A DNA stretch of 62,370 nt from an uncultured bacterium (GTDB lineage Bacteria > Patescibacteriota > Minisyncoccia > Phycocordibacterales > GWA1-40-21), in assembly GCA_903822075.1 (NCBI GenBank), contig CAIJNK010000022.1:1-62370 (forward strand), written 5' to 3'. This document shows, one piece after another, positions 1 to 62,370 of the stretch (positions within the stretch are counted from its first letter, which is position 1; every line of letters begins with the position of its first letter). Both the position numbers and the translations under genes were made by a program. The notes beneath the pieces were generated by a model. It saw nothing but the letters and a program-made list of their open reading frames with translations. It made no database searches and was not told the origin of the DNA.

Positions 1-316
1 CAATCTGGGCCGTGGAGTGCTCGGAAACGGTTTGAGCTCAACGATTGGTCTGGCTTGGGATCCGCCAACGAACAACGTTGACGGGACCCCGCTAACCGAC
101 ATTGCTGGCTACAAAGCCTATTGGGGTACGAGCTCCAGAGTTTACCCGCACGTGTTGGATGTTGGCAACGTCACCAGTTGCACAATTACCGGTCTTGATT
201 TTTCGGTCACCAACTACTTTGCCGTCACCTGTTATGATAACTTCGGTGACGAAAGTGACTACAGTGAGGAGCTCTTCGTCAAGCCGGTTGTTCTGATACC
301 GCCTGCCCCACCATAG
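1..316 (+). CDS. C-terminal fibronectin type III domain of a secreted/surface protein (5'-partial)
   Basis: WDPPT..DGTPLTDIAGYKAYWG...YFAVTCYD..ES..S is an FN3 pattern; the frame is open to the left window edge. Confidence 0.75.
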   Translation, partial: NLGRGVLGNGLSSTIGLAWDPPTNNVDGTPLTDIAGYKAYWGTSSRVYPHVLDVGNVTSCTITGLDFSVTNYFAVTCYDNFGDESDYSEELFVKPVVLIPPAPP

Positions 317-331
317 GCAGAATGTTGAGAC

Positions 332-385
332 GCCTAACCTTGTTCCTTTCCACGGACACAAGGTTAGGCCGCCTCTTTTTCTTTA
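332..385 (+). terminator. Intrinsic terminator
   Basis: gcctaaccttgt/acaaggttaggc stem followed by a T-rich tract. Confidence 0.65.
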
Positions 386-408
386 ATTTTAAATTAAAAG
401 TATTTTAG

Positions 409-3400
409 ATGAAAAAAAATATCTTCATATTCATGATTTTCTTTTTCTTATTGACCGGAAGTGCTTCCGCCTCTTCCGGTTGGACAGCCATCACTCCTTC
501 AGAGTGCACCTATAGCACGATAAACACCATCTCGGCTTTTGGTGACTATATATATCTTGGAACGGACAACGGTATTTGCGAAAGTGCCAATGCTGGAACC
601 ACCTGGCTCCAAGTGAATACGGGCCTATCGGCCAATCTAAACGTCACCTCCATTGCCCCGGCTTGGACCTACGACTCCGATCTTTACCAATACACCATGG
701 CTACAACGTCCCCGGTTTTTGCCGGCACGAGCGACGGCGGAGTTTTCCAAAACACTCTAGCGAGCACCACCTGGACAGCGGTTAATTCCGGCTTAGCCAA
801 TCTGCATATAAACAGTTTGGAAATAGACCAACATGAAGCCGTAACCAACGGAAGTGTTCATACAATATATGCCGGCACACCAAGTGGGGTTTCCCGCAGT
901 ACAGATTTAGGGACCACTTGGTCCTCCGTCAATAATGGCCTTGCAGGGAAACAAGTGGTCAAGCTGAGCTCCGACTGGCATAACGGCAATATTTACGCTT
1001 TAACAAATTCCAATGAACTTTATGTCAGCAGTTTAAAATCGACGTCAGGCGTCGATGAAAGTTGGACAACGGCTTTTTCCGACACGGGTACCACCACCAA
1101 AGATGTCTCCGTGCTTACTCCGCTCGGCCGATTCATCTGGCTGGCTACCAATAAGGGAATTCTAAAAAGTGACACCAGTGGAAGCAATTTTACCGATCGT
1201 AGTCTAGGCTTGGCTACGAGCTCGACCCATATCAATAATATCGTCAGTGATTATATCAACTCCAATCTTGCTTATATTTCCACTTCGGATAATGGAGTCT
1301 ACCGAACCACCAACGAGGCAATCCCTGATCAAAGCTCACCGACTTCAACCCCCTTATGGTTACCAATAAACATTGGTTTGCCTGAGCTAAATATCAAACA
1401 AGTCGAAACTAATCCGACTTCATCAACAGACATTTATGCTATTTCTAGCGATAAGGTTTATAAGCTCTCTCTAAATGATAGTGATGACTTGACCCCACCA
1501 AGCACGATTACCGATCTGACGGTGGCTAGTAATACCGCCCAAATGGTCATGCTCAGCTGGACGACACCGGGCAATAATGGATTTTATACGGACAATGCCG
1601 GTACCTATGATTTACGTTTTTCCACCTCATCAACTATTACTGATGATAATTGGGCAAGCTCGACGCCAATGGCCGGCTTACCAACACCTTGGCATGTGGG
1701 AGAAACTGAAATATTTAGTTTCGCCAACACCGCCTGCAATTATTACTCTTGTTATTTTGCGATTAAGACGATTGACTGGAGTGGTAATGCAAGTGCTCTA
1801 TCAAACGTTGTTGCCGTAATTGACGATGTTAAACCAACAATAAATTCCTTTTCGACGCCCACCAGTTACGGCTCACTCATAAACGTCCCTATTACCCTTA
1901 CCGCTTCGGATAATTACGCTGTCTCAGGCTATCTAATCTCTGAATCCTCCAACACCCCGCTCGCAAATGATCCGAGATGGTCTGAAACCGCCACCACTTC
2001 TTACACTTTTACTACACCTGGCGCCAAAACACTTTACGCTTGGGCCATAGACCCGTCAAACAATATCTCGACAAGCAGTGTCGCCACCACCACCGTTTCC
2101 ATTGATACCACTTTACCGATCGTCAGCTCCTTTACGGTTCCAAGCACTTATTCCACACTCAATCTGCCTATAACCACCTTTACAGCGAACGACAACGCTC
2201 AAGTGTCTGAATACCTGATTACCGAAAGCTCCACCACGCCAGCGAGTAACAATCCCGATTGGAGCTCAACCAAACCAACAATCTATATTCTCACTTCCTA
2301 TTCACCCTCTCTACACACACTATATGCCTGGGCGAAGGACAGCACTGGCAATATTTCTGCTCTCAGCGGGAACACCCATACCACAACTTCATACCTGAAC
2401 AGTTCAGATGATGGAAGCATTGTTGTCGATAACCTAAACGCTACTCAGAGTCCAGCGAGCTCTTGGGATACCTCTACTTATGCGCCAGGTTTTTATGGAA
2501 ATAATTATGCACATGACAAAAATGCCAACAAAGGAACAAAATCCATAAAGTTTAACCCAAACATCACCCAAGCGGGCGATTATGCCGTTTACATTTGGTA
2601 TCCACCGACGCCAAATTATCCGGCAGCCACCAATACTCCGATAGACATAAGACATGATTCTGCCACCACCACCGTAATTTACGATGAACGAGTAAATGGC
2701 GGCCAGTGGAATCTGATTGGTAACTATCATTTCGCCGGCACTGGAAACGAATTTGTCTCGGTCCGAACAAATAGTACGACCAACTATGTTTACGCCGACG
2801 CCTTCATGTTTGGAAAAGTCGATTTAACCCCTCCAATTATCACTAATTTTACTGTTCCTGCCACCTACACTTCTCTAACCGTACCGGTAACTATAACCGC
2901 CAGTGATGACATCGGAGTGACTGGCTATCTCCTGAGTGAATACAACGAAGCACCTGATTCGGCGTTCGGGCAAGATGGACACTCTTACGATTGCGATGGT
3001 GAAGAAGATCCGGATGAGTGTTTTTATGCACCTGTTGCCTGGACTGAAAGCGCTCCAACTTCTTATACTTTTTCTTCACTCGGTACAAAAACCCTTTACC
3101 TTTGGGCCAAGGATGCAGCTCTAAATATTTCCAACATGGGAACTGCCAATGTTTCAGTCAACATGCCGGCCTGCACCGCTTTTACTTACTCGACCTGGTC
3201 CGCCTGTGTTAACAACAGCGAGTCACGGACCGTTCTAACTTCGACTCCGGCTAGCTGTTCTGGCGGTCTAGCACCAGCCCTTACCTCAACTTGTAACTCA
3301 GGTGGCGGCGGAGGAGGTGGTGGCGGTGGCGGCGGAGGAAGCCCGGCGCCAATCGTAATCAAGTTATCTACTTCAACTGTTTCCACCACTACCAAGCCCT

Positions 3401-4203
3401 TAGCAACTTCCACATTACTCACCGTGCCTACTGCACCAGCCTATGTCTTTACTCACATAATTAATCCCTACACTACCAGTGAAGACGTTCGCCAATTGCA
3501 AATATTCTTAAATACACATGGTTATATAATTACTTCAACCGGCTCGAGCTCGCCCGGTCACGAAATTACATATTTTAATGACGCCACTAGGCTCGCCCTC
3601 ATCCGCTTTCAGGAGGCCAATGCCGCAGTAATCTTGAAACCAGCTGGTCTAACCAAAGGCACCGGTGTCTTTGGTTTGGGAACAATAAATTATGTAAACC
3701 AGATACTGAGTTCAGAAGTAGTCAGTACAACCGCACCAGCAACCGTCACTATTCCTACCATGTCCATTTGCCAATTTATCAACCTACTCGTGACTATCGG
3801 TGTTATTCCGCCCGAAAAGGCAGCTCTAGTTGCAACTATCACGCAGTGCGGGTCAAACCTGGCACCGGTCGCCGCACCAGCGCCAGTGAGTACAAGTACC
3901 CCACCGATAACCTTACCACCACCGGTTGTTACCCAAACGACAACACCGCCGGCCGTCTTATTGAAAAACTTGACGGTTGGCATGAAAGACCCGGAGGTAG
4001 TCAAATTACAAAATTTCTTAATTAGTCGAGGTTATCTATCTGCCGGTAATAATGGCGGTTTCTATGGCGATTCAACTGTGGCGGCCGTAAAGAAATTCCA
4101 AACACAGTACGGCATTATTAGTTCCGGTACTTTGGACCAAGGTTTTGGTATCGTTGGTCCAGGCACCAGAATTAAAATAAACGAACTGATCGCAGCTAAA
4201 TAA
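409..4203 (+). CDS. Large secreted surface protein: BNR/beta-propeller, FN3/Ig-like repeats, golvesin/xanthan-lyase-type CBM-like domain, Cys motif, poly-Gly linker, peptidoglycan-binding domains
   Basis: Signal peptide MKKNIFIFMIFFFLL..ASA; repeated S.D.G.TW motifs; three (L)YAWA.D Ig-like repeats; GGQWNLIG.Y.F...YADAF; C-terminal V.KLQ.FL...G.YG..T..AVKKFQ. Confidence 0.8.
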   Translation: MKKNIFIFMIFFFLLTGSASASSGWTAITPSECTYSTINTISAFGDYIYLGTDNGICESANAGTTWLQVNTGLSANLNVTSIAPAWTYDSDLYQYTMATTSPVFAGTSDGGVFQNTLASTTWTAVNSGLANLHINSLEIDQHEAVTNGSVHTIYAGTPSGVSRSTDLGTTWSSVNNGLAGKQVVKLSSDWHNGNIYALTNSNELYVSSLKSTSGVDESWTTAFSDTGTTTKDVSVLTPLGRFIWLATNKGILKSDTSGSNFTDRSLGLATSSTHINNIVSDYINSNLAYISTSDNGVYRTTNEAIPDQSSPTSTPLWLPINIGLPELNIKQVETNPTSSTDIYAISSDKVYKLSLNDSDDLTPPSTITDLTVASNTAQMVMLSWTTPGNNGFYTDNAGTYDLRFSTSSTITDDNWASSTPMAGLPTPWHVGETEIFSFANTACNYYSCYFAIKTIDWSGNASALSNVVAVIDDVKPTINSFSTPTSYGSLINVPITLTASDNYAVSGYLISESSNTPLANDPRWSETATTSYTFTTPGAKTLYAWAIDPSNNISTSSVATTTVSIDTTLPIVSSFTVPSTYSTLNLPITTFTANDNAQVSEYLITESSTTPASNNPDWSSTKPTIYILTSYSPSLHTLYAWAKDSTGNISALSGNTHTTTSYLNSSDDGSIVVDNLNATQSPASSWDTSTYAPGFYGNNYAHDKNANKGTKSIKFNPNITQAGDYAVYIWYPPTPNYPAATNTPIDIRHDSATTTVIYDERVNGGQWNLIGNYHFAGTGNEFVSVRTNSTTNYVYADAFMFGKVDLTPPIITNFTVPATYTSLTVPVTITASDDIGVTGYLLSEYNEAPDSAFGQDGHSYDCDGEEDPDECFYAPVAWTESAPTSYTFSSLGTKTLYLWAKDAALNISNMGTANVSVNMPACTAFTYSTWSACVNNSESRTVLTSTPASCSGGLAPALTSTCNSGGGGGGGGGGGGGSPAPIVIKLSTSTVSTTTKPLATSTLLTVPTAPAYVFTHIINPYTTSEDVRQLQIFLNTHGYIITSTGSSSPGHEITYFNDATRLALIRFQEANAAVILKPAGLTKGTGVFGLGTINYVNQILSSEVVSTTAPATVTIPTMSICQFINLLVTIGVIPPEKAALVATITQCGSNLAPVAAPAPVSTSTPPITLPPPVVTQTTTPPAVLLKNLTVGMKDPEVVKLQNFLISRGYLSAGNNGGFYGDSTVAAVKKFQTQYGIISSGTLDQGFGIVGPGTRIKINELIAAK

Positions 4204-4245
4204 AGACTCCTTGCTAATCGTCATGATTTCGGCTAGAATGCCCCC

Positions 4246-4839
4246 ATGCTTGAATACAGTGAAATCGTGGAGCGTAAATATATTATCTTTAACAACGAGC
4301 CTTATGAGGTCCTTTCTTCCCATGTCTTTAGGAAGCAGATGCGGAAACCGGTAAACGCCACCAAACTGCGAAACATGATTACCGGCAAGATTACCGAGCA
4401 AAGTTTTCACCAAGCGGAAAAGGTGGAAGAAGCGGACATCACCACCAAAGAAGCTAAGTTTTTGTATAAAAACAAAGGTGAGTTTTGGTTTGCCGACCCA
4501 AAGGACCCCGCTAAGAGATACAAAATAGATGAAATTTTGATTGGCACACAAGCCAAGTTCCTCAAGCCAAATTCGATTGCTGAAGTATTGGTTTTCAAAA
4601 GTGACGATGATGATGAAGACAGCGATGGCATGATGATTGGTACCAAGCTTCCTATCAAAGTAGAATTAAAAGTAGTAGATGCTCCCCCAGCCATGAAGGG
4701 TGACACGGCCACCGGCGGTTCCAAACAAATCACTCTGGAAACTGGCGCCATCATCAATGCCCCTTTGTTTGTGAATGAAAGTGATACCGTAGTGGTCAAC
4801 ACCGAGACTGGCGAGTATGTCGAGAGAGCAAAGAAATAG
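4246..4839 (+). CDS. efp: Elongation factor P
   Basis: KLRNMITG, ETG..I..PLFV...D.V.VNT.TGEYVER, KGDTATGGSK motifs; TAGAAT at 4234-4239, 6 nt before ATG. Confidence 0.93.
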   Translation: MLEYSEIVERKYIIFNNEPYEVLSSHVFRKQMRKPVNATKLRNMITGKITEQSFHQAEKVEEADITTKEAKFLYKNKGEFWFADPKDPAKRYKIDEILIGTQAKFLKPNSIAEVLVFKSDDDDEDSDGMMIGTKLPIKVELKVVDAPPAMKGDTATGGSKQITLETGAIINAPLFVNESDTVVVNTETGEYVERAKK

Positions 4840-4911
4840 AACCACCCCAGGTTCAGAAGCCGACCCCTTCTTCTAAGAACGGCCGGATTAAATAAATTCG
4901 GACAACATTTT

Positions 4912-4943
4912 AGGCCGGCAAGAGAAACTCTTGCCGGCCTTTT
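4912..4943 (+). terminator. Intrinsic terminator after efp (probably bidirectional)
   Basis: aggccggcaagag-aaa-ctcttgccggcct followed by ttt. Confidence 0.8.
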
Positions 4944-4962
4944 GTGCAATATGCTATCTGCA

Positions 4963-5118
4963 CTAGCGAGCGCAGAGGAACGAAAAGCCGGAAAACGCTA
5001 ACGTCACAAATGCCACAACTGCAGCAAGGCTATAATAACCCTGCGAAATATGATAATCGGCCACCGTAACGCCCAACACAATAGCAACAACTCCACCAAT
5101 AATATAGAGCTTCTTCAT
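4963..5118 (-). CDS. Small 51-aa two-TM membrane protein (not in ORF track)
   Basis: Manual translation MKKLYIIGGVVAIVLGVTVADYHISQGYYSLAAVVAFVTLAFSGFSFLCAR*; GGGAG SD upstream. Confidence 0.6.
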   Translation of the reverse strand: MKKLYIIGGVVAIVLGVTVADYHISQGYYSLAAVVAFVTLAFSGFSFLCAR

Positions 5119-5250
5119 ACTTTATTCTCCCAATAAGGTTTTTTGATCTCTTTCAAGAGTAACACATATCAATCAAAAAGTAAATCCTAAAACGCATTGT
5201 CTTTTTCTAGACAGCAAAATAGCCCTATTTCTAGGGCCATTTTGAAGTGA

Positions 5251-5454
5251 TTATTTGTTTAGATATGGCAGCAAACCCATAAACCTTGCTCTCTTGATAG
5301 CCTCGGAAAGTTGGCGCTGGCTACGAGCAGAGGTAGCGGTTTTCTTGCTACCCATGATGCGGGCATGAGGGTTAAGGAACCTTTTGATCAGATCCATGTC
5401 CTTGTAGTCCACATACTTGATATTATTCTGTGAAAAGAAACATTGTTTTGTCAT
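5251..5454 (-). CDS. rpsR: 30S ribosomal protein S18
   Basis: DYKD.DLIKRF....RI......S..QR.L..AIKRARF.GLLPY; follows rpsF-ssb. Confidence 0.95.
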   Translation of the reverse strand: MTKQCFFSQNNIKYVDYKDMDLIKRFLNPHARIMGSKKTATSARSQRQLSEAIKRARFMGLLPYLNK

Positions 5455-5501
5455 CTTATTTCTTTATTGTTTATAATTATGTTTATTATATTCTATTCGA
5501 C

Positions 5502-5972
5502 TTAGAACGGAATGTCTTCGGGATTAATTTCCTCGGAAGGATATTCAATGGTATCTATCTTGTCTGCTTTGGAATTGGCGGCTTTTGGTCCCCCTTCGGT
5601 CTGGCTTGGCGTATAAGTGCCTCCACCCTGACCAGAGCCTCGCCCGTCTGGACCAAATTGGAAATTCTCCACAATTACCTCAGTTCGGTATTTCTTGGAA
5701 TTAGTAGCCTTGTCATCCCAGCTTCTGGTCTGTAAGCGCCCATCCACAAAGATTCCACTACCCTTCTTCAAGTATTGAGAGATCAATTCCGCCTGCTTGG
5801 CAAAAGCAACAACATTGTGATACTCCGTCGTCTCTTTTTTATTACCGTCCTTATCCTTATAAGTGCGGTTGGTGGCAATGCTGAAATTGGCGACTTTAAT
5901 ACCGGAAGGAAGAGCCTTTAACTCCGGGTCTCTGACCAGATTCCCGTAAAGAAATGCCTTATTGAGATACAT
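5502..5972 (-). CDS. ssb: Single-stranded DNA-binding protein
   Basis: NKAFL.GNL.RDPE, GRLQTRSW, C-terminal EDIPF. Confidence 0.97.
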   Translation of the reverse strand: MYLNKAFLYGNLVRDPELKALPSGIKVANFSIATNRTYKDKDGNKKETTEYHNVVAFAKQAELISQYLKKGSGIFVDGRLQTRSWDDKATNSKKYRTEVIVENFQFGPDGRGSGQGGGTYTPSQTEGGPKAANSKADKIDTIEYPSEEINPEDIPF

Positions 5973-6069
5973 ACTTTGAGATGAGGAATTTTATTTGTTC
6001 TCTCCCCACCGATTAACCCGCCTAAGTTTTTATAAAATAAAAATTTTGGTGGGTAAATAATTTTAATAA

Positions 6070-6570
6070 CTATTCCACCACAAGCTCTTCAATAGACTTG
6101 TCTATATCCTCTAAATCTTTTTTGGAAGATATTTTGGTCTCTTCGGTCTTGATAGACTTCTTGACCTTTGGCGCCTCCTCCTTTCCTGGGGATCGGACGT
6201 TTAACTTTGGCGTATACAAAGTGTTCTCTCTTACGGTCTTAATGAGTAGATAACGAAGCACGTGAGGATTCTGATCCACGGCTTTCTTTATCGATGGCAT
6301 TAGCTCTGACTTAGTCTCGAACTTTAACCAGCCAAAATAGGCTGTGTTAAACTTTTTCTTGGTGTCCGCGACAGACTTGGTCATAGAGTAAGCGAGGTTA
6401 ATAAGCTTTGGTTCGCCTTCACTGACTAGCGATCCTCCATCCTTAAGAACAATTACCTTAAGAGTTTCAACCTCTTTGGGCAAGTTTTCCTCCGCGACGG
6501 TGGAAACTATATGGTAGCCAAGTTCGTAAACCTGACCCCCACCCTCTTCTAATTTTTCGACTTTTTCCAT
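6070..6570 (-). CDS. rpsF: 30S ribosomal protein S6 with charged C-terminal extension
   Basis: YEL.Y, LAY.M.K, AYF.W..F, VLRYLLIK; start reassigned to 6570 because TGCTAATGT lies 7 nt upstream. Confidence 0.9.
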   Translation of the reverse strand: MEKVEKLEEGGGQVYELGYHIVSTVAEENLPKEVETLKVIVLKDGGSLVSEGEPKLINLAYSMTKSVADTKKKFNTAYFGWLKFETKSELMPSIKKAVDQNPHVLRYLLIKTVRENTLYTPKLNVRSPGKEEAPKVKKSIKTEETKISSKKDLEDIDKSIEELVVE

Positions 6571-6602
6571 GTAGGCAACATTAGCATGAAAGGGGTAAAA
6601 TA

Positions 6603-7412
6603 TCAAATGGAAACTCCAAACACTCTTTTAGCGTTTTCCAACAGTTGCAGACGGACGATCTCAGGATCCTCACCCCTGATTTCAGCGATCTTTTTGTAAA
6701 CTTCAATAACATACGAGGGTAGGTTCCGCTCGCCACGGTGAGGCACTGGGGCCACGTAGGGGGCATCTGTTTCAGCTTGGAGACTAGTTAGAGGTACAGC
6801 CTTAATTATTTTATCAAAGTCCTGAACATAGGTAATAAGACCCACAAAAGAGATAGTAAAACCCAAATCAATGAATTTTTGCGCCATTTCCAGTTTCCCA
6901 GTAAAGAAATGAACATCGCCTCGAAAAGAACTTAAACCCCGTTCTTGTTTGATTTTATTCAATATTTCATATGCATCATTGAAGGCTCCACCCCTTACTT
7001 CCCCATCACGGATATGAAGCATGAGCGCTTTGTCATATTTCAGCGCAAATTTTATTTGATTGATAAAATCTTCCTTTTGTTTGGCTTTTATTTTCTCAAT
7101 ATCGCCTTCCAACTTATAATATTCTAACCCGCATTCCCCTATAGCTACCACTTTCGAATTTCTTACCAACTCCTCATAATTTTTCTCAGCAAAAATTTCA
7201 GCCAAATTATGATTTGGATGCAGACCAATGCAGGCCCAAATATCTTCATTCTCCGTGGCCACTTTTACGGCCTCTTTGGAGCTCTCCAAGTCCGCCCCAA
7301 TGGCAATGGTCCCTACCTCGGTCTCTTTCATCCGCTGTATCACTTCCTTTTTATCCGCGCCGTAGTCTTCAAAACCAAGGTGGGAATGGATATCAATGTA
7401 TTTTAGGTTCAT
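6603..7412 (-). CDS. tatD: TatD family DNase
   Basis: DIHSH, IGECGLEY, LHIRD, HFF, ETDAPY motifs. Confidence 0.95.
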   Translation of the reverse strand: MNLKYIDIHSHLGFEDYGADKKEVIQRMKETEVGTIAIGADLESSKEAVKVATENEDIWACIGLHPNHNLAEIFAEKNYEELVRNSKVVAIGECGLEYYKLEGDIEKIKAKQKEDFINQIKFALKYDKALMLHIRDGEVRGGAFNDAYEILNKIKQERGLSSFRGDVHFFTGKLEMAQKFIDLGFTISFVGLITYVQDFDKIIKAVPLTSLQAETDAPYVAPVPHRGERNLPSYVIEVYKKIAEIRGEDPEIVRLQLLENAKRVFGVSI

Positions 7413-7493
7413 TAACCCATTATAGCAAAAACCCCGGTTTTATGTATAATACGGTCTGTTCTTTAATGTCATAACCGAGAAAGGAGGGTAAAA

Positions 7494-7709
7494 GTGACAG
7501 AACTTATTCTTACATACTTACTTCTCAGTCGATTGTTCGGTTTCCGCTGGCAATTCATGGAAGCAAGGATTGACTGGCTCATAGAAAAGGTCAGGCGTGG
7601 ATGGACGAGCACGGAGAAGATAAAGTTAGTAGTAACGCTGGCTTTAGCCCTTGAACTTAGAATCCTGATTCACCGGAAAAATAGTATACTGCGGGAATAT
7701 CTGCGGTGA
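7494..7709 (+). CDS. Orphan hypothetical protein with own promoter, SD and terminator
   Basis: TGTATAAT 7443-7450, AAGGAGG SD, GTG start, terminator 7713-7740. Confidence 0.55.
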   Translation: MTELILTYLLLSRLFGFRWQFMEARIDWLIEKVRRGWTSTEKIKLVVTLALALELRILIHRKNSILREYLR

Positions 7710-7712
7710 GAT

Positions 7713-7740
7713 GGCGTTTGTGGAGACAGACGCCTTTTTT
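7713..7740 (+). terminator. Intrinsic terminator
   Basis: ggcgtttgt-ggag-acagacgcc-tttttt. Confidence 0.7.
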
Positions 7741-7746
7741 AATTCT

Positions 7747-9201
7747 TTAATCTTTGCGTAGAAAAAGCGGAGCGGCTGGACTTTTATTAGCCTTAACTAA
7801 ATCTTTAATTTTTTTGGATGTCTCCGGCATAATAGGATTCAACATCCGGCCGATGGTGTAAAGGCGAGTCACCAAGTCTTTGATTATCTCCACCCCTTTT
7901 TCCTTGTCGGTCTTAACCAGCTTGAACGGCTGAGTTTCCTGAATCATCTTGTCCGCCTCGGCAATTTTCTGCCAAATCAGATCCGTGGCTTTTTGAATTT
8001 CGAACTTCTCCAGCAAATCAAAAAATTCCTGAGGGATAGTTTTCTCCGGTACAGTCACCGGTTCGCTTAAGTTGGTTTCGGCCATTTTCATTACTCTGGA
8101 GATCAAGTTCCCTAGACCATTGGCCAGATTAGCGTTATAAGCTTCTTTAAACATTTCGGCGGTCATGGCGGTATCCTCAAAAGAGCTGAGCTCGCGAGTC
8201 ACATAATAACGCATGGCATCCGTGCCGTAGACCCCAATATGATCAACGGGGTTAATGCCATTGCCCATGGACTTACTCATTTTTATACCCCCCGCCCCGG
8301 TCACAAAACCGTCTATAACCACGGTCTTGGAATTAGGCAGACCGGCCGCCAAAAGCATGCTTTGCCACATGGCGGTTTGCTGACGTAAATTATCCTTACC
8401 ACAGTACTGCACCATACCACCAGTTTCTACCTGCCATTTAGTGAACTTCTCCAGGTCAGCTGGCCAGCCAATGGCCGAGATATAATTTACCAGAGCATCA
8501 AACCAAACATACATCACTTGCGTAGAATCATTTGGCACTTCTATTCCCCACGGCATCTTAGCTTTTAACCGAGAAATGCTGAAATCTGAAAGACCAGCTT
8601 CCACAAAATTCCTTATTTCCTTGAAGCGAAAATTGGGGGCAACGAAATCAGGATTCTTATCATAAAATGCCAGTAACGGTTTCTGAAATTCGGAAAACTT
8701 GAAAAAATAGTTTTCTTCGTCTCGGATTTCTAATTCCCGATTCGGATGATCCGGGCAACAGCCGTTCACCAAATCGGAATCGGTTTTTTCGAGCTCGCAA
8801 CCGACACAATATTTTATCTGATAATTTTTTTTATAGATAAAACCGTTCTTATCACATAATTGCCAGAAAGCCTGAGCTGATTTAACATGAGAAGCATCCG
8901 TGGTTCGGATAAAATTACGAGTGATCCCCTCCGTTTCCACCACGCCAAGTAGTTTTAATAGGTCTTGAAATTTCTCCGCATAAAAAGCGGTATAGGCTTC
9001 GGGCGTTTGTTTATTCTCCAAGGCTTTTTGATATATTTTCTGTCCATGCTCGTCCGTACCGGTATTAAAAAAAACTTCAAAGCCGATCAGTTTCTTGTAG
9101 CGAGCAATCACGTCAGCTCGGACTATCTCCAAAGCGTGCCCCATGTGCGCTTCCGCATTCACGTACGGAAGAGTGGTAGTAATGTAAAAATTTTTTGGCA
9201 T
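7747..9201 (-). CDS. metG: Methionine--tRNA ligase (short form)
   Basis: YITTTLPYVN..HMGH, YCVGCE knuckle, KMSKS. Confidence 0.97.
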   Translation of the reverse strand: MPKNFYITTTLPYVNAEAHMGHALEIVRADVIARYKKLIGFEVFFNTGTDEHGQKIYQKALENKQTPEAYTAFYAEKFQDLLKLLGVVETEGITRNFIRTTDASHVKSAQAFWQLCDKNGFIYKKNYQIKYCVGCELEKTDSDLVNGCCPDHPNRELEIRDEENYFFKFSEFQKPLLAFYDKNPDFVAPNFRFKEIRNFVEAGLSDFSISRLKAKMPWGIEVPNDSTQVMYVWFDALVNYISAIGWPADLEKFTKWQVETGGMVQYCGKDNLRQQTAMWQSMLLAAGLPNSKTVVIDGFVTGAGGIKMSKSMGNGINPVDHIGVYGTDAMRYYVTRELSSFEDTAMTAEMFKEAYNANLANGLGNLISRVMKMAETNLSEPVTVPEKTIPQEFFDLLEKFEIQKATDLIWQKIAEADKMIQETQPFKLVKTDKEKGVEIIKDLVTRLYTIGRMLNPIMPETSKKIKDLVKANKSPAAPLFLRKD

Positions 9202-9204
9202 AAT

Positions 9205-10347
9205 TTAGGCTATATTTTCTTGAATTTTCTTCTCGGCCATATTCTTATCCTTCTGAATATCCCCAAGAAACTCCATCAAGACAGAAGTAATGGGAACAGA
9301 CAGAACCACTCCCAAGAAACCGGCGAGCTTACCACCGATAATTAAGGCCAGGATAACAATGATCGGTGATACCCCTACTATCTTTTTCACGACTAACGGA
9401 TAGATCAGGTGGTTCTCGAACTGTTGAATAATGACGAACAAACCAAATACAAGTAAAGCGGTGGTCAAACCGCCAGCGGTAAATCCGAACAGAATGGCGG
9501 GAATAGCGGAAAGGATGGGGCCAAAGACCGGAATGATTTCCAGAAGGCCAGCCAAAACAGCGAGGATCAGCGCATTTTTAATACCTAAAATCATCAGGCC
9601 CAAATAGACCAAAACACCAACGACAATTCCTAAAAGGAGCTGGCCTTGCATCCAATAGCCAATCTTTCTCTGTGAACGCTTCCACAAGTCGACAATATAA
9701 GCTTCGTTCTTGAGGGGGGTAATTATTTTTAAGAACTTTTCTACCCCTCCTTCCTGAACGGCTAAGTAAAAAGACAAGACGATAATCAAAACGAAAGAAA
9801 AAACACCACCGAATATTCCGCTCACAATATTCACGACGCCATCTGTGGCATTGGAGGTAAAGCTTTTAAACTGCGCGATTAAGCCGCTGAAAGCTGAATT
9901 TTGCAATGTGCCGGACGATAATCCGCCCAAGATTTGTTTACCACCGTTTAAACCATCGGATAGACCGCCCGCCACCTGGCCAGTTTCCATTAATTTGGTA
10001 TCGTTCAAAGGGTTCCACAGAGTAACTGAGTCCAGATACTTGGGAGCAGTACTCAAAAGACTTGAAGCCTCTTCCAAGACGGGCGGGATAAAGAAATACA
10101 ATAGGCCAGAAAAAATTATAACGACACAAACATAGGTGATAATAACAGCAAATAAACGCTTTATTTTATAACGTCCAAACCAGTTAATTAGTGGTTCCAC
10201 CGCTGAAGCAATCACTACCGCAAGTAAGACCACCAGGACCAGATCCAACATTTTGTAAAGTAAAAAAGTCACCAAAAGAATAATAATCGTTTTTATGATC
10301 GTGCCGGCGCTTATACTTATATTCAAGTTCTTATCCAGTTTTTCCAT
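9205..10347 (-). CDS. AI-2E family transporter
   Basis: Multi-TM; IP.FGP, IQQFENHLIYPLV..K.VGVSP motifs. Confidence 0.92.
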   Translation of the reverse strand: MEKLDKNLNISISAGTIIKTIIILLVTFLLYKMLDLVLVVLLAVVIASAVEPLINWFGRYKIKRLFAVIITYVCVVIIFSGLLYFFIPPVLEEASSLLSTAPKYLDSVTLWNPLNDTKLMETGQVAGGLSDGLNGGKQILGGLSSGTLQNSAFSGLIAQFKSFTSNATDGVVNIVSGIFGGVFSFVLIIVLSFYLAVQEGGVEKFLKIITPLKNEAYIVDLWKRSQRKIGYWMQGQLLLGIVVGVLVYLGLMILGIKNALILAVLAGLLEIIPVFGPILSAIPAILFGFTAGGLTTALLVFGLFVIIQQFENHLIYPLVVKKIVGVSPIIVILALIIGGKLAGFLGVVLSVPITSVLMEFLGDIQKDKNMAEKKIQENIA

Positions 10348-10376
10348 AGGCGCATTATAACATATCCGACCAAAAG

Positions 10377-11645
10377 TTAGAATTTAAGGACACTCTTAAG
10401 CTCGGCACCGTTATCAAACCGCCCGACTAGTGCGAGGTTCAAACCTTCATTTACAAAGATTTCTTGTGCCACTTTTTGGACATCCTGGGCCGTGACTGAC
10501 TCTATTTCGGTTTTTATTTCTTCTGGCGTCTTCAATGTCTCGTTCATGATTTCCTGACTGCCATAAAATTTAGCCAAGGAATCAGATGACTCCAAACCTA
10601 GATACATAGTCCCCACCAAATTTTGTTTCACTTTTTGCAATTCTGCCGGCGACACTAGTTCAGTTTTTAATTTTTTCAGTTCTTCAAGAATAACCGTAAT
10701 TACTTCTTTTACTCTTTTATTATCGACACCGGCATTGACGGAAAAGAAACCGTGATCCGTCAGTGCATCCTGGCTGGCGCTCACGTAATAACAAACTCCC
10801 ATATCGCCTCTTAGTTTTTTAAACAGTCTCGAGCTCATACCAGCATTAAGAACACCGGCCAAAACGCTCATTATTTTATCCCGTTTATCATAAAGGTTGA
10901 AAGTTCTGACTCCCAAAACCAGATGGGTCTGATCCGTTTCTTTTTTAAACAAAGCAATTTCTGGTGTAACTTGCTTTTCTATGACTTTTAATTTAAGCCC
11001 CTTCTCTATTTTAGGCATAACGGAAAAAATTTCACGGATGTTTCCAATAACTTTTTCTTCTTCAAAATTACCCGACACGATCACGGTGGTGGCGCTTGAG
11101 GTATAAAATTTATTACGGTAAGTGATAAAATCAGCCTGACTCATATTTTTAATATTTTCTTTTGGACCGGCAATATCCCAGCCCGCGGGTTGGTCTCCAT
11201 ACACCAATTCATTGATTAAATTCTGCACCTTATACTGAGGCAAATCCTCATACATATTTATCTCTTCCAAAATAACACCTTTTTCTTTTTCAATTTCTTT
11301 ATCATCAAAAAGCGGATTAAGATACATGTCGGAAACAATATCCAAAATCTTATCCAAGTGACCATATTGTGCTTTGGCGTAGTAGCCGGTATATTCCTGG
11401 GAAGTAAAAGCATTGTAACGCGAACCAATATTATCGAGCTCGGTGCTAATATCGAAATTATTCGGCCGTTTGACAGTACCCTTAAAACACATATGTTCCA
11501 GAAAATGCGAAATGCCGTTTTTATTCTTCGTTTCGTATTTTGAACCCGCTTCCACCAGCACAAAAACCGTGACAGTGGGGTTGTCTTTCATCGGAATGGT
11601 GATTACCCTGAGTCCGTTTTCTAAAATGGTCTTGGTATATTTCAT
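10377..11645 (-). CDS. M16 family zinc peptidase (insulinase/pitrilysin)
   Basis: GISHFLEHMCFKGT (HxxEH), NAFTS.E.T.YY. Confidence 0.95.
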   Translation of the reverse strand: MKYTKTILENGLRVITIPMKDNPTVTVFVLVEAGSKYETKNKNGISHFLEHMCFKGTVKRPNNFDISTELDNIGSRYNAFTSQEYTGYYAKAQYGHLDKILDIVSDMYLNPLFDDKEIEKEKGVILEEINMYEDLPQYKVQNLINELVYGDQPAGWDIAGPKENIKNMSQADFITYRNKFYTSSATTVIVSGNFEEEKVIGNIREIFSVMPKIEKGLKLKVIEKQVTPEIALFKKETDQTHLVLGVRTFNLYDKRDKIMSVLAGVLNAGMSSRLFKKLRGDMGVCYYVSASQDALTDHGFFSVNAGVDNKRVKEVITVILEELKKLKTELVSPAELQKVKQNLVGTMYLGLESSDSLAKFYGSQEIMNETLKTPEEIKTEIESVTAQDVQKVAQEIFVNEGLNLALVGRFDNGAELKSVLKF

Positions 11646-11730
11646 ATGATTTAGAATAGCATAATTGGCAAAAAACAAAAGAAAAATGGCAGGTCACACA
11701 CTCAGTGTAACCTGCCAATTGCCAGACGTC

Positions 11731-12069
11731 TTACCCGCCACGATGAAACATATGGGGGTATTTAGGCGTTTTCAACGTTCGATTAACTCGGGCCAGATGG
11801 GCTGCTCCATGCACTTTTGGTGGCCGTTTAGGTATCGGCGAGTATCCGATTATTTCCTCAATCGGTCTCCCGACACCCACCCTTTTTTCCAAGGAGCGGA
11901 CAAGCCCCGCTAATTCACTCACCGTGATAGATTCAATATACTTCACTGTTTCTTCGGATGGTTTTGCAACCCCCTCGGACTCAATGAAAACTACCACCAG
12001 GGGGCTGAATCCGTTAATCATAATTCCCGCAAAGATGCAGCCCGGACCAACACAAATCAAGTGCCTCAT
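11731..12069 (-). CDS. Orphan protein containing an L7/L12 N-terminal-like segment
   Basis: GGAGG SD; ATGA coupling to upstream ORF; YIESITVSELAGLVRSLEKRVGV. Confidence 0.55.
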   Translation of the reverse strand: MRHLICVGPGCIFAGIMINGFSPLVVVFIESEGVAKPSEETVKYIESITVSELAGLVRSLEKRVGVGRPIEEIIGYSPIPKRPPKVHGAAHLARVNRTLKTPKYPHMFHRGG

Positions 12070-12332
12070 CCGTAACCTCCCCCGAAAAGGTTACCTCCCG
12101 CAGTTCCGCTAACAGCTTTCGAGGCGGCGCGACTTTCCACCGGTGGAAGTGAATCACCGCTCACAGAAGAGATGTCCGGTAAAACAACTTCCTTCCGCAC
12201 AAGTGGATCCGAAAGACTTGCTGACGTCGCTCGTAAAGGGCGCCGCCTCAGCGGATTAAGCCAAGGCTTATCACAAAAACTCCCGGATGCTCCCTGAATT
12301 GATCCAATTCTCTGAATACACGGACGACACAT
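12066..12332 (-). CDS. Orphan hypothetical protein
   Basis: GAAAGGAG SD; TTGCAG-N17-TATTTT promoter upstream. Confidence 0.5.
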   Translation of the reverse strand: MCRPCIQRIGSIQGASGSFCDKPWLNPLRRRPLRATSASLSDPLVRKEVVLPDISSVSGDSLPPVESRAASKAVSGTAGGNLFGGGYG

Positions 12333-12417
12333 AACGACTCCTTTCTGATAGAACTTGTTCGCTTTTTCTGCACAGAAAATACCACAAAATAGAGTTTACT
12401 GCAACAGATTGACCCAG

Positions 12418-13818
12418 CTAGGCCAATTTGGATTTTAAGTAGTTTACCAATTCTTTGACAGCCACTCGCTCTTGCTTGCCAGAATCCCGATCCCGCACGG
12501 TCACGGTGTCATCTTTTTCGATGGTATCAAAATCCACGGTCACACAAAACGGCGTACCGATTTCATCCTGCCTTCGATATCTCTTCCCCACGTTGCCGTT
12601 ATCATCGAAGACGATCGGATAGATCTCTTCATTAAGCACTTCAAAAATATGTTTGGCTTTACTAACCAGTTCTGGTTTATTTTTCAGCAACGGAAAGACC
12701 GCCACCTTAACCGGTGCAATACTTGGCTTAAATTTTAGATAGACACGAGTTTCCTCGTTCATAACATCTTCAGTATAGGCATCGCACATAACCGCAAGGA
12801 ACAAACGTCCAACACCAATCGAAGACTCAATAATGTGCGGGATAAATTTCTCGTTGGTTTCCGGATCTTGATAGGTCAGTTCTTGTCCTGAACCCTTGGA
12901 ATGCTGAGTTAGGTCATAGGTTCCACGAGCGTGAACACCCTCCATTTCATCAAAACCCCAAGGATAGTTATATTCAATATCATAAGCTTCTTTGGCATAA
13001 AAAACCAAATTATCATGCTTATGCCATTTTAAATTCTCTTCCTTTAAACCTAGGCTTACTATGGCTTTAAAGCGGTACTCCCGCAGTTTTTCATACTCAA
13101 TCATTTCTTGATCCGGCTTGGTCAGGTATTGCATTTCCATCTGTTCAAATTCCCTGGTCCTAAATAAAAATTGTCTTGGCGCTATTTCATTCCTGAAGGC
13201 TTTTCCAATTTGGGCAATTCCGAACGGTAACTTCATATGACCAGAGTCCAAAACATTTTTAACGTTCACATAAATTCCCTGACAAGTCTCCCCTCTCAAA
13301 TATGACGGTGCTGTGCCTGCCTCGGTAAAATCACCGAGATTTGATTTCACCAGTAAATTAAATTTACGAGCTTTGGTAAAATTTTGTTTACCGCATTTTG
13401 GGCATTTGATTTTATTTTTATTTTCGTCAAATAACCGATTTATTTCCTCTTCGGACATTTTCTCATCCGCCTTCACCCCTATTTCTTCTAAGACCTTGTC
13501 TACTCTGATCCGGGTATTGCAATTCTTACACTCGGCTAATGGGTCGGAAAAACCCTTGGTATGACCGGAGGCTTCCCAGATTTTGGGATTCATAAAAATA
13601 CAAGAGTCCAAACCGACAATATCCTGCCGCTTATGAACCATCCATTTCCACCAATGGGCCTTCAGGTTATTTTCGAGCTCAACGCCCATCGGGCCGAAGT
13701 CATAAACACCAGCAAACCCGCCATATATTTCCGAGCTGGGATAGACAAACCCTCTTCTTTTGCAAAGAGATACTATCTTTTCCATCAATTCACTATCCTT
13801 GGTTTTTGCTATTTCCAT
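12418..13818 (-). CDS. glyQS: Glycine--tRNA ligase, alpha2 dimeric type
   Basis: LCKRRGF.YPSSEIYGG, YLRGETCQG, GKAFRNEI, FEQME.Q, IGKRYRRQDEIGTP-like tail. Confidence 0.97.
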   Translation of the reverse strand: MEIAKTKDSELMEKIVSLCKRRGFVYPSSEIYGGFAGVYDFGPMGVELENNLKAHWWKWMVHKRQDIVGLDSCIFMNPKIWEASGHTKGFSDPLAECKNCNTRIRVDKVLEEIGVKADEKMSEEEINRLFDENKNKIKCPKCGKQNFTKARKFNLLVKSNLGDFTEAGTAPSYLRGETCQGIYVNVKNVLDSGHMKLPFGIAQIGKAFRNEIAPRQFLFRTREFEQMEMQYLTKPDQEMIEYEKLREYRFKAIVSLGLKEENLKWHKHDNLVFYAKEAYDIEYNYPWGFDEMEGVHARGTYDLTQHSKGSGQELTYQDPETNEKFIPHIIESSIGVGRLFLAVMCDAYTEDVMNEETRVYLKFKPSIAPVKVAVFPLLKNKPELVSKAKHIFEVLNEEIYPIVFDDNGNVGKRYRRQDEIGTPFCVTVDFDTIEKDDTVTVRDRDSGKQERVAVKELVNYLKSKLA

Positions 13819-13854
13819 ATTTAAACAGTATATATAATTAAAATTATTTCACAA

Positions 13855-15810
13855 CTATTCTGTCACGGACTCAGACCCGGTCTTGAAGTATGGGTCACTT
13901 CTCAAGCTGGTGTTTAAAGGCGAGAAAGAGTCCGTCACAGTGGTCAAAGTATAATTATCCTTGGCTGTTAAAACCGAATCACCAACAAGGTCCGGTGTTT
14001 CTTTTATCTGATTCACACTTGGCATAAAAGAAATCTGGAACGAGGCTTCACGAGCCGGGACCACCGCTCCGGCACCGGCCGTAACATTACCAACATTCCA
14101 AGTCAAAAGACCGGTTCCGCTATCATAATCCATTTTTTCTTTCTCCGGACTGACTATGCCTAACCATTTGACGTAGGGTGGAAGAGTGGCGCTGACTTTA
14201 GCGTTAGACAAATTATTCAACTGATTAGTAATCGTCCAGGTTACCGTATAGGTAGTTTCTTTTTCTGCCTTGGGTGGAAGCGGTCCGGTATTATGAAATG
14301 GTCCGACATAATAGAGAGCTTTGGCTGCTAATTGCGGCTCGGAAGTAATCTTAATTTTCCGTGAATCCGCAAACAAGACATCCTCTGGTCCATTTTGATA
14401 ATCGACTCGCCGACCTTCAACAGAAAGATCCAAAGTGATTAGAGGATTGGTCAAACCGGCGCCAGTAACGGAATTAGCACCAAAACTATTAAAAGCAAAC
14501 TTACTTTCTCCCTCTTGTCCAGGTTCCAATGTGGCTAGATTTTTATCGGTCATTTTACTGAAAGTGATTGTATTATCGATTGACCGGTAAAAACCGTCCT
14601 CAACCTGCACGGAGGCTTTGTCCACGGCATTACCATTCATTTTCACAATGATTGAAACGTCAGACACCTCATAAGCCAAATTATTACGCCATTTTATCAC
14701 GGTCGATATTTTACTCCCGGCCGTTGACACATATTCAACTGTACCTATTCCGTTAAAGGTAACATCGGCACTGACAAATGGCCGCTTAATGGTAACAGAA
14801 GAGAAAAAGGACGAAAAAGGGACATCAATTGCAGTGGTGTCAATCTTGGACTGTGAACCAACACTAAAATTAAAACCGCGTTCCTCATCCTCTTGACCGC
14901 TTAGAACACCGGAGAATTTGATAGTCCTTTTGGCGCCCGGCTCGAGATCCCCCAGCAACCAAACATTATCTTTGGAAAAAGTTTCCGGAGTGGCACTGGT
15001 GAAGGAAAAACCAAAAGGATACTCAGCTTTTAACAAAAGACCTTTTATTACTGTTGAAGAATTTGAGGTCACCTCTACATTAAAATCAACGCTTTGATTG
15101 GTATTCACTTCTTTTGGTCCGGTAACCACTATGCTGACTGGCGAAGAACTAATCAAAACAGAGAATGTTTTCGTTTTATTAAATAAAGAGTTTGAACCCG
15201 TAATCTTGTATTCTAAAGTTATCACTATATCTTTTTTTTCGTTCTCACCACCAAAGAGAGCGACGGTTAGGTTCTTTTTTATACTTTGACCGGGTAAAAT
15301 AGTTCCGAGTGATTGATCTATCCGCTTGGCTGGTAGTGAGGTATCTGACACTTCTTTGGCTCCTAAAGGATAAGTGACGGTAAGGTCGGCGCCGGTCAAA
15401 GGGACTCCGTTATTATTTTTGATCTCAACTTCAAAAGGCACGCTGTCCCCACCCGAAATAGAAACAGGCGCTTTAACGTTTATGTCTATGTTATTACCGG
15501 AAACCAGATTACCACCACCAAAAAAATTATAGGCGACTACGGCCAAGGCAATAATAAAAAAGACAACTGAACCAAGTAAAATTTTAATGGGAAGAGACGT
15601 TCCTTTTGGTTTTTCAATATTAAAAGACTGACCCATGACCGGTTCGGATATTTCATCACCGACTCGAAACTCATTGTTGTCCCAATCTTCCTTTATCGTT
15701 ACCTCTTTGTCGTGAAGCTCATGTCTTTTTATTTGACCGGTGACATGGTCTTCTCGCGCGTCAAGGACCTTCTGCAGTTGACTTATTTTGCTTTTTGGAT
15801 CTTCATACAT
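13855..15810 (-). CDS. Single-pass membrane protein with Ig-like/DUF11-type extracellular repeats
   Basis: TM near aa 75-97; repeated W.LGDL.PG and W.VG.V.AG motifs. Confidence 0.75.
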   Translation of the reverse strand: MYEDPKSKISQLQKVLDAREDHVTGQIKRHELHDKEVTIKEDWDNNEFRVGDEISEPVMGQSFNIEKPKGTSLPIKILLGSVVFFIIALAVVAYNFFGGGNLVSGNNIDINVKAPVSISGGDSVPFEVEIKNNNGVPLTGADLTVTYPLGAKEVSDTSLPAKRIDQSLGTILPGQSIKKNLTVALFGGENEKKDIVITLEYKITGSNSLFNKTKTFSVLISSSPVSIVVTGPKEVNTNQSVDFNVEVTSNSSTVIKGLLLKAEYPFGFSFTSATPETFSKDNVWLLGDLEPGAKRTIKFSGVLSGQEDEERGFNFSVGSQSKIDTTAIDVPFSSFFSSVTIKRPFVSADVTFNGIGTVEYVSTAGSKISTVIKWRNNLAYEVSDVSIIVKMNGNAVDKASVQVEDGFYRSIDNTITFSKMTDKNLATLEPGQEGESKFAFNSFGANSVTGAGLTNPLITLDLSVEGRRVDYQNGPEDVLFADSRKIKITSEPQLAAKALYYVGPFHNTGPLPPKAEKETTYTVTWTITNQLNNLSNAKVSATLPPYVKWLGIVSPEKEKMDYDSGTGLLTWNVGNVTAGAGAVVPAREASFQISFMPSVNQIKETPDLVGDSVLTAKDNYTLTTVTDSFSPLNTSLRSDPYFKTGSESVTE

Positions 15811-15862
15811 AAAATTACTGTGCTTAATTATAGCACTTCCATTCCCGTATTTATAGGGGTAA

Positions 15863-16462
15863 TTACAAGTGTGTTTCTCTGAGTGATTTGTTTATTTCCA
15901 GGATGGCGCGCGTTTTGAGAGCGGACATTTTAGCCAGCAGTTCGACGGTGAAATATGGTGAAGAAATAAACTGATCGAAATCCCCCAATTGCCCAATATA
16001 ACCCAGAACGGACAAGATGCGAAGAGCCATGATGCATTCAAAGCTGGCTAAGTCTTCCTCCGTCAGATCACTTTTTTTTCCTAAAAAGTGCATTCCCTCT
16101 TTCACGCTCTCAAACAGGCGATCATTTTTTTCTTCGCCATGAAGCAAGCGTAGCAATAAGGAAAAAATACGGGACAAAATTAAAAATTTTTCTGAATTTC
16201 CTCCTTCCTTGAATATCTCCAGAGAAAACTTTTTCTCCGCACTGGTTAGGCGCCAGATTTCCCGGCCACGCACGAGCGATACTTGGGCCAAGGAAAAATC
16301 TTCCAAACCGTAACGCAGTTTGGATTTCAAATGCCGCACACTCTGCGCTGCTGCCTTGATCAGGCCGAATTCTTTCGTAAATATGAAAAAATACTTGTTC
16401 GCCTCGCCAAAATTGACGCTTTTCAGAATGAAACCTTCGGTGGTGTAAATGCCGTGGGACAT
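15863..16462 (-). CDS. recO: DNA repair protein RecO
   Basis: TEGFILKS..FGEANK....FTKEFGLI.A.A..VR; TGTTATGAT 6 nt before ATG. Confidence 0.85.
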   Translation of the reverse strand: MSHGIYTTEGFILKSVNFGEANKYFFIFTKEFGLIKAAAQSVRHLKSKLRYGLEDFSLAQVSLVRGREIWRLTSAEKKFSLEIFKEGGNSEKFLILSRIFSLLLRLLHGEEKNDRLFESVKEGMHFLGKKSDLTEEDLASFECIMALRILSVLGYIGQLGDFDQFISSPYFTVELLAKMSALKTRAILEINKSLRETHL

Positions 16463-16506
16463 TTTGATATCATAACATAAAAATGAAATAACCATTTAAA
16501 TTGTAA

Positions 16507-16554
16507 AATAATGTAAACATGTTCGGACGGCCGTCCAAACATGTTTACATTATT
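16507..16554. repeat. 48-bp near-perfect palindrome
   Basis: aataatgtaaacatgtt-c-ggacgg|ccgtcc-a-aacatgtttacattatt; one mismatch, no loop. Confidence 0.9.
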
Positions 16555-16625
16555 AAATCAAATAAATCAGACAATTAAAAACAGGCACCTCATTACAAGG
16601 TGCCCGTGCACCGGCTAAACCGGGC

Positions 16626-17381
16626 TTACTTTACTTCAGACTGACGGAGTTCTTCGGCTCGGGCGAAGATCTCATCCATCTCTTTCTTCTTAAATTCAAG
16701 ACCAAACGCATCCTTCGCTGTTTGTATTGTCTCTTCAAGTTTACGTCTCTGCTCGATAGTTTGCTCGCCCCAACCCACAATATGGGAGATTACTCTGTTC
16801 GGCACGAGACGTATGATATCGAAGACTTTCTCGGATTTTAATACCTCTTTTGCCAACGAAACAAGTACTTCACGCACAGTGACTTCGTCATACCGGCTAA
16901 TGTTTTCTCCTGCAGGATTAAGCCCCCCCACCGAATTCCGGAACTCCATCAGCGTGTTGTTGAGTTTTCTGAGTACCTCTTTATCTTTCATTAGCTTCTT
17001 CGTCATCGGCCCAGAAACCCAAATCACCGCCACCACCATCAGTAATAGGGTTGGCACAAGCATAACTAATGGTTCATGGCGCCTAAAAACAAGAGCCAGC
17101 AGACCTCCAATCATAACCACAAAAACTGAAGCAAGCGAGGCTATCAGTATACGAGATTCTGGGTTTTTGTCCATCGCCTTGTACTCCTCGTTCACCTGAC
17201 CGAGAGTTACCCCTTCAGGTAAATTGCGCTTCTCGTAGCTCCTGATAAGTTCTTTGCTCACGGTCGCAAACAGATCATCGATCTCAACACCAGCCTTCTC
17301 AACCGTCTTCATGTTAACGTACTCCTTACCTTGTTTTCGGGACCATAGCCTTGCGGGCGATGTCATGAACTTGCGGTCCAT
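16626..17381 (-). CDS. Orphan two-TM membrane protein
   Basis: 251-aa ORF with two hydrophobic helices; true start uncertain. Confidence 0.7.
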   Translation of the reverse strand: MDRKFMTSPARLWSRKQGKEYVNMKTVEKAGVEIDDLFATVSKELIRSYEKRNLPEGVTLGQVNEEYKAMDKNPESRILIASLASVFVVMIGGLLALVFRRHEPLVMLVPTLLLMVVAVIWVSGPMTKKLMKDKEVLRKLNNTLMEFRNSVGGLNPAGENISRYDEVTVREVLVSLAKEVLKSEKVFDIIRLVPNRVISHIVGWGEQTIEQRRKLEETIQTAKDAFGLEFKKKEMDEIFARAEELRQSEVK

Positions 17382-17464
17382 AAAATCACGGTTTCCCGTT
17401 ATGCAATCCGGACGTAGCTAGGCCACTACTCCGTTCAAAATAGTAAGTCTTTTAGGCTTTTTTG

Positions 17465-18064
17465 TCAAGCCTTTCGTAGTCGCTTGATTTCCACCATTTC
17501 CTGCCTCATCTGATCCATTTCCAAAATAGTATTGAGAACGCTTGGGAGTTCTTTAATGTCCGCCTTGAAGTGACCTTTATTATGCTCCACAATAACTCCT
17601 GCGCCTACCTTGCTGGCGAAATCCAGAGTATCTTTGTTTGGGATGAGAGGATCGTTATCGGACAAAATAACCATTGCTTCCCTCATATGTTTCTTTACAG
17701 TAGAAAAATCCAGCGGTAGGGAGCAGAAGCCAACCAACAAGGGAATTTTGGGTAAGGAGTCGAAACCGGCCACAAAAACACAACCACCCGCAGAGGTCTT
17801 TCCCGGCAAGGTCGCCAAAAAACGAGCAATGGTAATGCAACCCAAACTGTGACCAATAAAATATGTATTCTTATTTACTTTAATTTTTTGGGCTTTCAAA
17901 AAATCTACCCACTGATGCACTTCCGGATACATAATATCCGGCATGGGCAAAATACTGAAATCAAAACCACATTTAATAAATTCACCTCTTAGCCACTCCG
18001 GCCAACCATCACCATCAACACCAGAAAAGCCTGGTACAAAAATCACTTTCTTTTGATTCCTCAT
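17465..18064 (-). CDS. RBBP9/YdeN family alpha/beta hydrolase
   Basis: IGHSLG nucleophile elbow, SDNDP, GHF; ATGA-coupled to ileS. Confidence 0.9.
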   Translation of the reverse strand: MRNQKKVIFVPGFSGVDGDGWPEWLRGEFIKCGFDFSILPMPDIMYPEVHQWVDFLKAQKIKVNKNTYFIGHSLGCITIARFLATLPGKTSAGGCVFVAGFDSLPKIPLLVGFCSLPLDFSTVKKHMREAMVILSDNDPLIPNKDTLDFASKVGAGVIVEHNKGHFKADIKELPSVLNTILEMDQMRQEMVEIKRLRKA

Positions 18065-21000
18065 TGATTTATTTTTAATTGGAAATCCATATCCTCCACT
18101 TTTACTGTTGTGCCGCCATCCGAATCTTCAAATGAGATATTTTTCAAAAGAGTCGTCTTCTTTATCTCAGTCTCAAATTTTTTGACCAGAGCCTGACCCT
18201 TTTGCTCGGTTCTTATTTTCAAACTGACGGCGTCGGAAGGATTCAACTTTTCCTGTTTGCGCAATTCCTGGATTGCACGAATGAGTTCGCGTACGTTTCC
18301 TTCCTCCTTAAGCTCCGGGGTAATATTCACATCGAGTTCTACCGCTTCGGGAATTGAAGTGTCAAAGGCTGCCTCTTTCACGTTTATTTCAGCCTTAATC
18401 AAGTCCTGATATTGTTCCAGATTATCTCCGCTCAACCTGGAATCTTTTATTTTCAATTTCAATAAAGGCTGACGGACTTTAATATTTGAACGGGAACGAG
18501 CCTCCAGGCCCAGGGTAACAATTTTTCGAACTTCCGCCATATCGGCGATTATTTTTTCCTCACCAGTCGACAGATGGACAGCTTCCGGCCAAATATCCAA
18601 ATGGACACTTTCCTTACCCTCAAAAGATTTTACTTTCTGATAAAGATCCTCAGCATAAAAAGGCATGACGGGAGCAATTATTTTGGCCAAACCTTCGAGG
18701 ACAAAGCGGGTTGTTTCAATAGCCTGAGTTTTGTCTTTCAGATCATCAGCCTTGAAGCGATCGCGAGAGCGGCGTAAATACCAAGTGGATAAATCATCCA
18801 CAAAATCGGCAATTGGCCGAGTAGCGCGGTCTAACTCGTACTTATCGGTTGCAACAGTCACTTCATAAATAAGTTTTTTAAACTTGGCCAGAACCCATTG
18901 GTCTAAAATATTCTCAGTAACGGGCGTAAAATTCTTCACCGGTGCCGAGCTGTTTTTGCTGTACATTTCATAGAACGAATAGACATTTTCCAAACGCATC
19001 AGGACTTTTTTCATGACTTCATCTACCCCTACCTCAGAGAAGCAAAAATCCTCTGCCTTGACCACCGGGGAGGATAATAAGTAGTAACGCAAGGCGTCGG
19101 CACCGTATTTATCCACCACGAGCATTGGGTCGGGATAATTTTTCAATCGCTTGGACATTTTCTGACCATCACCGGCCAGGACCGTTCCGTTAACAATGAC
19201 ATTTTTATAAGATGATTCTCCAAACAAAGCCACGGACAAAACAAGCATGGAATAAAACCAGCCGCGCGTCTGATCCAAGCCTTCACCAATGAATTCTGCC
19301 GGAAAACCGACAGGCTTTCGAAACATCCCGGGGTTAGGATTGAATTTGTCCAGATTCTCAAACGGGTAATGTGACTCGGCAAAAGGCATAGATCCACTTT
19401 CAAACCAGCAATCAAAAACCTCCGGCACACGCTTCATTTTTCCGCCACAATCACAATTCAAAACAACATCATCAATATAAGGACGATGCAAATCTAACTC
19501 ATAGTCGTGATTATGCGGAATCGGCGCAAATGGCATTTCTTTCACTTCGGAATTCTTTATAAAATCATGAGCCTGCTCTCTTAAAGTTATTGTTTCCTTT
19601 CGGCCAAACCCCATAATGCCAGCAAACATCAAACAAGCCGGGGTGTTGTGCGTGACAATTAAAATATTCTGACCTTGGTGTTTGGAATTGATATCATACA
19701 CAAATTCCGTCATGCGATTTTTAATTTGCGTGTAATTCTCTCCCCCTTTTGGGGCTTTATCAAATTTTTGAAGATCACTCTCAAACAATCTCTGGTATTC
19801 CGCATCTGGCCGCCCATCTAGCTCACCGCCGTATACTTCATGAATACGGTCGTCGGTAATTACCTTAACTGAATCAAAATTCAAAACACCCGCAATTATC
19901 TTGGCGGTCTCCTGTGTCCGGACAAAAGGCGAAACGTAAATATAATCTATTTTCTTCCCTTTTAATTTTTCCGCTGTTTCCTTGACCTGGACTATTCCCT
20001 TCTCGGTCAGATGATGGGGTTTTTTCGGATCCGAACTGATGATACCCAGAACATTGTTCTCCGCTTCACCATGACGGACGACGAAGAAATTATTCCGATT
20101 ACCTGATCGCTTTTTGATATCTTCTACCGAACTTATGAATTCTTTCTTAGCACATTGTTCACAACGCCAGACCGGTAATGGTGCTCCCCAATAACGGGAA
20201 CGGGAAATCGCCCAATCACGCGCGCCTTCGAGCCATTTACCGAATCTCCCCTCTTTGATATCACCCGGCACCCAATTTATTTTTTCATTAGCTTTCACCA
20301 GTTTGTCCCGGAACTTGGTCACCTCCACAAACCAGGAGGAGGCCGCGTAGTTTAGAAGCGGCGTATCACAACGCCAACAGTGCGGATAGGAGTGAATTAA
20401 TTTTTCCTTAGCGAAGAGAGTGCCGTGACCAGCCAAGTATTTGATAATCAAAATATCAGCACTCTGATGATCTATTCCCTCTGCCTTATCGTCTTTTGGT
20501 TTGACATCTAGGCCGGCAAAATCTTTTACTTCGGCCTTAAACTTGCCATTGGTACCCACATGCTGGATAAAAGGCAGTTTCATTTCCTTGCCTAAAGCCA
20601 TATCATCCTCACCAAAAGCCGGCGCAATGTGCACAATACCGGTACCATCTTCCATCGTCACAAAATTAGCACCATAAACCTTGAAACCATTCTCAATATT
20701 CTTGGTCTCCTGATTATTATAATAATCAAATACCGGGCGGTAAGATTTACCGATTATTTTCTCGCCTTTAAATTCCTCGGTGATAGCATAATTATCTTTT
20801 ATCACTGAAAGACGGGATTTGGCCAAAATATAATTATCCCCAGACGGCATGGCCTTTATTTTGACATAATCCACTTCTGGACCAACGGCTAGCGCCACAT
20901 TTCCGGGCAGTGTCCAAGGTGTGGTGGTCCAAGCTAGGAAATAAGTATTCTGTTCACCCACCACGGCAAATTTTACCGTGACAGAAATATCCGTGATGTC

Positions 21001-21594
21001 TTTGTAACCTTGATTCACTTCGAAATTTGACAACGTGGTCTCACAGCGCGGACACAAGTGCATGGATTTGAAACCTTCGTAGACCAAACCCTTCTCATTC
21101 AGCTTACTGAAAATCCACCAGACACTTTCTGTGAAAGACGAGTCCATAGTCTTGTAATCATTTTCCATATCGACAAACCGACCCATTCTTGGCACGATCT
21201 TTTTCCAGTCATCCACATAAGCCATCACGCTTTTTTTAGCTACGGCGTTAAATTTCTCTATGCCATAGTCTTCAATATCTTTCTTACTTTTCAGATTGAG
21301 CTCCTTCTCGACGATGTTTTCCACCGGCAAGCCATGGCAATCCCAACCCCAACGTCGGGGCACATGTTTACCTTGCATAGTCTGATAGCGACCAATATAG
21401 TCTTTGATCGTTCCAGCTAAGAGATGCCCGTAGTGGGGAGTACCAGTGGCAAAGGGCGGACCGTCGTAAAAAACGTATTCGCCTTTAGGCGCTTCCTTTT
21501 CAAGGCTTTTCTGGAAAATATTATTCTCCTCCCAGAATTTCTGCGTCTTTTCTTCCCGCTCGGCTATTAAACTTTTTTTGTTTTCCTCAGTCAT
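18061..21594 (-). CDS. ileS: Isoleucine--tRNA ligase (type II) with inserted histidine-phosphatase domain
   Basis: DGPPFATG.PHYGH, GWDCHGLP, WTTTPWTL, KMSKR; RHGE insert at about 19530-20100. Confidence 0.96.
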   Translation of the reverse strand: MTEENKKSLIAEREEKTQKFWEENNIFQKSLEKEAPKGEYVFYDGPPFATGTPHYGHLLAGTIKDYIGRYQTMQGKHVPRRWGWDCHGLPVENIVEKELNLKSKKDIEDYGIEKFNAVAKKSVMAYVDDWKKIVPRMGRFVDMENDYKTMDSSFTESVWWIFSKLNEKGLVYEGFKSMHLCPRCETTLSNFEVNQGYKDITDISVTVKFAVVGEQNTYFLAWTTTPWTLPGNVALAVGPEVDYVKIKAMPSGDNYILAKSRLSVIKDNYAITEEFKGEKIIGKSYRPVFDYYNNQETKNIENGFKVYGANFVTMEDGTGIVHIAPAFGEDDMALGKEMKLPFIQHVGTNGKFKAEVKDFAGLDVKPKDDKAEGIDHQSADILIIKYLAGHGTLFAKEKLIHSYPHCWRCDTPLLNYAASSWFVEVTKFRDKLVKANEKINWVPGDIKEGRFGKWLEGARDWAISRSRYWGAPLPVWRCEQCAKKEFISSVEDIKKRSGNRNNFFVVRHGEAENNVLGIISSDPKKPHHLTEKGIVQVKETAEKLKGKKIDYIYVSPFVRTQETAKIIAGVLNFDSVKVITDDRIHEVYGGELDGRPDAEYQRLFESDLQKFDKAPKGGENYTQIKNRMTEFVYDINSKHQGQNILIVTHNTPACLMFAGIMGFGRKETITLREQAHDFIKNSEVKEMPFAPIPHNHDYELDLHRPYIDDVVLNCDCGGKMKRVPEVFDCWFESGSMPFAESHYPFENLDKFNPNPGMFRKPVGFPAEFIGEGLDQTRGWFYSMLVLSVALFGESSYKNVIVNGTVLAGDGQKMSKRLKNYPDPMLVVDKYGADALRYYLLSSPVVKAEDFCFSEVGVDEVMKKVLMRLENVYSFYEMYSKNSSAPVKNFTPVTENILDQWVLAKFKKLIYEVTVATDKYELDRATRPIADFVDDLSTWYLRRSRDRFKADDLKDKTQAIETTRFVLEGLAKIIAPVMPFYAEDLYQKVKSFEGKESVHLDIWPEAVHLSTGEEKIIADMAEVRKIVTLGLEARSRSNIKVRQPLLKLKIKDSRLSGDNLEQYQDLIKAEINVKEAAFDTSIPEAVELDVNITPELKEEGNVRELIRAIQELRKQEKLNPSDAVSLKIRTEQKGQALVKKFETEIKKTTLLKNISFEDSDGGTTVKVEDMDFQLKINQ

Positions 21595-21686
21595 AATATT
21601 AATCTACAGTCAGACACCAATATTAGCAAGTTTTTGGTAATTAAAAAAGGGCTGGTCGCAAGACGACCAGCCTCAAAACAAACTCC

Positions 21687-21815
21687 TCAAAGCGATGATA
21701 GTACCAGGACCAAAATGATTGCGCCGGAGATAAGAAACAGGATCCTCAAGTGCTTCTTCCTATTCTCCCCCTCCGGTACTTCCACTTTCTTTTTCTTAAT
21801 AACCGTACTGCTCAT
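21687..21815 (-). CDS. Small 42-aa tail-anchored membrane protein (not in ORF track)
   Basis: MSSTVIKKKKVEVPEGENRKKHLRILFLISGAIILVLVLSSL*; AGGAAGGAG SD; terminator 21643-21673. Confidence 0.55.
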   Translation of the reverse strand: MSSTVIKKKKVEVPEGENRKKHLRILFLISGAIILVLVLSSL

Positions 21816-21842
21816 GCGTTACTCCTTCCTCAAGTGGTGAAA

Positions 21843-22043
21843 CTAGTGGTTATCGCCATCCATCTGTGACCGCGGTCGGGTATGGCTGAGCCCGGTAGGC
21901 TTGCCGCAATCCACCAAATCATCGGGTTTTATTTTGGATCTTCCCAGACTTTTCTCCAGACTTCTCTTGATTGCCCCCATATCTTCAAAAGCGCTTAGAG
22001 ACACGAAACGCCGCCCAGATCCAGGCCCACGACTTTTAGCCAT
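21843..22043 (-). CDS. Orphan hypothetical protein (66 aa)
   Basis: AAGGAG SD before MAKSRG; TGTTAGATT promoter upstream. Confidence 0.55.
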   Translation of the reverse strand: MAKSRGPGSGRRFVSLSAFEDMGAIKRSLEKSLGRSKIKPDDLVDCGKPTGLSHTRPRSQMDGDNH

Positions 22044-22110
22044 CGACAACTCCTTCACGCAAAAGATCATTAGACTCTAATGAGAATCTAACATATAAAA
22101 AATAACCTGT

Positions 22111-23841
22111 CTACATCTTCTCCGGCACTTTGATACCGAGGAGATTCAAACCGTTTTTCATGACGATGGAGAAAGCTTGGGTCAAAGCCACTTTGTAAGG
22201 AGACTTGGGGTCATTTTTATCCACCACGATTTCCTGCGCATAGAATGAACTGAAAGCGGAAGCCAGCTCCGTCAGATAAATGGCCAAATAATGCGGTGCA
22301 TATTCTTTTCCTGCCCGCTCCACGATTTCCGGAAAGCGAATCAGGAGTTTTGGCAATTCACCGACCTCCGCTTTTTGTTCAGAATTCATGTTCGCCTTTA
22401 TTCCCTCTTTTTCCGCCTTCTCCAAAATCGATTTCGCGCGCACGCAGGCATATTGCAAGTAAGGTCCGGAGTCGCCTTCAAAAGACAGTGATTTGTCAAA
22501 ATCAAAAATAATATCGCTACCAGCCACTTGCTTCAGGACGGAGTACTTTATCGCCCCCACGGAAATCATCTCCGCCATCAACTCCTTTTCTTCTGACGTA
22601 AAATCCCGATCCTTCATCTTTTCCAAAATGATCTCCTTCACCTGATCCAAAAGTGAAATACCGGTAATGATGTTGCCTTTTCTGGAAGACATTTTACCTG
22701 TGGCAAACCGAAGCATGCCATGACCAATATGGACAGTCTTATCTTTTACTTTTGGTCGCAAAAGCCCGATGACCGTAAGTAAAACTTTGAAATAATCGTC
22801 TTGTTCGTTTCCAGTGATCACAATCGAGGAATCAAAATCATATAATTCCATTTTCTTCACGCCAAGACCAAGTTCCTTAGCTTCATATGTTGGCACCCCT
22901 TTAGAGTTAACAAATACTCTGGTGTGCAGGCCGTAATTCTCACCCTTAAAAATAACGGCGCCTTGACTTTTTTCGAGAATATTTTTTTGGAGTCCTTCGT
23001 CAACAGCTTTCAGTGCATCAGTAATAACCTCACTCTCCCAAAAATTATGCGCAAAATGTGTTCCTAACCTCTTAAAGACTTCCTGAAAATGTTCAATGCT
23101 GATTTCCCTCCCCCACTCATATAGCTTGTTTATGTGTTCATCGCTTTTATCAAAAATAACTTTGTTTAAGGTATCAATTTCGGCTTTAGCCTCGGGATTA
23201 TTTTCATAAGCAGTTGAACCCTCCACATAAGACTTGGCCCAAAAAGTCAGCTGCTCTTTGGGACTGTTTTTTTTCACTTCAGAAATTCTGCTTTCCTGTT
23301 CCAAAACGGCATATATGGACTTGGCCACATGTAAACCTACATCCCCGCCATATGACACTCGAATTATTTTAGAGCCAAAGGCTTCAATAATTCTTGAAAC
23401 TGCTTCACCAATGGAGTTACTCATCAGATGCCCGATATGAAACTCCTTAAATGGATTTGGATCGGTATATTCAATGATTGTTTTTTGTTTCTTTAAAATA
23501 TCGTTCTGACCATAGAGTTCTTTTTTATTTAAAATTTTTTTCACCTCCCCCATAAAATACGATGGTGACAGATAAAAATTGATAAATCCCGGCCCGGCCA
23601 TCTCGATTTTATCTACCTCGCTTATTTTATTTTTATTTAAAATCTCAACGATTTCCTTGGCAATCTGGACCGGGCTTTTCTTCAACGGTTTGGACAGCAT
23701 CAAAGCCACGTTCGTTGCAAAATCCCCATGACTCATTTCGTCCGGGTGTTCCAAGGTAAAAGCTGGAATATCCACCTCGGAAATTCCTAAATCGATTACC
23801 GCCTTCTTTATTAAATCCGTAATTTGCTCCTTAATATTCAT
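22111..23841 (-). CDS. argS: Arginine--tRNA ligase
   Basis: HGDFATNVA, GPGFINF, EYTDPNPFKEFHIGH, KMSSRKG, GPYLQY. Confidence 0.97.
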   Translation of the reverse strand: MNIKEQITDLIKKAVIDLGISEVDIPAFTLEHPDEMSHGDFATNVALMLSKPLKKSPVQIAKEIVEILNKNKISEVDKIEMAGPGFINFYLSPSYFMGEVKKILNKKELYGQNDILKKQKTIIEYTDPNPFKEFHIGHLMSNSIGEAVSRIIEAFGSKIIRVSYGGDVGLHVAKSIYAVLEQESRISEVKKNSPKEQLTFWAKSYVEGSTAYENNPEAKAEIDTLNKVIFDKSDEHINKLYEWGREISIEHFQEVFKRLGTHFAHNFWESEVITDALKAVDEGLQKNILEKSQGAVIFKGENYGLHTRVFVNSKGVPTYEAKELGLGVKKMELYDFDSSIVITGNEQDDYFKVLLTVIGLLRPKVKDKTVHIGHGMLRFATGKMSSRKGNIITGISLLDQVKEIILEKMKDRDFTSEEKELMAEMISVGAIKYSVLKQVAGSDIIFDFDKSLSFEGDSGPYLQYACVRAKSILEKAEKEGIKANMNSEQKAEVGELPKLLIRFPEIVERAGKEYAPHYLAIYLTELASAFSSFYAQEIVVDKNDPKSPYKVALTQAFSIVMKNGLNLLGIKVPEKM

Positions 23842-23910
23842 AAGCCTTATCATACTGCAAAAAGCTTAAATTATAAAGGGGCGGGTCGCTCGCGCAACTC
23901 GCCCCGCCTA

Positions 23911-24486
23911 TCACACTTCGCTCCGCCTATTCTCCAAATGGCGCGACACCTGTTCGATTTCGCTCACCGTCATCCGTTTGGCCATCTCTCGGACATAATA
24001 AGTCCGAAGAGTTTCGCAAATAGGGCTATAGAGGATATTTCCCTCGGAGGAGACACATTTAGCTGTATCCCCATACCCCATCTCTCCTGACCAATACCAG
24101 GCTTCCTTATCAAGCTCCAACTCATGACTTTGGATTGCCAACAACCACTCATCAGCCGTCGGCAATCTGTATCCAGATGGAGCATTCAAGCCGGCAGCCG
24201 TAAAATTCTGGAAAAACGAATCACCTTTCAGCCATTTCTCTCCGTTTGACCGTCGCAAGTCATCCAGATTCTTCTTACCGGTCACTGCTCCCTTCCAAAG
24301 CAGATGTACCTTTCGGTGAATCTCGACGAACAACGATTCGGGAGCCTCGGTTGCCAGCCATTCCATCATCTCCCAGTTCACACCGGTATCTCCGGTTGCC
24401 TTACGGATCCGGCTGAGAATTACGGCCCTAATCGCATCCGTTTTACCGATTTCACCCCAGTCCCACCGACCATTCACTTTACTCAT
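23911..24486 (-). CDS. Orphan protein with C-terminal DUF1566/Fib_succ_major (C-type-lectin-like) motif
   Basis: APSGYRLPTADEW...WYWSGE...YVRE; own promoter TTGCGT-N17-TAATGT; GAAAGGAAGG SD. Confidence 0.6.
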   Translation of the reverse strand: MSKVNGRWDWGEIGKTDAIRAVILSRIRKATGDTGVNWEMMEWLATEAPESLFVEIHRKVHLLWKGAVTGKKNLDDLRRSNGEKWLKGDSFFQNFTAAGLNAPSGYRLPTADEWLLAIQSHELELDKEAWYWSGEMGYGDTAKCVSSEGNILYSPICETLRTYYVREMAKRMTVSEIEQVSRHLENRRSEV

Positions 24487-24565
24487 CCTAGCCCTTCCTT
24501 TCCGCAACTCCTCTTCATTCCAAACCATTGGAACTCCGATTCGTTACTTTGTTAGTGTGCTCCCA

Positions 24566-24577
24566 TGTTAAAGAGCA
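24566..24577 (-). promoter_or_regulatory. Exact rrn boxA sequence TGCTCTTTAACA in the leader of an orphan gene
   Basis: Reverse complement of tgttaaagagca; about 10 nt downstream of the predicted -10. Confidence 0.45.
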
Positions 24578-24618
24578 TCCGATAAAAACATTACAATAAA
24601 GACAGTAGAAACGCAACT

Positions 24619-25911
24619 TTAGTTTTTACCCGCTATATACCCCGTCGTCCAACACAACTGCAGAGAAAAACCGCCGGAGGGTCGGTCAAAGTCCAAGATG
24701 TCACCGGCAAAATAAAGATTGGAATACAGTTTGGAACCCATCGTTTTAAAATCCACCTCATCCAAATTCAAACCGCCGGAAGAAATGATAGCCTTGTCGT
24801 AACCCAAAAGCCCGGCTACGGTCATCTCGAATTTCTTAAACTTTTCAATCAAGGCAAAACGTTCTTCCCGCCTGATTTCATTGATCTCCCATTCCAGATC
24901 AATCTCGAGTTGTTTCAAAATTAAAGCAAAGATTTTCCCCGGCACTTCCTTAAAACTCAGATTTTTAATTTTCTTGTTGATATGTTCGTCAAAAACTTTT
25001 TTCATCATCTCATGCATCTGGTCCAAACCGAAGCCCGCAAAAAAATCCAGGGATAAAAGGGTTTCTCCATATTCTAGCAGTTCGCCGATAGACTTGCTCA
25101 TATTCAAAATCGTCGGACCGGACAAACCGTCATGGGTGAATAAAATCCGCCCTTTCTTGGTCAAAGCCTTCTGAAATCCCCCGTCTTTATTTTGCCAGAC
25201 GGAAATCCCCACATTATCCAAGCTGATACCAGCAAGCTCCGACACCCAAGGATTCGAAATCTTGATGGGTACTAAAGACGGATTAGACTCAGCGACCTTA
25301 TGGCCGATTTCTTTCAACCATTTGAAGCCATCGCCAGTTGAACCGGTTTCCTGGTGTGACATTCCACCAGTGGTCAGGATAAATTTCTGCGCCATGATCT
25401 CTTCGCCACTCTTTAAAATTACCGCGGTTATTTTTTTGCCTTTCTTGTCTGCCTTAAGAGAAGCTACTTCCGTACTTAACATGAATTTAACCCCTAGCTC
25501 AGTTGCTCTATTTACCAAAACATTCAAAACATCCGCGCTATTATCACTCTCCGGAAAAACCCTAAACCCAGCTTCGGTTTTTGTCTTCAGACCCAAATCA
25601 TTGAAAAATTTAATCGTGTCCTGCACACCAAAAACAGAAAAAGGGCTGAATAAAAAACTGCCTTTTTTGCCAAACTTGCTGACAAATTCCCGATGATTCG
25701 GATTGGCATTAGTCAGGTTGCATCTTCCCCCGCCACTGATCAAAAGCTTCTTGCCGAGTTCATCATTCTTCTCTATCAAAAGCACTTTTTGGCCACCTTC
25801 CCCTGCCTGACAAGCCGCCATAAGCCCCGCAGGGCCCCCACCAATAATCACCACGTCATGCATGTCTTTTTTTACGGCTTTTTTGGCTGTTTTAACTATT
25901 TTCTTTACCAT
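24619..25911 (-). CDS. HI0933/YhiN family NAD(P)/FAD-dependent oxidoreductase
   Basis: GGGPAG, GKKLLISGGGRCNLTN, TGSTGDG, LFTHDGLSGP, GGFSLQLCWTTG. Confidence 0.93.
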   Translation of the reverse strand: MVKKIVKTAKKAVKKDMHDVVIIGGGPAGLMAACQAGEGGQKVLLIEKNDELGKKLLISGGGRCNLTNANPNHREFVSKFGKKGSFLFSPFSVFGVQDTIKFFNDLGLKTKTEAGFRVFPESDNSADVLNVLVNRATELGVKFMLSTEVASLKADKKGKKITAVILKSGEEIMAQKFILTTGGMSHQETGSTGDGFKWLKEIGHKVAESNPSLVPIKISNPWVSELAGISLDNVGISVWQNKDGGFQKALTKKGRILFTHDGLSGPTILNMSKSIGELLEYGETLLSLDFFAGFGLDQMHEMMKKVFDEHINKKIKNLSFKEVPGKIFALILKQLEIDLEWEINEIRREERFALIEKFKKFEMTVAGLLGYDKAIISSGGLNLDEVDFKTMGSKLYSNLYFAGDILDFDRPSGGFSLQLCWTTGYIAGKN

Positions 25912-26005
25912 AGCAAAACATTAGCATGAATTATCATAAATTAGAATGCCGAGCAATTTTAAACCCCCGGACACTTGCGCATCCGGGGGCTGATCATATC
26001 TGGAA

Positions 26006-26494
26006 TCAAACAGGTAACTCCGTATCGCAACAGAGGAAAAGAGAACAGTGATCAAAGTAGCGCCCGCCAGAATGATCAGATCGAGAGAAATGTCCCCTAC
26101 CATCATAGGAATAGACAGCCTCGGTCATCATTTGGCCGTTGAACACCGAAACAACACAATGGCAAGCCACCATAGCTTCTAGATCACTGGCTTGAATCCT
26201 CTCAACGAAAAAGCGTTCGAGCTCTTTTCTAGTAGGTAACCTCCAACCACCACCGTATTCAGTTCTGTAGTCTTGCATAAGTTGCGAGAAGTGGTTGATG
26301 TTCCTTACAGGACCAATATTTTCACTCCATTTAAGTTTGGGGTGGGCGACCCCATTCCGCCAACAAACTTCGCCACGGCTGAACTTATTCAGTTCAGCCA
26401 ACCAAATTTGTCCATCTTCACCAGACAACTTCTCCACCAGACTACTGAGCGGTCCGGAAAAATCGCGGAGCGCTACGCCGAGCATGTTTTTCAT
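26006..26494 (-). CDS. Orphan protein with DUF1566-like motif
   Basis: GGGWRLPTRKEL; GAAAGGTAAGG SD; terminator 25966-25990. Confidence 0.6.
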   Translation of the reverse strand: MKNMLGVALRDFSGPLSSLVEKLSGEDGQIWLAELNKFSRGEVCWRNGVAHPKLKWSENIGPVRNINHFSQLMQDYRTEYGGGWRLPTRKELERFFVERIQASDLEAMVACHCVVSVFNGQMMTEAVYSYDGRGHFSRSDHSGGRYFDHCSLFLCCDTELPV

Positions 26495-26604
26495 GGTCAG
26501 CACCTTACCTTTCTTCCTTCTGTTTCTACACATGTTAGAGGGCGGCAATTACCGTCATAACAAAACCAATCTGAAACCAACACTACTCTCAAAATACTTT
26601 TTGT

Positions 26605-26646
26605 CAACAAAATAAACTTTCGCCATGGCGAAAGTTTATTTTGTTG
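26605..26646. repeat. 42-bp perfect palindrome, probable dut terminator overlapping a TTGACA
   Basis: caacaaaataaactttcgcca|tggcgaaagtttattttgttg. Confidence 0.92.
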
Positions 26647-26653
26647 TCTATTG

Positions 26654-27079
26654 CTATTTCCCCGTGCTGCCAAAACCACCTCGACTTTTACTATTCATTA
26701 CATCTACTTCTTCCCACTCGGCAGTTTCTATCTTTACAAAAACACCCTGGCCAAGCCTCTCCCCTTTTTCAACACAGACCTCTTTGTCCGTTAGGTTATA
26801 AACCTGTAATAATATTTCGTCGGTATCACCGCAATAGTCATTATCTATAAACCCGGTACTGACTAAAAGTCCTTTCTTTTTTAACGTACTGGAACGATCC
26901 TTAATTTCCAACATATACCCTTTCGGGGTTTCCAAGATAATATTGGTTGGCAGTCGTTCCAAAGCTTTTGGCAAAATAACGGTATCAATGCGTGAATATA
27001 AGTCAAACGCCACCGCCCCGGCTGTATGATATTCCGGTAATGGTAATGTTTTATCAATTCTTTTAATTCTGATCCTCAT
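26654..27079 (-). CDS. dut: dUTP diphosphatase
   Basis: GAVAFDL, DRSS, GFIDNDYCG, GERLGQGV, RGGFGSTG. Confidence 0.95.
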   Translation of the reverse strand: MRIRIKRIDKTLPLPEYHTAGAVAFDLYSRIDTVILPKALERLPTNIILETPKGYMLEIKDRSSTLKKKGLLVSTGFIDNDYCGDTDEILLQVYNLTDKEVCVEKGERLGQGVFVKIETAEWEEVDVMNSKSRGGFGSTGK

Positions 27080-27080
27080 T

Positions 27081-28280
27081 TTATTTCTTGAGCACTTTAT
27101 CAATCCTCTGCGCTAACTTGATCATATCTTTCTCTTTAGCTCCACGAGTAGTCTCTCCGGCGGTACCCAGTCGAATGCCGGACGGATCCATGGGTGAGCG
27201 AGTTTCGTTCGGAATAGTATTTTTATTCACAATGATTCCTTCCTTCTCAAGTTTATTGCTGGCCTCATCCCCGCTAATTCCTTGTCCATTCATAAAAGTA
27301 TCGACGAGAATCAAATGACTGTCTGTCCCACCGGAAATTATTTTCCAGCCCAGTTTTTTTAATTCGTCGGAAAGTACTTTGGCATTCTTCATCACCTGCT
27401 TGGCATACTTTTTAAAAGCTGGTGTCGCTGCTTCTTTCAAAGCCACCGCCACGGCAGCAATCTGATTCATATGCGGACCACCCTGAAGCCCTGGGAAAAC
27501 CGCTTTATCAATCAAAACGTCAAAACCAATCGGATTGCCTTTAACACTCATCTGAGTTTTATCTTTTCGGGAAAAAATTAAAGCGCTTCTTGGTCCCCGT
27601 AAAGTTTTATGGACCGTAGTCGTCACCACATCGGCATAGTCAAATGGCGATGGATAAGCTTCACCCGCCACTAGCCCTGCAAAGTGCGACATATCTACCA
27701 TCAAAATGGCTCCGCAAGCATCGGCAATTTCTCGAAACTTTTTGAAATCCACAATTCTTGGATACGCAGTGTAACCGGCAATTATCATATTTGGTTTCTC
27801 GGCAATAGCCAGTTTTTTTATCTCCTCATAGTCCAAAACTTCAGTATCTTTATTTACACCGTAAGGCACTTGAGTCCAGATTTTTCCGGTGGCCGACACT
27901 TTATGTCCGTGCGTAAGATGACCACCGTGGTCCAAGGACATTCCCATCACTTTTCCACCCTTAGGCACAAGTGCCAAATACACCGCCAAGTTGGCCGGCG
28001 AGCCGGACAGAGCTTGAACATTCACACCCCATTTTACTGAATCCAGTTTAAAAAGTTTCAACGCTCTTTCCCGGCAGAGTTCTTCCACCTTATCCGTGTA
28101 GGCCTGGCCTTTGTAATAACGATGCCCAGGATAACCTTCCGAATATTTATTTGTGAATTTTGATCCCAAGGCCTTTAACACATCGGCGGACACATAGTTT
28201 TCCGAGGCAATCAAAGAAATGGTTTTTTTCTGTCTCACCTCCTCCGCTTTTATCAATGCCTCAATTTGTTTGTCTTGCAT
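27081..28280 (-). CDS. glyA: Serine hydroxymethyltransferase
   Basis: LIASENY, NKYSEGYPG.RYY, GGHLTHG, TTTVHKTLRGPR, GIRLGT. Confidence 0.98.
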   Translation of the reverse strand: MQDKQIEALIKAEEVRQKKTISLIASENYVSADVLKALGSKFTNKYSEGYPGHRYYKGQAYTDKVEELCRERALKLFKLDSVKWGVNVQALSGSPANLAVYLALVPKGGKVMGMSLDHGGHLTHGHKVSATGKIWTQVPYGVNKDTEVLDYEEIKKLAIAEKPNMIIAGYTAYPRIVDFKKFREIADACGAILMVDMSHFAGLVAGEAYPSPFDYADVVTTTVHKTLRGPRSALIFSRKDKTQMSVKGNPIGFDVLIDKAVFPGLQGGPHMNQIAAVAVALKEAATPAFKKYAKQVMKNAKVLSDELKKLGWKIISGGTDSHLILVDTFMNGQGISGDEASNKLEKEGIIVNKNTIPNETRSPMDPSGIRLGTAGETTRGAKEKDMIKLAQRIDKVLKK

Positions 28281-28394
28281 GTCCTTTATTTTGTTAATAT
28301 TAATAGCTATAGAATATCACCAATATGTAAAGACTGCACTATTGCATAATAAGTGATATAATTCTGATATATTATTAGTATTAATCAACAACCC

Positions 28395-29327
28395 ATGTTT
28401 GAAAACACCGTTAAAATGAGACCATATTCCGAGAGAACGCCAGATACCCAATACCAGGATTTATTGCGAAAAATCATGAAAGAAGGTGTTCGAACCGCCA
28501 CCCAATTGGACACTGACGCCATTACATTGATGGGACCCGGCTCTATGCACTTTAAACTAGAAAATGGTTTCCCGATGATTACCGAAAGAAATATGGCGCC
28601 AAAAGAAAATGAAAATTTAAAAGTGACCATCTGGAAACAAGCTATCGCGGAGATATTAGCTTTCATAAACGGTGCCCGGACTCTGAAACAGCTCGAGGAG
28701 TTTGGTTGTTCTTGGTGGGCACCCTGGGGCACGGAAGAAAAATGTCAGAAAAGAGGCTTGGAGACCGGTGATTTGGGACCCGGCTCATACGGTGCCGCCT
28801 TTCACGATTTTCCGATGATTGATGGTGATACTTACAACCAATTCAAAAATATCGTAGAACAAATAAAAGAGAAACCGCATTTACGGACACATTTTATCAC
28901 GCCGTGGATTCCACAGTATACCATCCGCGGCACTGGCAAACAGCAAAAAGTGGTCGTGGCGCCTTGTCACGGCTGGATTCATATTCGTATTATAGATAAT
29001 AAACTCACCTTACATATGTTCCAACGATCCGGTGACGTACCGATTGGCGTACCATCAAATATGGTTCAGTATGCCGCCTTAACCATGGCTATGGCTCAGG
29101 CAACTGACACTATTCCTTATGAGTACATTCACACCATTTCCGATGCGCATATTTATGTGGATCAGGTGCCTGCGGTAGAGATCATGTTACAACGAGAACC
29201 AAGGCCTTTCCCGACGATTAAAATAAACACCGATAAAAAAGACCTTTTTGCTTTTCGTTTTGGCGATTTTGAATTATCCGATTACAATCCCCATCCCGGC
29301 ATCAAGGGAATTCCGGTCGCTATTTAA
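28395..29327 (+). CDS. thyA: Thymidylate synthase
   Basis: APCH catalytic Cys, QRSGDVPIGVP.N, DAHIY. Confidence 0.95.
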   Translation: MFENTVKMRPYSERTPDTQYQDLLRKIMKEGVRTATQLDTDAITLMGPGSMHFKLENGFPMITERNMAPKENENLKVTIWKQAIAEILAFINGARTLKQLEEFGCSWWAPWGTEEKCQKRGLETGDLGPGSYGAAFHDFPMIDGDTYNQFKNIVEQIKEKPHLRTHFITPWIPQYTIRGTGKQQKVVVAPCHGWIHIRIIDNKLTLHMFQRSGDVPIGVPSNMVQYAALTMAMAQATDTIPYEYIHTISDAHIYVDQVPAVEIMLQREPRPFPTIKINTDKKDLFAFRFGDFELSDYNPHPGIKGIPVAI

Positions 29328-29348
29328 TAATAATTAATAAATAAATCT

Positions 29349-29840
29349 ATGTTATCTATCATCGCCGCCGTTGCTAAAAATAATGTCATTGGACTAAACA
29401 ATGATTTACCTTGGAAACTGTCTGCTGACTTGAAATACTTTGCCAAGACCACCGCTGGCAAATCTGTCCTGATGGGCCGAAAGACTTTCCAATCAATCTT
29501 CAACCGACTGGGACAGCCGCTGCCAAACCGCAAGAATTACGTTCTTAGTCGAACGGATGATTTTATTGCCGGAGTGGAAATGGTCAGAGATTTACCGGGA
29601 TTCCTAGCGGAACATAAGGAAGAAGAGATGTTCGTCATTGGTGGCGCAAGCGTTTATGAGCTAATCTTACCAATTGCTGATCGGCTTTATATCACCGAAG
29701 TAGACTGCAAACCGGCCGGTGACGTTTTTTTTCCAGAAATTAAAACTGGTGTCTGGCAACTGATTAGCGAAGAAAAACATGCCCGAGATGAGAAAAATCA
29801 GTATAATTACACTTTCAAGATATATGACCGCAAAAAATAA
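29349..29840 (+). CDS. folA: Dihydrofolate reductase
   Basis: IG..NDLPW.L.ADL.YF, MGRKTF.SI, LPNR, IGGA. Confidence 0.97.
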   Translation: MLSIIAAVAKNNVIGLNNDLPWKLSADLKYFAKTTAGKSVLMGRKTFQSIFNRLGQPLPNRKNYVLSRTDDFIAGVEMVRDLPGFLAEHKEEEMFVIGGASVYELILPIADRLYITEVDCKPAGDVFFPEIKTGVWQLISEEKHARDEKNQYNYTFKIYDRKK

Positions 29841-30312
29841 ATTCATTTTAAAAGAGAGCGTCAGACTAGACGACCAAAGAAAAATCTATAACAAGATAGA
29901 CGAGGAGGGCCACTGCCCTTTTTGTCGCGAAAATTTTTTAAAATATCACAAGCTACCAATTATCAAAGAAGGTAAATTTTGGATACTGACGGATAACCAA
30001 TGGCCTTATGAAAAAATAAAAAACCAATTATTGGCGGTTTACAAGACCCACATTGAACACATAAACGAGATGGACCCGCTCGCCGCCAAAGAACTGATTG
30101 AAATGTTTCAAGAAGAAAGTAAGAAGAGAAATATCCCTGGTGGCGGGATAGCCATCCGTTTCGGCTCAAATCGGGAACACGGCGGTTATGGAAATTCCGT
30201 TCTGCATCTTCATGCCCATTTGATTGAACCGGACCTGGATAAACTTGGTCCGAATGAAGCTTGGCGATTTAAGTTTGGTCAACCAAAAAACTACAAATCA
30301 AAACCCGTTTGA
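29824..30312 (+). CDS. HIT family protein 1
   Basis: CPFC and HLHAHL (HxHxH); start overlaps the folA 3' end. Confidence 0.8.
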   Translation: MTAKNKFILKESVRLDDQRKIYNKIDEEGHCPFCRENFLKYHKLPIIKEGKFWILTDNQWPYEKIKNQLLAVYKTHIEHINEMDPLAAKELIEMFQEESKKRNIPGGGIAIRFGSNREHGGYGNSVLHLHAHLIEPDLDKLGPNEAWRFKFGQPKNYKSKPV

Positions 30313-30390
30313 CTTTTCTCCAAAAAGTGCTAGTTTAGATTCCGGAACAGTGTCGGAAATAATAAGCAAAACAGAAAGAGGTTGGCTTCA

Positions 30391-30966
30391 ATGAGTAACG
30401 AACTAATAATTCCCGGCATCACAAATGGGAACATGCTGGTCTGTCTTAGCCGAGCCAAGACATATGGGCAGTACTGTAAGGCAGTGACTGACGCCTTGGC
30501 TGGTCGGTGTCCTTTTTGCGAGCTCGACCGCGTACACAACGTTGTGGTTATAGAGACCAGTGGTCTGCTTGTCTGGCATTGTAACCCGCCCGAAAAGCAC
30601 ACTCGGCTTCATTTCATTATCGCTCCCAGAAAGCACATCCTTAGCACTGACGAGTTTACGTCCGATGAAATGGTTGCTGTCTGGGATTGCCTCACGGCGC
30701 TGAAGGATACCTTCAAGTTTACAAGCTGTGGTATCTTGATCCGCGACGGAGATGCGACGCTCTCTGGTGGCACCATTCCACACCTACACATCCATGTCAT
30801 GGTGCCGGATGGAACGGGCCGAGTTGAATCCCCTTTCTATAAAGGCGCTGTGTCTGAAAGAGAAAGTCTGGCGCGGGCGATCATCTTTGAGAAGATGCGG
30901 CAAGGTGCCACTTTTGGGGATCTGACACCAGATGAACAAGTCCAAGTTCAAGGTCGATTGACCTGA
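30391..30966 (+). CDS. HIT family protein 2 (own promoter, SD, terminator)
   Basis: CPFC, PRKH, TIPHLHIHV; GAAAGAGG SD; terminator 30980-31022. Confidence 0.8.
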   Translation: MSNELIIPGITNGNMLVCLSRAKTYGQYCKAVTDALAGRCPFCELDRVHNVVVIETSGLLVWHCNPPEKHTRLHFIIAPRKHILSTDEFTSDEMVAVWDCLTALKDTFKFTSCGILIRDGDATLSGGTIPHLHIHVMVPDGTGRVESPFYKGAVSERESLARAIIFEKMRQGATFGDLTPDEQVQVQGRLT

Positions 30967-31044
30967 TTCAGTCAGTACAATAGGCGAGACGCATATACCA
31001 CGTGCGGCTCGCCTATGTTTTTGCCTGAATTTTAAATTCCCATA

Positions 31045-31878
31045 CTACTGGACAAAATAAATCTTTACCCCTTTGTTTTTCAAGACGCTCTCCCCATCTA
31101 ACACGCCATAACCTTCCTTGTAATATATCTTCTTGATTCCAGAGTAAGCAATCATCTTGGCGCACGGCGGACAAGGAAAGGTGGTTACGTACATTTCTGC
31201 GCCTTCCAAGGAAATACCTTTTTGAGCCGCCTCGGCCACTAACCGCGCCTCGATATGAATAGCCGTGGAAAGTTCCAAATTCTCCCCTTTGTGGAAACAA
31301 TTCCGTGGGTCACCATTGGCATATGGCGTATGTTCTGATGGCAAATGCTGATTATGACCGGAGGAAATCATCTTCCCGTCTTTAATAATCAGCGCTCCAA
31401 CGTGCCGCCACCAATCACTGCTTTTCTCTGCCTCTTTCTCCGCCACGCCAATCATTTTTTGGGAAAATTCAGCAGTCATTATTTCCTGATCATTGGCAAT
31501 CTTATTTTCTCTGACCGAGTTCCGCCGGTCCCAACGCAAAAAAATACTGTCAAAAGAAACTTTTTTATCTTTTAGATACTTTTCGGCAAAGCTACGTGAT
31601 ATATCATCGTTCGGCATTATTATTTCCCCGTCAAAATCGGTAACCTCTGCCAGATTATCCTTACCAAGAATTTTTATATTCAAACCAAAATTCAAAGCGG
31701 TCAAACTTTTTTTCATCAAAGCCGGATCTAAAGCTCTGATTTCCTTGCTCAAATAATCACTTTCGGCAATCAGATCGCTCCCCCATAAAAATAAGGCTTC
31801 GGCTCCATTTTGCGCCGCAATAAACTTCCGATAGCCTTCGTGTAAAACCGGTATATAGGCAAAAATAATTTTAGACAT
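31045..31878 (-). CDS. CMP/dCMP deaminase fused to an N-terminal nucleotidyltransferase-like domain
   Basis: C-terminal HIE..PCPPC zinc-deaminase motif with VGALII...G.N; N-terminal YIPVLHEGY. Confidence 0.8.
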   Translation of the reverse strand: MSKIIFAYIPVLHEGYRKFIAAQNGAEALFLWGSDLIAESDYLSKEIRALDPALMKKSLTALNFGLNIKILGKDNLAEVTDFDGEIIMPNDDISRSFAEKYLKDKKVSFDSIFLRWDRRNSVRENKIANDQEIMTAEFSQKMIGVAEKEAEKSSDWWRHVGALIIKDGKMISSGHNQHLPSEHTPYANGDPRNCFHKGENLELSTAIHIEARLVAEAAQKGISLEGAEMYVTTFPCPPCAKMIAYSGIKKIYYKEGYGVLDGESVLKNKGVKIYFVQ

Positions 31879-31879
31879 T

Positions 31880-32506
31880 TTATTTTATTTTCCCCCGGAC
31901 TTCCTTTATATCGCCCAGAACTTCCTCGATAATATTCATAATCTTCGGCGTCAGGGCCTGTCCCAGACTCTTGGCGGTGCTGATTTGTAATTTGCGAATC
32001 TTGGCGCTGGTGGAAGTGGTGGCCATAGGCTCGAGAACAATCACTTCACCGCAATACTTTTTTAAGTCTTTCAGTTGTTCTTGGGTATAAGTTTCTTTGG
32101 TGGCTATCAACACATCCGGCTTGACCGTTTTAATCAAGTGCCACTTTGGGTGCTTCAATTCTTTTAAAACCACCACATCCACCGGCCGTAAGTGAGCGAC
32201 CATTTCCAACCGCTCTTGTTGCGGCACAACAGGCCTTTCTGGTCCCTTTCGCGCCCGAACTTTTTCATCACTATCCACACCAATCACCAGGATATCACCA
32301 TGTTTTTTTGCTTCTTCAAAATACCGAGCGTGCCCAATGTGGACCATATCGTAAGTCCCTTGAGTCAAGACGATTCTCAGACCAAGACCTTTGCAATGAC
32401 TAATGACTTCTGCCAAGTTCTTGTAATCGGAAATATACCGCTTATTAAAATTTGAGGCTTGTCCAAAAATAGACTTATCCAAGACGATGTTACTTTTTTC
32501 GGTCAT
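31880..32506 (-). CDS. Cytidylyl/adenylyltransferase family protein (RfaE domain II-like)
   Basis: QGTYDMVHIGH, IGVDSDE.VR..KGPERP, STSAKI. Confidence 0.9.
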   Translation of the reverse strand: MTEKSNIVLDKSIFGQASNFNKRYISDYKNLAEVISHCKGLGLRIVLTQGTYDMVHIGHARYFEEAKKHGDILVIGVDSDEKVRARKGPERPVVPQQERLEMVAHLRPVDVVVLKELKHPKWHLIKTVKPDVLIATKETYTQEQLKDLKKYCGEVIVLEPMATTSTSAKIRKLQISTAKSLGQALTPKIMNIIEEVLGDIKEVRGKIK

Positions 32507-32528
32507 AGGTCAATTTTACACCCGACTC

Positions 32529-32566
32529 AACAAAAAACAACCCTTGATAACGGGTTGTTTTTTGTT
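32529..32566. terminator. Bidirectional intrinsic terminator
   Basis: aacaaaaaacaaccc/gggttgttttttgtt. Confidence 0.8.
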
Positions 32567-32592
32567 TGTAATTTTATATTTTATGGTGAAAA

Positions 32593-32681
32593 TTATCCCT
32601 TTACTTCTACCCACACATACTTTTCTGCTGAAAAGTTGCGCCGGGCCCGCCTCGCATCGTCATGCTCCGGCCGATAGAAGT
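32593..32681 (-). repeat. Non-coding element at the rplK 3' end (antisense plus direct copy of the gene end around a C(AGCA)G hairpin)
   Basis: 32593-32612 matches 32682-32701 at 18/20; 32673-32681 is the reverse complement of 32692-32700; hairpin 32619-32636. Confidence 0.7.
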
Positions 32682-33107
32682 TTATCCCTTCACTTCTATC
32701 CCCATAGAACGGCAAGATCCCTCGATAATCTTCATGGCGGCATTAATATCGTTGGCATTTAAGTCCGGCATCTTCTTTTCGGCAATAGCCCTGACCTGTG
32801 CTTTAGTGATTGTTCCTGCCTTCTTAACCAGCTGCTTACCAGAACCACCCTCAACTCCAGCCGCCTTCAGGATCAAACCGGTTGCTGGCGGCGTCTTTAG
32901 CTTAAAATCATAGGTTCGGTCCTCGTAAACGGTAATTTCCACTGGAACAATATCCCCCATCATTTTCACGGTGGCGGCATTGAATTTCTGCACAAAATCA
33001 CCAATATTGATACCAGCCTGTCCCAGAGCCGGACCCACTGGCGGAGCCGGATTAGCTTTACCAGCGGGAATCTGCAACTTTAATTTTTTTGTTATTTTTT
33101 TTGCCAT
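32682..33107 (-). CDS. rplK: 50S ribosomal protein L11
   Basis: [36 protein letters not shown]. Confidence 0.98.
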
Positions 33108-33158
33108 TGTTTTATTTTACCTGATTTAGAAGCGAATCAGATTTACTAATAAGCTACC

Positions 33159-33704
33159 TTAAATTGGGCGAATCTGCAACATATCGAGTTCCACGGAAGT
33201 CTCCCGGCCAAACATCAGAACCAATACCTTGACCTTACCGCGATCATTGTCTATTTCACTTACTTTACCCTCCAAATCCTTAAATGGACCGTCCGTAATA
33301 ATAACAGCGTCATCAACGGACAAACCGCTGTTATGTTTGACCGTACCGGCGTTCATGCGACTGAAAATATTATCAATTTCTCCCTTACCTAGCGGCACGG
33401 GAAAAACACCGGAACCCACAAACCCGGTCACACGCGGAGTGTTCCGCACCACATACCAAGAATCATCAGTCACAATCATGTCCACTAAGACATAACCAGG
33501 ATATATTTTTTCCTCTTCTTCCACCCGCTTGCCGCCCTTCACTTTTATCTTCTTCTCAATTGGTACAATCACATCAAATATCTTTTCACTCATGTTAAGC
33601 GATTCTATTCTTTGTTTCAAGTTCCTGGCCACCGCGTTTTCATAACCGGCATAAGTGTGGATGGCATACCAATTTCTTCCCTCTTGTATGTTTTGTTTAG
33701 CCAT
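33159..33704 (-). CDS. nusG: Transcription termination/antitermination factor NusG
   Basis: WYAIHTYAGYE, PGYVLVDM, VRNTP.VTGFVG, KOW domain, MFGRET. Confidence 0.98.
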   Translation of the reverse strand: MAKQNIQEGRNWYAIHTYAGYENAVARNLKQRIESLNMSEKIFDVIVPIEKKIKVKGGKRVEEEEKIYPGYVLVDMIVTDDSWYVVRNTPRVTGFVGSGVFPVPLGKGEIDNIFSRMNAGTVKHNSGLSVDDAVIITDGPFKDLEGKVSEIDNDRGKVKVLVLMFGRETSVELDMLQIRPI

Positions 33705-33705
33705 A

Positions 33706-33891
33706 TTATTTTATAATGAAAAAAGTAAGAATTTTGGCAAAAATGTAATCGAATGCTCCCAGAAAGGCGGCGACAATAATGGAAAAAACCACCACAATCA
33801 CGGTAAATAAAATTGCTTGGTTTTTGGTGGGCCAACTCACGTGTTTCAACTCTCCTTTAGTTTCCGTCAAATATTCGCCTAGTTTTGACAT
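33706..33891 (-). CDS. secE: Preprotein translocase SecE
   Basis: ELKHVSWPT plus one TM; directly upstream of nusG. Confidence 0.95.
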   Translation of the reverse strand: MSKLGEYLTETKGELKHVSWPTKNQAILFTVIVVVFSIIVAAFLGAFDYIFAKILTFFIIK

Positions 33892-34016
33892 TTTTTTATG
33901 GTTAAACTAATAAATAATGATTATTCTATCAAAAAACCCCTCCCGGGGCACCTTTCTATATTACTACATCCTTAAAATAAAAGCAACCCCCTGGTCTACA
34001 TAGACGTTGGGGGTTG

Positions 34017-34346
34017 CTAACCTTCCTTCTTTTCAGCTTCTTGAGCATCCCGCTCCAACGCCAAGAGTTGGTCAGGGTCATTCAAATCATAAACCCCAAT
34101 TACTTCTCCCGGCAAATGATAGACATAGAACAGGCGGTGACGTCCAGTGGCCATTTCGATCTGGGTTCCAATCTGGTACTCACCACGCCAATTTGGCGCC
34201 TTTGGATCGTCACTGTCATTCCATTTTGTCTGCCACCATTTACTTTTGTCTAGGTCGACTTCGATATCATCTGGTCGGCCGTAAACTACCGTAGTGGAAT
34301 AGGCGTCGAGCTGAATAAGGAAAGCTAACACCACTTCTTTGCTCAT
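34017..34346 (-). CDS. Orphan hypothetical protein
   Basis: GGAAAGGAGG SD; hairpin terminator 33982-34018. Confidence 0.65.
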   Translation of the reverse strand: MSKEVVLAFLIQLDAYSTTVVYGRPDDIEVDLDKSKWWQTKWNDSDDPKAPNWRGEYQIGTQIEMATGRHRLFYVYHLPGEVIGVYDLNDPDQLLALERDAQEAEKKEG

Positions 34347-34420
34347 ATTAAGATCCTCCTTTCCAGAGACAAGGATATAACTTCCTACAAAATATGCAAG
34401 ATAGAGAAAACTAGAAAATA

Positions 34421-35281
34421 TTACCTAATTTCGTAAGTAATACTGACATTGGAAGTGACTTTGTTCTCTCCGACCGGAATCTGCGGAGCCACAGCCGAAG
34501 GTAGAGCGGCGCCCATAACTGTTTTGTCCAAAGCATACATTACCGGGTTATTTCCGTTTTCGGAATAACTGGTGATTTTAACCAACTTAACCCCCAAACT
34601 TTTGGCTAAAGTGCTGGCCTGAGTCTTGGCATCTTGAATGGCCAAATCCCGAGCCTGATTCTGAACTTCATCTATCTTATCAATAGTAAAGGTAAGCCCG
34701 CTCACGTCCGTTACACCAAGACCACCCACACCCGATAATATTTCACTGGACTTGGAAATATCTCGGATTTTTACTTCCACAGTTTGTGATACGACATAAG
34801 CCGCCAGAACTTGCTTACCACCAGGATAAGTTTGGTTGGCCTGAACATAATCATAACGTGGATAAATATTGTAATTGGTTGTCTTAATATCCTTGGGATC
34901 CACACCCTTAGCCTTTAGCAAATCAATGATACTATTCATCTTAGTGGCGGAATCATTTGTTGCCTTAGCCACATCCAGATTCTCCGCACTGACGCCAAAA
35001 GAAACCGTGGCGATGTCCGGCTTGATCACTACTTCGCCCTTACCGGAAAAAGTGATCGTATTTACGATTTTATTGCCTTCTCTGTATCCCCCGCGATCAC
35101 CGACAAAGATACTAAGGATAAAAGCAATGATAATCACCCACAAAACTATTTTGAGCACCTTGCGGCCCTTGCCGGCCATACAAGCGCCGGGGCACCAACC
35201 CCACTTCTGGCACATTTTACAATCACACTTATTACAGTCCCCGCCCTGACACGTATTGGTGTTTTGATTATTTTCGTTCAT
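34421..35281 (-). CDS. SIMPL (DUF541) domain protein with Cys-rich N-terminus
   Basis: G.GEV...PDIA.VSFGV, A...A+.DA...A..LA..LGV.L. Confidence 0.9.
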   Translation of the reverse strand: MNENNQNTNTCQGGDCNKCDCKMCQKWGWCPGACMAGKGRKVLKIVLWVIIIAFILSIFVGDRGGYREGNKIVNTITFSGKGEVVIKPDIATVSFGVSAENLDVAKATNDSATKMNSIIDLLKAKGVDPKDIKTTNYNIYPRYDYVQANQTYPGGKQVLAAYVVSQTVEVKIRDISKSSEILSGVGGLGVTDVSGLTFTIDKIDEVQNQARDLAIQDAKTQASTLAKSLGVKLVKITSYSENGNNPVMYALDKTVMGAALPSAVAPQIPVGENKVTSNVSITYEIR

Positions 35282-35376
35282 ATTTTTATAAAAAATATAT
35301 TAAAATTAATAAACCAACTTACCTAGCTATTATAGCACATTCTATAGCCGTAGGAGATGACGGTATATTACCGGAT

Positions 35377-36252
35377 TTAGTGACGGGAAGAGGTTGTGGC
35401 CGCGACTAGGTTTTGAAAAAGAGACGCTACCGTCATGGGCCCCACCCCACCAGGGACCGGTGAAATTGCAGAAACTAAGTCCTTAACCGACTCAAAGTCC
35501 ACGTCTCCATATATTTTTCTGGTACCGTCACTATTTAATACCGCACTAATTCCAACATCGATTATTACCTGCCCTTCCTTCACATAATCTGCCCCCACTA
35601 ATTCAGGCTTACCAATAGCTACAATCAGAATATCCGCTTCGCGGGTTATTTTCTCTGGTTCCGGCGTTTGGCTGTGCACGACGGTTACTTTTGCATCGTT
35701 ATTATTCATTAAAACGGCAATCGGCTTCCCCACCAAAGCGGAGCGCCCCATCACCACCACCTTTTTATCTTTCAGGGGAATTTTATAATAATTTAAAAGA
35801 GTAAGTATCCCGCGAGCCGTGGCCGGCACTATCCCCGTCTTATCATTCGTTAAAAGTTTCCGCACATTTTCCGAACACAAACCGTCCACGTCTTTTTCCG
35901 GTGCCACTTTTTCCACCGCTTCCGCCCAGTTCAACGGTTCTGGCAATGGTGACTGAATAATTATCCCATTAACCGTCTGATCCTTATTCAACTTCTCAAT
36001 GCCGGCCAAAAGAGCCGGCTGTGTAATTTCTTTTTTTTGCCCATCAAGAGTGATCGCCAAATCGACGATAAAAGCATTTATGCCAATCTTCTTGGCAAAA
36101 GCCAGCTTCCGCTGCACGTAAATATCCGAATCCGGATCATTCCCGATCTTCACAATAGCCAAACATGGTACGGTTTTAAATTCACCGATTTTATTTTTTA
36201 AATCAGCCATTATTTCATCTCGCACTACTCTTCCGTCTAATATTTTTGGCAT
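35377..36252 (-). CDS. folD: Bifunctional methylene-THF dehydrogenase/cyclohydrolase
   Basis: KDVDG, PATARG, GRS.LVGKP, DVG, PVPGGVGPMT. Confidence 0.96.
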   Translation of the reverse strand: MPKILDGRVVRDEIMADLKNKIGEFKTVPCLAIVKIGNDPDSDIYVQRKLAFAKKIGINAFIVDLAITLDGQKKEITQPALLAGIEKLNKDQTVNGIIIQSPLPEPLNWAEAVEKVAPEKDVDGLCSENVRKLLTNDKTGIVPATARGILTLLNYYKIPLKDKKVVVMGRSALVGKPIAVLMNNNDAKVTVVHSQTPEPEKITREADILIVAIGKPELVGADYVKEGQVIIDVGISAVLNSDGTRKIYGDVDFESVKDLVSAISPVPGGVGPMTVASLFQNLVAATTSSRH

Positions 36253-36378
36253 CTGACAATACTAATATAGTTTATAAATAAAACCAAGCTCACTGTGTTA
36301 TTTTTTTAAACAAGAGAAAGGGCGAAGAAGGTTCGTTCGCCCTTCTCCGCCCGTATTTTCCTTCCCATTCAATTACCA

Positions 36379-36822
36379 TCACCATTTCAACAAACCCAGT
36401 TGCCCGAACTTAATGATGATGTGGTATATCAGCCCCTCCGCCAGTAAACTCAGAAAAACCCATCGAAACTTGAGTTTAAAGCCAAAGGAATAGAAAAAAC
36501 CAAAAAAAGCGACAGCTGCCAAGGATATACCGATCGCCATAACTTTAGCGCCAGTGCCAGCCGTGCCGAAGTTGTAGCCTGACACCACAGCAACAGTAAT
36601 GCCGGTACAGACTGCTGAACCGGCTATCTCTCCACCCTTCCCCGCTGGGCAAGACAAGGTGGAGAAGAACGCAACAACAACGATAACTGCCACCGTGGCG
36701 ATTACAATCTGTATTGCAGTTTGAAGTGTGCACCCCAAACTAAGGCACAAAACCAAAACCACCGCACTCGCACTTACCATAAGACCCTCGGAATCGACGA
36801 GCAACTTCATCTCTTTTTTCAT
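36379..36822 (-). CDS. Orphan multi-TM membrane protein
   Basis: About 4-5 hydrophobic segments; consensus promoter and GAAAGGGA SD. Confidence 0.7.
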   Translation of the reverse strand: MKKEMKLLVDSEGLMVSASAVVLVLCLSLGCTLQTAIQIVIATVAVIVVVAFFSTLSCPAGKGGEIAGSAVCTGITVAVVSGYNFGTAGTGAKVMAIGISLAAVAFFGFFYSFGFKLKFRWVFLSLLAEGLIYHIIIKFGQLGLLKW

Positions 36823-36883
36823 CTCAATTTCCCTTTCAGACTCGGTTTACTATTCCAAACGCTTGCCTGGATTTCTGCCACCT

Positions 36884-36912
36884 ATTATACACCCATTAAT
36901 CTTTTTTGTCAA
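36884..36912 (-). promoter_or_regulatory. Consensus sigma70 promoter TTGACA-N17-TATAAT
   Basis: tgtcaa 36907-36912 and attata 36884-36889, with TG extension. Confidence 0.8.
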
Positions 36913-36979
36913 CTTGAGGCAAAAGAAAAGGCGCCCTTAGTCAGAGCGCCCCATTAGCTAGATTCGTTTTGATTTCACT

Positions 36980-37411
36980 TTACTTGTTGGCTCTTAGGAC
37001 AGAAGCGTCCTTCATGGCCACGGTAGTCGTCAGAGATTGAGCGATAATCTGTACGACGTAAACCTCCTCGTATCCTTTTGCCCGATTCTCCCGCAAGTAT
37101 TTGCACATCGCTGCCATTGAGTTTAGGTCGGCATACACCCGTACCAACGACTCTCCTCCCCCGAGCGACACGATATAGTATGAAAGTCCGGATATTGGAT
37201 CGGTTCCTTGACCCAAAACTTCCCTCCAACCTACATCCACCTCAACGTAATCATTTGTCATTGCCCCGATAGCTATCTGAACTGGGCTATTGTCCTTTGG
37301 TACGTTTGGCTGTATTCCATGATTCGGTGCGGTCCAAACCATAATCACCAGCATGACCATACAGAAGGAACCAAACACCAGAATAACCATTTGTCGACCC
37401 GATATTCTCAC
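36980..37411 (-). CDS. Orphan membrane-anchored protein
   Basis: AAGGAGG SD before GTG at 37411; N-terminal TM. Confidence 0.6.
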   Translation of the reverse strand: MRISGRQMVILVFGSFCMVMLVIMVWTAPNHGIQPNVPKDNSPVQIAIGAMTNDYVEVDVGWREVLGQGTDPISGLSYYIVSLGGGESLVRVYADLNSMAAMCKYLRENRAKGYEEVYVVQIIAQSLTTTVAMKDASVLRANK

Positions 37412-37463
37412 TGAAACCTCCTTGGTTTTAACGGAACGCCTAGATTCCAAACTTTCTAGCACC

Positions 37464-37492
37464 ATTAAACACCTAATTACCTTTTTTGTCAA
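37464..37492 (-). promoter_or_regulatory. sigma70 promoter TTGACA-N17-TTTAAT
   Basis: tgtcaa 37487-37492, attaaa 37464-37469; resembles 36884-36912. Confidence 0.7.
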
Positions 37493-37512
37493 ATGCAAAA
37501 CGGAATACCTCT

Positions 37513-38745
37513 TTATTCATAGCGCAGTGCTTCCATTGGACTTTTTTTGGCGGCCTGGCGGGCGGGATAAATACCAAAGATAAGACCAACGAGACTGGAG
37601 ACAACTAGACCAAGGATAGCGGCGCTAACGGGGAAAGAGTACTGCCAATCCAAACCGGCAAATTTACTGATTAGGAGGGAAATTAAAAATGCGAGGATAG
37701 ACCCTAAAATAATTCCAATGACACCGCCCAGAGCCGTAAGTATCACCGCTTCCAACAAAAATTGAGTCTGGATATCACCATTGGTGGCGCCCAAGGCTTT
37801 GCGCAATCCTATTTCCTTGGTGCGTTCAGTCACGGACACCAACATAATATTCATTATCCCTACCCCACCCACAATTAAGGAAATGGCAGCTACTGCGGCG
37901 AGGAAGGCTGTCAAAGCACTGGTGATAGTGCCGAGCGTTTTAGCAATGTCAGCCGATGTCGTAACGGTAAAATCATCCTTGAGCGGATCGGTAATATTAT
38001 GAGAGTCTCTCAAGGTATTTGTAATATCTTGAACGGTCGACTGAAGGTCGGCATCCGAATCCGCCTCCACCACGATTCGACTGTAATATTTGGTACCGGT
38101 AATATCTTGTTGGGTGGTAGTATACGGCATAAAGACGGCATCATCAAAATTGGAAGAGGAACCTTTTTCCGGCAAGACACCGATGACCTTAAAGGTAGTG
38201 TTCTTGATCCTGATTTTCTGTCCAACCGCTTCATCGTTTTCAAAAAGACGTTGTTTGACTTTATAACCAATAACCACCACTGCCGACCGACTAGTCACAT
38301 CATCATCAGTAAAGAAATATCCCTTGTCTGGAGTAATATTAAAAATATCCGGCACTAACCCTCCAGCGCCAAAAACGGCCACTTGGTAGACATTGCTGCC
38401 ATAGACGGATTGACCAGCACCCACCACCATTGGCATAACATATTTAGCATAAGGCACATTAGCTTTTGACTTGATAAGGTTAAGATCTTTCTCTTTGAGA
38501 GAATCGTTCATGGTCTCCGCCGCGGTTGATGGACCAAAGGAAATCTTACCAGGAAGAACGATAATCGTTGTGGCCCCCAGACCTTTGATCTGTCCTAGAA
38601 TTAAATTTTGAGCACCTTGCCCCAAGGAGACTACTAAAATAATAGAGGTAATACCAATCACGATTCCCAAAATCGTCAGAGCGGAGCGACTTTTATGTGT
38701 TTTTAATCCATTTACCGCTGTTTTAATACTGTATTTAAAAATCAT
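37513..38745 (-). CDS. MacB/FtsX-like ABC permease
   Basis: RS.LT.LGIVIGI, VGG.GIMNIMLVSVTERTKEIGLRKALGA, PARQAA...PMEALRYE. Confidence 0.95.
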   Translation of the reverse strand: MIFKYSIKTAVNGLKTHKSRSALTILGIVIGITSIILVVSLGQGAQNLILGQIKGLGATTIIVLPGKISFGPSTAAETMNDSLKEKDLNLIKSKANVPYAKYVMPMVVGAGQSVYGSNVYQVAVFGAGGLVPDIFNITPDKGYFFTDDDVTSRSAVVVIGYKVKQRLFENDEAVGQKIRIKNTTFKVIGVLPEKGSSSNFDDAVFMPYTTTQQDITGTKYYSRIVVEADSDADLQSTVQDITNTLRDSHNITDPLKDDFTVTTSADIAKTLGTITSALTAFLAAVAAISLIVGGVGIMNIMLVSVTERTKEIGLRKALGATNGDIQTQFLLEAVILTALGGVIGIILGSILAFLISLLISKFAGLDWQYSFPVSAAILGLVVSSLVGLIFGIYPARQAAKKSPMEALRYE

Positions 38746-38758
38746 TTTCTTGGGTTTA

Positions 38759-39478
38759 TTATTTTGTGAATGCCGCACCGTCCAGGCGCCTATTTTCTAC
38801 CTTCTTATCACTCTCAATCTCGCCGTCATAAAGACGGATGATGCGTTCCGCGTATTCCGCCGTGTAGGTTTCATGGGTGATTAGAATGACCGTGTGACCA
38901 AGCTCCCGGTTTAATTTCTGAATTATTTCAATCACCACCTCGCCGCTTTTGGAGTCCAAGTTACCGGTGGGCTCGTCGGCAAAGATCACTTCCGGATTAT
39001 TTACCAAAGCCCGGGCAATGGCCACCCGCTGTTTTTCCCCGCCAGACAGAAGCTTGGCGTCTTGCTCCATCCGGTGTTCCAGACCAACAGCGATTACCGC
39101 TTCCCTAGCCTTTCTCTCCCATTCTTTTTCCGGCACATTGGAATAAAGCAGTGGTAGTTTTACATTTTCCAGAACACTGGCATTGGGTAATAAATTGAAG
39201 GACTGAAAAACAAAGCCCATCTTTTCATTTCGGATCCTGGCCACTTCTTTGGGGTTGTAATCCTTAATATTTTTATCATCAAAATAATACGACCCACCGG
39301 TATAATCATCAAGCAGGCCCAAGATCTGAAGCAGGGTGGACTTGCCGGAACCGGACGGCCCCATAATTGCCACAAACTCCCCTTTTTTGATATCAAAAGA
39401 CACACCATGAAGGGCATCGGTCTTTACACCTTCATTATCATATACTTTCCCCAGTTTTTTTACCTCAATGATATTCAT
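38759..39478 (-). CDS. ABC ATP-binding protein (MacB/LolD-like)
   Basis: [33 protein letters not shown]. Confidence 0.96.
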
Positions 39479-39484
39479 CCGGTT

Positions 39485-40978
39485 TTATTGAGTTACCACT
39501 TCGTCCCCCTCGTTCAAACCAGAGACAATTTCCACATTACCATCTGAACCACGCAGACCGGTTACAATTTTTTTCGACAAGACTTCACTTGGGTCGTTCG
39601 GATTAATGATTGAGACATATTTACCATCATCTTTGGTCACAATCAGACGATTTGGCAGGATTAATATATTATTTTTTTGATCAGTGAGTATATCTAGGTT
39701 AGCTGTCATACCAGATAATATCCGATCATCTTGACCGGTAAATCTCAAGGTCACCTTATAGGTAGGCACCCCGTCTATCACAGTGGCAGCTGGATCAATC
39801 TTTATTACCTCCGTCTCAAAATTAACTCCGCTACCATAAGCGTCCAGGGTGGTCGAAGCCAGATTACCTATTTTCACTTTGGCAATGTCGGCTTCGGGAA
39901 CAAAAGATTCTACTTCGTAGTCACCATAAGAAATGATCGAGATTACGTTTTTGCCGACTGGCGCTATTTCACCCAATTTGGCGTCAATATTAGTAACTAC
40001 GCCATTTATCGGTGACTCGAGAACAGATTTTGCTAGCGCGGCCTCAGCACTAGCAACACTCGCCTGAGCTTGCTCAATACCCGCTTCTTCCGCTAAAGTA
40101 CTATTTTTAGAGGTCTTTACGGACAACATTGCCGTCTTGTACTGGTCAAAAGAACCAGTCAAGGTGTCAATGGCGGCATTAATATTTGTTCTGGCAGTGG
40201 AAATATTTAATTTCCAAGTGTCTATTTGAGTCTGAGAAATAAAAGTAGAATCGGGGCTCAGGCCATTAACCGCTTCAGCACATTTGTCCAACAAAGATTT
40301 TATTTGCATCAAGTTTGTCAGAGCGGTATTGTAATAAGTCTCGAGGTCAGAGGTGTTGGTTAGGTTTTGCAAAGTCTTATACCAAGAATCCAAAATATCA
40401 CCCTCGGCGTCTTTTCCTTTTTCAATATCATCGGCCAAGGAAACATTCGTTGTAAAAGCTAGTTTAGCCTGATATCTGCCCGGATTAGTAAATAGTGAAA
40501 ACATTTTGTTCCTGACGGCATCATCAGCTTTGGTATATGAATCTTTAACAGCGTTAACGAGTGACTCTTCCGCCTGGGCCAAGTCTAAAATGGTTTTATC
40601 AGCGGTATCACCCACACCCGCCTGGGCTTTTTTCAAATTAGCTCTGGCTTGATCCAAGTTAGCGGTCAAATCGGCGTTAGACAAAGAAGCAAGCGTCTGC
40701 CCAGCCGAGACTTTGTCCCCAACCGCCACATTTATATCTGCCACCCGCCCACTCAGCTCGAAGGCCAGGTCCACCGCCGATAACGGTTTAACATTACCAG
40801 TTACACTCACAATCTCCGAGATAGAACCCCTGACTACCGGTACTTCGATACGGCTAGTATTCTCCGAATTGTTTTTAAAGACATACCAAGCGATCAAAAT
40901 TACGATTATTAGAACAACCGTTACGATGATTTTGTGAGACTTCACAAAATTTCCAAATGTTTTGAGTATATTTTTCAT
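39485..40978 (-). CDS. Efflux membrane-fusion/periplasmic adaptor (MacA-like) with long coiled coil
   Basis: N-terminal TM, G.V..I.V.VGD.V..GQ, SPINGVV, GMTAN. Confidence 0.9.
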   Translation of the reverse strand: MKNILKTFGNFVKSHKIIVTVVLIIVILIAWYVFKNNSENTSRIEVPVVRGSISEIVSVTGNVKPLSAVDLAFELSGRVADINVAVGDKVSAGQTLASLSNADLTANLDQARANLKKAQAGVGDTADKTILDLAQAEESLVNAVKDSYTKADDAVRNKMFSLFTNPGRYQAKLAFTTNVSLADDIEKGKDAEGDILDSWYKTLQNLTNTSDLETYYNTALTNLMQIKSLLDKCAEAVNGLSPDSTFISQTQIDTWKLNISTARTNINAAIDTLTGSFDQYKTAMLSVKTSKNSTLAEEAGIEQAQASVASAEAALAKSVLESPINGVVTNIDAKLGEIAPVGKNVISIISYGDYEVESFVPEADIAKVKIGNLASTTLDAYGSGVNFETEVIKIDPAATVIDGVPTYKVTLRFTGQDDRILSGMTANLDILTDQKNNILILPNRLIVTKDDGKYVSIINPNDPSEVLSKKIVTGLRGSDGNVEIVSGLNEGDEVVTQ

Positions 40979-41004
40979 ACTGATATTTTAGCACAAAAAT
41001 GCAT

Positions 41005-41877
41005 TTACTTGAACCAACGAGCAAAAATTCCGGCTGGTAAAAGTCGTCCGGACTTTGACTCTTCAATCGTCAGTTCCCCACTTTCAATATTGCCGCCAAA
41101 CTTTTTTACTAAAGGCAAAAGACTGTTTTCGTAGGCTGTCGCCGAATAACCTGCAGCGTAACCGTTGATCAAAACGAAAAGTGGATTTTCTGACAAGATT
41201 TGTTCACAGGCGTCCAAAAGCTTTGTAAGATCTTCTTCTATCTTCCAAACTTCATTATTGGCACCATGACCAAAGGCCGGCGGATCCATGATAATGGCGT
41301 CATATTTATTTCCACGTTTTATTTCCCGCGCTACAAATTTTCTGGCATCTTCCTCAATCCAGCGTACTTTCTCGTCAATTAATTTTGACGCTTCGGCGTT
41401 CTGCTTGGCCCAGGTGATGGCGCTTTTTGAACCGTCAATGTGCGTTACTTCGGCCCCGGCTGATAAGGCCGCCAAAGTGGCCCCGCCGGTATAGCCAAAT
41501 AGATTTAATACTTTAATCGGCCTTTTGGCATCTTTTATCTTTTCTTTAATCCAATTCCAATTGGGTTCATTTTCCGGAAAAAGCCCCGTATGTTTGAAAG
41601 CGGTCGGTTTGATCAGGAATTTCAAATTGCCCATCTCAACAAACCATTCATTTGTCATATTTTCTTTTTTCTTCCATTTCCCGCTCTCACCGGTCCGTAA
41701 AAAAAAGGCGCTGGCCTCCTTCCAGATTTTTTCATCAAAGCCTTTTTTCCATAGAGCTTGGGGATCAGGCCGTCTCAGTATATACTCACCGAAACGCTCC
41801 AACTTTTCCCCGTCTCCGCTATCAACCAACTCATAATCATGACTGGCTTTAGTTATCAGTATTTTTAAATTTTCCAT
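41005..41877 (-). CDS. Class I SAM-dependent methyltransferase (RlmI/K-like)
   Basis: VLNLFGYTGG, DPPAFG, KHTGLFPE. Confidence 0.9.
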   Translation of the reverse strand: MENLKILITKASHDYELVDSGDGEKLERFGEYILRRPDPQALWKKGFDEKIWKEASAFFLRTGESGKWKKKENMTNEWFVEMGNLKFLIKPTAFKHTGLFPENEPNWNWIKEKIKDAKRPIKVLNLFGYTGGATLAALSAGAEVTHIDGSKSAITWAKQNAEASKLIDEKVRWIEEDARKFVAREIKRGNKYDAIIMDPPAFGHGANNEVWKIEEDLTKLLDACEQILSENPLFVLINGYAAGYSATAYENSLLPLVKKFGGNIESGELTIEESKSGRLLPAGIFARWFK

Positions 41878-41912
41878 AGGATCAAATATAGCAGAAACGT
41901 CTTAAAAAAGCA

Positions 41913-42476
41913 TTAAATTTTCACCGCTCCTTCTCGCAAAACTTGGATGTGATTATCCTCACCAATCTTAATCAAGGTCGAAGGGAGCGAATCAAGTGCA
42001 CCGCCATCTTCATAAAAATCCACTTTGTCGCCAAAATATTTCTTGGCTTCTTCAACGTTTTTCGCTGGCGGTTGGCCTTCCGGATTAGCACTGGCCGCAA
42101 CCAAAAAACCGACTTTCTGCAAAAGATCCCTCAAATCCTTTTTCTCCGGTAGACGGAAAGCGATAGTTCCTCCAACCTTTTTCAGATAATCAAACTGGGA
42201 TGATGAAGAGTAGAATTCAACACTGACCTTTCCGGGCCAGAATTTGTTTAAGGGTTCTATGACACTACGATCAGATAACTTAACGCCAAAAATAGCCAAA
42301 TCTTCAATTGAATTTATCAAAACAATAAAACCTTTGCCGTCAGTTCGGTTTTTTATCTGAGAAATTCGTTCGACGGCTTTTGCCGAGAAAGCCTTACAAA
42401 CTAAACCATAGACAGTATCGGTTGGTATAACACCCACTCCATCCTTTCTTAGAATATCAATATTCTTGACGTCCAT
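41913..42476 (-). CDS. tsaC: L-threonylcarbamoyladenylate synthase (Sua5/YrdC)
   Basis: PTDTVYGL, K.R, WPG, SAN, PSTLI, LREGA. Confidence 0.9.
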   Translation of the reverse strand: MDVKNIDILRKDGVGVIPTDTVYGLVCKAFSAKAVERISQIKNRTDGKGFIVLINSIEDLAIFGVKLSDRSVIEPLNKFWPGKVSVEFYSSSSQFDYLKKVGGTIAFRLPEKKDLRDLLQKVGFLVAASANPEGQPPAKNVEEAKKYFGDKVDFYEDGGALDSLPSTLIKIGEDNHIQVLREGAVKI

Positions 42477-42477
42477 T

Positions 42478-42993
42478 TTATTTCCCAAAACCAGTTCCTT
42501 TGACGACTTGGCTGGCACGTCCTTCGGCATAAGACTTTATCACCTTCCAAGCATTATTAAAGATAAGCCCATCAATATTATCAATACCGACCGTTTCCGC
42601 AATCAAGTTGTAAGCGTCTTCCAATTTGACTGATCCAAAAGTACGCAAGTGATTACCGATAATCAACTTATAGAAGGAATCTTTAAAAGCCCTTGACCCT
42701 GGATCAGAAGCGGCATCTTCCCTCCTTTGTCTGTACTCATCTAACTTCTTATCCAGAATTAAGTTAAAATTTCTTTTCGCGGCCTCATCTCCAACCGCCT
42801 CAATCGACTGACTTAAGGCGGCTTCAAAAGCGGCCAGTTCGGGGTTTAAGTCAATCGCTGGTGGACTGTCCGGATCATTATTTTGAGTGGAAGATTCGCG
42901 CTTTTTCCCAAAAACCGCTTCTTCCATTTTAAGCATTTTAATGACTCTGGTCATCGTCAGCGGAACTTCCGTACCTTCGGTAATATTTTTCAT
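42478..42993 (-). CDS. Hypothetical protein
   Basis: 171-aa ORF with no recognised motif. Confidence 0.6.
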   Translation of the reverse strand: MKNITEGTEVPLTMTRVIKMLKMEEAVFGKKRESSTQNNDPDSPPAIDLNPELAAFEAALSQSIEAVGDEAAKRNFNLILDKKLDEYRQRREDAASDPGSRAFKDSFYKLIIGNHLRTFGSVKLEDAYNLIAETVGIDNIDGLIFNNAWKVIKSYAEGRASQVVKGTGFGK

Positions 42994-43009
42994 ATTTTAA
43001 TAATTTAGA

Positions 43010-43393
43010 TTATAAGTGGTCAGTGGTATCTGCCTCGGCCGCCATTTTGGTCTGATGCACAGTACCATTCACATGATGTGGGGGCATATAAATAGTGTAA
43101 AGTTTGAGTGGTTTTTCAGCGGAAGTATTTATCACATTATGCTCTGTCCCCGCTGGCACTACCACGGCAAACCCGTCAGAAATAAGCGACTCTTCACCGT
43201 CCATTATCACTTTCCCTTCTCCGCTGTCCACGCGAAAAAATTGATCCGTATATTCATGCACTTCCATCCCAATGTCTTCATTCGGAAGCAAACTCATAAC
43301 CACCACCTGACCGTGTTGTGAGGTATATAAGACCTTCCTAAAATTATCATTTTCCAATGTCTCTTTTTCGATGTTTTTTACAAATCCTTTCAT
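43010..43393 (-). CDS. Cupin domain protein
   Basis: E.H...DQFF.V.SG.G, VPAGTEHNV.N, LYTIY.PP.H. Confidence 0.92.
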   Translation of the reverse strand: MKGFVKNIEKETLENDNFRKVLYTSQHGQVVVMSLLPNEDIGMEVHEYTDQFFRVDSGEGKVIMDGEESLISDGFAVVVPAGTEHNVINTSAEKPLKLYTIYMPPHHVNGTVHQTKMAAEADTTDHL

Positions 43394-43419
43394 AAGTTTA
43401 TATTTTGTTAGCTAATAAA

Positions 43420-44448
43420 CTACCTCATTACAGTATACACGCTTGGCAGCTCCAAACCAAGTGCCCAGGCGGAAAAACCACGGAGCTTATATTTCTTGAT
43501 TAGGGAAATTTTTTGGCCGATACTTTTGGCATTTTCATACCAAATTGTATAGCCTTTACCATCTTTCTTGTTCCAATAATGAAAATATGGCGCCTGCTCT
43601 TCTACACTGTAGTGATACGCCACCGAATATTTCTTGATGATGTTGTTTATCCCTTCCAAACCCCCAATCCCCGTCCGCTTACTATCCAAGTCACGCCACT
43701 GCCAATAGTAAAAAGCTAAGCCGAGTGATATTTTTTCCTTGGGAATCTTGGTTAGGCTGAAATCAATCACTTTTTGGAGCCAGGCATACCCCGTCACCGG
43801 TCCGGCGGAATTCGGGTCATCATAAGACATAATACTGATGAAATCTGCGCTCTTAGCTAAACGGGCGTAATCATAGACGCCGATTATTCTCGTCCACAAA
43901 TCTTTTGGGTAATCGGCCGGGTTTTCCGACACTTGAGCAATGACGGCCACGGATAATTTTAAATTATTTTTCTGGAATATGACATAGGTCTTTTCAATAA
44001 ACTCGGAGAATTGGTCCCGATAAGAAAGATTCATCTGTTCAAAATCAACCTGCCAACCGATATAACCAAAATCCTGAGCCTCTTGGACTAAATTATTGAT
44101 CAAGACGTTCTGACGAACAGAATCCGTCAAAAAACTCTCACAAGTAGTGGTACTAAAAGCCCCGTTAGTGATGAGCGGCATCACTTTAATCTTGTTTTTT
44201 TTAGCAAAAGCGAGCAAATCGGGTTTAATTACTCCGATTAAATGTCCGTTCTTATCTACCTGATAACTTTGCGGCGCAAAAACATCAATAGAACCAGACT
44301 GGGCAAGAAAAGACTCTCGGGCATTCTTCCCTTCCACATAATAAAACAGGCGTTCATAACTGGCGGCCTCAGCTTTTTGTACTCCAAAAAAACTAAAGAT
44401 ACCAAAGATGATCAGGGCCAAAAAAAATGTCGGAAATAATTTCTTCAC
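43420..44448 (-). CDS. Secreted glycoside hydrolase family 18 (YaaH/SleL-like)
   Basis: Signal peptide; GW.VDFE, IMSYD, LGLAFY, WYEN..S, FSAWALG. Confidence 0.85.
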   Translation of the reverse strand: MKKLFPTFFLALIIFGIFSFFGVQKAEAASYERLFYYVEGKNARESFLAQSGSIDVFAPQSYQVDKNGHLIGVIKPDLLAFAKKNKIKVMPLITNGAFSTTTCESFLTDSVRQNVLINNLVQEAQDFGYIGWQVDFEQMNLSYRDQFSEFIEKTYVIFQKNNLKLSVAVIAQVSENPADYPKDLWTRIIGVYDYARLAKSADFISIMSYDDPNSAGPVTGYAWLQKVIDFSLTKIPKEKISLGLAFYYWQWRDLDSKRTGIGGLEGINNIIKKYSVAYHYSVEEQAPYFHYWNKKDGKGYTIWYENAKSIGQKISLIKKYKLRGFSAWALGLELPSVYTVMR

Positions 44449-44469
44449 CAGAATAGTGTAACACAAAAT

Positions 44470-45213
44470 TTAAATTTCTATCTTTGAAAACTGCCAAGCG
44501 CCGATAATAGTAATGACGATAACAAAAGACAGGAGAACGATCAAGTCCAGGCCAATACCGAGATTTGAGGCGTTAGATAAGAGCCCACGCAGGGCGTCAA
44601 CACCGTAAGACAGAGGATCGATACGGACGATATATTCAATAATTTTAGGTAAGCCAGTGAGCGGAAAAAGCGCGCCAGATAGGAAAAAAATCGGCATCAC
44701 CAGAAAGTTCGAGATAAGCTGGAAACCCTGCATATCTTCCAAACGTGAGGCAATCGCCGTGCCGAGTGCGGTAAAAAGCATCGCAATCAGGAACATTACG
44801 ATAAAAGAGAAAATCGCTCCCATTATGGAGACTGGCCGGAAACCGATAAATAAAGTAATGATAAAAACGATCAAGCCTTGAATAGTGGCCACGGTGGCCC
44901 CGCCAAGCGTCCGACCAATCATTATTTTGGTCCGACTAACCGGTGCCACCAAAGTTTCCTTGAGGAAACCGAACTGCTTATCCCAAATCACCTCAATCCC
45001 GGCAAAAATGGCGGAAAAAAGAATACTCATAGCAATGATGCCGGGCGCCAAGAATTGCACATAATTACCTCCCCCGGCCTTGGCGTAGATCGGACCAAAA
45101 CCGAAACCTAAGGCTACCAAAAATAAAATCGGCTGACCAAGCGAACCCACAATCCGGGATTTGGATCGCAAGTATCTTTTTATCTGCCTGAGCCATAAAA
45201 TATAAAGTATCAT
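44470..45213 (-). CDS. ABC-2 type permease
   Basis: FLAPGIIAM, DKQFGFLKE.LVAP, FLSGALFP. Confidence 0.93.
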   Translation of the reverse strand: MILYILWLRQIKRYLRSKSRIVGSLGQPILFLVALGFGFGPIYAKAGGGNYVQFLAPGIIAMSILFSAIFAGIEVIWDKQFGFLKETLVAPVSRTKIMIGRTLGGATVATIQGLIVFIITLFIGFRPVSIMGAIFSFIVMFLIAMLFTALGTAIASRLEDMQGFQLISNFLVMPIFFLSGALFPLTGLPKIIEYIVRIDPLSYGVDALRGLLSNASNLGIGLDLIVLLSFVIVITIIGAWQFSKIEI

Positions 45214-45224
45214 ATTTTTTAAAA

Positions 45225-46031
45225 TTATCGCCTGCCCCGCCACATTTTCATCATATCGGCGCCGTGATTACCTTCAGATTCTCGAATATCCTTGCCGGTT
45301 AACGCCAAGAAAGCCTCTTCTAAAGTTGTCTTGTTTGTTTGCTTTTTCAAATCCTCGGACTTACCCTGAGCCACAATCACACCGTGATCAATGACGGCAA
45401 TCGTATCCGCATTCTTATCCGCCTCTTCCATATAATGTGTGGTAAAGAAAACAGTCAAACCCTCCTTCTCCCGCAAATCCTTGATATAGTTCCACATCAG
45501 ATTTCGAGTTTGTGGATCCAAACCTAAAGTTGGTTCGTCTAAAAATAAAACCTTTGGGTGATGCAAAAGTCCGCGCGCAATCTCGAGCCGGCGTTTCATT
45601 CCGCCGGAAAAGTTTTTTACTAGATCATCCTTTCTCCCCCACAGCTCCACCATCGTCATCAATTCCTCAATCCTTTTTAAATAAACTTCGCGTTTCAAAC
45701 CGTAAAGCACAGCATGAATATACATGTTTTCATAAGCGGTCAGTTCCGTATCCAAGCTGGGATCCTGAAAGACGATACCGAAAGAGCGTCTGGTGTCCGA
45801 GGGGTTTTTATGGGCATCAAAACCGTTCAGGCTGACTGTGCCGGATGTTGGTTCGAGGAGAGTGGTCAGCATCCGGATGGTGGTAGTCTTTCCGGCTCCG
45901 TTTGGGCCGAGAAAGGCAAAACTCTCGCCCTTCTTCACAAAAAAAGAAATATCCTTGACGGCTTCCACCTTTTTGAAGTTTCGGACTAAATTTTTCACTT
46001 CTATTATTTTATTACTTATATCTTCGGACAT
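45225..46031 (-). CDS. ABC ATP-binding protein (DrrA-like)
   Basis: GPNGAGKTT, FSGGMKRRLEIARGL, LDEPT.GLDP. Confidence 0.95.
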   Translation of the reverse strand: MSEDISNKIIEVKNLVRNFKKVEAVKDISFFVKKGESFAFLGPNGAGKTTTIRMLTTLLEPTSGTVSLNGFDAHKNPSDTRRSFGIVFQDPSLDTELTAYENMYIHAVLYGLKREVYLKRIEELMTMVELWGRKDDLVKNFSGGMKRRLEIARGLLHHPKVLFLDEPTLGLDPQTRNLMWNYIKDLREKEGLTVFFTTHYMEEADKNADTIAVIDHGVIVAQGKSEDLKKQTNKTTLEEAFLALTGKDIRESEGNHGADMMKMWRGRR

Positions 46032-46053
46032 GGTTGGTATTATAACATAACAT

Positions 46054-46545
46054 CTAATCTTTGCTCGCACTTCTTAGCTGATTGTACTCATACCAAGTTA
46101 AAATAATGATTAATACGTCAAGCAAGGTCAGTCCGAGTAACCAAAGGGAATGAGTGTTGGTAAAGCGGACCATTTGGTAAAGACCGAAGAGAAAAAAAAC
46201 GACGATAGATAGTGGATACGCCCAAAGCTTTTTTTTAAAAAGGCCGAGAATCAGAAGGCACTTGATTAGCCCATAACTTAACAAATAAAAAGCAACAAAA
46301 TGTCTGGTACTAACAGAAAGATTCTTGGCAGAACTTAAAAGATAGTTCGAAATAAAATCCTTTGGATCCTCAGAGAGCTCATTCCGAGTGAGAAAAATAA
46401 CAAATCGTATAACGGTAGCCTGACTAATAAAAAGAGCAACGAATCCAATAATTATTTCCAACAGAGAATATACCCCCTTAACAAAAAGACTCGCATCGAA
46501 AATCTGACGGACTATTTTTTCGTTTTTAGAAGCCGAGTTTTTCAT
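46054..46545 (-). CDS. DUF2127-like membrane protein
   Basis: KG...LEI..G, EL.EDP.DF, YLL.YG.IK, WAYP. Confidence 0.8.
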   Translation of the reverse strand: MKNSASKNEKIVRQIFDASLFVKGVYSLLEIIIGFVALFISQATVIRFVIFLTRNELSEDPKDFISNYLLSSAKNLSVSTRHFVAFYLLSYGLIKCLLILGLFKKKLWAYPLSIVVFFLFGLYQMVRFTNTHSLWLLGLTLLDVLIIILTWYEYNQLRSASKD

Positions 46546-47143
46546 TGACAATAATGACTGATATTTTACGTCCCATATATGCCGTCTCTCGTTCCATAAT
46601 TAAGATTTTAGCCAGGACGGTACCGGGCGCACCGGTACTTTTCATACGTTTATCTTCGAGCGGAACCACGTACTCGCGGAGTCTTTTCAAAGCTTCTTCT
46701 AAAGTTGGCACTATTTTTTGCGCTCCGACGACTAAGATTATATTCTTGGCGGTATTGGCCAAAGATGGCAGCTGACTGCCGGTGGCAGAAGCAATGACCA
46801 TCTCCCCTGTTTCCGCCAGAGCATGAACACTACCCAGATAATAATCCGCAAAGTTGGAAAGCTTCCGAAGTTCTGCCTGTTTGGCCGGATCTTTTTCCGC
46901 CAAGACCGCTTCATGCAAATTATTCCAACCATGCTCGCTCGATTTCAGATAATCGACAAAACCGATTTCTTTCAAGGTGATGGACGAGCCATTATTGACT
47001 GAGGCACCAACGGGAATCAGACTTTTTATTTTTTCCAAAGCTTCTTTCTTGCTATTTACTAATTCGGCTAACAAGCCCCGATCCTTAAGTGCCTCTATCG
47101 TTTTTAAAATAACCTCCCGTGGTACAAGTGTTTCATAATTCAT
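46526..47143 (-). CDS. LUD (lactate-utilisation) domain protein
   Basis: GSS.TL.EIG, SV.ALAE.GE, ASA.GSQL, VVGAQKIV..L.EA..R. Confidence 0.8.
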   Translation of the reverse strand: MNYETLVPREVILKTIEALKDRGLLAELVNSKKEALEKIKSLIPVGASVNNGSSITLKEIGFVDYLKSSEHGWNNLHEAVLAEKDPAKQAELRKLSNFADYYLGSVHALAETGEMVIASATGSQLPSLANTAKNIILVVGAQKIVPTLEEALKRLREYVVPLEDKRMKSTGAPGTVLAKILIMERETAYMGRKISVIIVNEKLGF

Positions 47144-47226
47144 AATACTGACAGTATACAGGTTTTAACCTGAAGATGGAATGAAAGTGACAAATTTTAC
47201 CCCCCCCCGCTAACCTCATAAATAGT

Positions 47227-48048
47227 CTACTTATTTTGAAGACCACTAAGGGCGCTGACATCTTCCCGCATGCCTTTTATGACCGGTTCAAGTTGAGAGC
47301 AAAGCTTTTCTGACAAAGCGAACATCGCATCAAGTTCAGATCTCTTACCAATATACTTTGGCATATAAATATAGAGTCGATTTTGATAAAATTCAAAACC
47401 AAGGGTCTTTGCTGTTTCAACCAATTCTTCCATAAAATCGGGAGTAAATATTTCATAGGCTTCCATTTCAAAACCCTTCTCCACCAGAAGCGAGAAATAC
47501 TTGTTAAAATCACCCTCGAGCGTTACAGCCGCGCCACCGGAAAATACCGGGACATCTGAGGAATAAATAAATTCTTTCTTATGAAGCAGAATGTGCGGCA
47601 TATCACCATTGAAAGTATTCTCGAAAACTGTGTAGTGATAAGTTTGGGAATTTTTTCCAGAACCAACCGTGCAGGTATACAGAAATACTCGGACCGGACG
47701 GTCTCCGTCCTTACCGCTAATAATGTCACAAATATTTTGACTATGACCAATACTAAACAATGATCCTTGGACACTGAACATATCACCATCCTTAACATAA
47801 GAATATCCCAGTGATTTGGCAAACTGCTCCAACATATAACCCCTCATCTTATTTGAGATAAAAGCATATACCATAATTAGACAGAACAAAGAGAATATGA
47901 GGAACTGCGGAACACCGGTCTTGACGGTTAAAAACACGCCAACACCGCCGATGACAAAGATGACAAGATAAAGTATCGGGTGCTTGTTAAAATAGTGGAG
48001 TGTTGCACCTCGCACGTCGGTAACCGCATCAGTTTTTATATTATCCAT
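47227..48048 (-). CDS. Membrane protein with soluble C-terminal domain (DUF3137-like)
   Basis: Two N-terminal TMs; LEGDFNKYF, AYEIFTPDFME. Confidence 0.65.
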   Translation of the reverse strand: MDNIKTDAVTDVRGATLHYFNKHPILYLVIFVIGGVGVFLTVKTGVPQFLIFSLFCLIMVYAFISNKMRGYMLEQFAKSLGYSYVKDGDMFSVQGSLFSIGHSQNICDIISGKDGDRPVRVFLYTCTVGSGKNSQTYHYTVFENTFNGDMPHILLHKKEFIYSSDVPVFSGGAAVTLEGDFNKYFSLLVEKGFEMEAYEIFTPDFMEELVETAKTLGFEFYQNRLYIYMPKYIGKRSELDAMFALSEKLCSQLEPVIKGMREDVSALSGLQNK

Positions 48049-48806
48049 TATTTTACTTTCGTCGAATCCCCTTTCAAGGTGGCAAAGGCTTCCTGAACCG
48101 TAGTCATAAACTGAGCGGGGAAAATAATAGTGGAGTTTTTCTCGGTAGCAATCTCGGCCATGGTCTGCAAAGTTCGGAGTTGTAAGGCCACCGGATGCAT
48201 GGAAATAAGATCCGCGGCCTGACCAAGCTTTTCCGCCGCCTGGAACTCACCTTCGGCGGCCACTATCTTGGCTCGGCGCTCACGCTCCGCCTCGGCCTCC
48301 TTGGCCATCGCTCTCTGCATATTATCCGGCAAAACGATATCTTTGATTTCCACCGCGGTCACCTGTGCACCCCAAGGTTCGGTATGTGAATCAATCACGT
48401 CCTTGATTTGAATATTTATATCGCCGGTTTGGGACAAAAGCTGATCGAGAGAAAAACGGCCGACGACATTCCGAACCGTGGTCTGACTGATCTGATTCAC
48501 CGCGTCATGCACGTTTTCGATGGCGATGACCGACTTCTGCGGGTCCACGATATGGTAATAGGCCACAGCGGCGATATCGATAGACACGTTATCTTTGGTA
48601 ATGATTTTCTGTGAGGGAATATTCATCGTGATGGTGCGCAAAGTCACCTTGGTCATCTGCTCAAAAATAGGAATTAAAATAATCAAACCAGGGCCACGGA
48701 CACCAGTGCACTTCCCCAAAAAGAAGATGATCCCCCGATCATATTCCTTGACCACCCGAAGCGAAAGAAAAATCAGGACAAGTACGATCACGATGATGTA
48801 ATACAT
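48048..48806 (-). CDS. Slipin/SPFH (band 7, stomatin-like) protein
   Basis: [33 protein letters not shown]-like, LQLRTLQT. Confidence 0.95.
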
Positions 48807-48931
48807 AAAATAATGTTATTAATTGATAATAAGGTTATGATAGCATATTTTTGTTAAAAACCTATGAAAAATTTGGTAATAAAAAGGCGCCTCGTTTCCA
48901 AGACGCCCGTGTTGCCAGTAAACCGAACTTT

Positions 48932-49351
48932 CTATCCCCGGCAATGAAGGTCCGCGCAGGCCTCACGATAAAACTCCGCCCCACAGACTGCCCCCCGAAG
49001 ATCTTTCGAGATAGCAAGCCGGAGATTATACATCTTCCGCCGATTTCCGTCATACAGGTCAAATTCGATACTGACGGAATCTTCGATGCCAGAAGTTACA
49101 TGTGTTTCAACTCTTTGGCAAGTTCTCAAACACAGGCAGAAATCATGCGCACTTGTTCGCTTCTCCAAAACACGCACGATGGGTTCACTAAACGACCTAG
49201 GCCAGGAAAACTGCCCCTCAGGAAGCAGGACTCTCTTGATGACCGCAGTAGGAATATCCCATACTACCCTCCAGAGACCCGGGTTTAAGTTCATTTCCCT
49301 TCTCATCCGTCCACGAACATATGGGTCAAATATGACCGTATGTTTTTTCAT
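48932..49351 (-). CDS. Orphan hypothetical protein
   Basis: TTGACG-N17-TAGACT promoter; GAAAGG SD; terminator about 48881-48911. Confidence 0.6.
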   Translation of the reverse strand: MKKHTVIFDPYVRGRMRREMNLNPGLWRVVWDIPTAVIKRVLLPEGQFSWPRSFSEPIVRVLEKRTSAHDFCLCLRTCQRVETHVTSGIEDSVSIEFDLYDGNRRKMYNLRLAISKDLRGAVCGAEFYREACADLHCRG

Positions 49352-49557
49352 GATTTAACCTTTCTATGAGCTGTGGCGAAACAAAAAATATCGACGAACA
49401 CTCTACTTTGGAGTCTACATCTTTTGAGTATCAACGTCAAGAGTTAAAATTAGTAATATTATATTAATGGCAACGGCTTATTATATATGTAACATATGAA
49501 GATATTTAGTCGAGAGTGTCTTATCATCAAACTTTTATCAACTTATCAAATAAAAAA

Positions 49558-49707
49558 ATGTTAACAACAATTGCCATCGTTTTGATCGTTCTTTGGGCCT
49601 TGGGCGTGGTCACTTCTTTTACGATTGGCGGTTTTATCCATATCCTCCTAGTAATTGCTATCATTATGATTTTAGTTAGATTGATCAGGGGTGAGAAAAT
49701 TTTATAA
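49558..49707 (+). CDS. lmo0937/DUF5670-like small membrane protein
   Basis: MLTTIAIVLIVLWALGVVTSFTIGGFIHILLVIA. Confidence 0.85.
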   Translation: MLTTIAIVLIVLWALGVVTSFTIGGFIHILLVIAIIMILVRLIRGEKIL

Positions 49708-49749
49708 AAGTCGCACTATCTTACTTTATTAAAATAAGGAACAAACAAC

Positions 49750-50004
49750 ATGACAACAATTATTAATAATCCCAGGGAAAGCGGTAGAGACAACAACGGA
49801 AATGCAGAGAGTGGCGGTGCAGGAGTGTTGATGGGAGCAGTGGTGGTGGTTTTAGTATTAGCAGTTGCGATTATCCTAGCCTTACCTTATCTGCGTGAAC
49901 GCATAAATAACGTAACTCAATCCAAAACCCCAGTCATTAACAACCCCACAATAAATGTGCAGCTGCCAAGCATTCCCGGACCAGCCACAACAACGGTTAA
50001 ATAG
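49750..50004 (+). CDS. Small single-TM protein
   Basis: TM GVLMGAVVVVLVLAVAIILALPY; AAGGA upstream. Confidence 0.65.
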   Translation: MTTIINNPRESGRDNNGNAESGGAGVLMGAVVVVLVLAVAIILALPYLRERINNVTQSKTPVINNPTINVQLPSIPGPATTTVK

Positions 50005-50566
50005 TTTTACGAGGAAGAAGCATGAGCATGGCCGCCTTATATTTTGGTTTTATTATCCCTTTTCCCCTTGGAGAAAGTTTTTTGTATGACCGCTCCAGCT
50101 TCTCTTTGACAAAATCAATGGCTTTGTCCGTATCAAGTTTTCTAGCCACCAATGCCAAGTAAAATAAACCGCCTAATTCATTAAAGTGGGACATGGCGTC
50201 CGCATCCGCCAAACACTTCTGTTCATTTGTCTTTTTAGGAACTTTGACACTTCCCCGGTGAGCCAAAATGGCACCCTGGACTTGCTTGATTTTATTTTCC
50301 GGATATTTTAATTCTTTTAAAAATTTCCCGGCATAGTCTGCACCGGAAACATGATGATTCTTGTAGTCCCCCAAGATGCTCCCCACGTCATGAAGCCAGG
50401 CGGCAGTTTCCATTATTTCCTCATCGGCTCCGTACTTTTTTGCCAACAATTTCGCATAGTAAACCACACTCACGAAATGATGGTCATAGGCGTTCATGCC
50501 AAAAATATTATTGTCTTTTAAGCAAAGTTCCCTGATATGATCTCTGGCCTTCTCGGCGATCTTCAT
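49997..50566 (-). CDS. HD domain protein
   Basis: HH..V, AAWLHDVG, H, DAD motifs; TGCTATACT 6 nt before ATG. Confidence 0.9.
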   Translation of the reverse strand: MKIAEKARDHIRELCLKDNNIFGMNAYDHHFVSVVYYAKLLAKKYGADEEIMETAAWLHDVGSILGDYKNHHVSGADYAGKFLKELKYPENKIKQVQGAILAHRGSVKVPKKTNEQKCLADADAMSHFNELGGLFYLALVARKLDTDKAIDFVKEKLERSYKKLSPRGKGIIKPKYKAAMLMLLPRKTI

Positions 50567-50592
50567 GTAAAAAGTATAGCAGAAAGGCAAAT

Positions 50593-50754
50593 CTAACTCA
50601 ACTTAAACCCAACCCAAATACCCAAGAATCCCCCAAGGGTAGAAAAAATGAGTGAAGAAAAAGAAAGCTCTCCGGCGCCCCACAACATCGGCACAAAACT
50701 GCCGAGAAACAAACCGACCGTCATCACCATCCAAATAAGTTTTTTTGATTCCAT
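50593..50754 (-). CDS. Small 53-aa two-TM protein (not in ORF track)
   Basis: MESKKLIWMVMTVGLFLGSFVPMLWGAGELSFSSLIFSTLGGFLGIWVGFKLS*. Confidence 0.7.
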   Translation of the reverse strand: MESKKLIWMVMTVGLFLGSFVPMLWGAGELSFSSLIFSTLGGFLGIWVGFKLS

Positions 50755-50762
50755 AGTTTTAA

Positions 50763-50936
50763 CTAGAAACCCATCAATCTTACCTTTATATACAAAGTTA
50801 GCATACCAATTACGAAACCCGCAACAAAAATGAGAGTACTGTTAAATTTAACACCACCCTTAATAAAATAGGTAACGACCAACACGATTGCTAAAGCAAC
50901 AGCGACGCCAATAAAAAATATAGTGAGTGATTTCAT
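50763..50936 (-). CDS. Small 57-aa two-TM protein (not in ORF track)
   Basis: MKSLTIFFIGVAVALAIVLVVTYFIKGGVKFNSTLIFVAGFVIGMLTLYIKVRLMGF*; TGATACAAT 6 nt before ATG. Confidence 0.7.
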   Translation of the reverse strand: MKSLTIFFIGVAVALAIVLVVTYFIKGGVKFNSTLIFVAGFVIGMLTLYIKVRLMGF

Positions 50937-50976
50937 ACGGCAATTGTATCAGATATTAAATTAAATAGATATTAAG

Positions 50977-51162
50977 GGGTGGCTACCGGGCAGTTTCCCT
51001 CGGCTAAAATTTTTTCGCCAAAAAATTTTCCCTGGGCACCGGCTCACCTATTTTTTCTGCTGAAAAAATTTGGCTCCGCCGTTCACCTCCCGGACGCAAG
51101 CAAAATCATTTGCTTGCTTAGCCACCCAAACAAAAAGACGCTCAGATGAGCGCTTTTTATTT
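50977..51162 (-). repeat. Non-coding element downstream of tRNA-His (split antisense copy plus direct copy of the tRNA 3' end, C(AGCA)G hairpin)
   Basis: 50977-50990 equals 51163-51176; 51081-51093 plus 51119-51130 reproduce the tRNA T-arm and acceptor in inverted orientation; hairpin 51050-51069. Confidence 0.75.
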
Positions 51163-51163
51163 G

Positions 51164-51235
51164 GGTGGCTACCGGGAGTTGAACCCGGACAGAGAGCTCC
51201 ACAAGCTCGCGTGCTACCGCTACACCATAGCCACC
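51164..51235 (-). tRNA. tRNA-His(GTG)
   Basis: G-1, acceptor GTGGCTA/TAGCCAC, C73, anticodon loop TT-GTG-GA, GTTCAAC T-loop. Confidence 0.93.
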
Positions 51236-51244
51236 ATTTCGCTC

Positions 51245-51835
51245 CTATTTATAGCTAGGAGACTGCTCATTTATACCACTTTTATAGGCAGAAAGTCTAG
51301 CGAGAGCAAAAAGTAAACTGGATAGACGATTGAGATACGCAAAAGAATTGGCCGAAATTTTAGGAAAGCCCTTGTCCCGCGAAGCTTCTGCGGAGTGGGA
51401 TTCTTCCGAAACCGCCACCACTCGCCTCTCCGCTTGACGCACCAAAGTCCGGGCAAAGTCCAGTTCAGCCGATTCGATGGAAGCGCCGGGGATGGTAAAA
51501 GTGGTAATTGGTGGAATTTCTTTTTCAATGCCGGCAATCAAGTCCTCCACTTCCCGTATTTTTTCTTCACCGACTACTTTCTTTGCTCCGGCCACCTCGG
51601 CCTGGATGATAAAAATATTTTCCTGCATTTCCTGAATTATATCCGCCGCCCTTTCCGGACCGACTGAAAACAAAGTAAAATTTCTTTCCGCCAATTTAGC
51701 TTTGACGATACCTAAAAAGGAGTTTGTTTCGTCCAAAGAACCCAAAGCTTCCGCAATGGCTGAGCTTTTGGAAAAACGCTGATCACAATCATAAGCGCCG
51801 GTTTTTCCATCATCTCCTTTTCTGGTGTATAGCAT
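51245..51835 (-). CDS. PduO-type cob(I)alamin adenosyltransferase
   Basis: LYTRKGDDGKT, GSLDE.NS.LG, R..VR.AERR, YLNRLS..LF.LAR. Confidence 0.9.
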   Translation of the reverse strand: MLYTRKGDDGKTGAYDCDQRFSKSSAIAEALGSLDETNSFLGIVKAKLAERNFTLFSVGPERAADIIQEMQENIFIIQAEVAGAKKVVGEEKIREVEDLIAGIEKEIPPITTFTIPGASIESAELDFARTLVRQAERRVVAVSEESHSAEASRDKGFPKISANSFAYLNRLSSLLFALARLSAYKSGINEQSPSYK

Positions 51836-51944
51836 TCTTACATCATAACATTTTCTTTTTACATATAAAATTATGCCAAATAAAAAAGCACCCTCAGCCG
51901 AAGCATTGGGTGCCCATAGTACTATAGATTCTCCAGTTCCGCCC

Positions 51945-52739
51945 TTACTCGATGATGAAACCGCGACTAGCCAAGATATTGTGCAGAGCTGACGGATCCG
52001 TCTTCGGAACAACGTGGGTCATCGTTGCCCAAGTTGCTGGCAGATTGTATTTTCCACCAAACGCGACGTCATCGGCCTTCAACTCTGCCGCCAATTCATC
52101 CGTTGCCCGACCAGTGCCGGTAATGAGAACGGTCACCCAACCCTGCTTGATGGACATAATGATCTCGTCCTTCGTCACAACGCCACCATTCCAGGAAATC
52201 AAGCCGAGTGACTTGAACCCTCCACAGTCGCGCCACTGATTCATGAGGGCGGCATACGTTTTGACATCGCCATCCCAGTCTAGACTACCGTCCGCCCCGT
52301 TTTGAACGACGAGGATCCCCAACATGCTGGGATTTGGAAAGGTTCCGTACTGATCCAGGACCAGACGAGACTCTTGCTGCAGAGTCATCATTTCCACCCG
52401 TGGCACCGTGCCAAGAGCGACGCAACCCTGATTCTCCGCCGCGATAATCCCGGGCACATCGGTCACCATGGGATCAATTGCTCCAGCTTTGGTGGTCTGC
52501 CGCGTGGCTCCTGACCAGACAAGCCCCACATATCCCCGAAATGCTTCCTTGAAAAAGGCCATCATCTGCGCCTTGTCGTCAGGACCCATTCCTTTGCATC
52601 CGCCCGCCAGGCGAATTGCAACCTTTTCATGGGCTGTCGTTCCCAACAGCGCAAAGGCTGAAGGCAACCCCTCTTTTGCATCCATAACCAACAACCTGAC
52701 TTTACCGCCGGGGGCGGTCACGCTATACGGACTGTTCAT
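51945..52739 (-). CDS. SLOG superfamily (LSDAT/TRPM N-terminal-like) protein B
   Basis: RLAGGC, WSGAT, LGTVP, VVQ..W..D, WNGG, LITGTGRATDELA. Confidence 0.7.
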   Translation of the reverse strand: MNSPYSVTAPGGKVRLLVMDAKEGLPSAFALLGTTAHEKVAIRLAGGCKGMGPDDKAQMMAFFKEAFRGYVGLVWSGATRQTTKAGAIDPMVTDVPGIIAAENQGCVALGTVPRVEMMTLQQESRLVLDQYGTFPNPSMLGILVVQNGADGSLDWDGDVKTYAALMNQWRDCGGFKSLGLISWNGGVVTKDEIIMSIKQGWVTVLITGTGRATDELAAELKADDVAFGGKYNLPATWATMTHVVPKTDPSALHNILASRGFIIE

Positions 52740-52740
52740 C

Positions 52741-53553
52741 TCATGCTCCTTGTGCAAGGGCAAACTTAAAAGTATTTCGGTGCCCTTCCGCCGAAACACC
52801 CCACACCCCAAGCTTTGCGAGCACACCCCGCAAAGACTCGGATGTTTTTTCTGCAACAAGCACATTTGGGTGCTCGTTTAAGAAATCATTATCTTCAGCC
52901 AGCTCTCCCGTAACCCTCCCGCTTCCGCTAACCAAGACGACCGGCCAACCACGCTCGGCGGTTTCCAGAATTTCTTTCTTGGTAACCGAACCACCGTTGT
53001 AAGAAATGAGCACGGATTGCCAATTGGCATAATCGCGCAAATTCTTGACGATATCCAAACAAACACGGTACTCTGCTTCCCACTCAACTCCGGTATCAAC
53101 GGACTGCTGAACAAGCAAACAGGCTTCTTGGTTGGGATGGATAATAGAGTCATAGGCGGCCCCGGACTCACCGGAAACCACCATACCCAAACCAGGAACC
53201 AATTTGAGCTCCGAAGTTCTGGGAACAACTCCCAAAATCACCGCGTCCGGCGCTCTAATTTTGATTCTTGTCGGTATCTCGGTTACAGATGGGAGTATCT
53301 TACCCCCTTCTTTAGAAATCATTCTGGTTCCGCCAAAAAGTATTCCGCCGTCAAAGCCTTTCAAGGCCTCGGCAAAAAGATCATACATACCGTCGGCGTC
53401 AGCCGCAGACATATTTCCACATCCACCGGTTATCCTTACAACAACCCGTGATGGTGCGCTCGTTAAACGCAGAGCGAACCTGATTGAACTTTCCCCCTTA
53501 TTTTGCATATATAAGGAGGGTATCACACGACCGTCATGATTCTGGTCATTCAT
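52741..53553 (-). CDS. SLOG superfamily (LSDAT/TRPM N-terminal-like) protein A
   Basis: RITGGC, FGGT, LGVVP, LLVQ..W..E, YNGG, GWPVVLVSGSGRVTGELA. Confidence 0.75.
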   Translation of the reverse strand: MNDQNHDGRVIPSLYMQNKGESSIRFALRLTSAPSRVVVRITGGCGNMSAADADGMYDLFAEALKGFDGGILFGGTRMISKEGGKILPSVTEIPTRIKIRAPDAVILGVVPRTSELKLVPGLGMVVSGESGAAYDSIIHPNQEACLLVQQSVDTGVEWEAEYRVCLDIVKNLRDYANWQSVLISYNGGSVTKKEILETAERGWPVVLVSGSGRVTGELAEDNDFLNEHPNVLVAEKTSESLRGVLAKLGVWGVSAEGHRNTFKFALAQGA

Positions 53554-53673
53554 ACTTCCTCCCTTCTATCTTGCAAAAGATAAAGATGGTGAATAGACAA
53601 AATTAACTTCAAAGAACCCACTGTCTAAAACAGTATCACATTAAACAAATAAAGTCAAATACTATTTCTTATG

Positions 53674-53757
53674 TGCCTGGGAGAGGACTTGAACCTCCAT
53701 GCCCGTAAGGGCGCTACCACCTCAAGGTAGTACGTCTACCAATTTCGCCACCCAGGC
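53674..53757 (-). tRNA. tRNA-Leu(GAG)
   Basis: GCCTGGG/CCCAGGC acceptor, CTACC-TT-GAG-GT-GGTAG, long variable arm, GTTCAAG. Confidence 0.95.
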
Positions 53758-53800
53758 GTTTGAGAATCAAATATAGCCTAAAATCAGGAAAAACTCAATC

Positions 53801-53831
53801 AAAAGCCCCGGCGTCAGACGCCGGGGCTTTT
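53801..53831. terminator. Bidirectional terminator after rplS
   Basis: aaaagccccggcgtc-a-gacgccggggctttt. Confidence 0.88.
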
Positions 53832-53850
53832 GTAATTTGTTTTATCTAAT

Positions 53851-54240
53851 TTATTTTGTCTCAACCGGAGCTTCTACTGTTTCCACTACTTCCTTGGCGT
53901 TGATGATATTCTTCATCTTACGGCGGATTTCCTTGGCGGCCTTATCACGAATATTATAAAGCTTGGCGCGACGAGTCTTTGAACTTCTGACTATTTCTAT
54001 CTTATCAATATTAGGCGAGTAAAAAGGAAAAATTCTCTCCACTCCTACCCCGTCAATCACCTTACGAACAGTAAAAGTACCGCCAGCCTCGTTACCGTGC
54101 TTGCGACCAATTATCATCCCTTCGAAAATCTGAATTCGGCTTTTGTCTCCTTCGGTAATCTTCTGGTGAACACGGACAGTATCACCGGCTTTGATAGCCA
54201 GTTTCTTTCGCTCTTCAATGTTTACTGATGAAATTTTCAT
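53851..54240 (-). CDS. rplS: 50S ribosomal protein L19
   Basis: [39 protein letters not shown]. Confidence 0.97.
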
Positions 54241-54276
54241 TCCCGTAATCTAGCACAGTTAAGCGTTTTCCGCAAA

Positions 54277-54990
54277 TTATTTAAAGAAATCCACCGCCGC
54301 CTGGAAATCCACCGGATAAGGGGCAATTATCTTTATTAACTTACCTTCCGGTAATTCAAATTCGATAGAGTAAGCGTGCAGGGCCAGACGGGAAATATTC
54401 ACCGGAGACTTCTTGGCTACGCCATATAACCTGTCCCCAATAATCCCATGTCCTAAATCCGCAAAATGCACCCGAAGCTGATGTGTTCGTCCGGTCCGCG
54501 GGTTAGCCTCGATCAAAGAAATTTTTCCCTTCCGAGCCAAAGTTTTATAATGAGTCACGGCTTCTTTTTCTTCACCACGCACTGCCTTACCGGTGGCCTT
54601 TTTTCGAAAATCACTTTTATTGCGACCGATGGCCAGATTAATAATCCCTTCATCGTACCGCACGTCACCATACACCACCGCATGATAAGTTTTTTCTATC
54701 TCCCGATCCAAAAACTGCTTTTTTAAAAAGTCATAAGCTTTCTGATTCTTAGCCACCAAAACCACGCCGGAAGTTTCCCGGTCAATCCGATGCACTATTC
54801 CCCACCTTTTGATAATTTCCCCGGTGCCTATTTCCAAAGGTTCACCCACCTTCTCCGTGTCGGGATATTTTTCCTTAAGCCAATCCGTCAAAGCCGGCTC
54901 TTGGGTCCGCCCATCGGTATGTATCACAAGACCGCTCGGTTTATTCACCGCCAATAGATTACTGTCTTCATATAGAATCGGGATATCCAT
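54277..54990 (-). CDS. RluA/RluD family pseudouridine synthase
   Basis: VNKPSGL, HRIDRETSG, TGRTHQLRVH, IIGD.LYG, LHAY. Confidence 0.95.
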   Translation of the reverse strand: MDIPILYEDSNLLAVNKPSGLVIHTDGRTQEPALTDWLKEKYPDTEKVGEPLEIGTGEIIKRWGIVHRIDRETSGVVLVAKNQKAYDFLKKQFLDREIEKTYHAVVYGDVRYDEGIINLAIGRNKSDFRKKATGKAVRGEEKEAVTHYKTLARKGKISLIEANPRTGRTHQLRVHFADLGHGIIGDRLYGVAKKSPVNISRLALHAYSIEFELPEGKLIKIIAPYPVDFQAAVDFFK

Positions 54991-55001
54991 AATTTTATTC
55001 G

Positions 55002-55074
55002 TGGGCGATACAGGACTCGAACCTGTGACATCTTCAGTGTAAATGAAGCGCTCTACCAACTGAGCTAATCGCCC
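55002..55074 (-). tRNA. tRNA-Val(TAC)
   Basis: GGGCGAT/ATCGCCC, CTTCA-TT-TAC-AC-TGAAG, GTTCGAG. Confidence 0.96.
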
Positions 55075-55078
55075 ATTG

Positions 55079-55150
55079 TGCCCTCGGTAGGAATCGAACC
55101 TACATCAAAACCTTAGAAGAGTTCTGTTCTATCCATTGAACTACGAGGGC
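55079..55150 (-). tRNA. tRNA-Arg(TCT)
   Basis: GCCCTCG/CGAGGGC, GAACT-CT-TCT-AA-GGTTT, GTTCGAT; 4-nt spacer to tRNA-Val. Confidence 0.95.
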
Positions 55151-55180
55151 ATAGGTCTAGGCTAAGAGAATATAACAGTT

Positions 55181-55522
55181 TTAAAGCGAAGGGTCAATCA
55201 GTTTGATACGATTAGCTTTTAGTTTGAGATAGTCCGCCTGTTTTGTCTGCAAGGCTTGGAGATCGGCCTCTAATCTTTTTATGTTGACCGTTTTTACGGA
55301 AACGTCCGCCGGTTCCTCCGTCGGTGGAAGATAACCACCGGCTAACTGATCACTCAGGTATATTTGCCAGGCGAAAAGAGACAGAGAAATGAGTCCAAGG
55401 GCAAAAAGAGAAACAATGATTTTCCAATCTCGCGCAAAACGTGTTGGGTAAGCGGCTGGACCAATCCCCTCTGGTTTCTTGGTTCCGTGCTTAATAATAT
55501 TCTTTAAACTTATGTTTTTCAT
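55181..55522 (-). CDS. Single-TM protein, PilP-position gene of the pilus alignment cluster
   Basis: One TM plus coiled tail; fourth gene after pilM. Confidence 0.5.
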   Translation of the reverse strand: MKNISLKNIIKHGTKKPEGIGPAAYPTRFARDWKIIVSLFALGLISLSLFAWQIYLSDQLAGGYLPPTEEPADVSVKTVNIKRLEADLQALQTKQADYLKLKANRIKLIDPSL

Positions 55523-55546
55523 GTTTGAAATTTATTTTAGAAAAAA

Positions 55547-56083
55547 TTATTTTTTCAGTTTAGCCACCGAAAAATCCAAATCGGCTGACCATACTTTATC
55601 TGAACTAACGCTAAAAGTAACGCTGTTTATGGTTGATATAACCGGTAAATTCTCGATGGCCTGCAGAAAATTAGAGATATTATTCCACGAGCCGGAAATA
55701 CTGAATCGATACCTGATGGCGGAGACCACATCGGATGAACCAAGCTCACTTATGGCTTCATAAGCCAGAGTCTTTTTCTGGGTCACTTTATTTTGTAAGG
55801 CCAGATCTTCCAAGTATTTGGTAAAATTCAAAGTTTCAACATCACCGGCCGCCACAAAATAACCAATAAGCTTTTCCCGATCGTCCTTTGAACTCGCAAT
55901 GGAGGACTTTAAACTTACTTCTCTGGCTCTCTCTTGGGTGGAGATATCCCACTGCTTGACTTTGTCATTGATACTCATAATTCTGCCTAAAAGCAGATCT
56001 GTAAAAATAACGTCCAAAACTAAGACACCGATCAAAACAACGGTAGAAAAGATAAGTACTTTTTTCGAATAATTTATTTTCAT
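55547..56083 (-). CDS. PilO-like protein
   Basis: TM, coiled coil, then ferredoxin-like G.W..I..FL..IENLP. Confidence 0.65.
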   Translation of the reverse strand: MKINYSKKVLIFSTVVLIGVLVLDVIFTDLLLGRIMSINDKVKQWDISTQERAREVSLKSSIASSKDDREKLIGYFVAAGDVETLNFTKYLEDLALQNKVTQKKTLAYEAISELGSSDVVSAIRYRFSISGSWNNISNFLQAIENLPVISTINSVTFSVSSDKVWSADLDFSVAKLKK

Positions 56084-56625
56084 AACGTGGTTTTAATATT
56101 TAAAGTGAAAGGGATATCACGATCATTGGCATAGTCTGAAACCGGATAATCCACGCTCGCAAATCCCGCCTTGGACCGCAGATCTTCGATAAAGGTCACC
56201 AATCCTTCACGGTTCTTGGAAACACCGCCAACGACGATCAGTGCCACTCCGGCTTTTTGAAGACTGAAAGAATAATTGGTCAGACGGATACTGCTGTTTT
56301 TATTTTCAATCACCTTCGAAAAATATGTCGACGGGGTGACTTGGCTGCCGTTATACAACTCTTCCACCTTTAATTCGTCCAGTGTCTCCGCCACTACTTG
56401 GGTAGCACTCTCACCAACATTTTCTTTATTCTCCACGTTAATAGCATTTTTAAATGATTCGGCGGCCTGGTTATCTTTTTCGCTCACGGAAAAATAATAA
56501 GGTACAACATATGCCAAAAGAAAACTGCCTAGTAAGGAAAGAACGAGGAGAGAAAGAGCACAGAGTCGGATAAAATAATCCAGTCTTATCCCCTTTTTTT
56601 GTTTTGTGGTAATTAAATTTGCCAT
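56080..56625 (-). CDS. PilN-like protein
   Basis: TM, then I.V.GVSKNREGLV.FIE.L; located between pilM and pilO-like genes. Confidence 0.65.
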   Translation of the reverse strand: MANLITTKQKKGIRLDYFIRLCALSLLVLSLLGSFLLAYVVPYYFSVSEKDNQAAESFKNAINVENKENVGESATQVVAETLDELKVEELYNGSQVTPSTYFSKVIENKNSSIRLTNYSFSLQKAGVALIVVGGVSKNREGLVTFIEDLRSKAGFASVDYPVSDYANDRDIPFTLNIKTTL

Positions 56626-56628
56626 TGT

Positions 56629-57693
56629 TTAAAACAAGCTTAGACCATTTACCGCCGCCAGATCGAGTGAATCCAACTTGTTGATCTCCGGAACATAATC
56701 ACGCAAATCAAAATTGTTTACCCAGATATTGCCAACTTCCACGTTCATATTCAAATTTAAGGATAGATATTTGTCAAAACCGACGATCATTGCATCTCGT
56801 CCGCACAAGATAATCCTGTCTACCTGAGTATCCACATCTTCGCGCTCATTACAGTAAGAAATAAACTTATAAATTTCATCTTTAATGGCGGAAATAGTAT
56901 TGATCAAATAGGAAAATATTTCCATGTTGTCAGGATTCTCGCTATAAAGTTTTTCTCTCTTTATTTTTAAAGCCTCTTCCGGTGAAACCTTAAAATATTT
57001 GGCCAACAAATCAGTGAATGTTGAACTACCAAAATTCAAAGAGGAGGTCTGGCACACCACACCATATACCGCCAAAGACAAAATAATGTTTGACTCCCTA
57101 ATACTAACCAGCACAACCACCTGTTCATTACCTTCACGTACCACCGCTTTTGCCACATTGTTTGACTCTGGACTGAAAAAAATCGGAGTTAAGCCGGCTG
57201 ATTCAAAAAGATTCTGTAATTCTTCCACGAGCTTGAGAGAGGTCACGGAGACCACTACCTCTAACCCATTTTTATGACTTGGACTAGGCACAACATCATA
57301 ATCAAAAACTGCTTCTTTGGCTGACAGAGGAACGTTTTCTTCAATTTTAAAGTCCAAAATATCTCGGACTTCTTTAGCGCTGAGATCCGGCAAATGAGTC
57401 TTAAAAATATAAGTTTTTTCTTCCGGAATCGAAAAACGGACAAAGCTGACATTGGTTTTTTTTCGGATTTCGTAAAGAGCCTTCAGCACTGGCTCCTTCC
57501 TAATGATTTCCCCTTGTGCCATCGTACCGGCCGGTAATGGCAACCAACCATGAACGTTGGGCAATAAGCCTTTTTCTGTGCTTTTATTTAGTAAAAAATA
57601 GACACCCTCGGGTAATATTTCCAAGGAAACAGACGGCATTTCTAAAAATTTGGGTGGCGTAAATAATTTTGAATATTGTGCTTTATGAGACAT
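56629..57693 (-). CDS. pilM: Type IV pilus assembly protein PilM
   Basis: Actin-like fold motifs (IE..VPL...EA.FDY, GSSTFT, IILCG); operon context. Confidence 0.8.
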   Translation of the reverse strand: MSHKAQYSKLFTPPKFLEMPSVSLEILPEGVYFLLNKSTEKGLLPNVHGWLPLPAGTMAQGEIIRKEPVLKALYEIRKKTNVSFVRFSIPEEKTYIFKTHLPDLSAKEVRDILDFKIEENVPLSAKEAVFDYDVVPSPSHKNGLEVVVSVTSLKLVEELQNLFESAGLTPIFFSPESNNVAKAVVREGNEQVVVLVSIRESNIILSLAVYGVVCQTSSLNFGSSTFTDLLAKYFKVSPEEALKIKREKLYSENPDNMEIFSYLINTISAIKDEIYKFISYCNEREDVDTQVDRIILCGRDAMIVGFDKYLSLNLNMNVEVGNIWVNNFDLRDYVPEINKLDSLDLAAVNGLSLF

Positions 57694-57749
57694 GGCTTTA
57701 TCTCCGAACATTATAGCACACCGTTTAATCCATTAACAAAGTAAAATAA

Positions 57750-60700
57750 TCACCGGCACCCCAACGCCCCCTTGGCCGCCCCCACCTTGCTCTGGGGGAT
57801 CACATCAATGGTAATCAAAAGATCGATGAATTGGCAGACGGACGGGGCTGGAGCAGTTGAGGCTTCCTGCTTCAGGATACTATTCACATACTTGATGGAA
57901 CCCAGACCAAAGACACCGGTGCCTTTGGTGACACCGGCCGGTTTCAGGATGTTCGTGTAGTGAGCATTCTGGAAGCGGATGAGAGCGAGTCTGGTGGCAT
58001 CATTGAAGTAAGCGGTTTCGTGAGAGGGAGAACTGGTGCCGGTCTTGGCAATGATGAAGCCGTGGGTGTTCAGGAAGATTTGGAGATATTTCACGTCTGG
58101 GTCCGTAGTGTAAGGGTTTAGGATATGGGTGAAGAGGAAGAGGGGGGTGCTGGCACCTGGGGTGGAAGTGGCAGTGATGAGAGGTGAAGTTGAGGTGGCC
58201 AGAGTGCAGGCTTGAGTGGTGGTGGCCACGGTGGAGCAGTTGGTGGGGGTTTTGGTGAGGACTAAACGGGTTTGAAGGGTGGAGGTGGCGGTGCAGGGAG
58301 ACCAGGGGGAATAGGTGATGGCAGAGCAGACAGGGGGTGGCGGAGTACCGCCACCTCCTCCACCTCCGATGTAAGGAGGAACATATGTGCAGGATTGGGA
58401 TAAAACAGGAGTGCCTCCGGTGCAACCGGAGGGAGAGGAAGTGACTACGGTGTGGGTTTGAGTTCCCGAAACAGGACAAACGGCCGGTGACCAAGCGGTG
58501 TAGGTGAAGGAGGTGCAGGTGGGAGGACCTGGTGGCGGAGTGGTTGTGTATTCGTAGGCGCCGATGTCCCAAGGAACATTCCGAGTAATCCCATCTTTAT
58601 CTTTTGTAAAAGAGACTGATAAATTTAATCCGACGTCTTTCAAGGGGCTTATGGATTGAAGATGATAATCTTGCGATAAAACATTCACAAACTTCGGGTC
58701 ACCTCCATTTATCGAGGGAGAACCTTCGGTAAAATAGGCCGTGCTTTTTGTGGTATATGAGGGACCCCCGCAATAATTATTCGAAGCGGTTAACCCCGAA
58801 GCATTATTAGTTGCGTAACATCCCTTATCAGTATGTGTTGGCTCGTCCCCGCAATTGAGGAAAACATTATTTTTCACCTCGACCCCAGTTGAATGAGAAC
58901 CGAACGAAATAGCGTTAGAACTGAATGTTCTCGTAGTGCCAAACAAATAATACATATACCCGACTGTATCAAAAACGTTGTTATAAATTTTAAGATTACT
59001 AAAGGCTTGTCCGTTATCTTGTGACATTAATCCAACTCTATAAAAAATATTATTTCTAAAAACAATATTATCTACGACCGTGCCCTGCGGCTGGCAAATA
59101 TTATTTCCATACCACACCTGCACCTTGGCGTCGTGAACATAATTGCCTTCTATGAGAATATTCCTAACGTCGTACGAGGTAGCGCAAGCGTTATCATTGG
59201 TAAACCATTGCACAAAATCGCCATGATTACGATCCACATTGGCATCTTTATCCATATTCTTCACTTCATTAAAAGAAATTATGTGATTGGTGCCATGAAC
59301 TCTAAACGCATCAGTATCTTTGCAATCTTTAATTATACTATGTGTGACCGTTACACTATCTGTCCCCAATCCGTCCCGTCTGTCGGCCTCGCCCACAGAC
59401 ACAGCATAAGTATCGTCAATATTTTGCACGGTTGAACCAGTCATTAAATCATGGTCTCCAAACAGGCTGATTCCTTCCAAATCAGTAATATTATGCCCGT
59501 CTATAGTGCTCCCATTAATAATCAGGTGATCGCTGCACCTATTCGCGTAAAGAATACTATATGAAGAATTTGAAGCGCTGCCAATGATAAGATTATTGAG
59601 AATTACATATGACGCACAGTTTGTATGATTGTCGGATGAGCCAATAAATATCTGCTTTACATAAACGTCCCCACTTCCTGTAAATGTTATCGGATTTCCG
59701 GCTGTCCCCGAATGAGTCACAGTAACAGTCTCATCATAAGTCCCGGCATAAATCAAACAAGTCTGGCCGGAGGTTACGGCATTTGCGCAAGCCTGAACTG
59801 TTGTATATGTATTTAGAACAGAATTAGAGACAGATATAAGCTCAACTTTTTTAGCAGTAAAATTCGCGGTGATGGTTTTGTTTCCGTTCATAGTGACGGT
59901 TATGGGATTGGTGGTGCCGGTTGCGTCACCGGTCCAGTTGAGGAAGGTGTAACCTGTGCTTGGATTGGCGGTAATAGTGACGGAGGTGCCTGAGTCGTAA
60001 GTGGCTTGGTCGGGAGACTTGGTGACGGTGCCGTTTGTTGCCGGGGTGGAGAGGGTGTAAGAGACAACATTCATACACGTGGCTGAACAAGTGTCACCCG
60101 GGGTGCCGTTATGGGCGGTGCCGTGGTCGCATTGTTCTTGGATTTGGGTGGCGGGTTCGAATTTGAAGGCGTCGGCGAAGACGTAGCCGTCGGTGGCGCT
60201 TGTGGTTTGGACTAGGGAATATTCGTCGCCTAAACCATTAAAGTCGTAGGTGCCGATTTGGTTCCATTGTCCGCCGTTGGTGGATTCGTTGAAGGTGACC
60301 GGTGTGGTGGTTCCGCTGTGTTTGATGACAATCGGGACTTGGGTGGCTCCGGGGTAAGTGCTGTCTCCTTGAGGATACCAAATGGAAACCTTGTAGCTTC
60401 CGGCGGCTGTGAGATTGGGATTAAACTTTACAGTCTTTGTTCCTTTGCCCGTGTTACCGTCATGAAGGTAGTTGGTACTGTACATTGTTGTGGAGAAATA
60501 TGTTGAGGGTGTCCAGCCTGTGGAGATATCGCCAGATGGGATGTTGGTGTTGTCTACAATGGTGGGAGCAACTGTGTCTTGGTTAACAACTCCATCTCCA
60601 CAATATGATGGTTGAGGGTCAATGAGGGAAAGAGGATGAGGGTAGACGTAGGGGGTGTAATAGGCGGTCCAGGTGTCGGGAGCGGTGCATTTGTATAATG

Positions 60701-62370
60701 TGCCTTTTATTGGAGTGGTTGGATTAGCTCCAACATTGGCGTCGTCAACGCCGGCACAGTTTTGATCGGTGGCCCAATAGCCGACACCAGTGGTGCAAGT
60801 GGGAGGCATGTCGGCTTGGTGACCACAACCGATGCCAGTGGTGCCGTCGAAAGAAGGCTTCTGGTTGTAAAATTGGCTATTTTCCGATAAAACCTTACAA
60901 CAATCTGATATAATTTTATATTTAGACGTGTTATCTGGGTCAGTGCTCCAATTGTTATTTACCGTCACTCTTGTATCAGTAACTGATGAAATTTGTTCAG
61001 TTTGTCCAGCGCCAGTACCATCATAAATATTTAATCCGTACGTAGTTGGGAATGAATTAGAAAAAGAACCAGAAAAGTTTTGTGTGCTATCATCTAAATA
61101 ATTATCACCTCCACCGGTTGCAGAACCGCTTAATGGAACAAATAATGCGCCCAAAATGGGTGTAGTAGTGTTTTTTCTGTTATTCCAATAATAAGTGTCA
61201 TGAATATGCTGAGGTTCTAAACTTGTCGTAGGGTTATCAGAATCTGTCCATTCTTCTCTTACTTGCATAGAAGTATTTCCAGTCGTGACAATATTATTAC
61301 CGAATACTAATGTTTTTCCGCCTCTTTGATCTAATAAATCAACCTTATTCGAACCAGATTGAACTAAATTACCATAAATTTCTCCTCCGAAGCATGACCA
61401 CATGCTCGCACCAGGATTTGAGCTATAATGATTGCCGTGCATATCAAATAAAGGACTGGCATTAACCGGCATCACAATAGTATTGTATCTATAAGCATAT
61501 CTTCCTGAATATTGGCAATCTTCAACCACACCGGATGAAACGCCGGAAAAATTATTATCCTCGTAGTAAAGATTGTCGTTGGCGCCAAATGTAAAAGTAA
61601 AATTATCCCAAAAAGAAGAGTTTCCGATTCCTGCATCGCTACGCGCCGGATACGCAATATTTTCGAAATTACAGTTATCAACGACGCCAAACATTCTGGC
61701 ATGACTAAAAATTGCGTTATGAGATTGAGTTGGGGCATTTAAAAAATGTATATGATCAATTCTTATTCCGGTTTGAATTGTAAATGGGGCATCCCTACCT
61801 CCAACCCCCAATGATATTCCCGAAGACTCATCACCAAAATCCATAGTTAAGCCCGTAACTCTAAAGGGTTTATTTGCGGAATAATTTAAAGGTTCATAGG
61901 TAATAAAATAAAATCCACCCGCGCCGGCAGTTAAAATAGTATTACCAATTCCTAATCCTTTTAATAGAATTCCTTTATTAATTGTAACACCGCTGTTCCA
62001 CGTGCAATTCCCCGCCGGGACCACCACGATGTCGCCGTCGGAGGCGGAGTCGATGGCGGTTTGGACGGCGGGTTGCTCGCAGGAGGTGGCGACAATGGTG
62101 TGGCCGGTGACGCACTGGGTGGTGTTGTAGCTTTTGCAGTCGGAGTTGCAGGTGAGGGTGCCCGAGACAAAGCCGGCAGCGACGGTGGAGCAAGTGTAGT
62201 TGTTGACGCCTTCGGAAGCGTTGGTGTCGCTTCCATCACAAGCTTCACCGGGGTCCACCTTGCCGTTACCACAGGAAGGCAAGGGGTCGTTATTGGTGAA
62301 AGGAGTGCTGGTGACCGTGTCGGCAAAGGAAAGCTCTGGTCTGGGGAGAGTGAAGTTCTCATGTTTGGCG
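57750..62370 (-). CDS. Giant secreted surface protein (5'-partial): Cys-rich repeats, two right-handed beta-helix domains, golvesin-like domain, InlB-B/Flg_new repeat, choice-of-anchor-Q-like motif, peptidoglycan-binding tail
   Basis: Frame open to the window end; CGNGKVDPGEACD; GGQWNQIG.Y.F..FADAF; GYTFLNWTGD; DYHLQS.SP..D.G..WDIGAYE; C-terminus similar to 409..4203. Confidence 0.8.
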   Translation of the reverse strand, partial: AKHENFTLPRPELSFADTVTSTPFTNNDPLPSCGNGKVDPGEACDGSDTNASEGVNNYTCSTVAAGFVSGTLTCNSDCKSYNTTQCVTGHTIVATSCEQPAVQTAIDSASDGDIVVVPAGNCTWNSGVTINKGILLKGLGIGNTILTAGAGGFYFITYEPLNYSANKPFRVTGLTMDFGDESSGISLGVGGRDAPFTIQTGIRIDHIHFLNAPTQSHNAIFSHARMFGVVDNCNFENIAYPARSDAGIGNSSFWDNFTFTFGANDNLYYEDNNFSGVSSGVVEDCQYSGRYAYRYNTIVMPVNASPLFDMHGNHYSSNPGASMWSCFGGEIYGNLVQSGSNKVDLLDQRGGKTLVFGNNIVTTGNTSMQVREEWTDSDNPTTSLEPQHIHDTYYWNNRKNTTTPILGALFVPLSGSATGGGDNYLDDSTQNFSGSFSNSFPTTYGLNIYDGTGAGQTEQISSVTDTRVTVNNNWSTDPDNTSKYKIISDCCKVLSENSQFYNQKPSFDGTTGIGCGHQADMPPTCTTGVGYWATDQNCAGVDDANVGANPTTPIKGTLYKCTAPDTWTAYYTPYVYPHPLSLIDPQPSYCGDGVVNQDTVAPTIVDNTNIPSGDISTGWTPSTYFSTTMYSTNYLHDGNTGKGTKTVKFNPNLTAAGSYKVSIWYPQGDSTYPGATQVPIVIKHSGTTTPVTFNESTNGGQWNQIGTYDFNGLGDEYSLVQTTSATDGYVFADAFKFEPATQIQEQCDHGTAHNGTPGDTCSATCMNVVSYTLSTPATNGTVTKSPDQATYDSGTSVTITANPSTGYTFLNWTGDATGTTNPITVTMNGNKTITANFTAKKVELISVSNSVLNTYTTVQACANAVTSGQTCLIYAGTYDETVTVTHSGTAGNPITFTGSGDVYVKQIFIGSSDNHTNCASYVILNNLIIGSASNSSYSILYANRCSDHLIINGSTIDGHNITDLEGISLFGDHDLMTGSTVQNIDDTYAVSVGEADRRDGLGTDSVTVTHSIIKDCKDTDAFRVHGTNHIISFNEVKNMDKDANVDRNHGDFVQWFTNDNACATSYDVRNILIEGNYVHDAKVQVWYGNNICQPQGTVVDNIVFRNNIFYRVGLMSQDNGQAFSNLKIYNNVFDTVGYMYYLFGTTRTFSSNAISFGSHSTGVEVKNNVFLNCGDEPTHTDKGCYATNNASGLTASNNYCGGPSYTTKSTAYFTEGSPSINGGDPKFVNVLSQDYHLQSISPLKDVGLNLSVSFTKDKDGITRNVPWDIGAYEYTTTPPPGPPTCTSFTYTAWSPAVCPVSGTQTHTVVTSSPSGCTGGTPVLSQSCTYVPPYIGGGGGGGTPPPPVCSAITYSPWSPCTATSTLQTRLVLTKTPTNCSTVATTTQACTLATSTSPLITATSTPGASTPLFLFTHILNPYTTDPDVKYLQIFLNTHGFIIAKTGTSSPSHETAYFNDATRLALIRFQNAHYTNILKPAGVTKGTGVFGLGSIKYVNSILKQEASTAPAPSVCQFIDLLITIDVIPQSKVGAAKGALGCR

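Follow-up and report, generated by a model that had tools for sequence, protein, structure and literature searches.

What is the short, hairpin-rich stretch that follows the rplK stop codon in the 62,370-nt DNA analysed here (the window), and why does it carry pieces of the gene beside it? The last codons of rplK recur twice downstream, once in antisense and once as a direct copy. We think it fairly probable that a copy of a miniature, protein-less mobile element, which we name family A, has been inserted here and replaces the gene end; the insertion would take place by a guided single-strand reaction catalysed in trans.

Organization of the rplK element

The gene was identified by a Pfam Ribosomal_L11_N/L11 match on the identical gene in four other contigs (L138-L141). 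RplK homologs in 80 Patescibacteria loci show 66-97% identity (best segment). As originally predicted, the stop codon is followed by a 9-nt arm, ACTTCTATC, that is a perfect inverted repeat of GATAGAAGT (9/9 complementary), by GGCGGGCCC and by a 7-bp hairpin, ACTTTTC-AGCA-GAAAAGT, which lies inside P3. The direct copy, GTAGAAGTAAAGGGATAA, matches the gene end, ATAGAAGTGAAGGGATAA, at 18 of the last 20 nt, and a repeat search extends the match to 23/28. Its significance was assessed by shuffling the 110 nt downstream of rplK 20,000 times with dinucleotides preserved. A direct match of at least 18/20 was obtained in 0/20,000, as was the direct and inverted combination (0/20,000); a perfect inverted match of at least 9 nt alone appeared in 38.

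The unit reads 5'-X1-loop-X'-P2-GGG-P3-3' and is directly followed by the displaced native end, X2 (Table 1). X1 and X', its antisense, form hairpin P1. X' is also complementary to X2, with one G.U pair. In P3, a bulged A separates an 8-bp from a 7-bp helix, an AGCA loop closes the hairpin, and the last G doubles as the first base of X2. Folding the 116-nt region gives -39.7 kcal/mol (z = -4.6), a stability reached in 0/200 shuffles. A hammerhead reading of P2 (CUGACGAG...) was discarded because loop and stem vary freely. The GGA/GA loop has 3x2 nt, whereas a K-turn has a 3-nt bulge and tandem G.A pairs. Spurious ORFs span the element.

X2 is contiguous with the ancestral spacer and terminator common to two close relatives, L001 and L004, and is probably the displaced original gene end. 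In our model, the last 5-6 rplK codons and the stop codon would be part of the inserted unit. The boundary of the unit was placed on the basis of two trpS insertions (L135 and L142, see below); its left limit may lie a few nt to either side within the repeat. L004 (RplK 97% identical) and L001 (94%) are the closest relatives and have empty sites. Comparison of the window locus with them cannot tell which copy is native. A third relative, L003 (RplK 89% identical), carries the same element with compensatory changes in the arms and P2. The element had been proposed to sit in place of rplA. This does not hold: the element-free L001 and L004 also run from rplK directly into the terminator, and in L001 the next gene is the same cytidylyltransferase-type gene as in the window.

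Table 1 Features of the two elements in the window.
Feature	Position	Strand	Basis
rplK, ribosomal protein L11, 141 aa	32682..33107	-	ORF listing
rplK stop codon	32682-32684	-	ORF listing
Family A unit (X1, loop, X', P2, J, P3), 89 nt	32611..32699	-	
X1 stem arm GATAGAAGT, rplK codons G-I-E-V, 5' strand of hairpin P1	32692..32700	-	
P1 loop GAAGGGATAA, with last codons and stop of rplK	32682..32691	-	
X' antisense arm ACTTCTATC, putative guide	32673..32681	-	
P2, GCC-GGA-G[CAU GACG AUG]C-GA-GGC: helix P2a, GGA/GA internal loop, hairpin P2b, GACG loop	32649..32671	-	
P3, CCCGGCGCA ACUUUUC AGCA GAAAAGU A UGUGUGGG	32610..32645	-	Consensus structure
X2, orphan gene-end copy GTAGAAGTAAAGGGATAA (VEVKG-stop)	32593..32610	-	Direct repeat
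Native intrinsic rplK terminator, 15-bp stem	32529..32566	-	Kept in relatives without element
tRNA-His gene	51163-51234	-	
Family T element at tRNA-His	50976..51178	-	R2 model match
Family T X1, tRNA 3' end	51163-51178	-	
Family T terminator-like distal part of P1	51128-51162	-	
Terminator-like site in P1 of the tRNA-His element	51138-51153	-	
Family T X'a	51119-51127	-	
Family T hairpin Pa	51096-51118	-	
Family T X'b	51081-51093	-	
Family T P2 with GGA/GA loop and AGCA hairpin	51041-51080	-	
Family T P3	50996-51038	-	
Family T X2	50976-50995	-	

A sister element at tRNA-His

The hairpin tip TTTTCAGCAGAAAA has only two exact matches in the window, one in the rplK copy and one downstream of tRNA-His. 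The original prediction assigned both to one family. Two covariance models refine this view. Model R2 (family T), whose seed of 42 tRNA-linked copies leaves the window out, matches the tRNA-His copy at full length (50986-51100; 92.1 bits, E 1.5e-27). Model R1 (family A) gives 90 bits at full length (32597-32690) on the window rplK copy, which is part of its seed alignment, and 77-97 bits on the independent copies L003, L028, L037, L039, L048 and L069. On the tRNA-His copy, R1 matches the hairpin tip only. Nevertheless, the models cross-match. R1 detects family T copies (22.7 bits for L181, 19.8 bits for L160, also L176, L188 and L152), R2 detects family A copies (26.8 bits, E 6e-6, for L105, also L087, L128, L121, L131 and L048), and in the window the next-best match of each model is the other element. 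The two are thus members of one superfamily, as sister subfamilies and not as identical elements. We also considered that the X'a-Pa-X'b part might be a degenerate duplicate of the tRNA 5' half. This was rejected, since Pa is unlike an anticodon arm and X'b extends into a complement of the T loop.

Distribution and targets

Pattern scans identified 57 loci for family A and 49 for family T; the T count contains one chance match (L182) or more. A Patescibacteria label is attached to nearly all of these loci, and the superfamily formed by A and T was found only in Patescibacteria. Together the two families comprise more than 100 copies, with homologous copies in more than 100 genomes and 3-4 copies in each of several genomes. 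The A/T family is apparently large and undescribed. Among the 80 rplK loci, sampled irrespective of element presence, 6 carry family A, 2 carry remnants and 3 have another core, B, arranged in the same way as A. L020 and L070 are degenerate remnants. For the window locus itself, 6 of the 8 near-identical contigs on record were recovered, all with the filled gene spacing; 4 independently assembled contigs were read and the other 2 are gene tables only. The contigs recorded for the identical NusG have this filled spacing throughout. The species is present in metagenomes such as ERZ27313095 and ERZ18625109.

The proposal that the flanks derive from each target holds at rplK, rplL, trpS and at least 11 tRNA identities. 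The element does target 3' ends of conserved genes without disrupting them, as proposed, but it is inserted inside the gene, 15-20 nt before its end. Gene-end duplicates generally accompany other copies as well, except for a minority of long-arm intergenic copies that have no upstream gene-end copy; in these, X1 is absent altogether. Other copies lie in promoter regions or between convergent repeats, and an intervening sequence of 23S rRNA also contains one. The X1-X2 spacing is 75-260 nt in all copies inspected, and element length ranges from 75 to 200 nt. At family T loci, R57 in the T loop marks the start of the repeat. Tandem or nested arrays occur at L110, L117, L118, L094, L102, L119, L132 and L142, and may have arisen by repeated insertion. 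Within one genome, MFKY01, the cores are mosaic (L156, L161 and L172), so part of the similarity may come from gene conversion between old copies and not from recent transposition.

Covariation of the conserved core

The structure was derived from an RNAalifold consensus and pair counts, with shuffles and slid alignments as controls. In family A, 92.6% of cells are paired, versus 79.9% in shuffles and 33-46% in slid controls, and double-change cells number 147, versus 44 in shuffles. In P2a, pair 26/51 is CG in 29 copies, UA in 5, AU in 4 and GC in 1. Covariation is seen at 4/4 pairs of P2b and in P3 (CG/GC, CG/UA), where G.U is the commonest pair at 60/88 (34/39) and G.U and G-C alternate at 62/86. 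In family T, 19/28 pairs show compensatory changes. Such G.U-rich covariation indicates that the structure is strand-specific and lies on the gene-sense strand. The arms covary too, with compensatory X1/X' versions in other species (ACTTCCACC/GGTGGAAGT, ACGTCCACC/GGTGGACGT and others). Family-wide, X' forms 9-14 contiguous pairs with X1, versus 5-9 with X2. Between species, the core is 85-88% identical, versus 60-73% for the adjoining gene DNA.

In L133, L069, L039 and the tRNA-His copy of the window, an intrinsic terminator lies in the P1 loop and the core downstream of it is still canonical and high-scoring, which argues against a need for co-transcription. The plus-strand GC skew of the window is -0.12, so that the sense strand is the lagging-strand template.

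The gene end is carried by the element

Two insertions in trpS distinguish the native gene end from the imported one. At L135, TrpRS ends with VGVEVK-stop, an rplK-type end, and X2 (...GTGGAAATTTAA) encodes VEI-stop. An empty-site TrpRS that is 95% identical to that of L135 (P0002, L144) ends with VGVEI-stop. At L142, the X1-loop-X' segment is identical to that of L135, and X2 encodes VDLTEKKK-stop, resembling the VGVDLT... ends of relatives. Judged from these C-termini, the trpS loci show that the native end is X2, pushed downstream, and that X1 was brought by the element. Other loci agree with this: rplK ends of the VR-stop type occur only where elements or remnants are present, and L012 has VDVK-stop in X1 and VEVKG-stop in X2. 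The two trpS junctions limit the exchange to GGGT and (G)TGGAA, which places it at the P3/X boundary. The unit therefore sits inside the gene, directly 5' of the native X; the gene now ends in the element-borne X1, and the native end X2 decays about 90 nt downstream, before the native terminator.

Searches for an enzyme and for known families

The window has 62 ORFs that reach 90 aa; a Pfam scan of 58 of them identified housekeeping, pilus and cell-surface genes only, with transposases, integrases and reverse transcriptases all absent. When 1,250 ORFs from 57 loci were clustered all against all, the conserved rplK neighbourhood was the only outcome, and no protein family was recurrent beside the non-rplK copies. 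No TnpA (Y1 HUH) gene was found in the 62-kb window or near the copies, and no integrase or cargo lies between X1 and X2 in about 190 loci. Neither an excised circle nor a within-species empty/filled polymorphism was seen, and the empty allele predicted for the window locus had 0 matches in metagenome contigs. In a viral collection, the A pattern had 0 matches and the T pattern had 1, a chance match in a high-GC phage contig without tRNA or family architecture. In genome contigs, a His-type pattern and an A/His hybrid pattern, the latter too specific, had 0 matches each.

With Rfam 15 at gathering thresholds, the window and 28 loci (A, B and T) matched no families besides tRNA, rRNA and RNase P; scanned by E-value, the region had chance-level matches on the terminator only. 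Literature searches returned no match for the element. A diversity-generating retroelement (VR/TR) was rejected: no reverse transcriptase is present, and the repeats are too short, with differences that are not adenine-specific. A retron reading was rejected as well. A mimic of the L11-binding rRNA serving autoregulation is out because the same core adjoins tRNAs. Nor was there support for a spread through homologous recombination anchored in a long stretch of rplK: gene DNA beside near-identical cores does not show raised identity, and trpS provides no such anchor.

Comparison with known systems

Elements with tyrosine integrases (phages, ICEs and genomic islands) resemble the A/T elements most in their outcome. 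They insert inside the 3' end of a conserved gene, carry a replacement gene end and leave the original as an orphan direct repeat; at tRNA genes, their repeat starts in the T loop, as in family T. Gene-end restoration is what we observe at trpS, when L135 and L142 are compared with the empty site L144 and with homolog C-termini. However, those elements are kilobases long, whereas the A/T elements have 75-200 nt; in the copies inspected there is no recombinase or cargo between the attL and attR equivalents, nor is there a recurrent neighbouring ORF. They also differ from A/T in having no antisense target copy X', no single-strand-structure core and no wide range of unrelated targets per core family.

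IS200/IS605 elements and their non-autonomous derivatives, PATEs, transpose by a single-strand "peel and paste" route (PMC5027513). Like A/T elements, they are strand-specific and hairpin-based, without classical terminal inverted repeats or target-site duplications, and a short guide beside a hairpin could pair with the cleavage or target site. Their guide has 4-5 nt, versus 9-16 nt in A/T elements. They insert 3' of a 4-5-nt target and have subterminal hairpins at both ends, whereas the A/T target has 9-16 nt, varies between loci and lies 3' of the insertion point as well as at the 5' end of the element. The A/T hairpins have no demonstrated similarity to IS200/IS605 ends. Another likeness is to integron attC sites and to the attP hairpin of CTX phage (XerCD): a hairpin on one strand would mimic the duplex of its recombination partner, conservation concerns structure and extrahelical bases more than sequence, exchange occurs near the stem base, and the process is strand-specific. 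In contrast, A/T elements have no conserved G-TT/AAC core and no dif-like site; their targets are gene ends and not attI or dif, and the stem copies each target. By inspection only, the R''/R' boxes of attC (RYYYAAC / GTTRRRY), with exchange between G and TT, were not seen. X varies (GTAGAAGT, GTGGAAGT, GTCGACGT, GAATCC...) and TT is not conserved.

As in group I and group II introns (IGS-P1/P10, EBS-IBS), an internal antisense pairs with exon sequence near the insertion point, and one family A copy (L093) is located in region P2 of a 23S rRNA intervening sequence that resembles group I introns. Unlike introns, A/T elements are far too small for a ribozyme core, lack a splice-site U.G and an omega-G, and pair with sequence downstream of the insertion. 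A group I intron has a U.G at the 5' splice site in P1, a G at its end and a catalytic core of P3-P9; in the window, P1 is all Watson-Crick, the unit has 89 nt and no Rfam Intron_gpI match was obtained. A gene with an A/T element needs no splicing because the element supplies an in-frame end. MITEs, REP/BIME, Correia and RPE sequences are likewise small, multicopy and noncoding, with strong hairpin potential, arrays and nesting. The A/T elements stand apart from them by gene-end replacement, target-derived arms and a multi-helix core with functional single-strand-type covariation. Where a MITE has fixed terminal inverted repeats and a short target-site duplication, their arms are target-derived and vary between loci, and at trpS X1 and X2 are not duplicates made at insertion. 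Guide RNAs of the TIGR-Tas or IS110 bridge-RNA type have tandem, non-overlapping spacers between box C/D motifs and a neighbouring gene for a Nop-domain or DEDD protein. Both, compared by description (PMC12045711), were rejected: X' and X2 are complementary over their full length and no associated protein was found.

Alternative explanations

An unlikely alternative is a host-beneficial cis-acting RNA, namely a three-helix 3'-UTR or trailer with a role in processing, stability, termination or protein binding, or a small ribozyme, that would act on rplK mRNA and tRNA precursors and spread by duplication and gene conversion instead of transposition. Strong, strand-specific, G.U-rich covariation in gene orientation would be expected of such an RNA, and so would the higher conservation of the core than of the adjoining gene DNA. 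With the rplK stop codon before it and the native terminator behind it, the window element is co-transcribed; the mosaic cores suggest gene conversion, and X' could pair in turn with X1 or X2 like a structural switch. Against this, occurrence is scattered, with the sites of the closest relatives empty, and includes degenerate remnants (L020, L070) as well as tandem and nested arrays. Off-target insertions alter the TrpRS C-terminus. Many copies lie behind an intrinsic terminator inside P1 with their cores still canonical, others occupy the promoter, convergent-repeat and 23S rRNA sites listed above, and no Rfam family matches. Resemblance by chance or an assembly artefact can practically be discounted: the repeats are small, but the shuffles gave 0/20,000, the locus was read in 4 independently assembled contigs, with gene tables as the 2 further records, and homologous copies exist in more than 100 genomes.

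Two further readings were weighed. The copies might be scars of integrase-mediated phages or integrative elements that entered the 3' end of rplK or a tRNA gene by attP x attB exchange with a tyrosine recombinase and then lost their interior, so that only a few dozen bases separate attL from attR, similar to CIMEs. A restored gene end accompanied by a displaced, orphaned one is how such events are classically recognised, and is known at tRNA genes and at rplL in streptococcal ICEs. The crossover region deduced here is a few bp long, and the family T repeat starts at R57 of the T loop, a known crossover sublocation. We nevertheless regard this origin as quite improbable. More than 100 independent scars would have to share one 60-110-nt core with RNA-like covariation and predominant G.U pairs, which double-stranded protein-binding arms do not need. 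About 190 loci retain neither integrase nor cargo between X1 and X2, the viral collection holds no true matches, and a sequence-specific integrase could not recognise targets as unrelated as rplK, rplL and 11 tRNA identities with one core. Still less probable is a MITE- or retroposon-like insertion immediately behind the gene, accompanied by a long target-site duplication, whereby X1 would be native and X2 its duplicate made by staggered cuts. X1 and X2 are indeed direct repeats of 15-20 nt around the core, and long-arm copies resemble terminal-inverted-repeat elements, three copies in one genome having the same arms. However, at trpS X1 and X2 differ in sequence, length and residues as expected for an imported X1, the empty-site homolog matches X2 and not X1, the L012 and VR-stop loci agree with this pattern, and the antisense copy X' would be left unexplained.

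A possible mechanism of insertion

In the mobile element that we favour, X1 is its own copy of the last 15-20 nt or so of the target, including the stop codon or the tRNA 3' end. The target would be chosen through identity or complementarity of the X/X' hairpin to about 8-9 nt, and strands would be exchanged at the P3/X boundary. The conserved structure would act single-stranded on the gene-sense strand. This form is most likely DNA, since the sense strand is the lagging-strand template, although single-stranded DNA and RNA forms cannot be told apart by sequence. The reaction may be akin to IS200/IS605 peel-and-paste or to attC/CTX-phage single-strand integration, with a putative enzyme supplied in trans. 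One guide reading both X1 and the flanking X2 would give precise excision and a circular junction. For the window rplK unit, the target sequence would be GGGGTAGAAGTAAAGGGATAA, the excision junction would read ...TCTATGGG joined to GTAGAAGTAAAGGGATAATTTTCACC, and the circle junction, from the 3' end of P3 to X1, would read ...GTATGTGTGG joined to ATAGAAGTGAAGGG.

At trpS the unit appears to have arrived with its old arms. This pattern alone does not explain the copies at different tRNAs, where every arm is matched to its own target. The combination of a target-derived antisense arm, a single-strand scaffold and no linked protein points to a guide-directed reaction with an enzyme in trans or to a catalytic nucleic acid. 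We tentatively propose, as a possibility with less than even chances, a minimal nucleic-acid-guided insertion system made of a P2/P3 scaffold of about 60-110 nt, a 9-16-nt guide X' and a spare copy of the target, the scaffold being either recognised by an enzyme in trans, perhaps a housekeeping one, or self-catalytic. In such a system, the A, T and B cores would be independent scaffolds for the same trick.

Implications

If the mobile-element reading is correct, the A/T elements are among the smallest site-specific mobile elements known, and the genes that they colonise (rplK, rplL, trpS and at least 11 tRNA identities) are the most conserved ones in a streamlined genome. The colonised genes survive because each element brings a replacement gene end. 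The elements would also rewrite C-termini, from VEI-stop to VEVK-stop in TrpRS and from K-stop to R-stop in L11. The orphan gene-end fragments that they leave behind confuse annotation, and they mark an unannotated, strongly covarying structure that is absent from Rfam. If guided insertion is at work, they would form a new class of mobile element whose target could be reprogrammed by changing X and X'; the guide-directed and the catalytic options are both potentially reprogrammable. The A/T family also offers a handle on gene flow and recombination in Patescibacteria, where genetic tools are scarce.

The rplK element and its relatives

The rplK gene of the window ends, on the minus strand, in ...GGG GAT AGA AGT GAA GGG ATA A, with ATA GAA GTG AAG GGA TAA as its last codons. 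The first segment 3' of the stop, ACTTCTATC, is a perfect 9-nt complement to GATAGAAGT. A single G, GCCGGAGCATGACGATGCGAGGC and GGG follow, then the hairpin segment CCCGGCGCA-ACTTTTC-AGCA-GAAAAGT-A-TGTGTGGG and GTAGAAGTAAAGGGATAA, after which the sequence continues as TTTTCACC... to a terminator. The direct repeat of the gene end can be extended to 23/28. All features that the original prediction had listed at this gene end are present, and the repeats withstood the shuffling that it had proposed: when the downstream 110 nt were shuffled 20,000 times with dinucleotides preserved, 38 shuffles contained a perfect inverted match of 9 nt or more, and none a direct match of 18/20 or better. Folding of the region is well above that of shuffled versions (z = -4.6).

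Sequence downstream of rplK was compared in 80 loci selected by RplK similarity alone (loci of other genomes are given L numbers). As judged by its RplK relatives, the window organism is a member of Paceibacteria (Patescibacteria/CPR). In the closest relatives, L004 (97%) and L001 (94%), the stop codon leads directly to the homologous spacer and terminator, showing that these sites are empty. L003 (89%) has the element; here the antisense arm has changed along with the gene end of that locus (GGTGGAAGT/ACTTCCACC), and the small hairpin shows a compensatory change from GCAT..ATGC to GGCT..AGCC. In this unbiased sample, the core found in the window (family A) occurs six times, an unrelated core B with equal architecture three times, and deleted remnants twice.

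Coordinates of rplK, its terminator and related features
Feature	Sequence	Position	Strand	Remark
rplK	window	32682-33107	minus	
Terminator	window	32529-32566		15-bp stem, downstream of the rplK element
Core B (...ACCTTTTGAG-hairpin-CCAAAAGGTGTACTGCNCCTGTAAGGN)	L006; L012; L071; L118	3423-3520; 3423-3525; 3423-3520; 5620-5740	minus	at rplK end
23S rRNA intervening sequence	L093	7100-7640	minus	~540 nt, near GGGTTCAGA|CGTGAGACAG
Head-to-tail arrays of 2-3 units (A-A, A-B, B-A-B, A-T-T)	L110; L117; L118; L094; L112	5343-5540; 3000-3130; 5410-5740; 5100-5380; 137-384		after a single gene end

An exact pattern from the larger core hairpin (P3) matched 57 loci in a set of 185,579 representative genomes; these loci are nearly all labelled Patescibacteria or unclassified 'bacterium', with up to 4 copies per genome and no match in a viral collection. 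A covariance model of family A (R1) gave 82 matches in the examined loci, some of them to divergent copies that keep the AGCA loop although their P3 stem is wholly replaced.

The element brings its own gene end

Comparison with L001 and L004 cannot settle which copy is native at the window's own locus. Two tryptophanyl-tRNA synthetase (trpS) loci are informative here. In the following, X1 is the upstream gene end, X' its antisense and X2 the gene-end copy after P3. L135 has a family A unit at the end of trpS with a typical rplK-type X1-loop-X' (GGGGTGGAAGTGAAATAA-GAA-ACTTCCACC), so that the TrpRS C-terminus reads ...VGVEVK*. The copy after P3 is TGGAAATTTAA, encoding VEI*. The closest homolog, P0002 (95% identical), ends in ...VGVEI and its locus, L144, is an empty site; most other TrpRS homologs listed have related ends such as ...VGVEIY or VGVDIY. 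At the second, more distant locus, L142, X1-loop-X' is identical to that of L135, and P3 is followed by GTTGATTTGACAGAAAAAAAGAAATAA, encoding VDLTEKKK*, in agreement with the VGVDLT... ends of relatives. Because X2 at both loci matches the ends of homologs, including that of the empty site, these alignments show that the element brings its own gene end X1 together with X', and that the downstream X2 is native. Since the two trpS junctions confine the exchange point to GGGT and (G)TGGAA, exchange is placed by these sequences at the boundary between the last P3 base and the first X base.

Signals at rplK are consistent with an imported X1. 'VR*' ends (GTGCGCTAA or GTGCGTTGA, pairing with CGCAC in X') occur only at loci with an element or remnant, and in L012 X1 codes VDVK* and X2 VEVKG*. 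From these trpS and rplK signals, the inserted unit of the window would span about 32611-32699, with 32593-32610 as the displaced original rplK end.

A conserved structure on one strand

The layout of family A was derived from RNAalifold on 39 copies and from explicit pair counts. The smaller core hairpin, P2, begins with a covarying 3-bp P2a (GNC/GN'C), followed by an internal loop of GGA opposite GA and by a P2b hairpin in which 4/4 pairs covary and GACG is the usual loop. Three joining nucleotides, usually GGG, lead to P3, which has 8 bp, then a bulged A, a further 7 bp and the AGCA loop. Paired cells reach 92.6% versus 79.9% in column shuffles, and double-change cells 147 versus 44; in slid controls, paired cells fall to 33-46%. 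At one P3 position G.U predominates (34/39), and another position alternates between G.U and G-C. The structure is thus formed on the gene-sense strand only, and a palindromic protein site in double-stranded DNA is thereby excluded. Through their own pairing, the variable arms X' and X2 can join both hairpins in a three-way junction (78% paired). Pairing of X' with the upstream X1 is better, however, at 9-14 contiguous pairs compared with 5-9 for X2.

A sister family at tRNA genes

Of the tRNA-His element in the window, R1 detected no more than the hairpin tip (13 bits). A new search pattern, derived by comparing this element with a tRNA-Tyr-linked element in L114, matched 49 loci (family T), almost all in Patescibacteria and with at least one chance match among them. 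A same-strand tRNA gene end lies 58-312 nt upstream in about 39/43 evaluable loci, in 38 of these within 260 nt, and 11 tRNA identities are represented. X2 begins at R57 in the T loop and reaches as far as the 3' end of the tRNA. Of the 28 pairs in the consensus, 19 show compensatory changes. A covariance model of family T (R2), built without the window sequence, gave the tRNA-His element a score of 92.1 bits (E 1.5e-27); its next best match in the whole window was the rplK element. Copies of T in other genomes are recognised by R1, and copies of A by R2, at E-values as low as 6e-6. Both families have the GNC-GGA...GA-GNC motif, a G-rich joiner and a CCC/GGG base of P3, as well as GACG and AGCA loops, but these loops are exchanged between the two hairpins. 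On these grounds A and T are sister families. The original prediction of one element family at rplK and tRNA-His thus holds at the superfamily level.

In family T the antisense arm is divided by an extra hairpin, Pa. The loop of P1 (the X1/X' hairpin) often contains a terminator-like hairpin (window 51128-51162) or a conserved ACGAAGTGA-type motif. Loops without the terminator hairpin (L153, L156, L161, L162, L186, L187, L189) have the recurring motif (G/A)ACGAAG(T/C)GA(A/G) between the tRNA end and X'a; as it is found with various tRNAs and in several genomes, the loop is part of the element. At different tRNAs the arms always fit their own target, in contrast to the trpS copies, whose arms were imported unchanged. 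In the Kaiserbacteria genome MFKY01, copies L156, L161 and L172 are mosaic: P2 is near-identical in L161 and L172, and P3 in L172 and L156. The pattern points to exchange among copies at different tRNA genes, by recombination or gene conversion, so the record of transposition is blurred. The other tRNA genes of the window, Leu-gag, Val-tac and Arg-tct (53673-53757, 55001-55074, 55078-55150), are element-free (checked at 53554-53672 and 54990-55001); thus, occupancy is partial even in one genome.

Targets and arrays

Family A is found at rplK (about 35 copies), at rplL (L100, the protein being clearly L7/L12), at trpS and at several tRNA genes (L087, L094, L105, L112, L114, L128, L131 and others). 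About two dozen long-arm forms are intergenic, lack X1 and have X'/X2 arms of 12-25 bp; they look like a circular permutation of the three-helix unit. Three of them, in one genome, have identical arms. Another long-arm unit lies in the P2 region of the L093 intervening sequence, which looks group-I-like on inspection (a P1-like pairing that includes U.G, plus a terminal G) and received no Rfam call.

Core B occupies exactly the position of A at the rplK end and has the X1-loop-X'-core-X2 architecture in common with it. Units commonly form tandem or nested arrays: A-A in L110, A-B in L117 and B-A-B in L118, where an A unit is bracketed by two copies of a 45-nt block (X, X' and the first part of B). 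B is nested within A, between P2 and P3, in L102, L119, L132 and L142. At L123:3541-3745 a family A unit lies 5' of a complete tRNA gene and 3' of an apparent orphan 5' part of that tRNA, which may reflect insertion of opposite polarity or at an anticodon-stem sublocation.

Gene context in the window

A cytidylyltransferase-like gene (31880-32506), not rplA, follows rplK, as in L001 and L138-L141. Since L001 is element-free, the missing rplA is a lineage trait and not an effect of insertion; L1 loss is known in some Parcubacteria. The element and the orphan gene end are crossed by mechanical ORFs of 40-91 aa (32487-32762, plus; 32593-32715, minus; 32459-32677, plus); these are very likely spurious, and annotation could mistake them for genes. 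Elsewhere, the isoleucyl-tRNA synthetase (1177 aa; 18061-21594, minus) contains a complete His_Phos_1 (histidine-phosphatase) domain within its catalytic domain (residues ~504-667). Two very large proteins of 1264 and 1510 aa (409-4203, plus; 57750-62282, minus) have Golvesin_C and peptidoglycan-binding domains, and 55547-57711 holds type IV pilus genes (PilM, PilO-like).

Possible mechanism

The compared loci establish insertion within a gene end, a replacement end and its antisense carried by the element, exchange at P3|X, and a strand-specific conserved structure. Target choice would occur via the X/X' hairpin, because the trpS sites have just 8-9 nt in common with X. The reaction would take place on single-stranded nucleic acid, with catalysis in trans. 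The overall account, comprising insertion in a gene end, an imported end and a single-strand reaction in trans, is probably correct.

The gene-sense-strand structure fits RNA or single-stranded DNA alike, and a cis-acting RNA useful to the host is a rival reading that we consider unlikely. We favour single-stranded DNA over RNA as the acting form, because many canonical-core copies lie directly behind an intrinsic terminator inside P1, because genomic insertions occur without any reverse transcriptase found, and because the structured strand is the lagging-strand template (GC skew -0.12). IS200/IS605 peel-and-paste transposition likewise uses the lagging-strand template (PMC5027513). In a course of this kind, a single guide, X', would recognise both the 5' end of the element (X1) and the flank (X2); excision would restore the native gene, and a circular junction would re-form the P3-X boundary. 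The single-stranded DNA version of the mechanism is put forward tentatively, as a possible rather than a probable course. No transposase, integrase or reverse transcriptase was detected among the 58 window ORFs scanned, no ORF family recurs beside the copies, and near-identical contigs and metagenome contigs yielded no excision product or within-species polymorphism. Scars of ordinary integrase elements are a very improbable origin of the units, and insertion with a target-site duplication, set beside the trpS ends, is still less credible. Chance, in view of the shuffles, deserves practically no weight.

Integrase-borne elements are already known to restore tRNA and r-protein genes at their 3' ends. 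TIGR-Tas guide arrays, known from parasitic bacteria, are different from family A. Searches of Rfam 15 and of the literature turned up neither family A nor a match for a unit of 89-200 nt that lacks proteins and combines an antisense arm derived from its target with a covarying scaffold of single-strand type. That these units represent a guide-programmed new class of mobile element is a rather doubtful proposition. They are classed as site-specific integrative elements, and the combination of these features, with at least three core types, is confined to Patescibacteria.

Follow-up and report, generated by a model that had tools for sequence, protein, structure and literature searches.

Small structured elements with arms matched to the host gene end behind tRNA-His and other genes of Patescibacteria: a candidate cassette family

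What is the segment of 186 bases (51162-50977) that lies directly behind the tRNA-His gene on the minus strand, and why does it carry both an antisense and a direct copy of the end of this tRNA? We analyzed this question in the window (the whole stretch of DNA, 62,370 nucleotides) and in related loci from other genomes. The reading that we prefer, with about even confidence, is that the segment is an inserted copy of a family of small, protein-less, structured cassettes that is specific to Patescibacteria and integrates in the gene end.

The element behind tRNA-His

All the parts described here are on the minus strand. ARAGORN placed tRNA-His(gtg) at 51163-51234, with G-1 encoded at 51235 (58.4 bits with Rfam RF00005), and the last 14 nt of the gene (51176-51163) formed the first copy of a repeat. 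The tRNA is followed by a spacer (51131-51162) with an A-tract, a GC hairpin and a U-tract. This spacer looks like an intrinsic terminator, the terminator scan giving the hairpin GCGCTCATCTGAGCGT followed by CTTTTTGTTT at 51153-51138, and it is also the tip of a long inverted repeat that joins the tRNA-His end to an antisense arm. Part a of this arm, TTTGGGTGGCTA (51119-51130), is complementary at 12 of 12 positions to TAGCCACCCAAA, which corresponds to the acceptor 3' strand and the trailer (the tRNA end plus AAA); with the A/T tracts included, the inverted repeat around part a extends over 19 nt at 95%. Part b, CCGGGAGGTGAAC (51081-51093), is complementary at 12 of 13 positions to GTTCAACTCCCGG, the T loop and T stem of the same tRNA. 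Between the two parts, at the acceptor/T-stem junction, the arm is interrupted by P2 (51094-51118), which was recovered by folding and by the repeat search as a 9-bp hairpin GCAAGCAAA/TTTGCTTGC with the loop UGAU (helix at 51117-51096).

The arm is followed by two core modules. Core module 1 (51040-51081), delimited by folding, by alignment with pair counts and by a motif present in 58 genome loci, consists of P4 (CGGC/GCCG) around GGA-[GCC, hairpin, GGU]-GA. It contains GGCGGAGCC (51080-51072) and the hairpin ATTTTTTC(AGCA)GAAAAAAT (51069-51050), whose RNA form is UUUUUUC(AGCA)GAAAAAA. Core module 2 (50991-51039), delimited by folding, is made of GUGCCCAGGG, a 10-bp A/T hairpin with a GGCG loop (51029-51006, repeat search) and AGCCGAGGGAAACUG. 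The element ends with the second copy of the repeat, CCCGGTAGCCACCC (50990-50977), an exact direct copy of the last 14 nt of tRNA-His at a spacing of 186, which is most likely the displaced original tRNA end. The parts that the initial annotation had described behind the tRNA were all found on the minus strand where it had placed them. The repeat search retrieved both the 12/13 match to the T arm and the exact 14-bp direct copy, and the split that it had reported in the antisense copy coincides with P2.

This arrangement did not arise by chance. For the 14-mer repeat, 0.12 matches were expected at up to two mismatches, and when the whole 62-kb window was scanned for direct-antisense-direct triples with GC, the tRNA-His locus was the only one recovered; the same whole-window scan found no further triples with other cores. 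Two features go beyond what the initial annotation had described. The antisense and direct copies are mutually complementary, and by pairing they are predicted to close a segment of 150 nt, which then folds compactly with several helices (-67.3 kcal/mol, z = -5.2). Alternatively, the antisense arm would pair with the 3' half of tRNA-His, the whole region then reaching a predicted -131.7 kcal/mol (z = -9.0). Transcription of the tRNA-linked element is uncertain because a terminator-like hairpin stands between the tRNA and the element.

In searches against Rfam, only tRNAs passed the gathering score in the window, and nothing credible was obtained at E<=10 over the tRNA-His element, over a related copy behind rplK (see below) or over one copy from Saccharibacteria. 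A further 20 loci gave tRNA and rRNA matches only. These results argue against tmRNA, SRP RNA, RNase P, riboswitches and known ribozymes. We also rejected a second tRNA-like gene or an intron-containing tRNA-His, since the 5' arm runs antisense into the T stem and loop and not into the tRNA 5' strand.

A family with a common scaffold and host-matched arms

We scanned one genome per prokaryotic species with the motif GGCGG(N)GCC-N3-12-TTTTCAGCAGAAAA and obtained 58 loci, against a rough estimate of 1-2 by chance. All except one of them (57 of 58) belonged to Patescibacteria, in Parcubacteria/Paceibacterota and in Saccharibacteria. A second pattern added 13 further true copies from metagenomes, which brought the total to about 70 copies beyond the window, almost all in Patescibacteria. 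A covariance model gave about 50 matches at E<1e-9 in 571 kb of collected loci, including copies without the exact motif. The element units are non-coding and 88-190 nt long, and they were found at no fewer than nine different tRNAs and at rplK, pth and infB. In the IMG/VR viral contigs, the 20 motif matches were all chance matches in coding sequences without the hairpin, and we thus discarded a viral or phage-borne origin. The other GGCGGNGCC sites of the window (at 44896, 41479 and elsewhere) fall within coding sequence and have no relation to the family. A full-text literature search returned no description of such elements; this cassette family is a real feature, previously undescribed and far from known kinds.

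Directly behind rplK, the window has one more occurrence of the 14-mer TTTTCAGCAGAAAA; a second member of the family, of class A, occupies 32593-32700 there on the minus strand (75.3 bits with the covariance model at 32609-32673). The rplK gene end GATAGAAGT (32700-32692) is followed by the stop codon, which lies in a loop (32684-32682), and by the antisense sequence ACTTCTATC (32681-32673). Next come GCC-GGA-[GCAU GACG AUGC]-GA-GGC and a long hairpin with C(AGCA)G, the core of this copy being GGCGGGCC and the same hairpin as in the tRNA-His element. A direct copy of the rplK end, GGGTAGAAGTAAAGGGATAA, with its own stop codon, closes the element (32612-32593). The terminator scan placed a terminator further downstream (32566-32529), so that the class A element is inside the rplK transcript. 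Class A was recovered behind rplK in at least 24 species, and rplA never followed rplK in these loci. The hammerhead-like sequence CUGACGA seen in class A turned out to be a simple covarying hairpin.

In nearly every copy, the arms match the own host gene and share no sequence with the arms of other copies, while the scaffold is conserved. The hosts of class B are tRNA-His, Ser, Met, Val, Lys (two kinds), Ala, Asp and Gly. Each class B copy has a 5' arm antisense to the acceptor 3' strand and T arm of its own tRNA, and most copies close on the 3' side with this tRNA end repeated in direct orientation from the T loop onward. The longest exact antisense run averaged 10.6 nt to the own tRNA vs. 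5.9 to other tRNAs, and the direct copy averaged 12.2 nt vs. 5.8. The arm of L015, for instance, AGGGATTCGAAC, is the exact complement of GTTCGAATCCCT (12/12). The window copy at tRNA-His and the copy L072 at tRNA-Asp are identical in P2 (26/26) and in core module 1 (44/44), and their arms differ, each being matched to its own tRNA. Across the family, the arms are 8-25 nt long and the repeats 5 to 30 nt. Direct repeats of 15-30 nt were found in L001, L015, L029, L059 and L078. In the short forms L028, L066 and L068, pairing is mainly with the last bases of the tRNA and the trailer, and the direct copy has just 5-6 nt. Long arms that reach into the tRNA body accompany long direct copies, unlike short trailer-matching arms. 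The initial annotation had proposed a search of relatives for the motif flanked by copies of their own gene ends; such loci were indeed recovered, with arms matched to each host.

The scaffold varies in a manner that preserves its structure. Classes A and B have in common the module NNC-GGA-[hairpin]-GA-GNN, after which come GG and another hairpin; the order of the two hairpins is reversed between the classes, and the GGA/GA internal loop is invariant across the family (in class A, its nucleotides are the same in 24 of 24 copies). In class A, 98% of cells were paired, 10 pairs showed double changes, and some G.U pairs were invariant; the fold must thus belong to the sense strand. Pair counts over 13 copies of the class B core gave 91% of cells paired, and 10 of the 11 pairs of the second hairpin (core module 2) had changed on both sides. 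Compensatory changes also separate the window element from its ortholog L061, core module 2 included, and P2 exhibits a compensatory change from C:G to U:A in L061 and L078. From these counts we conclude that selection acts on the structure of the scaffold, and does so on the sense strand. The arms of class A behave similarly: 99.1% of cells were paired between the arm and the own L11 codons, with 4 of 9 pairs changed on both sides, and 89.4% in the alternative helix between the arm and the direct copy.

Gain and loss of the elements, and how they may have arisen

We reached loci orthologous to that of the window through homologs of the flanking Cob_adeno_trans protein. In L077, where this protein is 86% identical and the tRNA-His identical, the element is absent: the tRNA is followed by unrelated A-rich sequence, without terminator, arm, core or second copy. 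The tRNA-His of L077 could be an empty site or, alternatively, the outcome of a precise deletion between direct repeats. In L061, the sequence flanking the second copy resembles the empty-site trailer of L077, which indicates that this copy is the original tRNA end and, consequently, that the inserted block would consist of the first copy, the terminator, the arm and the core. In L078 (flanking protein 83% identical), the site is filled with a core of a different subtype; here the T stem reads CTGGG/CCCAG, a change that is mirrored in the arm and in the 25-nt direct copy. The tRNA-His site is also filled in L080, which carries another element behind tRNA-Leu(gag); in the same L19-tRNA-Leu synteny, the window tRNA-Leu is empty. 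In L079 the tRNA-His has diverged, and behind it lies an isolated TAGCCACCCC fragment that belongs to the other allele.

Several other loci also point to insertion. Tandem arrays were found in L070 (two identical 158-nt units), L042 (two 88-nt units), L059, L029 and L041. In L021, a related element lies antisense within the ArgRS gene, in frame, adding 25 residues compared to the window ArgRS. Behind rplK, the second copy in L047, L050 and L040 encodes an L11 C-terminus unlike that of the first copy, as expected if the second copy is the displaced original end. These comparisons of loci indicate that cassettes are gained or lost between close relatives. The empty alleles that the initial annotation had proposed to look for are thus present, in L077 and, conversely, in the filled and empty pair formed at tRNA-Leu by L080 and the window. 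We encountered neither of the two situations that it had set against an insertion, a motif without host-specific copies or a fixed sequence with no empty sites. Its reading as a miniature mobile element gains from the recurrence, the arms matched to their own hosts, the empty site, the pair at tRNA-Leu, the arrays and the in-frame copy in ArgRS; the HUH/RAYT, IS110 or tyrosine recombinase that it had associated with this element had no gene that we could see by eye in the window.

The combination of host-matched arms and a common scaffold suggests a small mobile element whose target would be specified by base pairing. Each cassette would be located at the 3' end of a tRNA or translation-related gene (once inside one) and would comprise a replacement copy of the last 6-30 nt of the gene, often with a terminator, an arm antisense to the host gene end, a scaffold with two hairpin modules and the invariant GGA/GA internal loop, and a second, direct copy that represents the original end of the gene, now displaced. 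Integration could proceed by recombination or copy-choice in the short stretch common to the cassette and the gene end (Campbell-type), so that the gene would stay intact and a direct repeat would be left. A unit of 88-190 nt cannot be a double-stranded circle, which makes a single-stranded DNA or RNA intermediate more likely, and the moving form would probably be a folded single strand of either kind.

The tandem units indicate the order of parts within a unit: sense copy, small loop, antisense arm (with P2) and scaffold. The sense copy and the antisense arm would pair into a replica of the target, the ends being closed by the small hairpin and by the scaffold. As a circle or multimer, the unit would form a dumbbell whose stem replicates the target, and the tandem arrays would correspond to multimers. 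The scaffold could be a handle for a putative trans-acting host or helper enzyme; by eye, no recombinase, transposase or reverse transcriptase gene was evident among the ORFs of the 62-kb window. After insertion and transcription, the direct copy could sequester the antisense arm, so that the tRNA could still fold.

We infer that the antisense copy could function as a guide. In a more specific version, tentative and in our opinion somewhat improbable, insertion would be programmed by base pairing, the scaffold (as RNA or single-stranded DNA) recruiting a putative Patescibacteria enzyme and the sense-masked antisense arm selecting the gene 3' end. Specificity would then change by re-matching of the arms, as may be the case between tRNA-His and tRNA-Asp, where the scaffolds are identical. 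An arm might be adapted to a new gene through quasi-palindrome template switching at the terminator. Under the target-replica model, there is no need for the arm to pair better with the real gene end than with the second copy, as it does in class A. This better pairing and the sense-strand structure with its G.U pairs indicate that the element may also act as an RNA, in line with the other alternative of the initial annotation, a structured trailer that competes with tRNA folding.

Such a role is central to the view of the element as a cis-acting structured RNA, a 3'-UTR or trailer device co-transcribed with its host, whose antisense arm would clamp the gene 3' end. The direct copy could then be an alternative pairing partner (in a switch, in 3'-end protection or in a processing signal), and the GGA/GA internal loop may bind ribosomal protein L1 or another protein. 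This view accounts well for the preserved sense-strand structure, with its invariant G.U pairs and many compensatory changes, for the almost perfectly kept helix between the L11-coding end and the arm, with the stop codon in the loop, for the alternative helix with the second copy (also kept, at 89%), and for the position of class A inside the rplK transcript, before the terminator. In addition, the class A module GCC-GGA-[GGCU..AGCC]-GA-GGC resembles the 23S rRNA L1 site (E. coli GGGAGGCU...AGCCGACC, sequence checked), and the element fits the published description of L1-binding mRNAs (PMC3616713). The filling of the rplK site in many distant lineages could likewise be due to ancient vertical inheritance of a functional 3'-UTR RNA. 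However, a single regulatory task hardly accounts for one scaffold at so many hosts (the nine or more tRNAs, rplK, pth, infB and an antisense copy in a coding region). Close relatives lack the element, rplA never follows rplK in class A loci, and a terminator precedes the tRNA-linked copies, whereas insertion typically leaves tandem arrays and displaced gene ends that have diverged. The resemblance to L1 sites concerns a short motif, the M. vannielii site being part of the comparison. We therefore consider it unlikely that the elements are RNA devices of this kind, although the RNA and mobile readings are not exclusive of each other.

Two explanations would do without a dedicated element. The segment could be a remnant of integrase-mediated integration, i.e., attL and attR joined by the internal deletion of a prophage or island, with the core as a leftover of the attP arm. 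Direct repeats that run from the T loop to or past the tRNA 3' end, tandem stacking and the replacement 3' end supplied to a protein gene all agree with this scenario, these being classic features of tyrosine-integrase elements. It is nevertheless very improbable: some 70 independent copies have the same tiny size and the same covarying scaffold, an integrase fragment was found inside none of them, a double-stranded circle would need more than units of 88-190 bp, attP sites have nothing equivalent to the antisense arm, and viral contigs lack the motif. The other explanation, which we regard as hardly probable at all, is replication template switching at terminator hairpins (quasi-palindrome extension), the elements being by-products with no function. 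Quasi-palindromes are known to mutate by template switching, which could explain why the arms stay matched to the host, and the tRNA end, terminator and antisense arm do form one long near-perfect palindrome. It would leave unexplained the scaffold common to different genes at phylum-level distances, the placement of P2 exactly at the acceptor/T-stem junction, the direct copy and the covariation.

If the arms of the cassettes do specify the target, the family would represent a new, very small (about 100-190 nt) form of nucleic-acid-guided DNA placement at chosen sites, in reduced CPR genomes where mobile DNA is little known. Read more conservatively, the family accounts for many intergenic segments that fold strongly, carry no annotation and lie behind tRNA and ribosomal-protein genes throughout the phylum, and between close relatives it can serve as a marker of recent gain and loss. 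It also shows that, in Patescibacteria, a copy borne by an element can take the place of a gene 3' end.

Comparison with known systems

The cassettes resemble tyrosine-integrase elements that target tRNA or protein genes in that the gene 3' end is repeated from the T loop (an exact 14-nt direct repeat in the window), the gene is regenerated, the original end is displaced, and copies accumulate in tandem. They differ from these elements by their size of 88-190 nt, by the lack of an integrase or any other gene (by eye, no integrase gene or remnant was found among the window ORFs in or near the element), by their RNA-like scaffold, by the antisense copy of the target, and by the use of one scaffold for many targets. 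A casposon-like insertion was rejected, since casposons make a fixed 14-15-bp duplication and the repeat length varies here from 5 to 30 nt.

Rickettsia palindromic elements (RPEs) and other miniature hairpin repeats likewise consist of short insertions that encode no protein, fold strongly and are tolerated within RNA genes and, as in the ArgRS gene of L021, in frame in protein genes. In contrast to the cassettes, RPEs have conserved ends, no host-matched arms and no duplication of the gene end. Miniature inverted-repeat elements (MITEs) were discarded as well: the arms of the cassettes differ in each copy and match the host, and there are neither conserved terminal repeats nor a fixed-length duplication. 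TIGR arrays, with dual-strand guides and reported in CPR, are not comparable either, being made of 36-nt units beside Tas genes.

IS200/IS605 elements have a guide immediately 5' of a subterminal hairpin, and they recognize their target and cleavage sites through base pairs with this guide. Similarly, part a of the cassette arm is directly 5' of P2, folding is strand-specific, and no fixed-length duplication is formed. The guide of IS200/IS605 has 4-5 nt, compared to 8-25 nt for the cassette arm, and these elements have no target duplication and no sense copy, whereas the cassettes have both. By eye, we saw no Y1 transposase gene in the 62-kb window. The attP(+) site of the CTX phage (XerCD) and the attC sites of integrons offer another parallel: sense and inverted target-like copies in one strand mimic a duplex, and integration leaves direct copies at the ends and one inverted copy inside. 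These sites are recognized by a recombinase and have one fixed target (dif, attI), whereas the cassette arms vary with the host gene. Recombinase boxes (XerC/D arms; R/L RYYYAAC/GTTRRRY) are absent from the arms; the GTTC of the T loop does not fit GTTRRRY, and the rplK arms have no GTTC.

Like group II introns (EBS/IBS) and IS110 with its bridge RNA, the cassettes carry the complement of their own insertion site, so that a sequence change would shift specificity. Unlike them, they have no intron or ribozyme core and no DEDD recombinase, and no ORF adjoins the tRNA-His element. The guides of the IS110 bridge RNA cover different halves of the target, whereas both the cassette arm and the direct copy correspond to a single sequence, and they pair with one another.

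The closest parallel to the scaffold itself is found in the binding sites of ribosomal protein L1 (the helix 77 region of 23S rRNA and the rplK/rplA mRNAs), which also combine a short helix, 5' GGA and 3' GA, and a longer stem. In the L1-binding mRNAs, a 6-12-bp stem and an internal loop with a G-A pair and an unpaired A are often located between rplK and rplA (PMC3616713), and P4, GGA/GA and the short hairpin of the elements fit this motif, compared by description. The elements differ from L1 regulatory RNAs in lying downstream of rplK and not upstream of rplK/rplA, and in the presence of the motif behind tRNAs; beyond the GGA/GA module, the rest of the element has no counterpart in L1 sites. 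A copy of the 23S L1 stalk was rejected, as that of a CPR 23S rRNA (L009) has just a GGGAG-type motif in common with the elements. Over 7+6 nt, GGAGGCU..AGCCGA, the most frequent version of class A, agrees with the L1 site of E. coli rRNA, and by this resemblance the GGA/GA module is a candidate link to ribosomal protein L1, one that is open to direct testing.

Elements at the end of rplK

The window carries a class A element (the type found behind rplK, the L11 gene) at 32593-32700 on the minus strand. The antisense arm borne by this element forms a hairpin with the final codons of the L11 gene, stop codon included, and the gene end then recurs in a slightly decayed second copy. The gene rplA was absent directly after rplK in the window and in all of the approximately 40 related loci examined. 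At other rplK loci (L053, 2375-2500, and L004/L023), the gene end was present in three copies, or an extra terminator hairpin separated the arm from the gene end, which suggests that the same site was hit by insertion repeatedly. An element of the class A type was also observed in a Spechtbacterales MAG (L009, 1-2473), where it is convergent with the 5S rRNA gene; the 23S rRNA gene of this locus is split by an intron encoding a LAGLIDADG-type protein.

tRNA-Leu and tRNA-His sites in relatives

Among the relatives' loci reached through the Cob_adeno_trans protein flanking tRNA-His (L077-L080), the tRNA-Leu(gag) of L080 (262-420) was followed by an element, the orthologous tRNA-Leu of the window (53600-53757) being empty. 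The arm of the L080 element matched the tRNA end at 16 of 19 positions and its direct copy (the second, sense copy of the gene end) at 18 of 19, with AGUA replacing AGCA as the hairpin loop. In L079 (2811-2945), the acceptor stem of tRNA-His was altered (GGTGATTA/TAATCACC), and a stray TAGCCACCCC, corresponding to a piece of the other allele's 3' end, was located about 60 nt 3' of the tRNA; this fragment looks like the trace of a past replacement event. Between tRNA-Leu and the Cob_adeno_trans gene, the window contains two neighbouring paralogous genes (51945-53553, minus strand), annotated as LSDAT_prok (PF18171) by Pfam in the identical contig L074. This pair was missing at the equivalent position in L077-L080.

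Related cassettes beyond the search motif

A class C element, related to the family and with long, variable inverted arms, lies antisense within the arginyl-tRNA synthetase frame of L021 (4640-4790), adding 25 residues to the protein compared with the window ArgRS (22111-23853). In Saccharibacteria (L012, L013, L039, L043, and L005), the element was followed by a conserved hairpin, CCTCCAGAGGGGGTGGGCACCGCTGGAGG (500-536 in L013), with a conserved 15-nt loop and no match in Rfam; partial copies of both hairpin halves flanked the element. The L013 unit seems to have an AT-rich upstream region of its own.

Further cassettes were stacked at the same tRNA ends in L029 (2330-2620) and L020 (4290-4550). 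They exhibited the same arm layout with different cores (e.g., GGCGGAGGTCCGCGAAGCC...) lacking the CAGCAG hairpin; the cassette superfamily is therefore broader than the search motif captures.

What the first reader, a model, noticed from the sequence alone, without database searches (positions are those of the whole stretch)
51945..53553. Tandem, divergent pair of SLOG/LSDAT-like proteins forming a two-gene operon beside tRNA-Leu
Both ORFs share the ordered motifs (I/L)xGGC, GxT, LGxVP, (L/V)VQ..W..(E/D), NGG and G(S/T)GRxxxELA, which I recognise as the SLOG fold related to the TRPM N-terminal ADP-ribose-binding region (LSDAT). They are tightly coupled (TGA-G-ATG), have SDs, a TTGACT promoter just downstream of tRNA-Leu, a boxA-like GTTCTTTGAA and a terminator near 51880-51913, and are GC-richer than the flanks. 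Established: SLOG domains bind or process nucleotides and act as sensors in conflict systems such as Thoeris ThsA, where they are fused to or paired with an effector. Here two stand-alone SLOG paralogs have no evident effector or TM domain. Inference: an undescribed heteromeric nucleotide-sensing, signal-degrading or defence module.
Basis: partly seen in the sequence, partly recalled or inferred. Interest (0 to 1): 0.75.

Follow-up and report, generated by a model that had tools for sequence, protein, structure and literature searches.

The report
Paired SLOG proteins tied to NAD salvage
Two adjacent, anciently duplicated genes encode stand-alone proteins with the nucleotide-binding fold of the N-terminal region of animal TRPM channels; they always occur as a pair, and in many tiny-genome bacteria they sit inside NAD-recycling operons, so they look like an undescribed two-subunit part of NAD metabolism and not an immune module.

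Summary
Genes A (52741-53553, 270 aa) and B (51945-52739, 264 aa) lie on the minus strand. They are 34% identical, joined by TGA-g-ATG, and both pass the Pfam LSDAT_prok threshold. AlphaFold models (pLDDT 88 and 96) match TRPM MHR1/2 domains best, then LOG-like enzymes.

New findings:
- In 101 related loci, B follows A wherever the contig allows. This is an obligate, ancient pair.
- The family is small, with no phage, plasmid or PADLOC match, and no defence genes recur beside it.
- In 15 of 64 non-redundant lineages the pair lies among NAD salvage genes, in shuffled orders: nicotinamidase, NAPRTase, NMNAT-NAD kinase, NadE, Nudix and the regulator NrtR. These lineages span Patescibacteria, one archaeal MAG and Melainabacteria.
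- Both paralogs keep the LOG catalytic Glu, which TRPM sensors have lost, and the Arg that binds ADP-ribose phosphates in TRPM2.

Best reading: a heteromeric LSDAT protein of the NAD/ADP-ribose recycling regulon, probably a LOG-like N-glycosidase (NMN to nicotinamide is the leading guess) or an ADPR binder. The defence reading is not supported. In this window the pair stands alone, away from NAD genes. No biochemistry was done.

The parts
53632..53658 (-). Promoter-like site: TTGACT (53653-53658), 15-nt spacer, extended -10 TGnGATACT (53632-53640)
   Evidence: Read from the sequence. The same architecture (TTGACT-15-TGtGATATT) is present in the 75%-identical locus L034, and TTGACA-N17-TATAAT-like sites occupy the same place upstream of A in many loci. 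The consensus scan did not call it, because the spacer is 15 nt. Function is inferred.
53609..53617 (-). Conserved leader motif GTTCTTTGA (boxA-like, G[CT]TCTTT[AGT]A) near the 5' end of the A-B transcript
   Evidence: The motif lies 26-74 nt upstream of the A start, sense strand, in 9 non-redundant lineages. 9 of 51 matches in 1.43 Mb fall within 7.2 kb of upstream-of-A sequence (expected 0.21, Poisson P 2e-12). The leaders have no stable fold. NusB/E binding was not tested.
52741..53553 (-). Gene A: 270-aa stand-alone LSDAT/SLOG protein (motifs TGGC, FGGTRM, TEIP, GVVPR, VQ..W.AE, YNGGxVTxxE, GSGR)
   Evidence: Pfam PF18171 at 35.7 bits. AF2 pLDDT 87.8. Foldseek best hits are TRPM2/4/5/8 MHR1/2 (E 4.5e-8), then YgdH/PpnN and TM1055. 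38 homolog clusters in 5.8 G proteins.
51945..52739 (-). Gene B: 264-aa paralog of A (motifs GGCKGM, WSGATRQ, PMVTDVPG, GTVPR, VQ..DWDGD, WNGGxVTxxE, G(S/T)GR); its start is 1 nt after A's stop
   Evidence: Pfam PF18171 at 27.4 bits. 34% identical to A. AF2 pLDDT 96.3. Foldseek best hits are TRPM2/TRPM4 MHR1/2, E 4e-10. 101 homolog clusters. Gene calls of 264 aa on sibling contigs.
51880..51915 (-). Intrinsic-terminator-like hairpin plus U-run closing the two-gene unit, 30 nt after B's stop and upstream of the PduO-type adenosyltransferase gene (51245-51835)

Best explanation
A and B are the two subunits of one stand-alone SLOG/LSDAT protein, most likely an A/B heterodimer or higher heteromer. 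Its job lies in NAD(P) salvage and ADP-ribose recycling, not in immunity. The pair is transcribed as its own unit: promoter-like site, boxA-like leader, A, B translationally coupled, terminator.

Each subunit has a Rossmann-like ligand crest. The NGGxxTxxE loop would hold a ribose 5'-phosphate, as the LOG motif PGGxGTxxE does. The GSGR arginine would hold a phosphate, as R358 does for ADP-ribose in TRPM2. The retained LOG-type glutamate would support hydrolysis of an N-glycosidic bond.

The most likely reaction is release of nicotinamide (or nicotinate) from a pyridine mononucleotide such as NMN. That would feed the nicotinamidase -> NAPRTase -> NaMN adenylyltransferase -> NAD synthetase -> NAD kinase route encoded next to the pair in many relatives. 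Cleavage or tight binding of ADP-ribose or 2'-phospho-ADP-ribose is the next option.

Shown: fold, paralogy, obligate pairing, conservation of the motif residues in both subunits, and NAD-operon linkage in relatives. Inferred: the heteromer, catalysis and the substrate.
For: 1. Fold and family. Pfam LSDAT_prok is above threshold for both. High-confidence AF2 models match TRPM MHR1/2 first, and for A also the LOG-like nucleosidase YgdH/PpnN and TM1055.

2. Obligate pair. In 101 loci, every A with room downstream is followed by B on the same strand; the only exceptions are contig ends. A orthologs across phyla are closer to A than to B. The genes are joined by TGA-g-ATG. LOG enzymes are dimers whose interface forms the active site (PMC4979012).

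3. NAD context. Full same-strand operons include NrtR|nicotinamidase|A|B|NMNAT-NADK|NAPRTase|Nudix|rSAM|NadE in Uhrbacteria (L009, L012), with variants in L006, L010, L011, L016 (an Aenigmatarchaeota-labelled MAG), L036 and L050. Shorter linkages are NAPRTase|A|B (L004), NrtR|A|B (L042), A|B|NrtR (L015, L059), PncA|A|B (L046) and A|B|NMNAT-NADK (L068). NAD kinase is divergent from the pair in Melainabacteria. That is 15 of 64 non-redundant lineages, scattered over the A tree, with shuffled gene order.

4. Regulation. The palindrome AGTGT-N7-ACACT occurs in 12 of 104 loci, always by nrtR or the pair (chance expectation is about 1-2 by my own estimate).

5. Residues. E194 (A) and E192 (B) have the same spacing as the catalytic E122 of C. 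glutamicum LOG (GGxxTxxE) and are invariant, whereas TRPM2 has Thr and TRPM8 has Ser there. The R of GSGR aligns with hTRPM2 R358, which contacts the ADPR phosphates.

6. The adjacent NMNAT is NadD-like (TIGR00482). By established knowledge NadD prefers NaMN, so NMN must be recycled through nicotinamide or by deamidation.
Against: No biochemical data of any kind. In this window the pair is not next to any NAD gene: tblastn with nine NAD-pathway proteins found nothing in 62 kb, and there is no NrtR-type operator upstream. About 60% of lineages with informative flanks show no NAD neighbour by tblastn. The LOG catalytic Arg has no identified counterpart, and Pfam's LOG model (Lysine_decarbox) does not hit. 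The closest structural relatives, the TRPM MHR1/2 domains, are non-catalytic sensors. The NAD operons already contain a complete Preiss-Handler route, so no step is obviously missing. In Melainabacteria, B has lost some motif residues (TR->TA, GSGR->GSLR; sequences printed), so at least one subunit may be non-catalytic.
Confidence: 0.45

Rival explanations
1. Non-catalytic ligand sensor or buffer. The A/B heteromer binds ADP-ribose, 2'-phospho-ADPR or NAD(P), as the TRPM2 MHR1/2 domain does, and regulates neighbouring enzymes (for example NMNAT-NAD kinase) or the recurrent kinase/PP2C proteins by protein-protein contact, without cleaving anything.
For: The best structural matches are the ADPR-binding, non-enzymatic TRPM MHR1/2 domains. 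The ADPR-phosphate-binding Arg of TRPM2 is conserved. NAD kinase is the partner shared by the Patescibacteria and Melainabacteria clades. Kinase-like and PP2C genes recur beside the pair.
Against: There is no output domain. Both paralogs keep the LOG-type Glu that the TRPM sensors have lost, plus an invariant Cys and several acidic residues on the ligand crest. Placement inside metabolic operons between enzymes is more typical of an enzyme.
Confidence: 0.25
2. One reading: a stand-alone SLOG pair acting as sensor or signal-degrading component of an undescribed anti-phage or conflict system (Thoeris-like logic, with the effector elsewhere), or a counter-measure that removes ADPR-derived immune signals or restores NAD after depletion.
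For: SLOG domains sense or are predicted to process ADPR-derived signals in conflict systems (PMC9503650). The cassette occupies different genomic sites even among 75%-identical relatives. It lies next to tRNA genes here and near a toxin-antitoxin pair and a transposase in L007. It is GC-richer than its flanks. Kinase/PP2C/vWA-like genes, which can be conflict-system parts (PMC7159879), recur nearby.
Against: No PADLOC hit. Absent from IMG/VR, phage and plasmid collections. No TIR, SIR2, SLATT or nuclease partner among the recurrent neighbours. Embedded in NrtR-type NAD operons of reduced genomes. The GC excess is a property of the genes in 39 of 40 loci, not a mark of recent arrival. The sequence is strongly conserved, not diversifying.
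Confidence: 0.12
3. A LOG-like purine or cytokinin-type nucleotide phosphoribohydrolase unrelated to NAD (general nucleotide salvage, like PpnN/YgdH), whose NAD-operon linkage is incidental synteny inherited within Patescibacteria.
For: A GGxxTxxE motif with LOG spacing. YgdH and TM1055 are among the fold matches. Purine genes are occasionally nearby: adenylosuccinate synthase in L003, and SAICAR synthetase and adenylate kinase in the census.
Against: NAD genes, not purine genes, are the recurrent neighbours, with gene order reshuffled among lineages and linkage also in an archaeal MAG and in Melainabacteria. Candidate NrtR operators lie next to the pair. There is no hit to the LOG Pfam model.
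Confidence: 0.1

Closest known systems
Prokaryotic LSDAT family (Pfam PF18171, 'SLOG in TRPM, prokaryote'; Burroughs et al. 2015, as cited in PMC13143021)
   Same: Both proteins pass the family HMM and share the TRPM-type SLOG fold.
   Different: Scores are only just above threshold. From my own recollection of the 2015 paper, which I could not read here, the described prokaryotic members are linked to SLATT or other effector partners in conflict systems. Here there are two stand-alone paralogs, always in tandem, with NAD salvage genes as the recurrent neighbours and no effector.
TRPM2 MHR1/2 domain (ADP-ribose-binding N-terminal module of the animal TRPM2 channel)
   Same: Best structural match (E 1e-8 to 1e-10, TM 0.5-0.67 on the query). 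The 'GGxxT...GSGR(V/A)AD' segment aligns residue for residue, and the Arg equivalent to R358 binds the ADPR phosphates in TRPM2. Both are tied to an NAD metabolite.
   Different: TRPM2's domain is fused to ankyrin-like repeats and an ion channel and is non-catalytic. It has Thr where A and B (and LOG) have the invariant Glu. Overall sequence identity is 12-16%.
LOG / PpnN (YgdH) nucleotide 5'-monophosphate phosphoribohydrolases
   Same: SLOG fold (YgdH 9us2 and TM1055 1rcu among the fold hits for A). A GGxxTxxE motif with identical spacing to PGGxGTxxE, including the phosphate-binding Thr and the catalytic Glu. LOG has a dimeric architecture, which offers a model for an A/B heterodimer.
   Different: No hit to the LOG Pfam model. 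No identified counterpart of the catalytic Arg. About 70 residues longer, with extra beta-strands. An additional GSGR motif. A heteromeric pair instead of a homodimer or hexamer.
Thoeris ThsA SLOG domain (sensor of TIR-made cyclic ADPR isomers)
   Same: A SLOG-superfamily domain that recognises an NAD-derived nucleotide (background in PMC9503650).
   Different: ThsA's SLOG is fused to a SIR2 or TM effector and is partnered with a TIR protein. Neither is present here, and PADLOC models do not hit.

Membership tests
SLOG superfamily, LSDAT clade (Pfam PF18171 LSDAT_prok) | Match to the family profile above its curated threshold | tested here: met
   A 35.7 bits and B 27.4 bits against a gathering score of 25.4. 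Most homologs carry precomputed PF18171 hits.
SLOG superfamily, LSDAT clade (Pfam PF18171 LSDAT_prok) | TRPM MHR1/2-like Rossmannoid fold | tested here: met
   AF2 pLDDT 87.8 and 96.3. Foldseek top hits are TRPM2/4/5/8 N-terminal domains at probability 1.00.
SLOG superfamily, LSDAT clade (Pfam PF18171 LSDAT_prok) | Operonic or fused effector partner (SLATT/TIR-type) as described for conflict-system LSDAT (own recollection of Burroughs 2015) | tested here: not met
   Neighbour clustering over 64 lineages and a Pfam census of 149 immediate neighbours show no recurrent effector family. Only the 25 most frequent families of the census were visible.
LOG / PpnN phosphoribohydrolases | PGGxGTxxE motif with phosphate-binding Thr and catalytic Glu | tested here: inconclusive
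   NGGxxTxxE with identical G-G-x-x-T-x-x-E spacing. T191 and E194 are invariant in A and B. However, P->N, the third Gly is not conserved, and no structural superposition on a LOG-AMP complex was possible.
LOG / PpnN phosphoribohydrolases | Catalytic Arg (CgLOG R99) and a match to the LOG family profile | tested here: not met
   No Pfam Lysine_decarbox/LOG hit even at E<=1. No Arg at the corresponding strand-loop position, where the pair has VQ...W.(A/G)(E/D).
LOG / PpnN phosphoribohydrolases | N-glycosidase activity on nucleoside 5'-monophosphates | not testable with these tools
   Needs an enzyme assay.
Thoeris (ThsA/ThsB) or other known defence systems | Match to defence-system protein models, with a TIR/SIR2 partner in the locus | tested here: not met
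   PADLOC gives 0 families for both proteins at E<=1. No such neighbours.
NrtR-controlled NAD metabolism regulon | Co-localisation with NAD salvage/biosynthesis genes and nrtR | tested here: met
   Met for the family: 15 of 64 non-redundant lineages, several as full same-strand operons. Not met for the window copy itself.
NrtR-controlled NAD metabolism regulon | NrtR operator upstream of the transcription unit | tested here: inconclusive
   AGTGT-N7-ACACT lies between nrtR and pncA-A-B in L009, L010 and L012, and in the divergent region upstream of A in L088 and L089. That it is the NrtR site is inferred from position and palindromy only. There is none upstream of A in the window.

The most novel reading that the evidence does not exclude
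A/B is the first catalytic member of the TRPM-type (LSDAT) SLOG clade. It would be a two-subunit N-glycohydrolase that performs a so far gene-less step of pyridine-nucleotide recycling (NMN nucleosidase, EC 3.2.2.14, or cleavage of ADPR/2'-phospho-ADPR) in Patescibacteria, DPANN archaea and Melainabacteria. It would be controlled by NrtR and by a BoxA-like leader. It would represent the metabolic ancestor from which the ADP-ribose-sensing module of animal TRPM channels was recruited.
Probability: 0.25. Interest if true: 0.75.

Novelty: new variant of a known kind. Interest (0 to 1): 0.58.

Why it matters
The LSDAT/SLOG domain is known as the ADP-ribose sensor of TRPM2 and as a predicted sensor in bacterial conflict systems. 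No stand-alone prokaryotic LSDAT protein has an assigned function in the literature I could search.

If an obligate A/B pair works inside NrtR-type NAD salvage operons, four things follow:
- It gives a concrete, testable candidate for an unassigned NAD-recycling activity in organisms that depend wholly on salvage.
- It links LOG-type enzymes and TRPM-type sensors through a form that keeps both the catalytic Glu and the ADPR-phosphate Arg.
- It suggests that NAD-metabolite recognition by the TRPM N-terminus is ancestral.
- It warns against reading every orphan SLOG gene as a defence gene.

Tried and rejected
1. Defence reading. PADLOC, IMG/VR, phage and plasmid tblastn and the neighbour census were all negative. 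Rejected as the main explanation.

2. AlphaFold of an A-linker-B paired alignment, to test the heterodimer and a composite site. B alone was modelled instead.

3. GC excess as a sign of recent horizontal transfer. Rejected as evidence, because the pair is GC-richer than its flanks in 39 of 40 loci.

4. Riboswitch or known RNA in the leaders. Rfam found nothing in the window leader or in seven NAD-linked loci. The leaders are not more stable than shuffles.

5. Rosetta-stone fusions. The few 640-800-aa relatives carry only a weak GNAT-like region plus an A-like SLOG. Uninformative.

6. Single-sequence PDB search with the C-terminal segment gave noise. A small profile of that segment gave the TRPM2/TRPM8/TM1055 alignments used here.

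7. The Burroughs et al. 2015 paper could not be retrieved, so statements about it rest on secondary citations and my own recollection.

8. An NrtR-type operator near the window copy: none found.
Full report
**What is in the window.** On the minus strand, downstream of rluD-like (54277-55059), rplS (53851-54240), a strong terminator (53800-53832) and tRNA-Leu(gag) (53673-53757), lie two ORFs. Gene A is 52741-53553 (270 aa). Gene B is 51945-52739 (264 aa). B's ATG starts one base after A's TGA (..GGAGCATGAgATGAAC..), with AAGGAG six bases upstream. A has GGGAGG four bases upstream of its ATG. The longer mechanical ORF for B (to 52865) is not the gene: homologs align from residue 1-3 of the 264-aa form, and other contigs of the same genome carry gene calls of 270 and 264 aa. 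Thirty bases after B's stop there is a GC-rich hairpin followed by U6 (51880-51915; -15.7 kcal/mol). A PduO-type adenosyltransferase gene (51245-51835), tRNA-His and an HD-domain gene follow.

**Fold and family.** A and B are paralogs: 34% identity over 209 residues, E 1e-35. Both pass Pfam's LSDAT_prok model (35.7 and 27.4 bits; cutoff 25.4), and nothing else hits at E<=1. NCBIfam and PADLOC have no model for them. AlphaFold2 models built on alignments of homologs are confident (A pLDDT 87.8, B 96.3). They show a Rossmann-like alpha/beta fold. Against the PDB, both match the N-terminal MHR1/2 domains of TRPM2, TRPM4, TRPM5 and TRPM8 best (E 1e-8 to 4e-10, query TM 0.5-0.67). For A, the LOG-like proteins YgdH/PpnN (9us2) and TM1055 (1rcu) follow.

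**Conserved residues.** In an alignment of 27 A-type and 26 B-type sequences, the invariant residues shared by both paralogs are G43 G44 C45, G69, G74, T91, P111, W158, N186 G187 G188, T191 and E194 (A numbering). R40, T76, R77, Q149, G210, G212 and R213 are nearly invariant. All of them sit at the C-terminal ends of strands or the N-termini of helices in the models, which is the usual ligand crest of Rossmann-like folds (inference).

A profile of the C-terminal segment aligns 'NGGsvTekE...GSGRaaDe' with human TRPM2 'EGGPGTLHT...GSGRVADV' (residues 328-368) and with TM1055 'GGEIGTAIE...GTGGWTD'. The Arg of GSGR is therefore the counterpart of TRPM2 R358, which together with the following helix N-terminus binds the two phosphates of ADP-ribose (PMC6759353). 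The spacing G-G-x-x-T-x-x-E is that of the LOG motif PGGxGTxxE, whose Thr binds the 5'-phosphate and whose last Glu (E122 in C. glutamicum LOG) is catalytic (PMC4979012). TRPM2 and TRPM8, which are sensors, have Thr or Ser at that position. A and B keep the Glu without exception. I found no counterpart of the LOG catalytic Arg.

**The pair is obligate and old.** A has only 38 homolog clusters and B 101 among 5.8 billion clustered proteins. A combined profile finds 653 representatives at E<=1e-3 among 1.84 billion, almost all 230-300 aa. I fetched 104 loci in all; the pairing survey covers the 100 then in hand plus the window. In every locus where the contig continues past A, a second paralog follows on the same strand. 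The only exceptions end at a contig edge. A orthologs from different phyla are closer to the window's A than to its B, and likewise for B, except in the most divergent Melainabacteria branch, where assignment is ambiguous. The duplication therefore predates the spread of the family and both copies have been kept together since. With translational coupling, and with the fact that LOG active sites form at a dimer interface, this makes a heteromer the natural model.

**Where the family occurs.** Named genome records are Patescibacteria (Uhrbacteria, Adlerbacteria, Parcubacteria, Falkowbacteria, Saccharimonadales), Melainabacteria/Obscuribacterales, one Aenigmatarchaeota MAG, one Bdellovibrionales MAG and one Planktothrix MAG. 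Three MAGs labelled Gammaproteobacteria carry loci that look like the Uhrbacteria ones. There is no relative in IMG/VR, in GenBank phages or in PLSDB plasmids. Its gene content (type IV pilus PilM/PilO-like genes, small ORFs, 43.6% GC) and its nearest A relatives suggest Patescibacteria, but that is an inference.

**Neighbourhoods.** After collapsing to 64 lineages (<85% A identity), the recurrent neighbours are NAD genes. The arrangements found are:
- Uhrbacteria L009 and L012: NrtR | nicotinamidase-like isochorismatase | A | B | NaMN/NMN adenylyltransferase-NAD kinase fusion | NAPRTase | Nudix | radical-SAM | glutamine-dependent NAD synthetase, all on one strand.
- L010: NrtR | PncA | NMNAT | A | B | NAPRTase | Nudix | rSAM | NadE.
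- L006: PncA | A | B | NMNAT-NADK | ADP-ribosylglycohydrolase | Nudix | NAPRTase.
- L011: NMNAT-NADK | A | B | NAPRTase.
- L036: NMNAT/NADK | NAPRTase | A | B.
- L050: A | B | NMNAT-NADK | Nudix | NAPRTase | NadE.
- L016 (the Aenigmatarchaeota-labelled MAG): A | B | NAPRTase | rSAM | .. | NadE.
- L004: NAPRTase | A | B.
- L042: NrtR | A | B.
- L015 and L059: A | B | NrtR.
- L046: PncA | A | B.
- L068: A | B | NMNAT-NADK.
- Melainabacteria: NAD kinase, divergent, about 600 bp upstream.

That is 15 of 64 lineages, or about 12 of about 42 with at least 4 kb of flank (about 11 of 29 in the Patescibacteria-type clade). They are scattered across the A tree and the gene order is reshuffled, which argues for selection on linkage and not for inherited synteny. 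For comparison, a random 12-kb stretch of a 1-Mb genome with one or two NAD loci would include an NAD gene a few percent of the time (my estimate, not computed).

In the remaining loci the immediate neighbours are heterogeneous: 133 Pfam families among 149 proteins. The most frequent are protein kinase (3), Nudix (3), NrtR (2) and cytidylyltransferase-like (2). No defence family is among the recurrent ones.

**Regulatory elements.** A palindrome AGTGT-N7-ACACT occurs in 12 of 104 loci, and always next to nrtR or the pair. It lies between nrtR and pncA-A-B in the Uhrbacteria group, beside nrtR in L011 and L059, and in the divergent region upstream of A in L088 and L089. Its position and symmetry fit an NrtR operator. 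That identification is an inference.

G[CT]TCTTT[AGT]A lies 26-74 nt upstream of the A start, 5-25 nt after a TTGACA-N17-TATAAT-like promoter, in nine non-redundant lineages, with one-mismatch versions in five more. Nine of 51 matches in 1.43 Mb fall within 7.2 kb of upstream-of-A sequence (expected 0.21, P 2e-12). The leaders have no stable fold and no Rfam match, so it acts as a linear element. It resembles the E. coli boxA core GCUCUUUAA (own knowledge). Whether NusB/NusE or some other factor binds it is unknown.

**The window copy.** This copy has the promoter-like site, the leader motif, both genes and the terminator, but no NAD gene within 62 kb and no AGTGT-N7-ACACT site upstream. Relatives 75% identical (L034, L099) sit in yet another context, with a bestrophin-like gene upstream and an HD phosphodiesterase downstream. 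The two-gene cassette therefore moves as a unit. Its GC excess (+0.095 here) is seen in 39 of 40 loci (mean +0.053), so it reflects the genes' composition and not necessarily recent transfer.

**Interpretation.** The evidence supports a two-subunit LSDAT protein that belongs to the NAD salvage/ADP-ribose regulon. Three facts point to a 5'-phosphoribosyl nucleotide of NAD metabolism as the ligand, and to N-glycosidic hydrolysis as a plausible chemistry:
- Both subunits keep a LOG-type phosphate-binding Thr and catalytic Glu together with the TRPM2-type phosphate-binding Arg.
- The pair is wedged between nicotinamidase, NAPRTase and a NadD-like adenylyltransferase.
- The regulator next door senses ADP-ribose in characterised NrtR proteins (established knowledge).

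My leading guess is NMN -> nicotinamide + ribose-5-phosphate. NMN is produced by NAD-dependent DNA ligase and by Nudix cleavage of NAD(H). NadD-type enzymes use it poorly (established knowledge), so it must be deamidated or broken down to nicotinamide to re-enter the encoded Preiss-Handler route. NMN nucleosidase is an activity for which I know of no assigned gene.

This specific reaction deserves perhaps 0.2 probability. 'NAD-linked nucleotide-processing or -binding heteromer' deserves about 0.45 as catalytic, with a further 0.25 for a non-catalytic ADPR/NAD(P) binder. The defence reading gets about 0.12 and an NAD-unrelated LOG-like role about 0.1.

**Novelty.** The domain family is known and these proteins already carry its Pfam label, so this is not a new fold or family. 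What I could not find described is the obligate tandem A/B architecture, its linkage to NAD salvage operons and nrtR across Patescibacteria, an archaeal MAG and Melainabacteria, the retention of the LOG catalytic Glu in a TRPM-type SLOG, and the conserved leader motif. I rate it a new variant of a known kind, of moderate to good interest.

Noticed in passing
L004 1-3989; L006 72-4875; L011 4108-7870; L016 5246-9910; L046 21-1374; L050 1046-5718 (L015 on the opposite strand): A second conserved module sits just upstream of the pair and the NAD genes in six or seven lineages, including the archaeal MAG. It comprises a PP2C phosphatase, a protein of about 620 aa with weak protein-kinase/TCAD9 and zinc-ribbon matches, a protein of about 370 aa (with an isochorismatase-like tail in L016) and a protein of 270-330 aa (weak vWA). 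Its function and its relation to the SLOG pair are unknown.
   Followed up: partly
L042 4510-5331; L089 464-1585; L098 459-1340: Another weakly kinase-like family (273-373 aa, with a DnaJ-like N-terminus in L089) lies beside the pair. It is preceded by, or shares a divergent region containing, the AGTGT-N7-ACACT palindrome.
   Followed up: partly
L009 8900-9095; L010 8250-8440; L012 8920-9110: A conserved leader of about 150-200 nt lies between the candidate NrtR operator and the nicotinamidase gene. It has its own TTGACA/TATTCT promoter and a GC-rich hairpin (CCCCACCGTGGGG) just before the start codon. It has no Rfam match and could be a cis-regulatory RNA of the NAD operon.
   Followed up: partly
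L006 7827-9215; L009 11661-13040; L011 8117-9499; L012 11726-13114; L050 7667-9121; L068 1538-2923: NaMN/NMN adenylyltransferase (NadD-like, TIGR00482) is fused to NAD kinase in one protein of about 460 aa in several Patescibacteria. I did not check whether this bifunctional enzyme has been described.
   Followed up: no
L009 15198-16217; L010 13680-14693; L012 15378-16415; L016 12979-13908: A radical-SAM protein (weak MoaA-like matches) is conserved between the Nudix/NAPRTase genes and NadE in the NAD operons of Uhrbacteria and of the archaeal MAG. Its role in NAD metabolism is unknown.
   Followed up: no
proteins P0195, P0212, P0223, P0252, P0274 (no loci fetched): Rare proteins of 640-800 aa carry an A-type SLOG domain at the C-terminus, after a long low-complexity or coiled region and a weakly GNAT-like domain. 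Their source organisms and contexts were not examined.
   Followed up: partly
window 53800-53832: A perfect 15-bp-stem, GC-rich hairpin with T-runs on both strands lies between rplS and tRNA-Leu. It looks like a bidirectional intrinsic terminator.
   Followed up: no
window 55001-55150 and 51163-51234: tRNA-Val(tac) and tRNA-Arg(tct) are 3 nt apart, and the start of the mechanical ORF for the rluD-like gene (54277-55059) overlaps tRNA-Val, so the true rluD start is probably further downstream. Sibling contigs nevertheless aa. tRNA-His follows the PduO-like gene. The pair is thus bracketed by tRNA genes.
   Followed up: no
window 57750-62282: A 1510-aa ORF lies upstream of a PilM/PilO-like type IV pilus assembly cluster (55181-57711). 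It was not analysed.
   Followed up: no
Melainabacteria loci, e.g. L018, L022, L023, L075 (second gene of the pair): In the Melainabacteria branch the B-type paralog has large insertions and has changed some otherwise invariant motif residues (GATR->GGTA, TD->TN, GSGR->GSLR), while A keeps them. This suggests asymmetric degeneration of one subunit (sequences printed).
   Followed up: no
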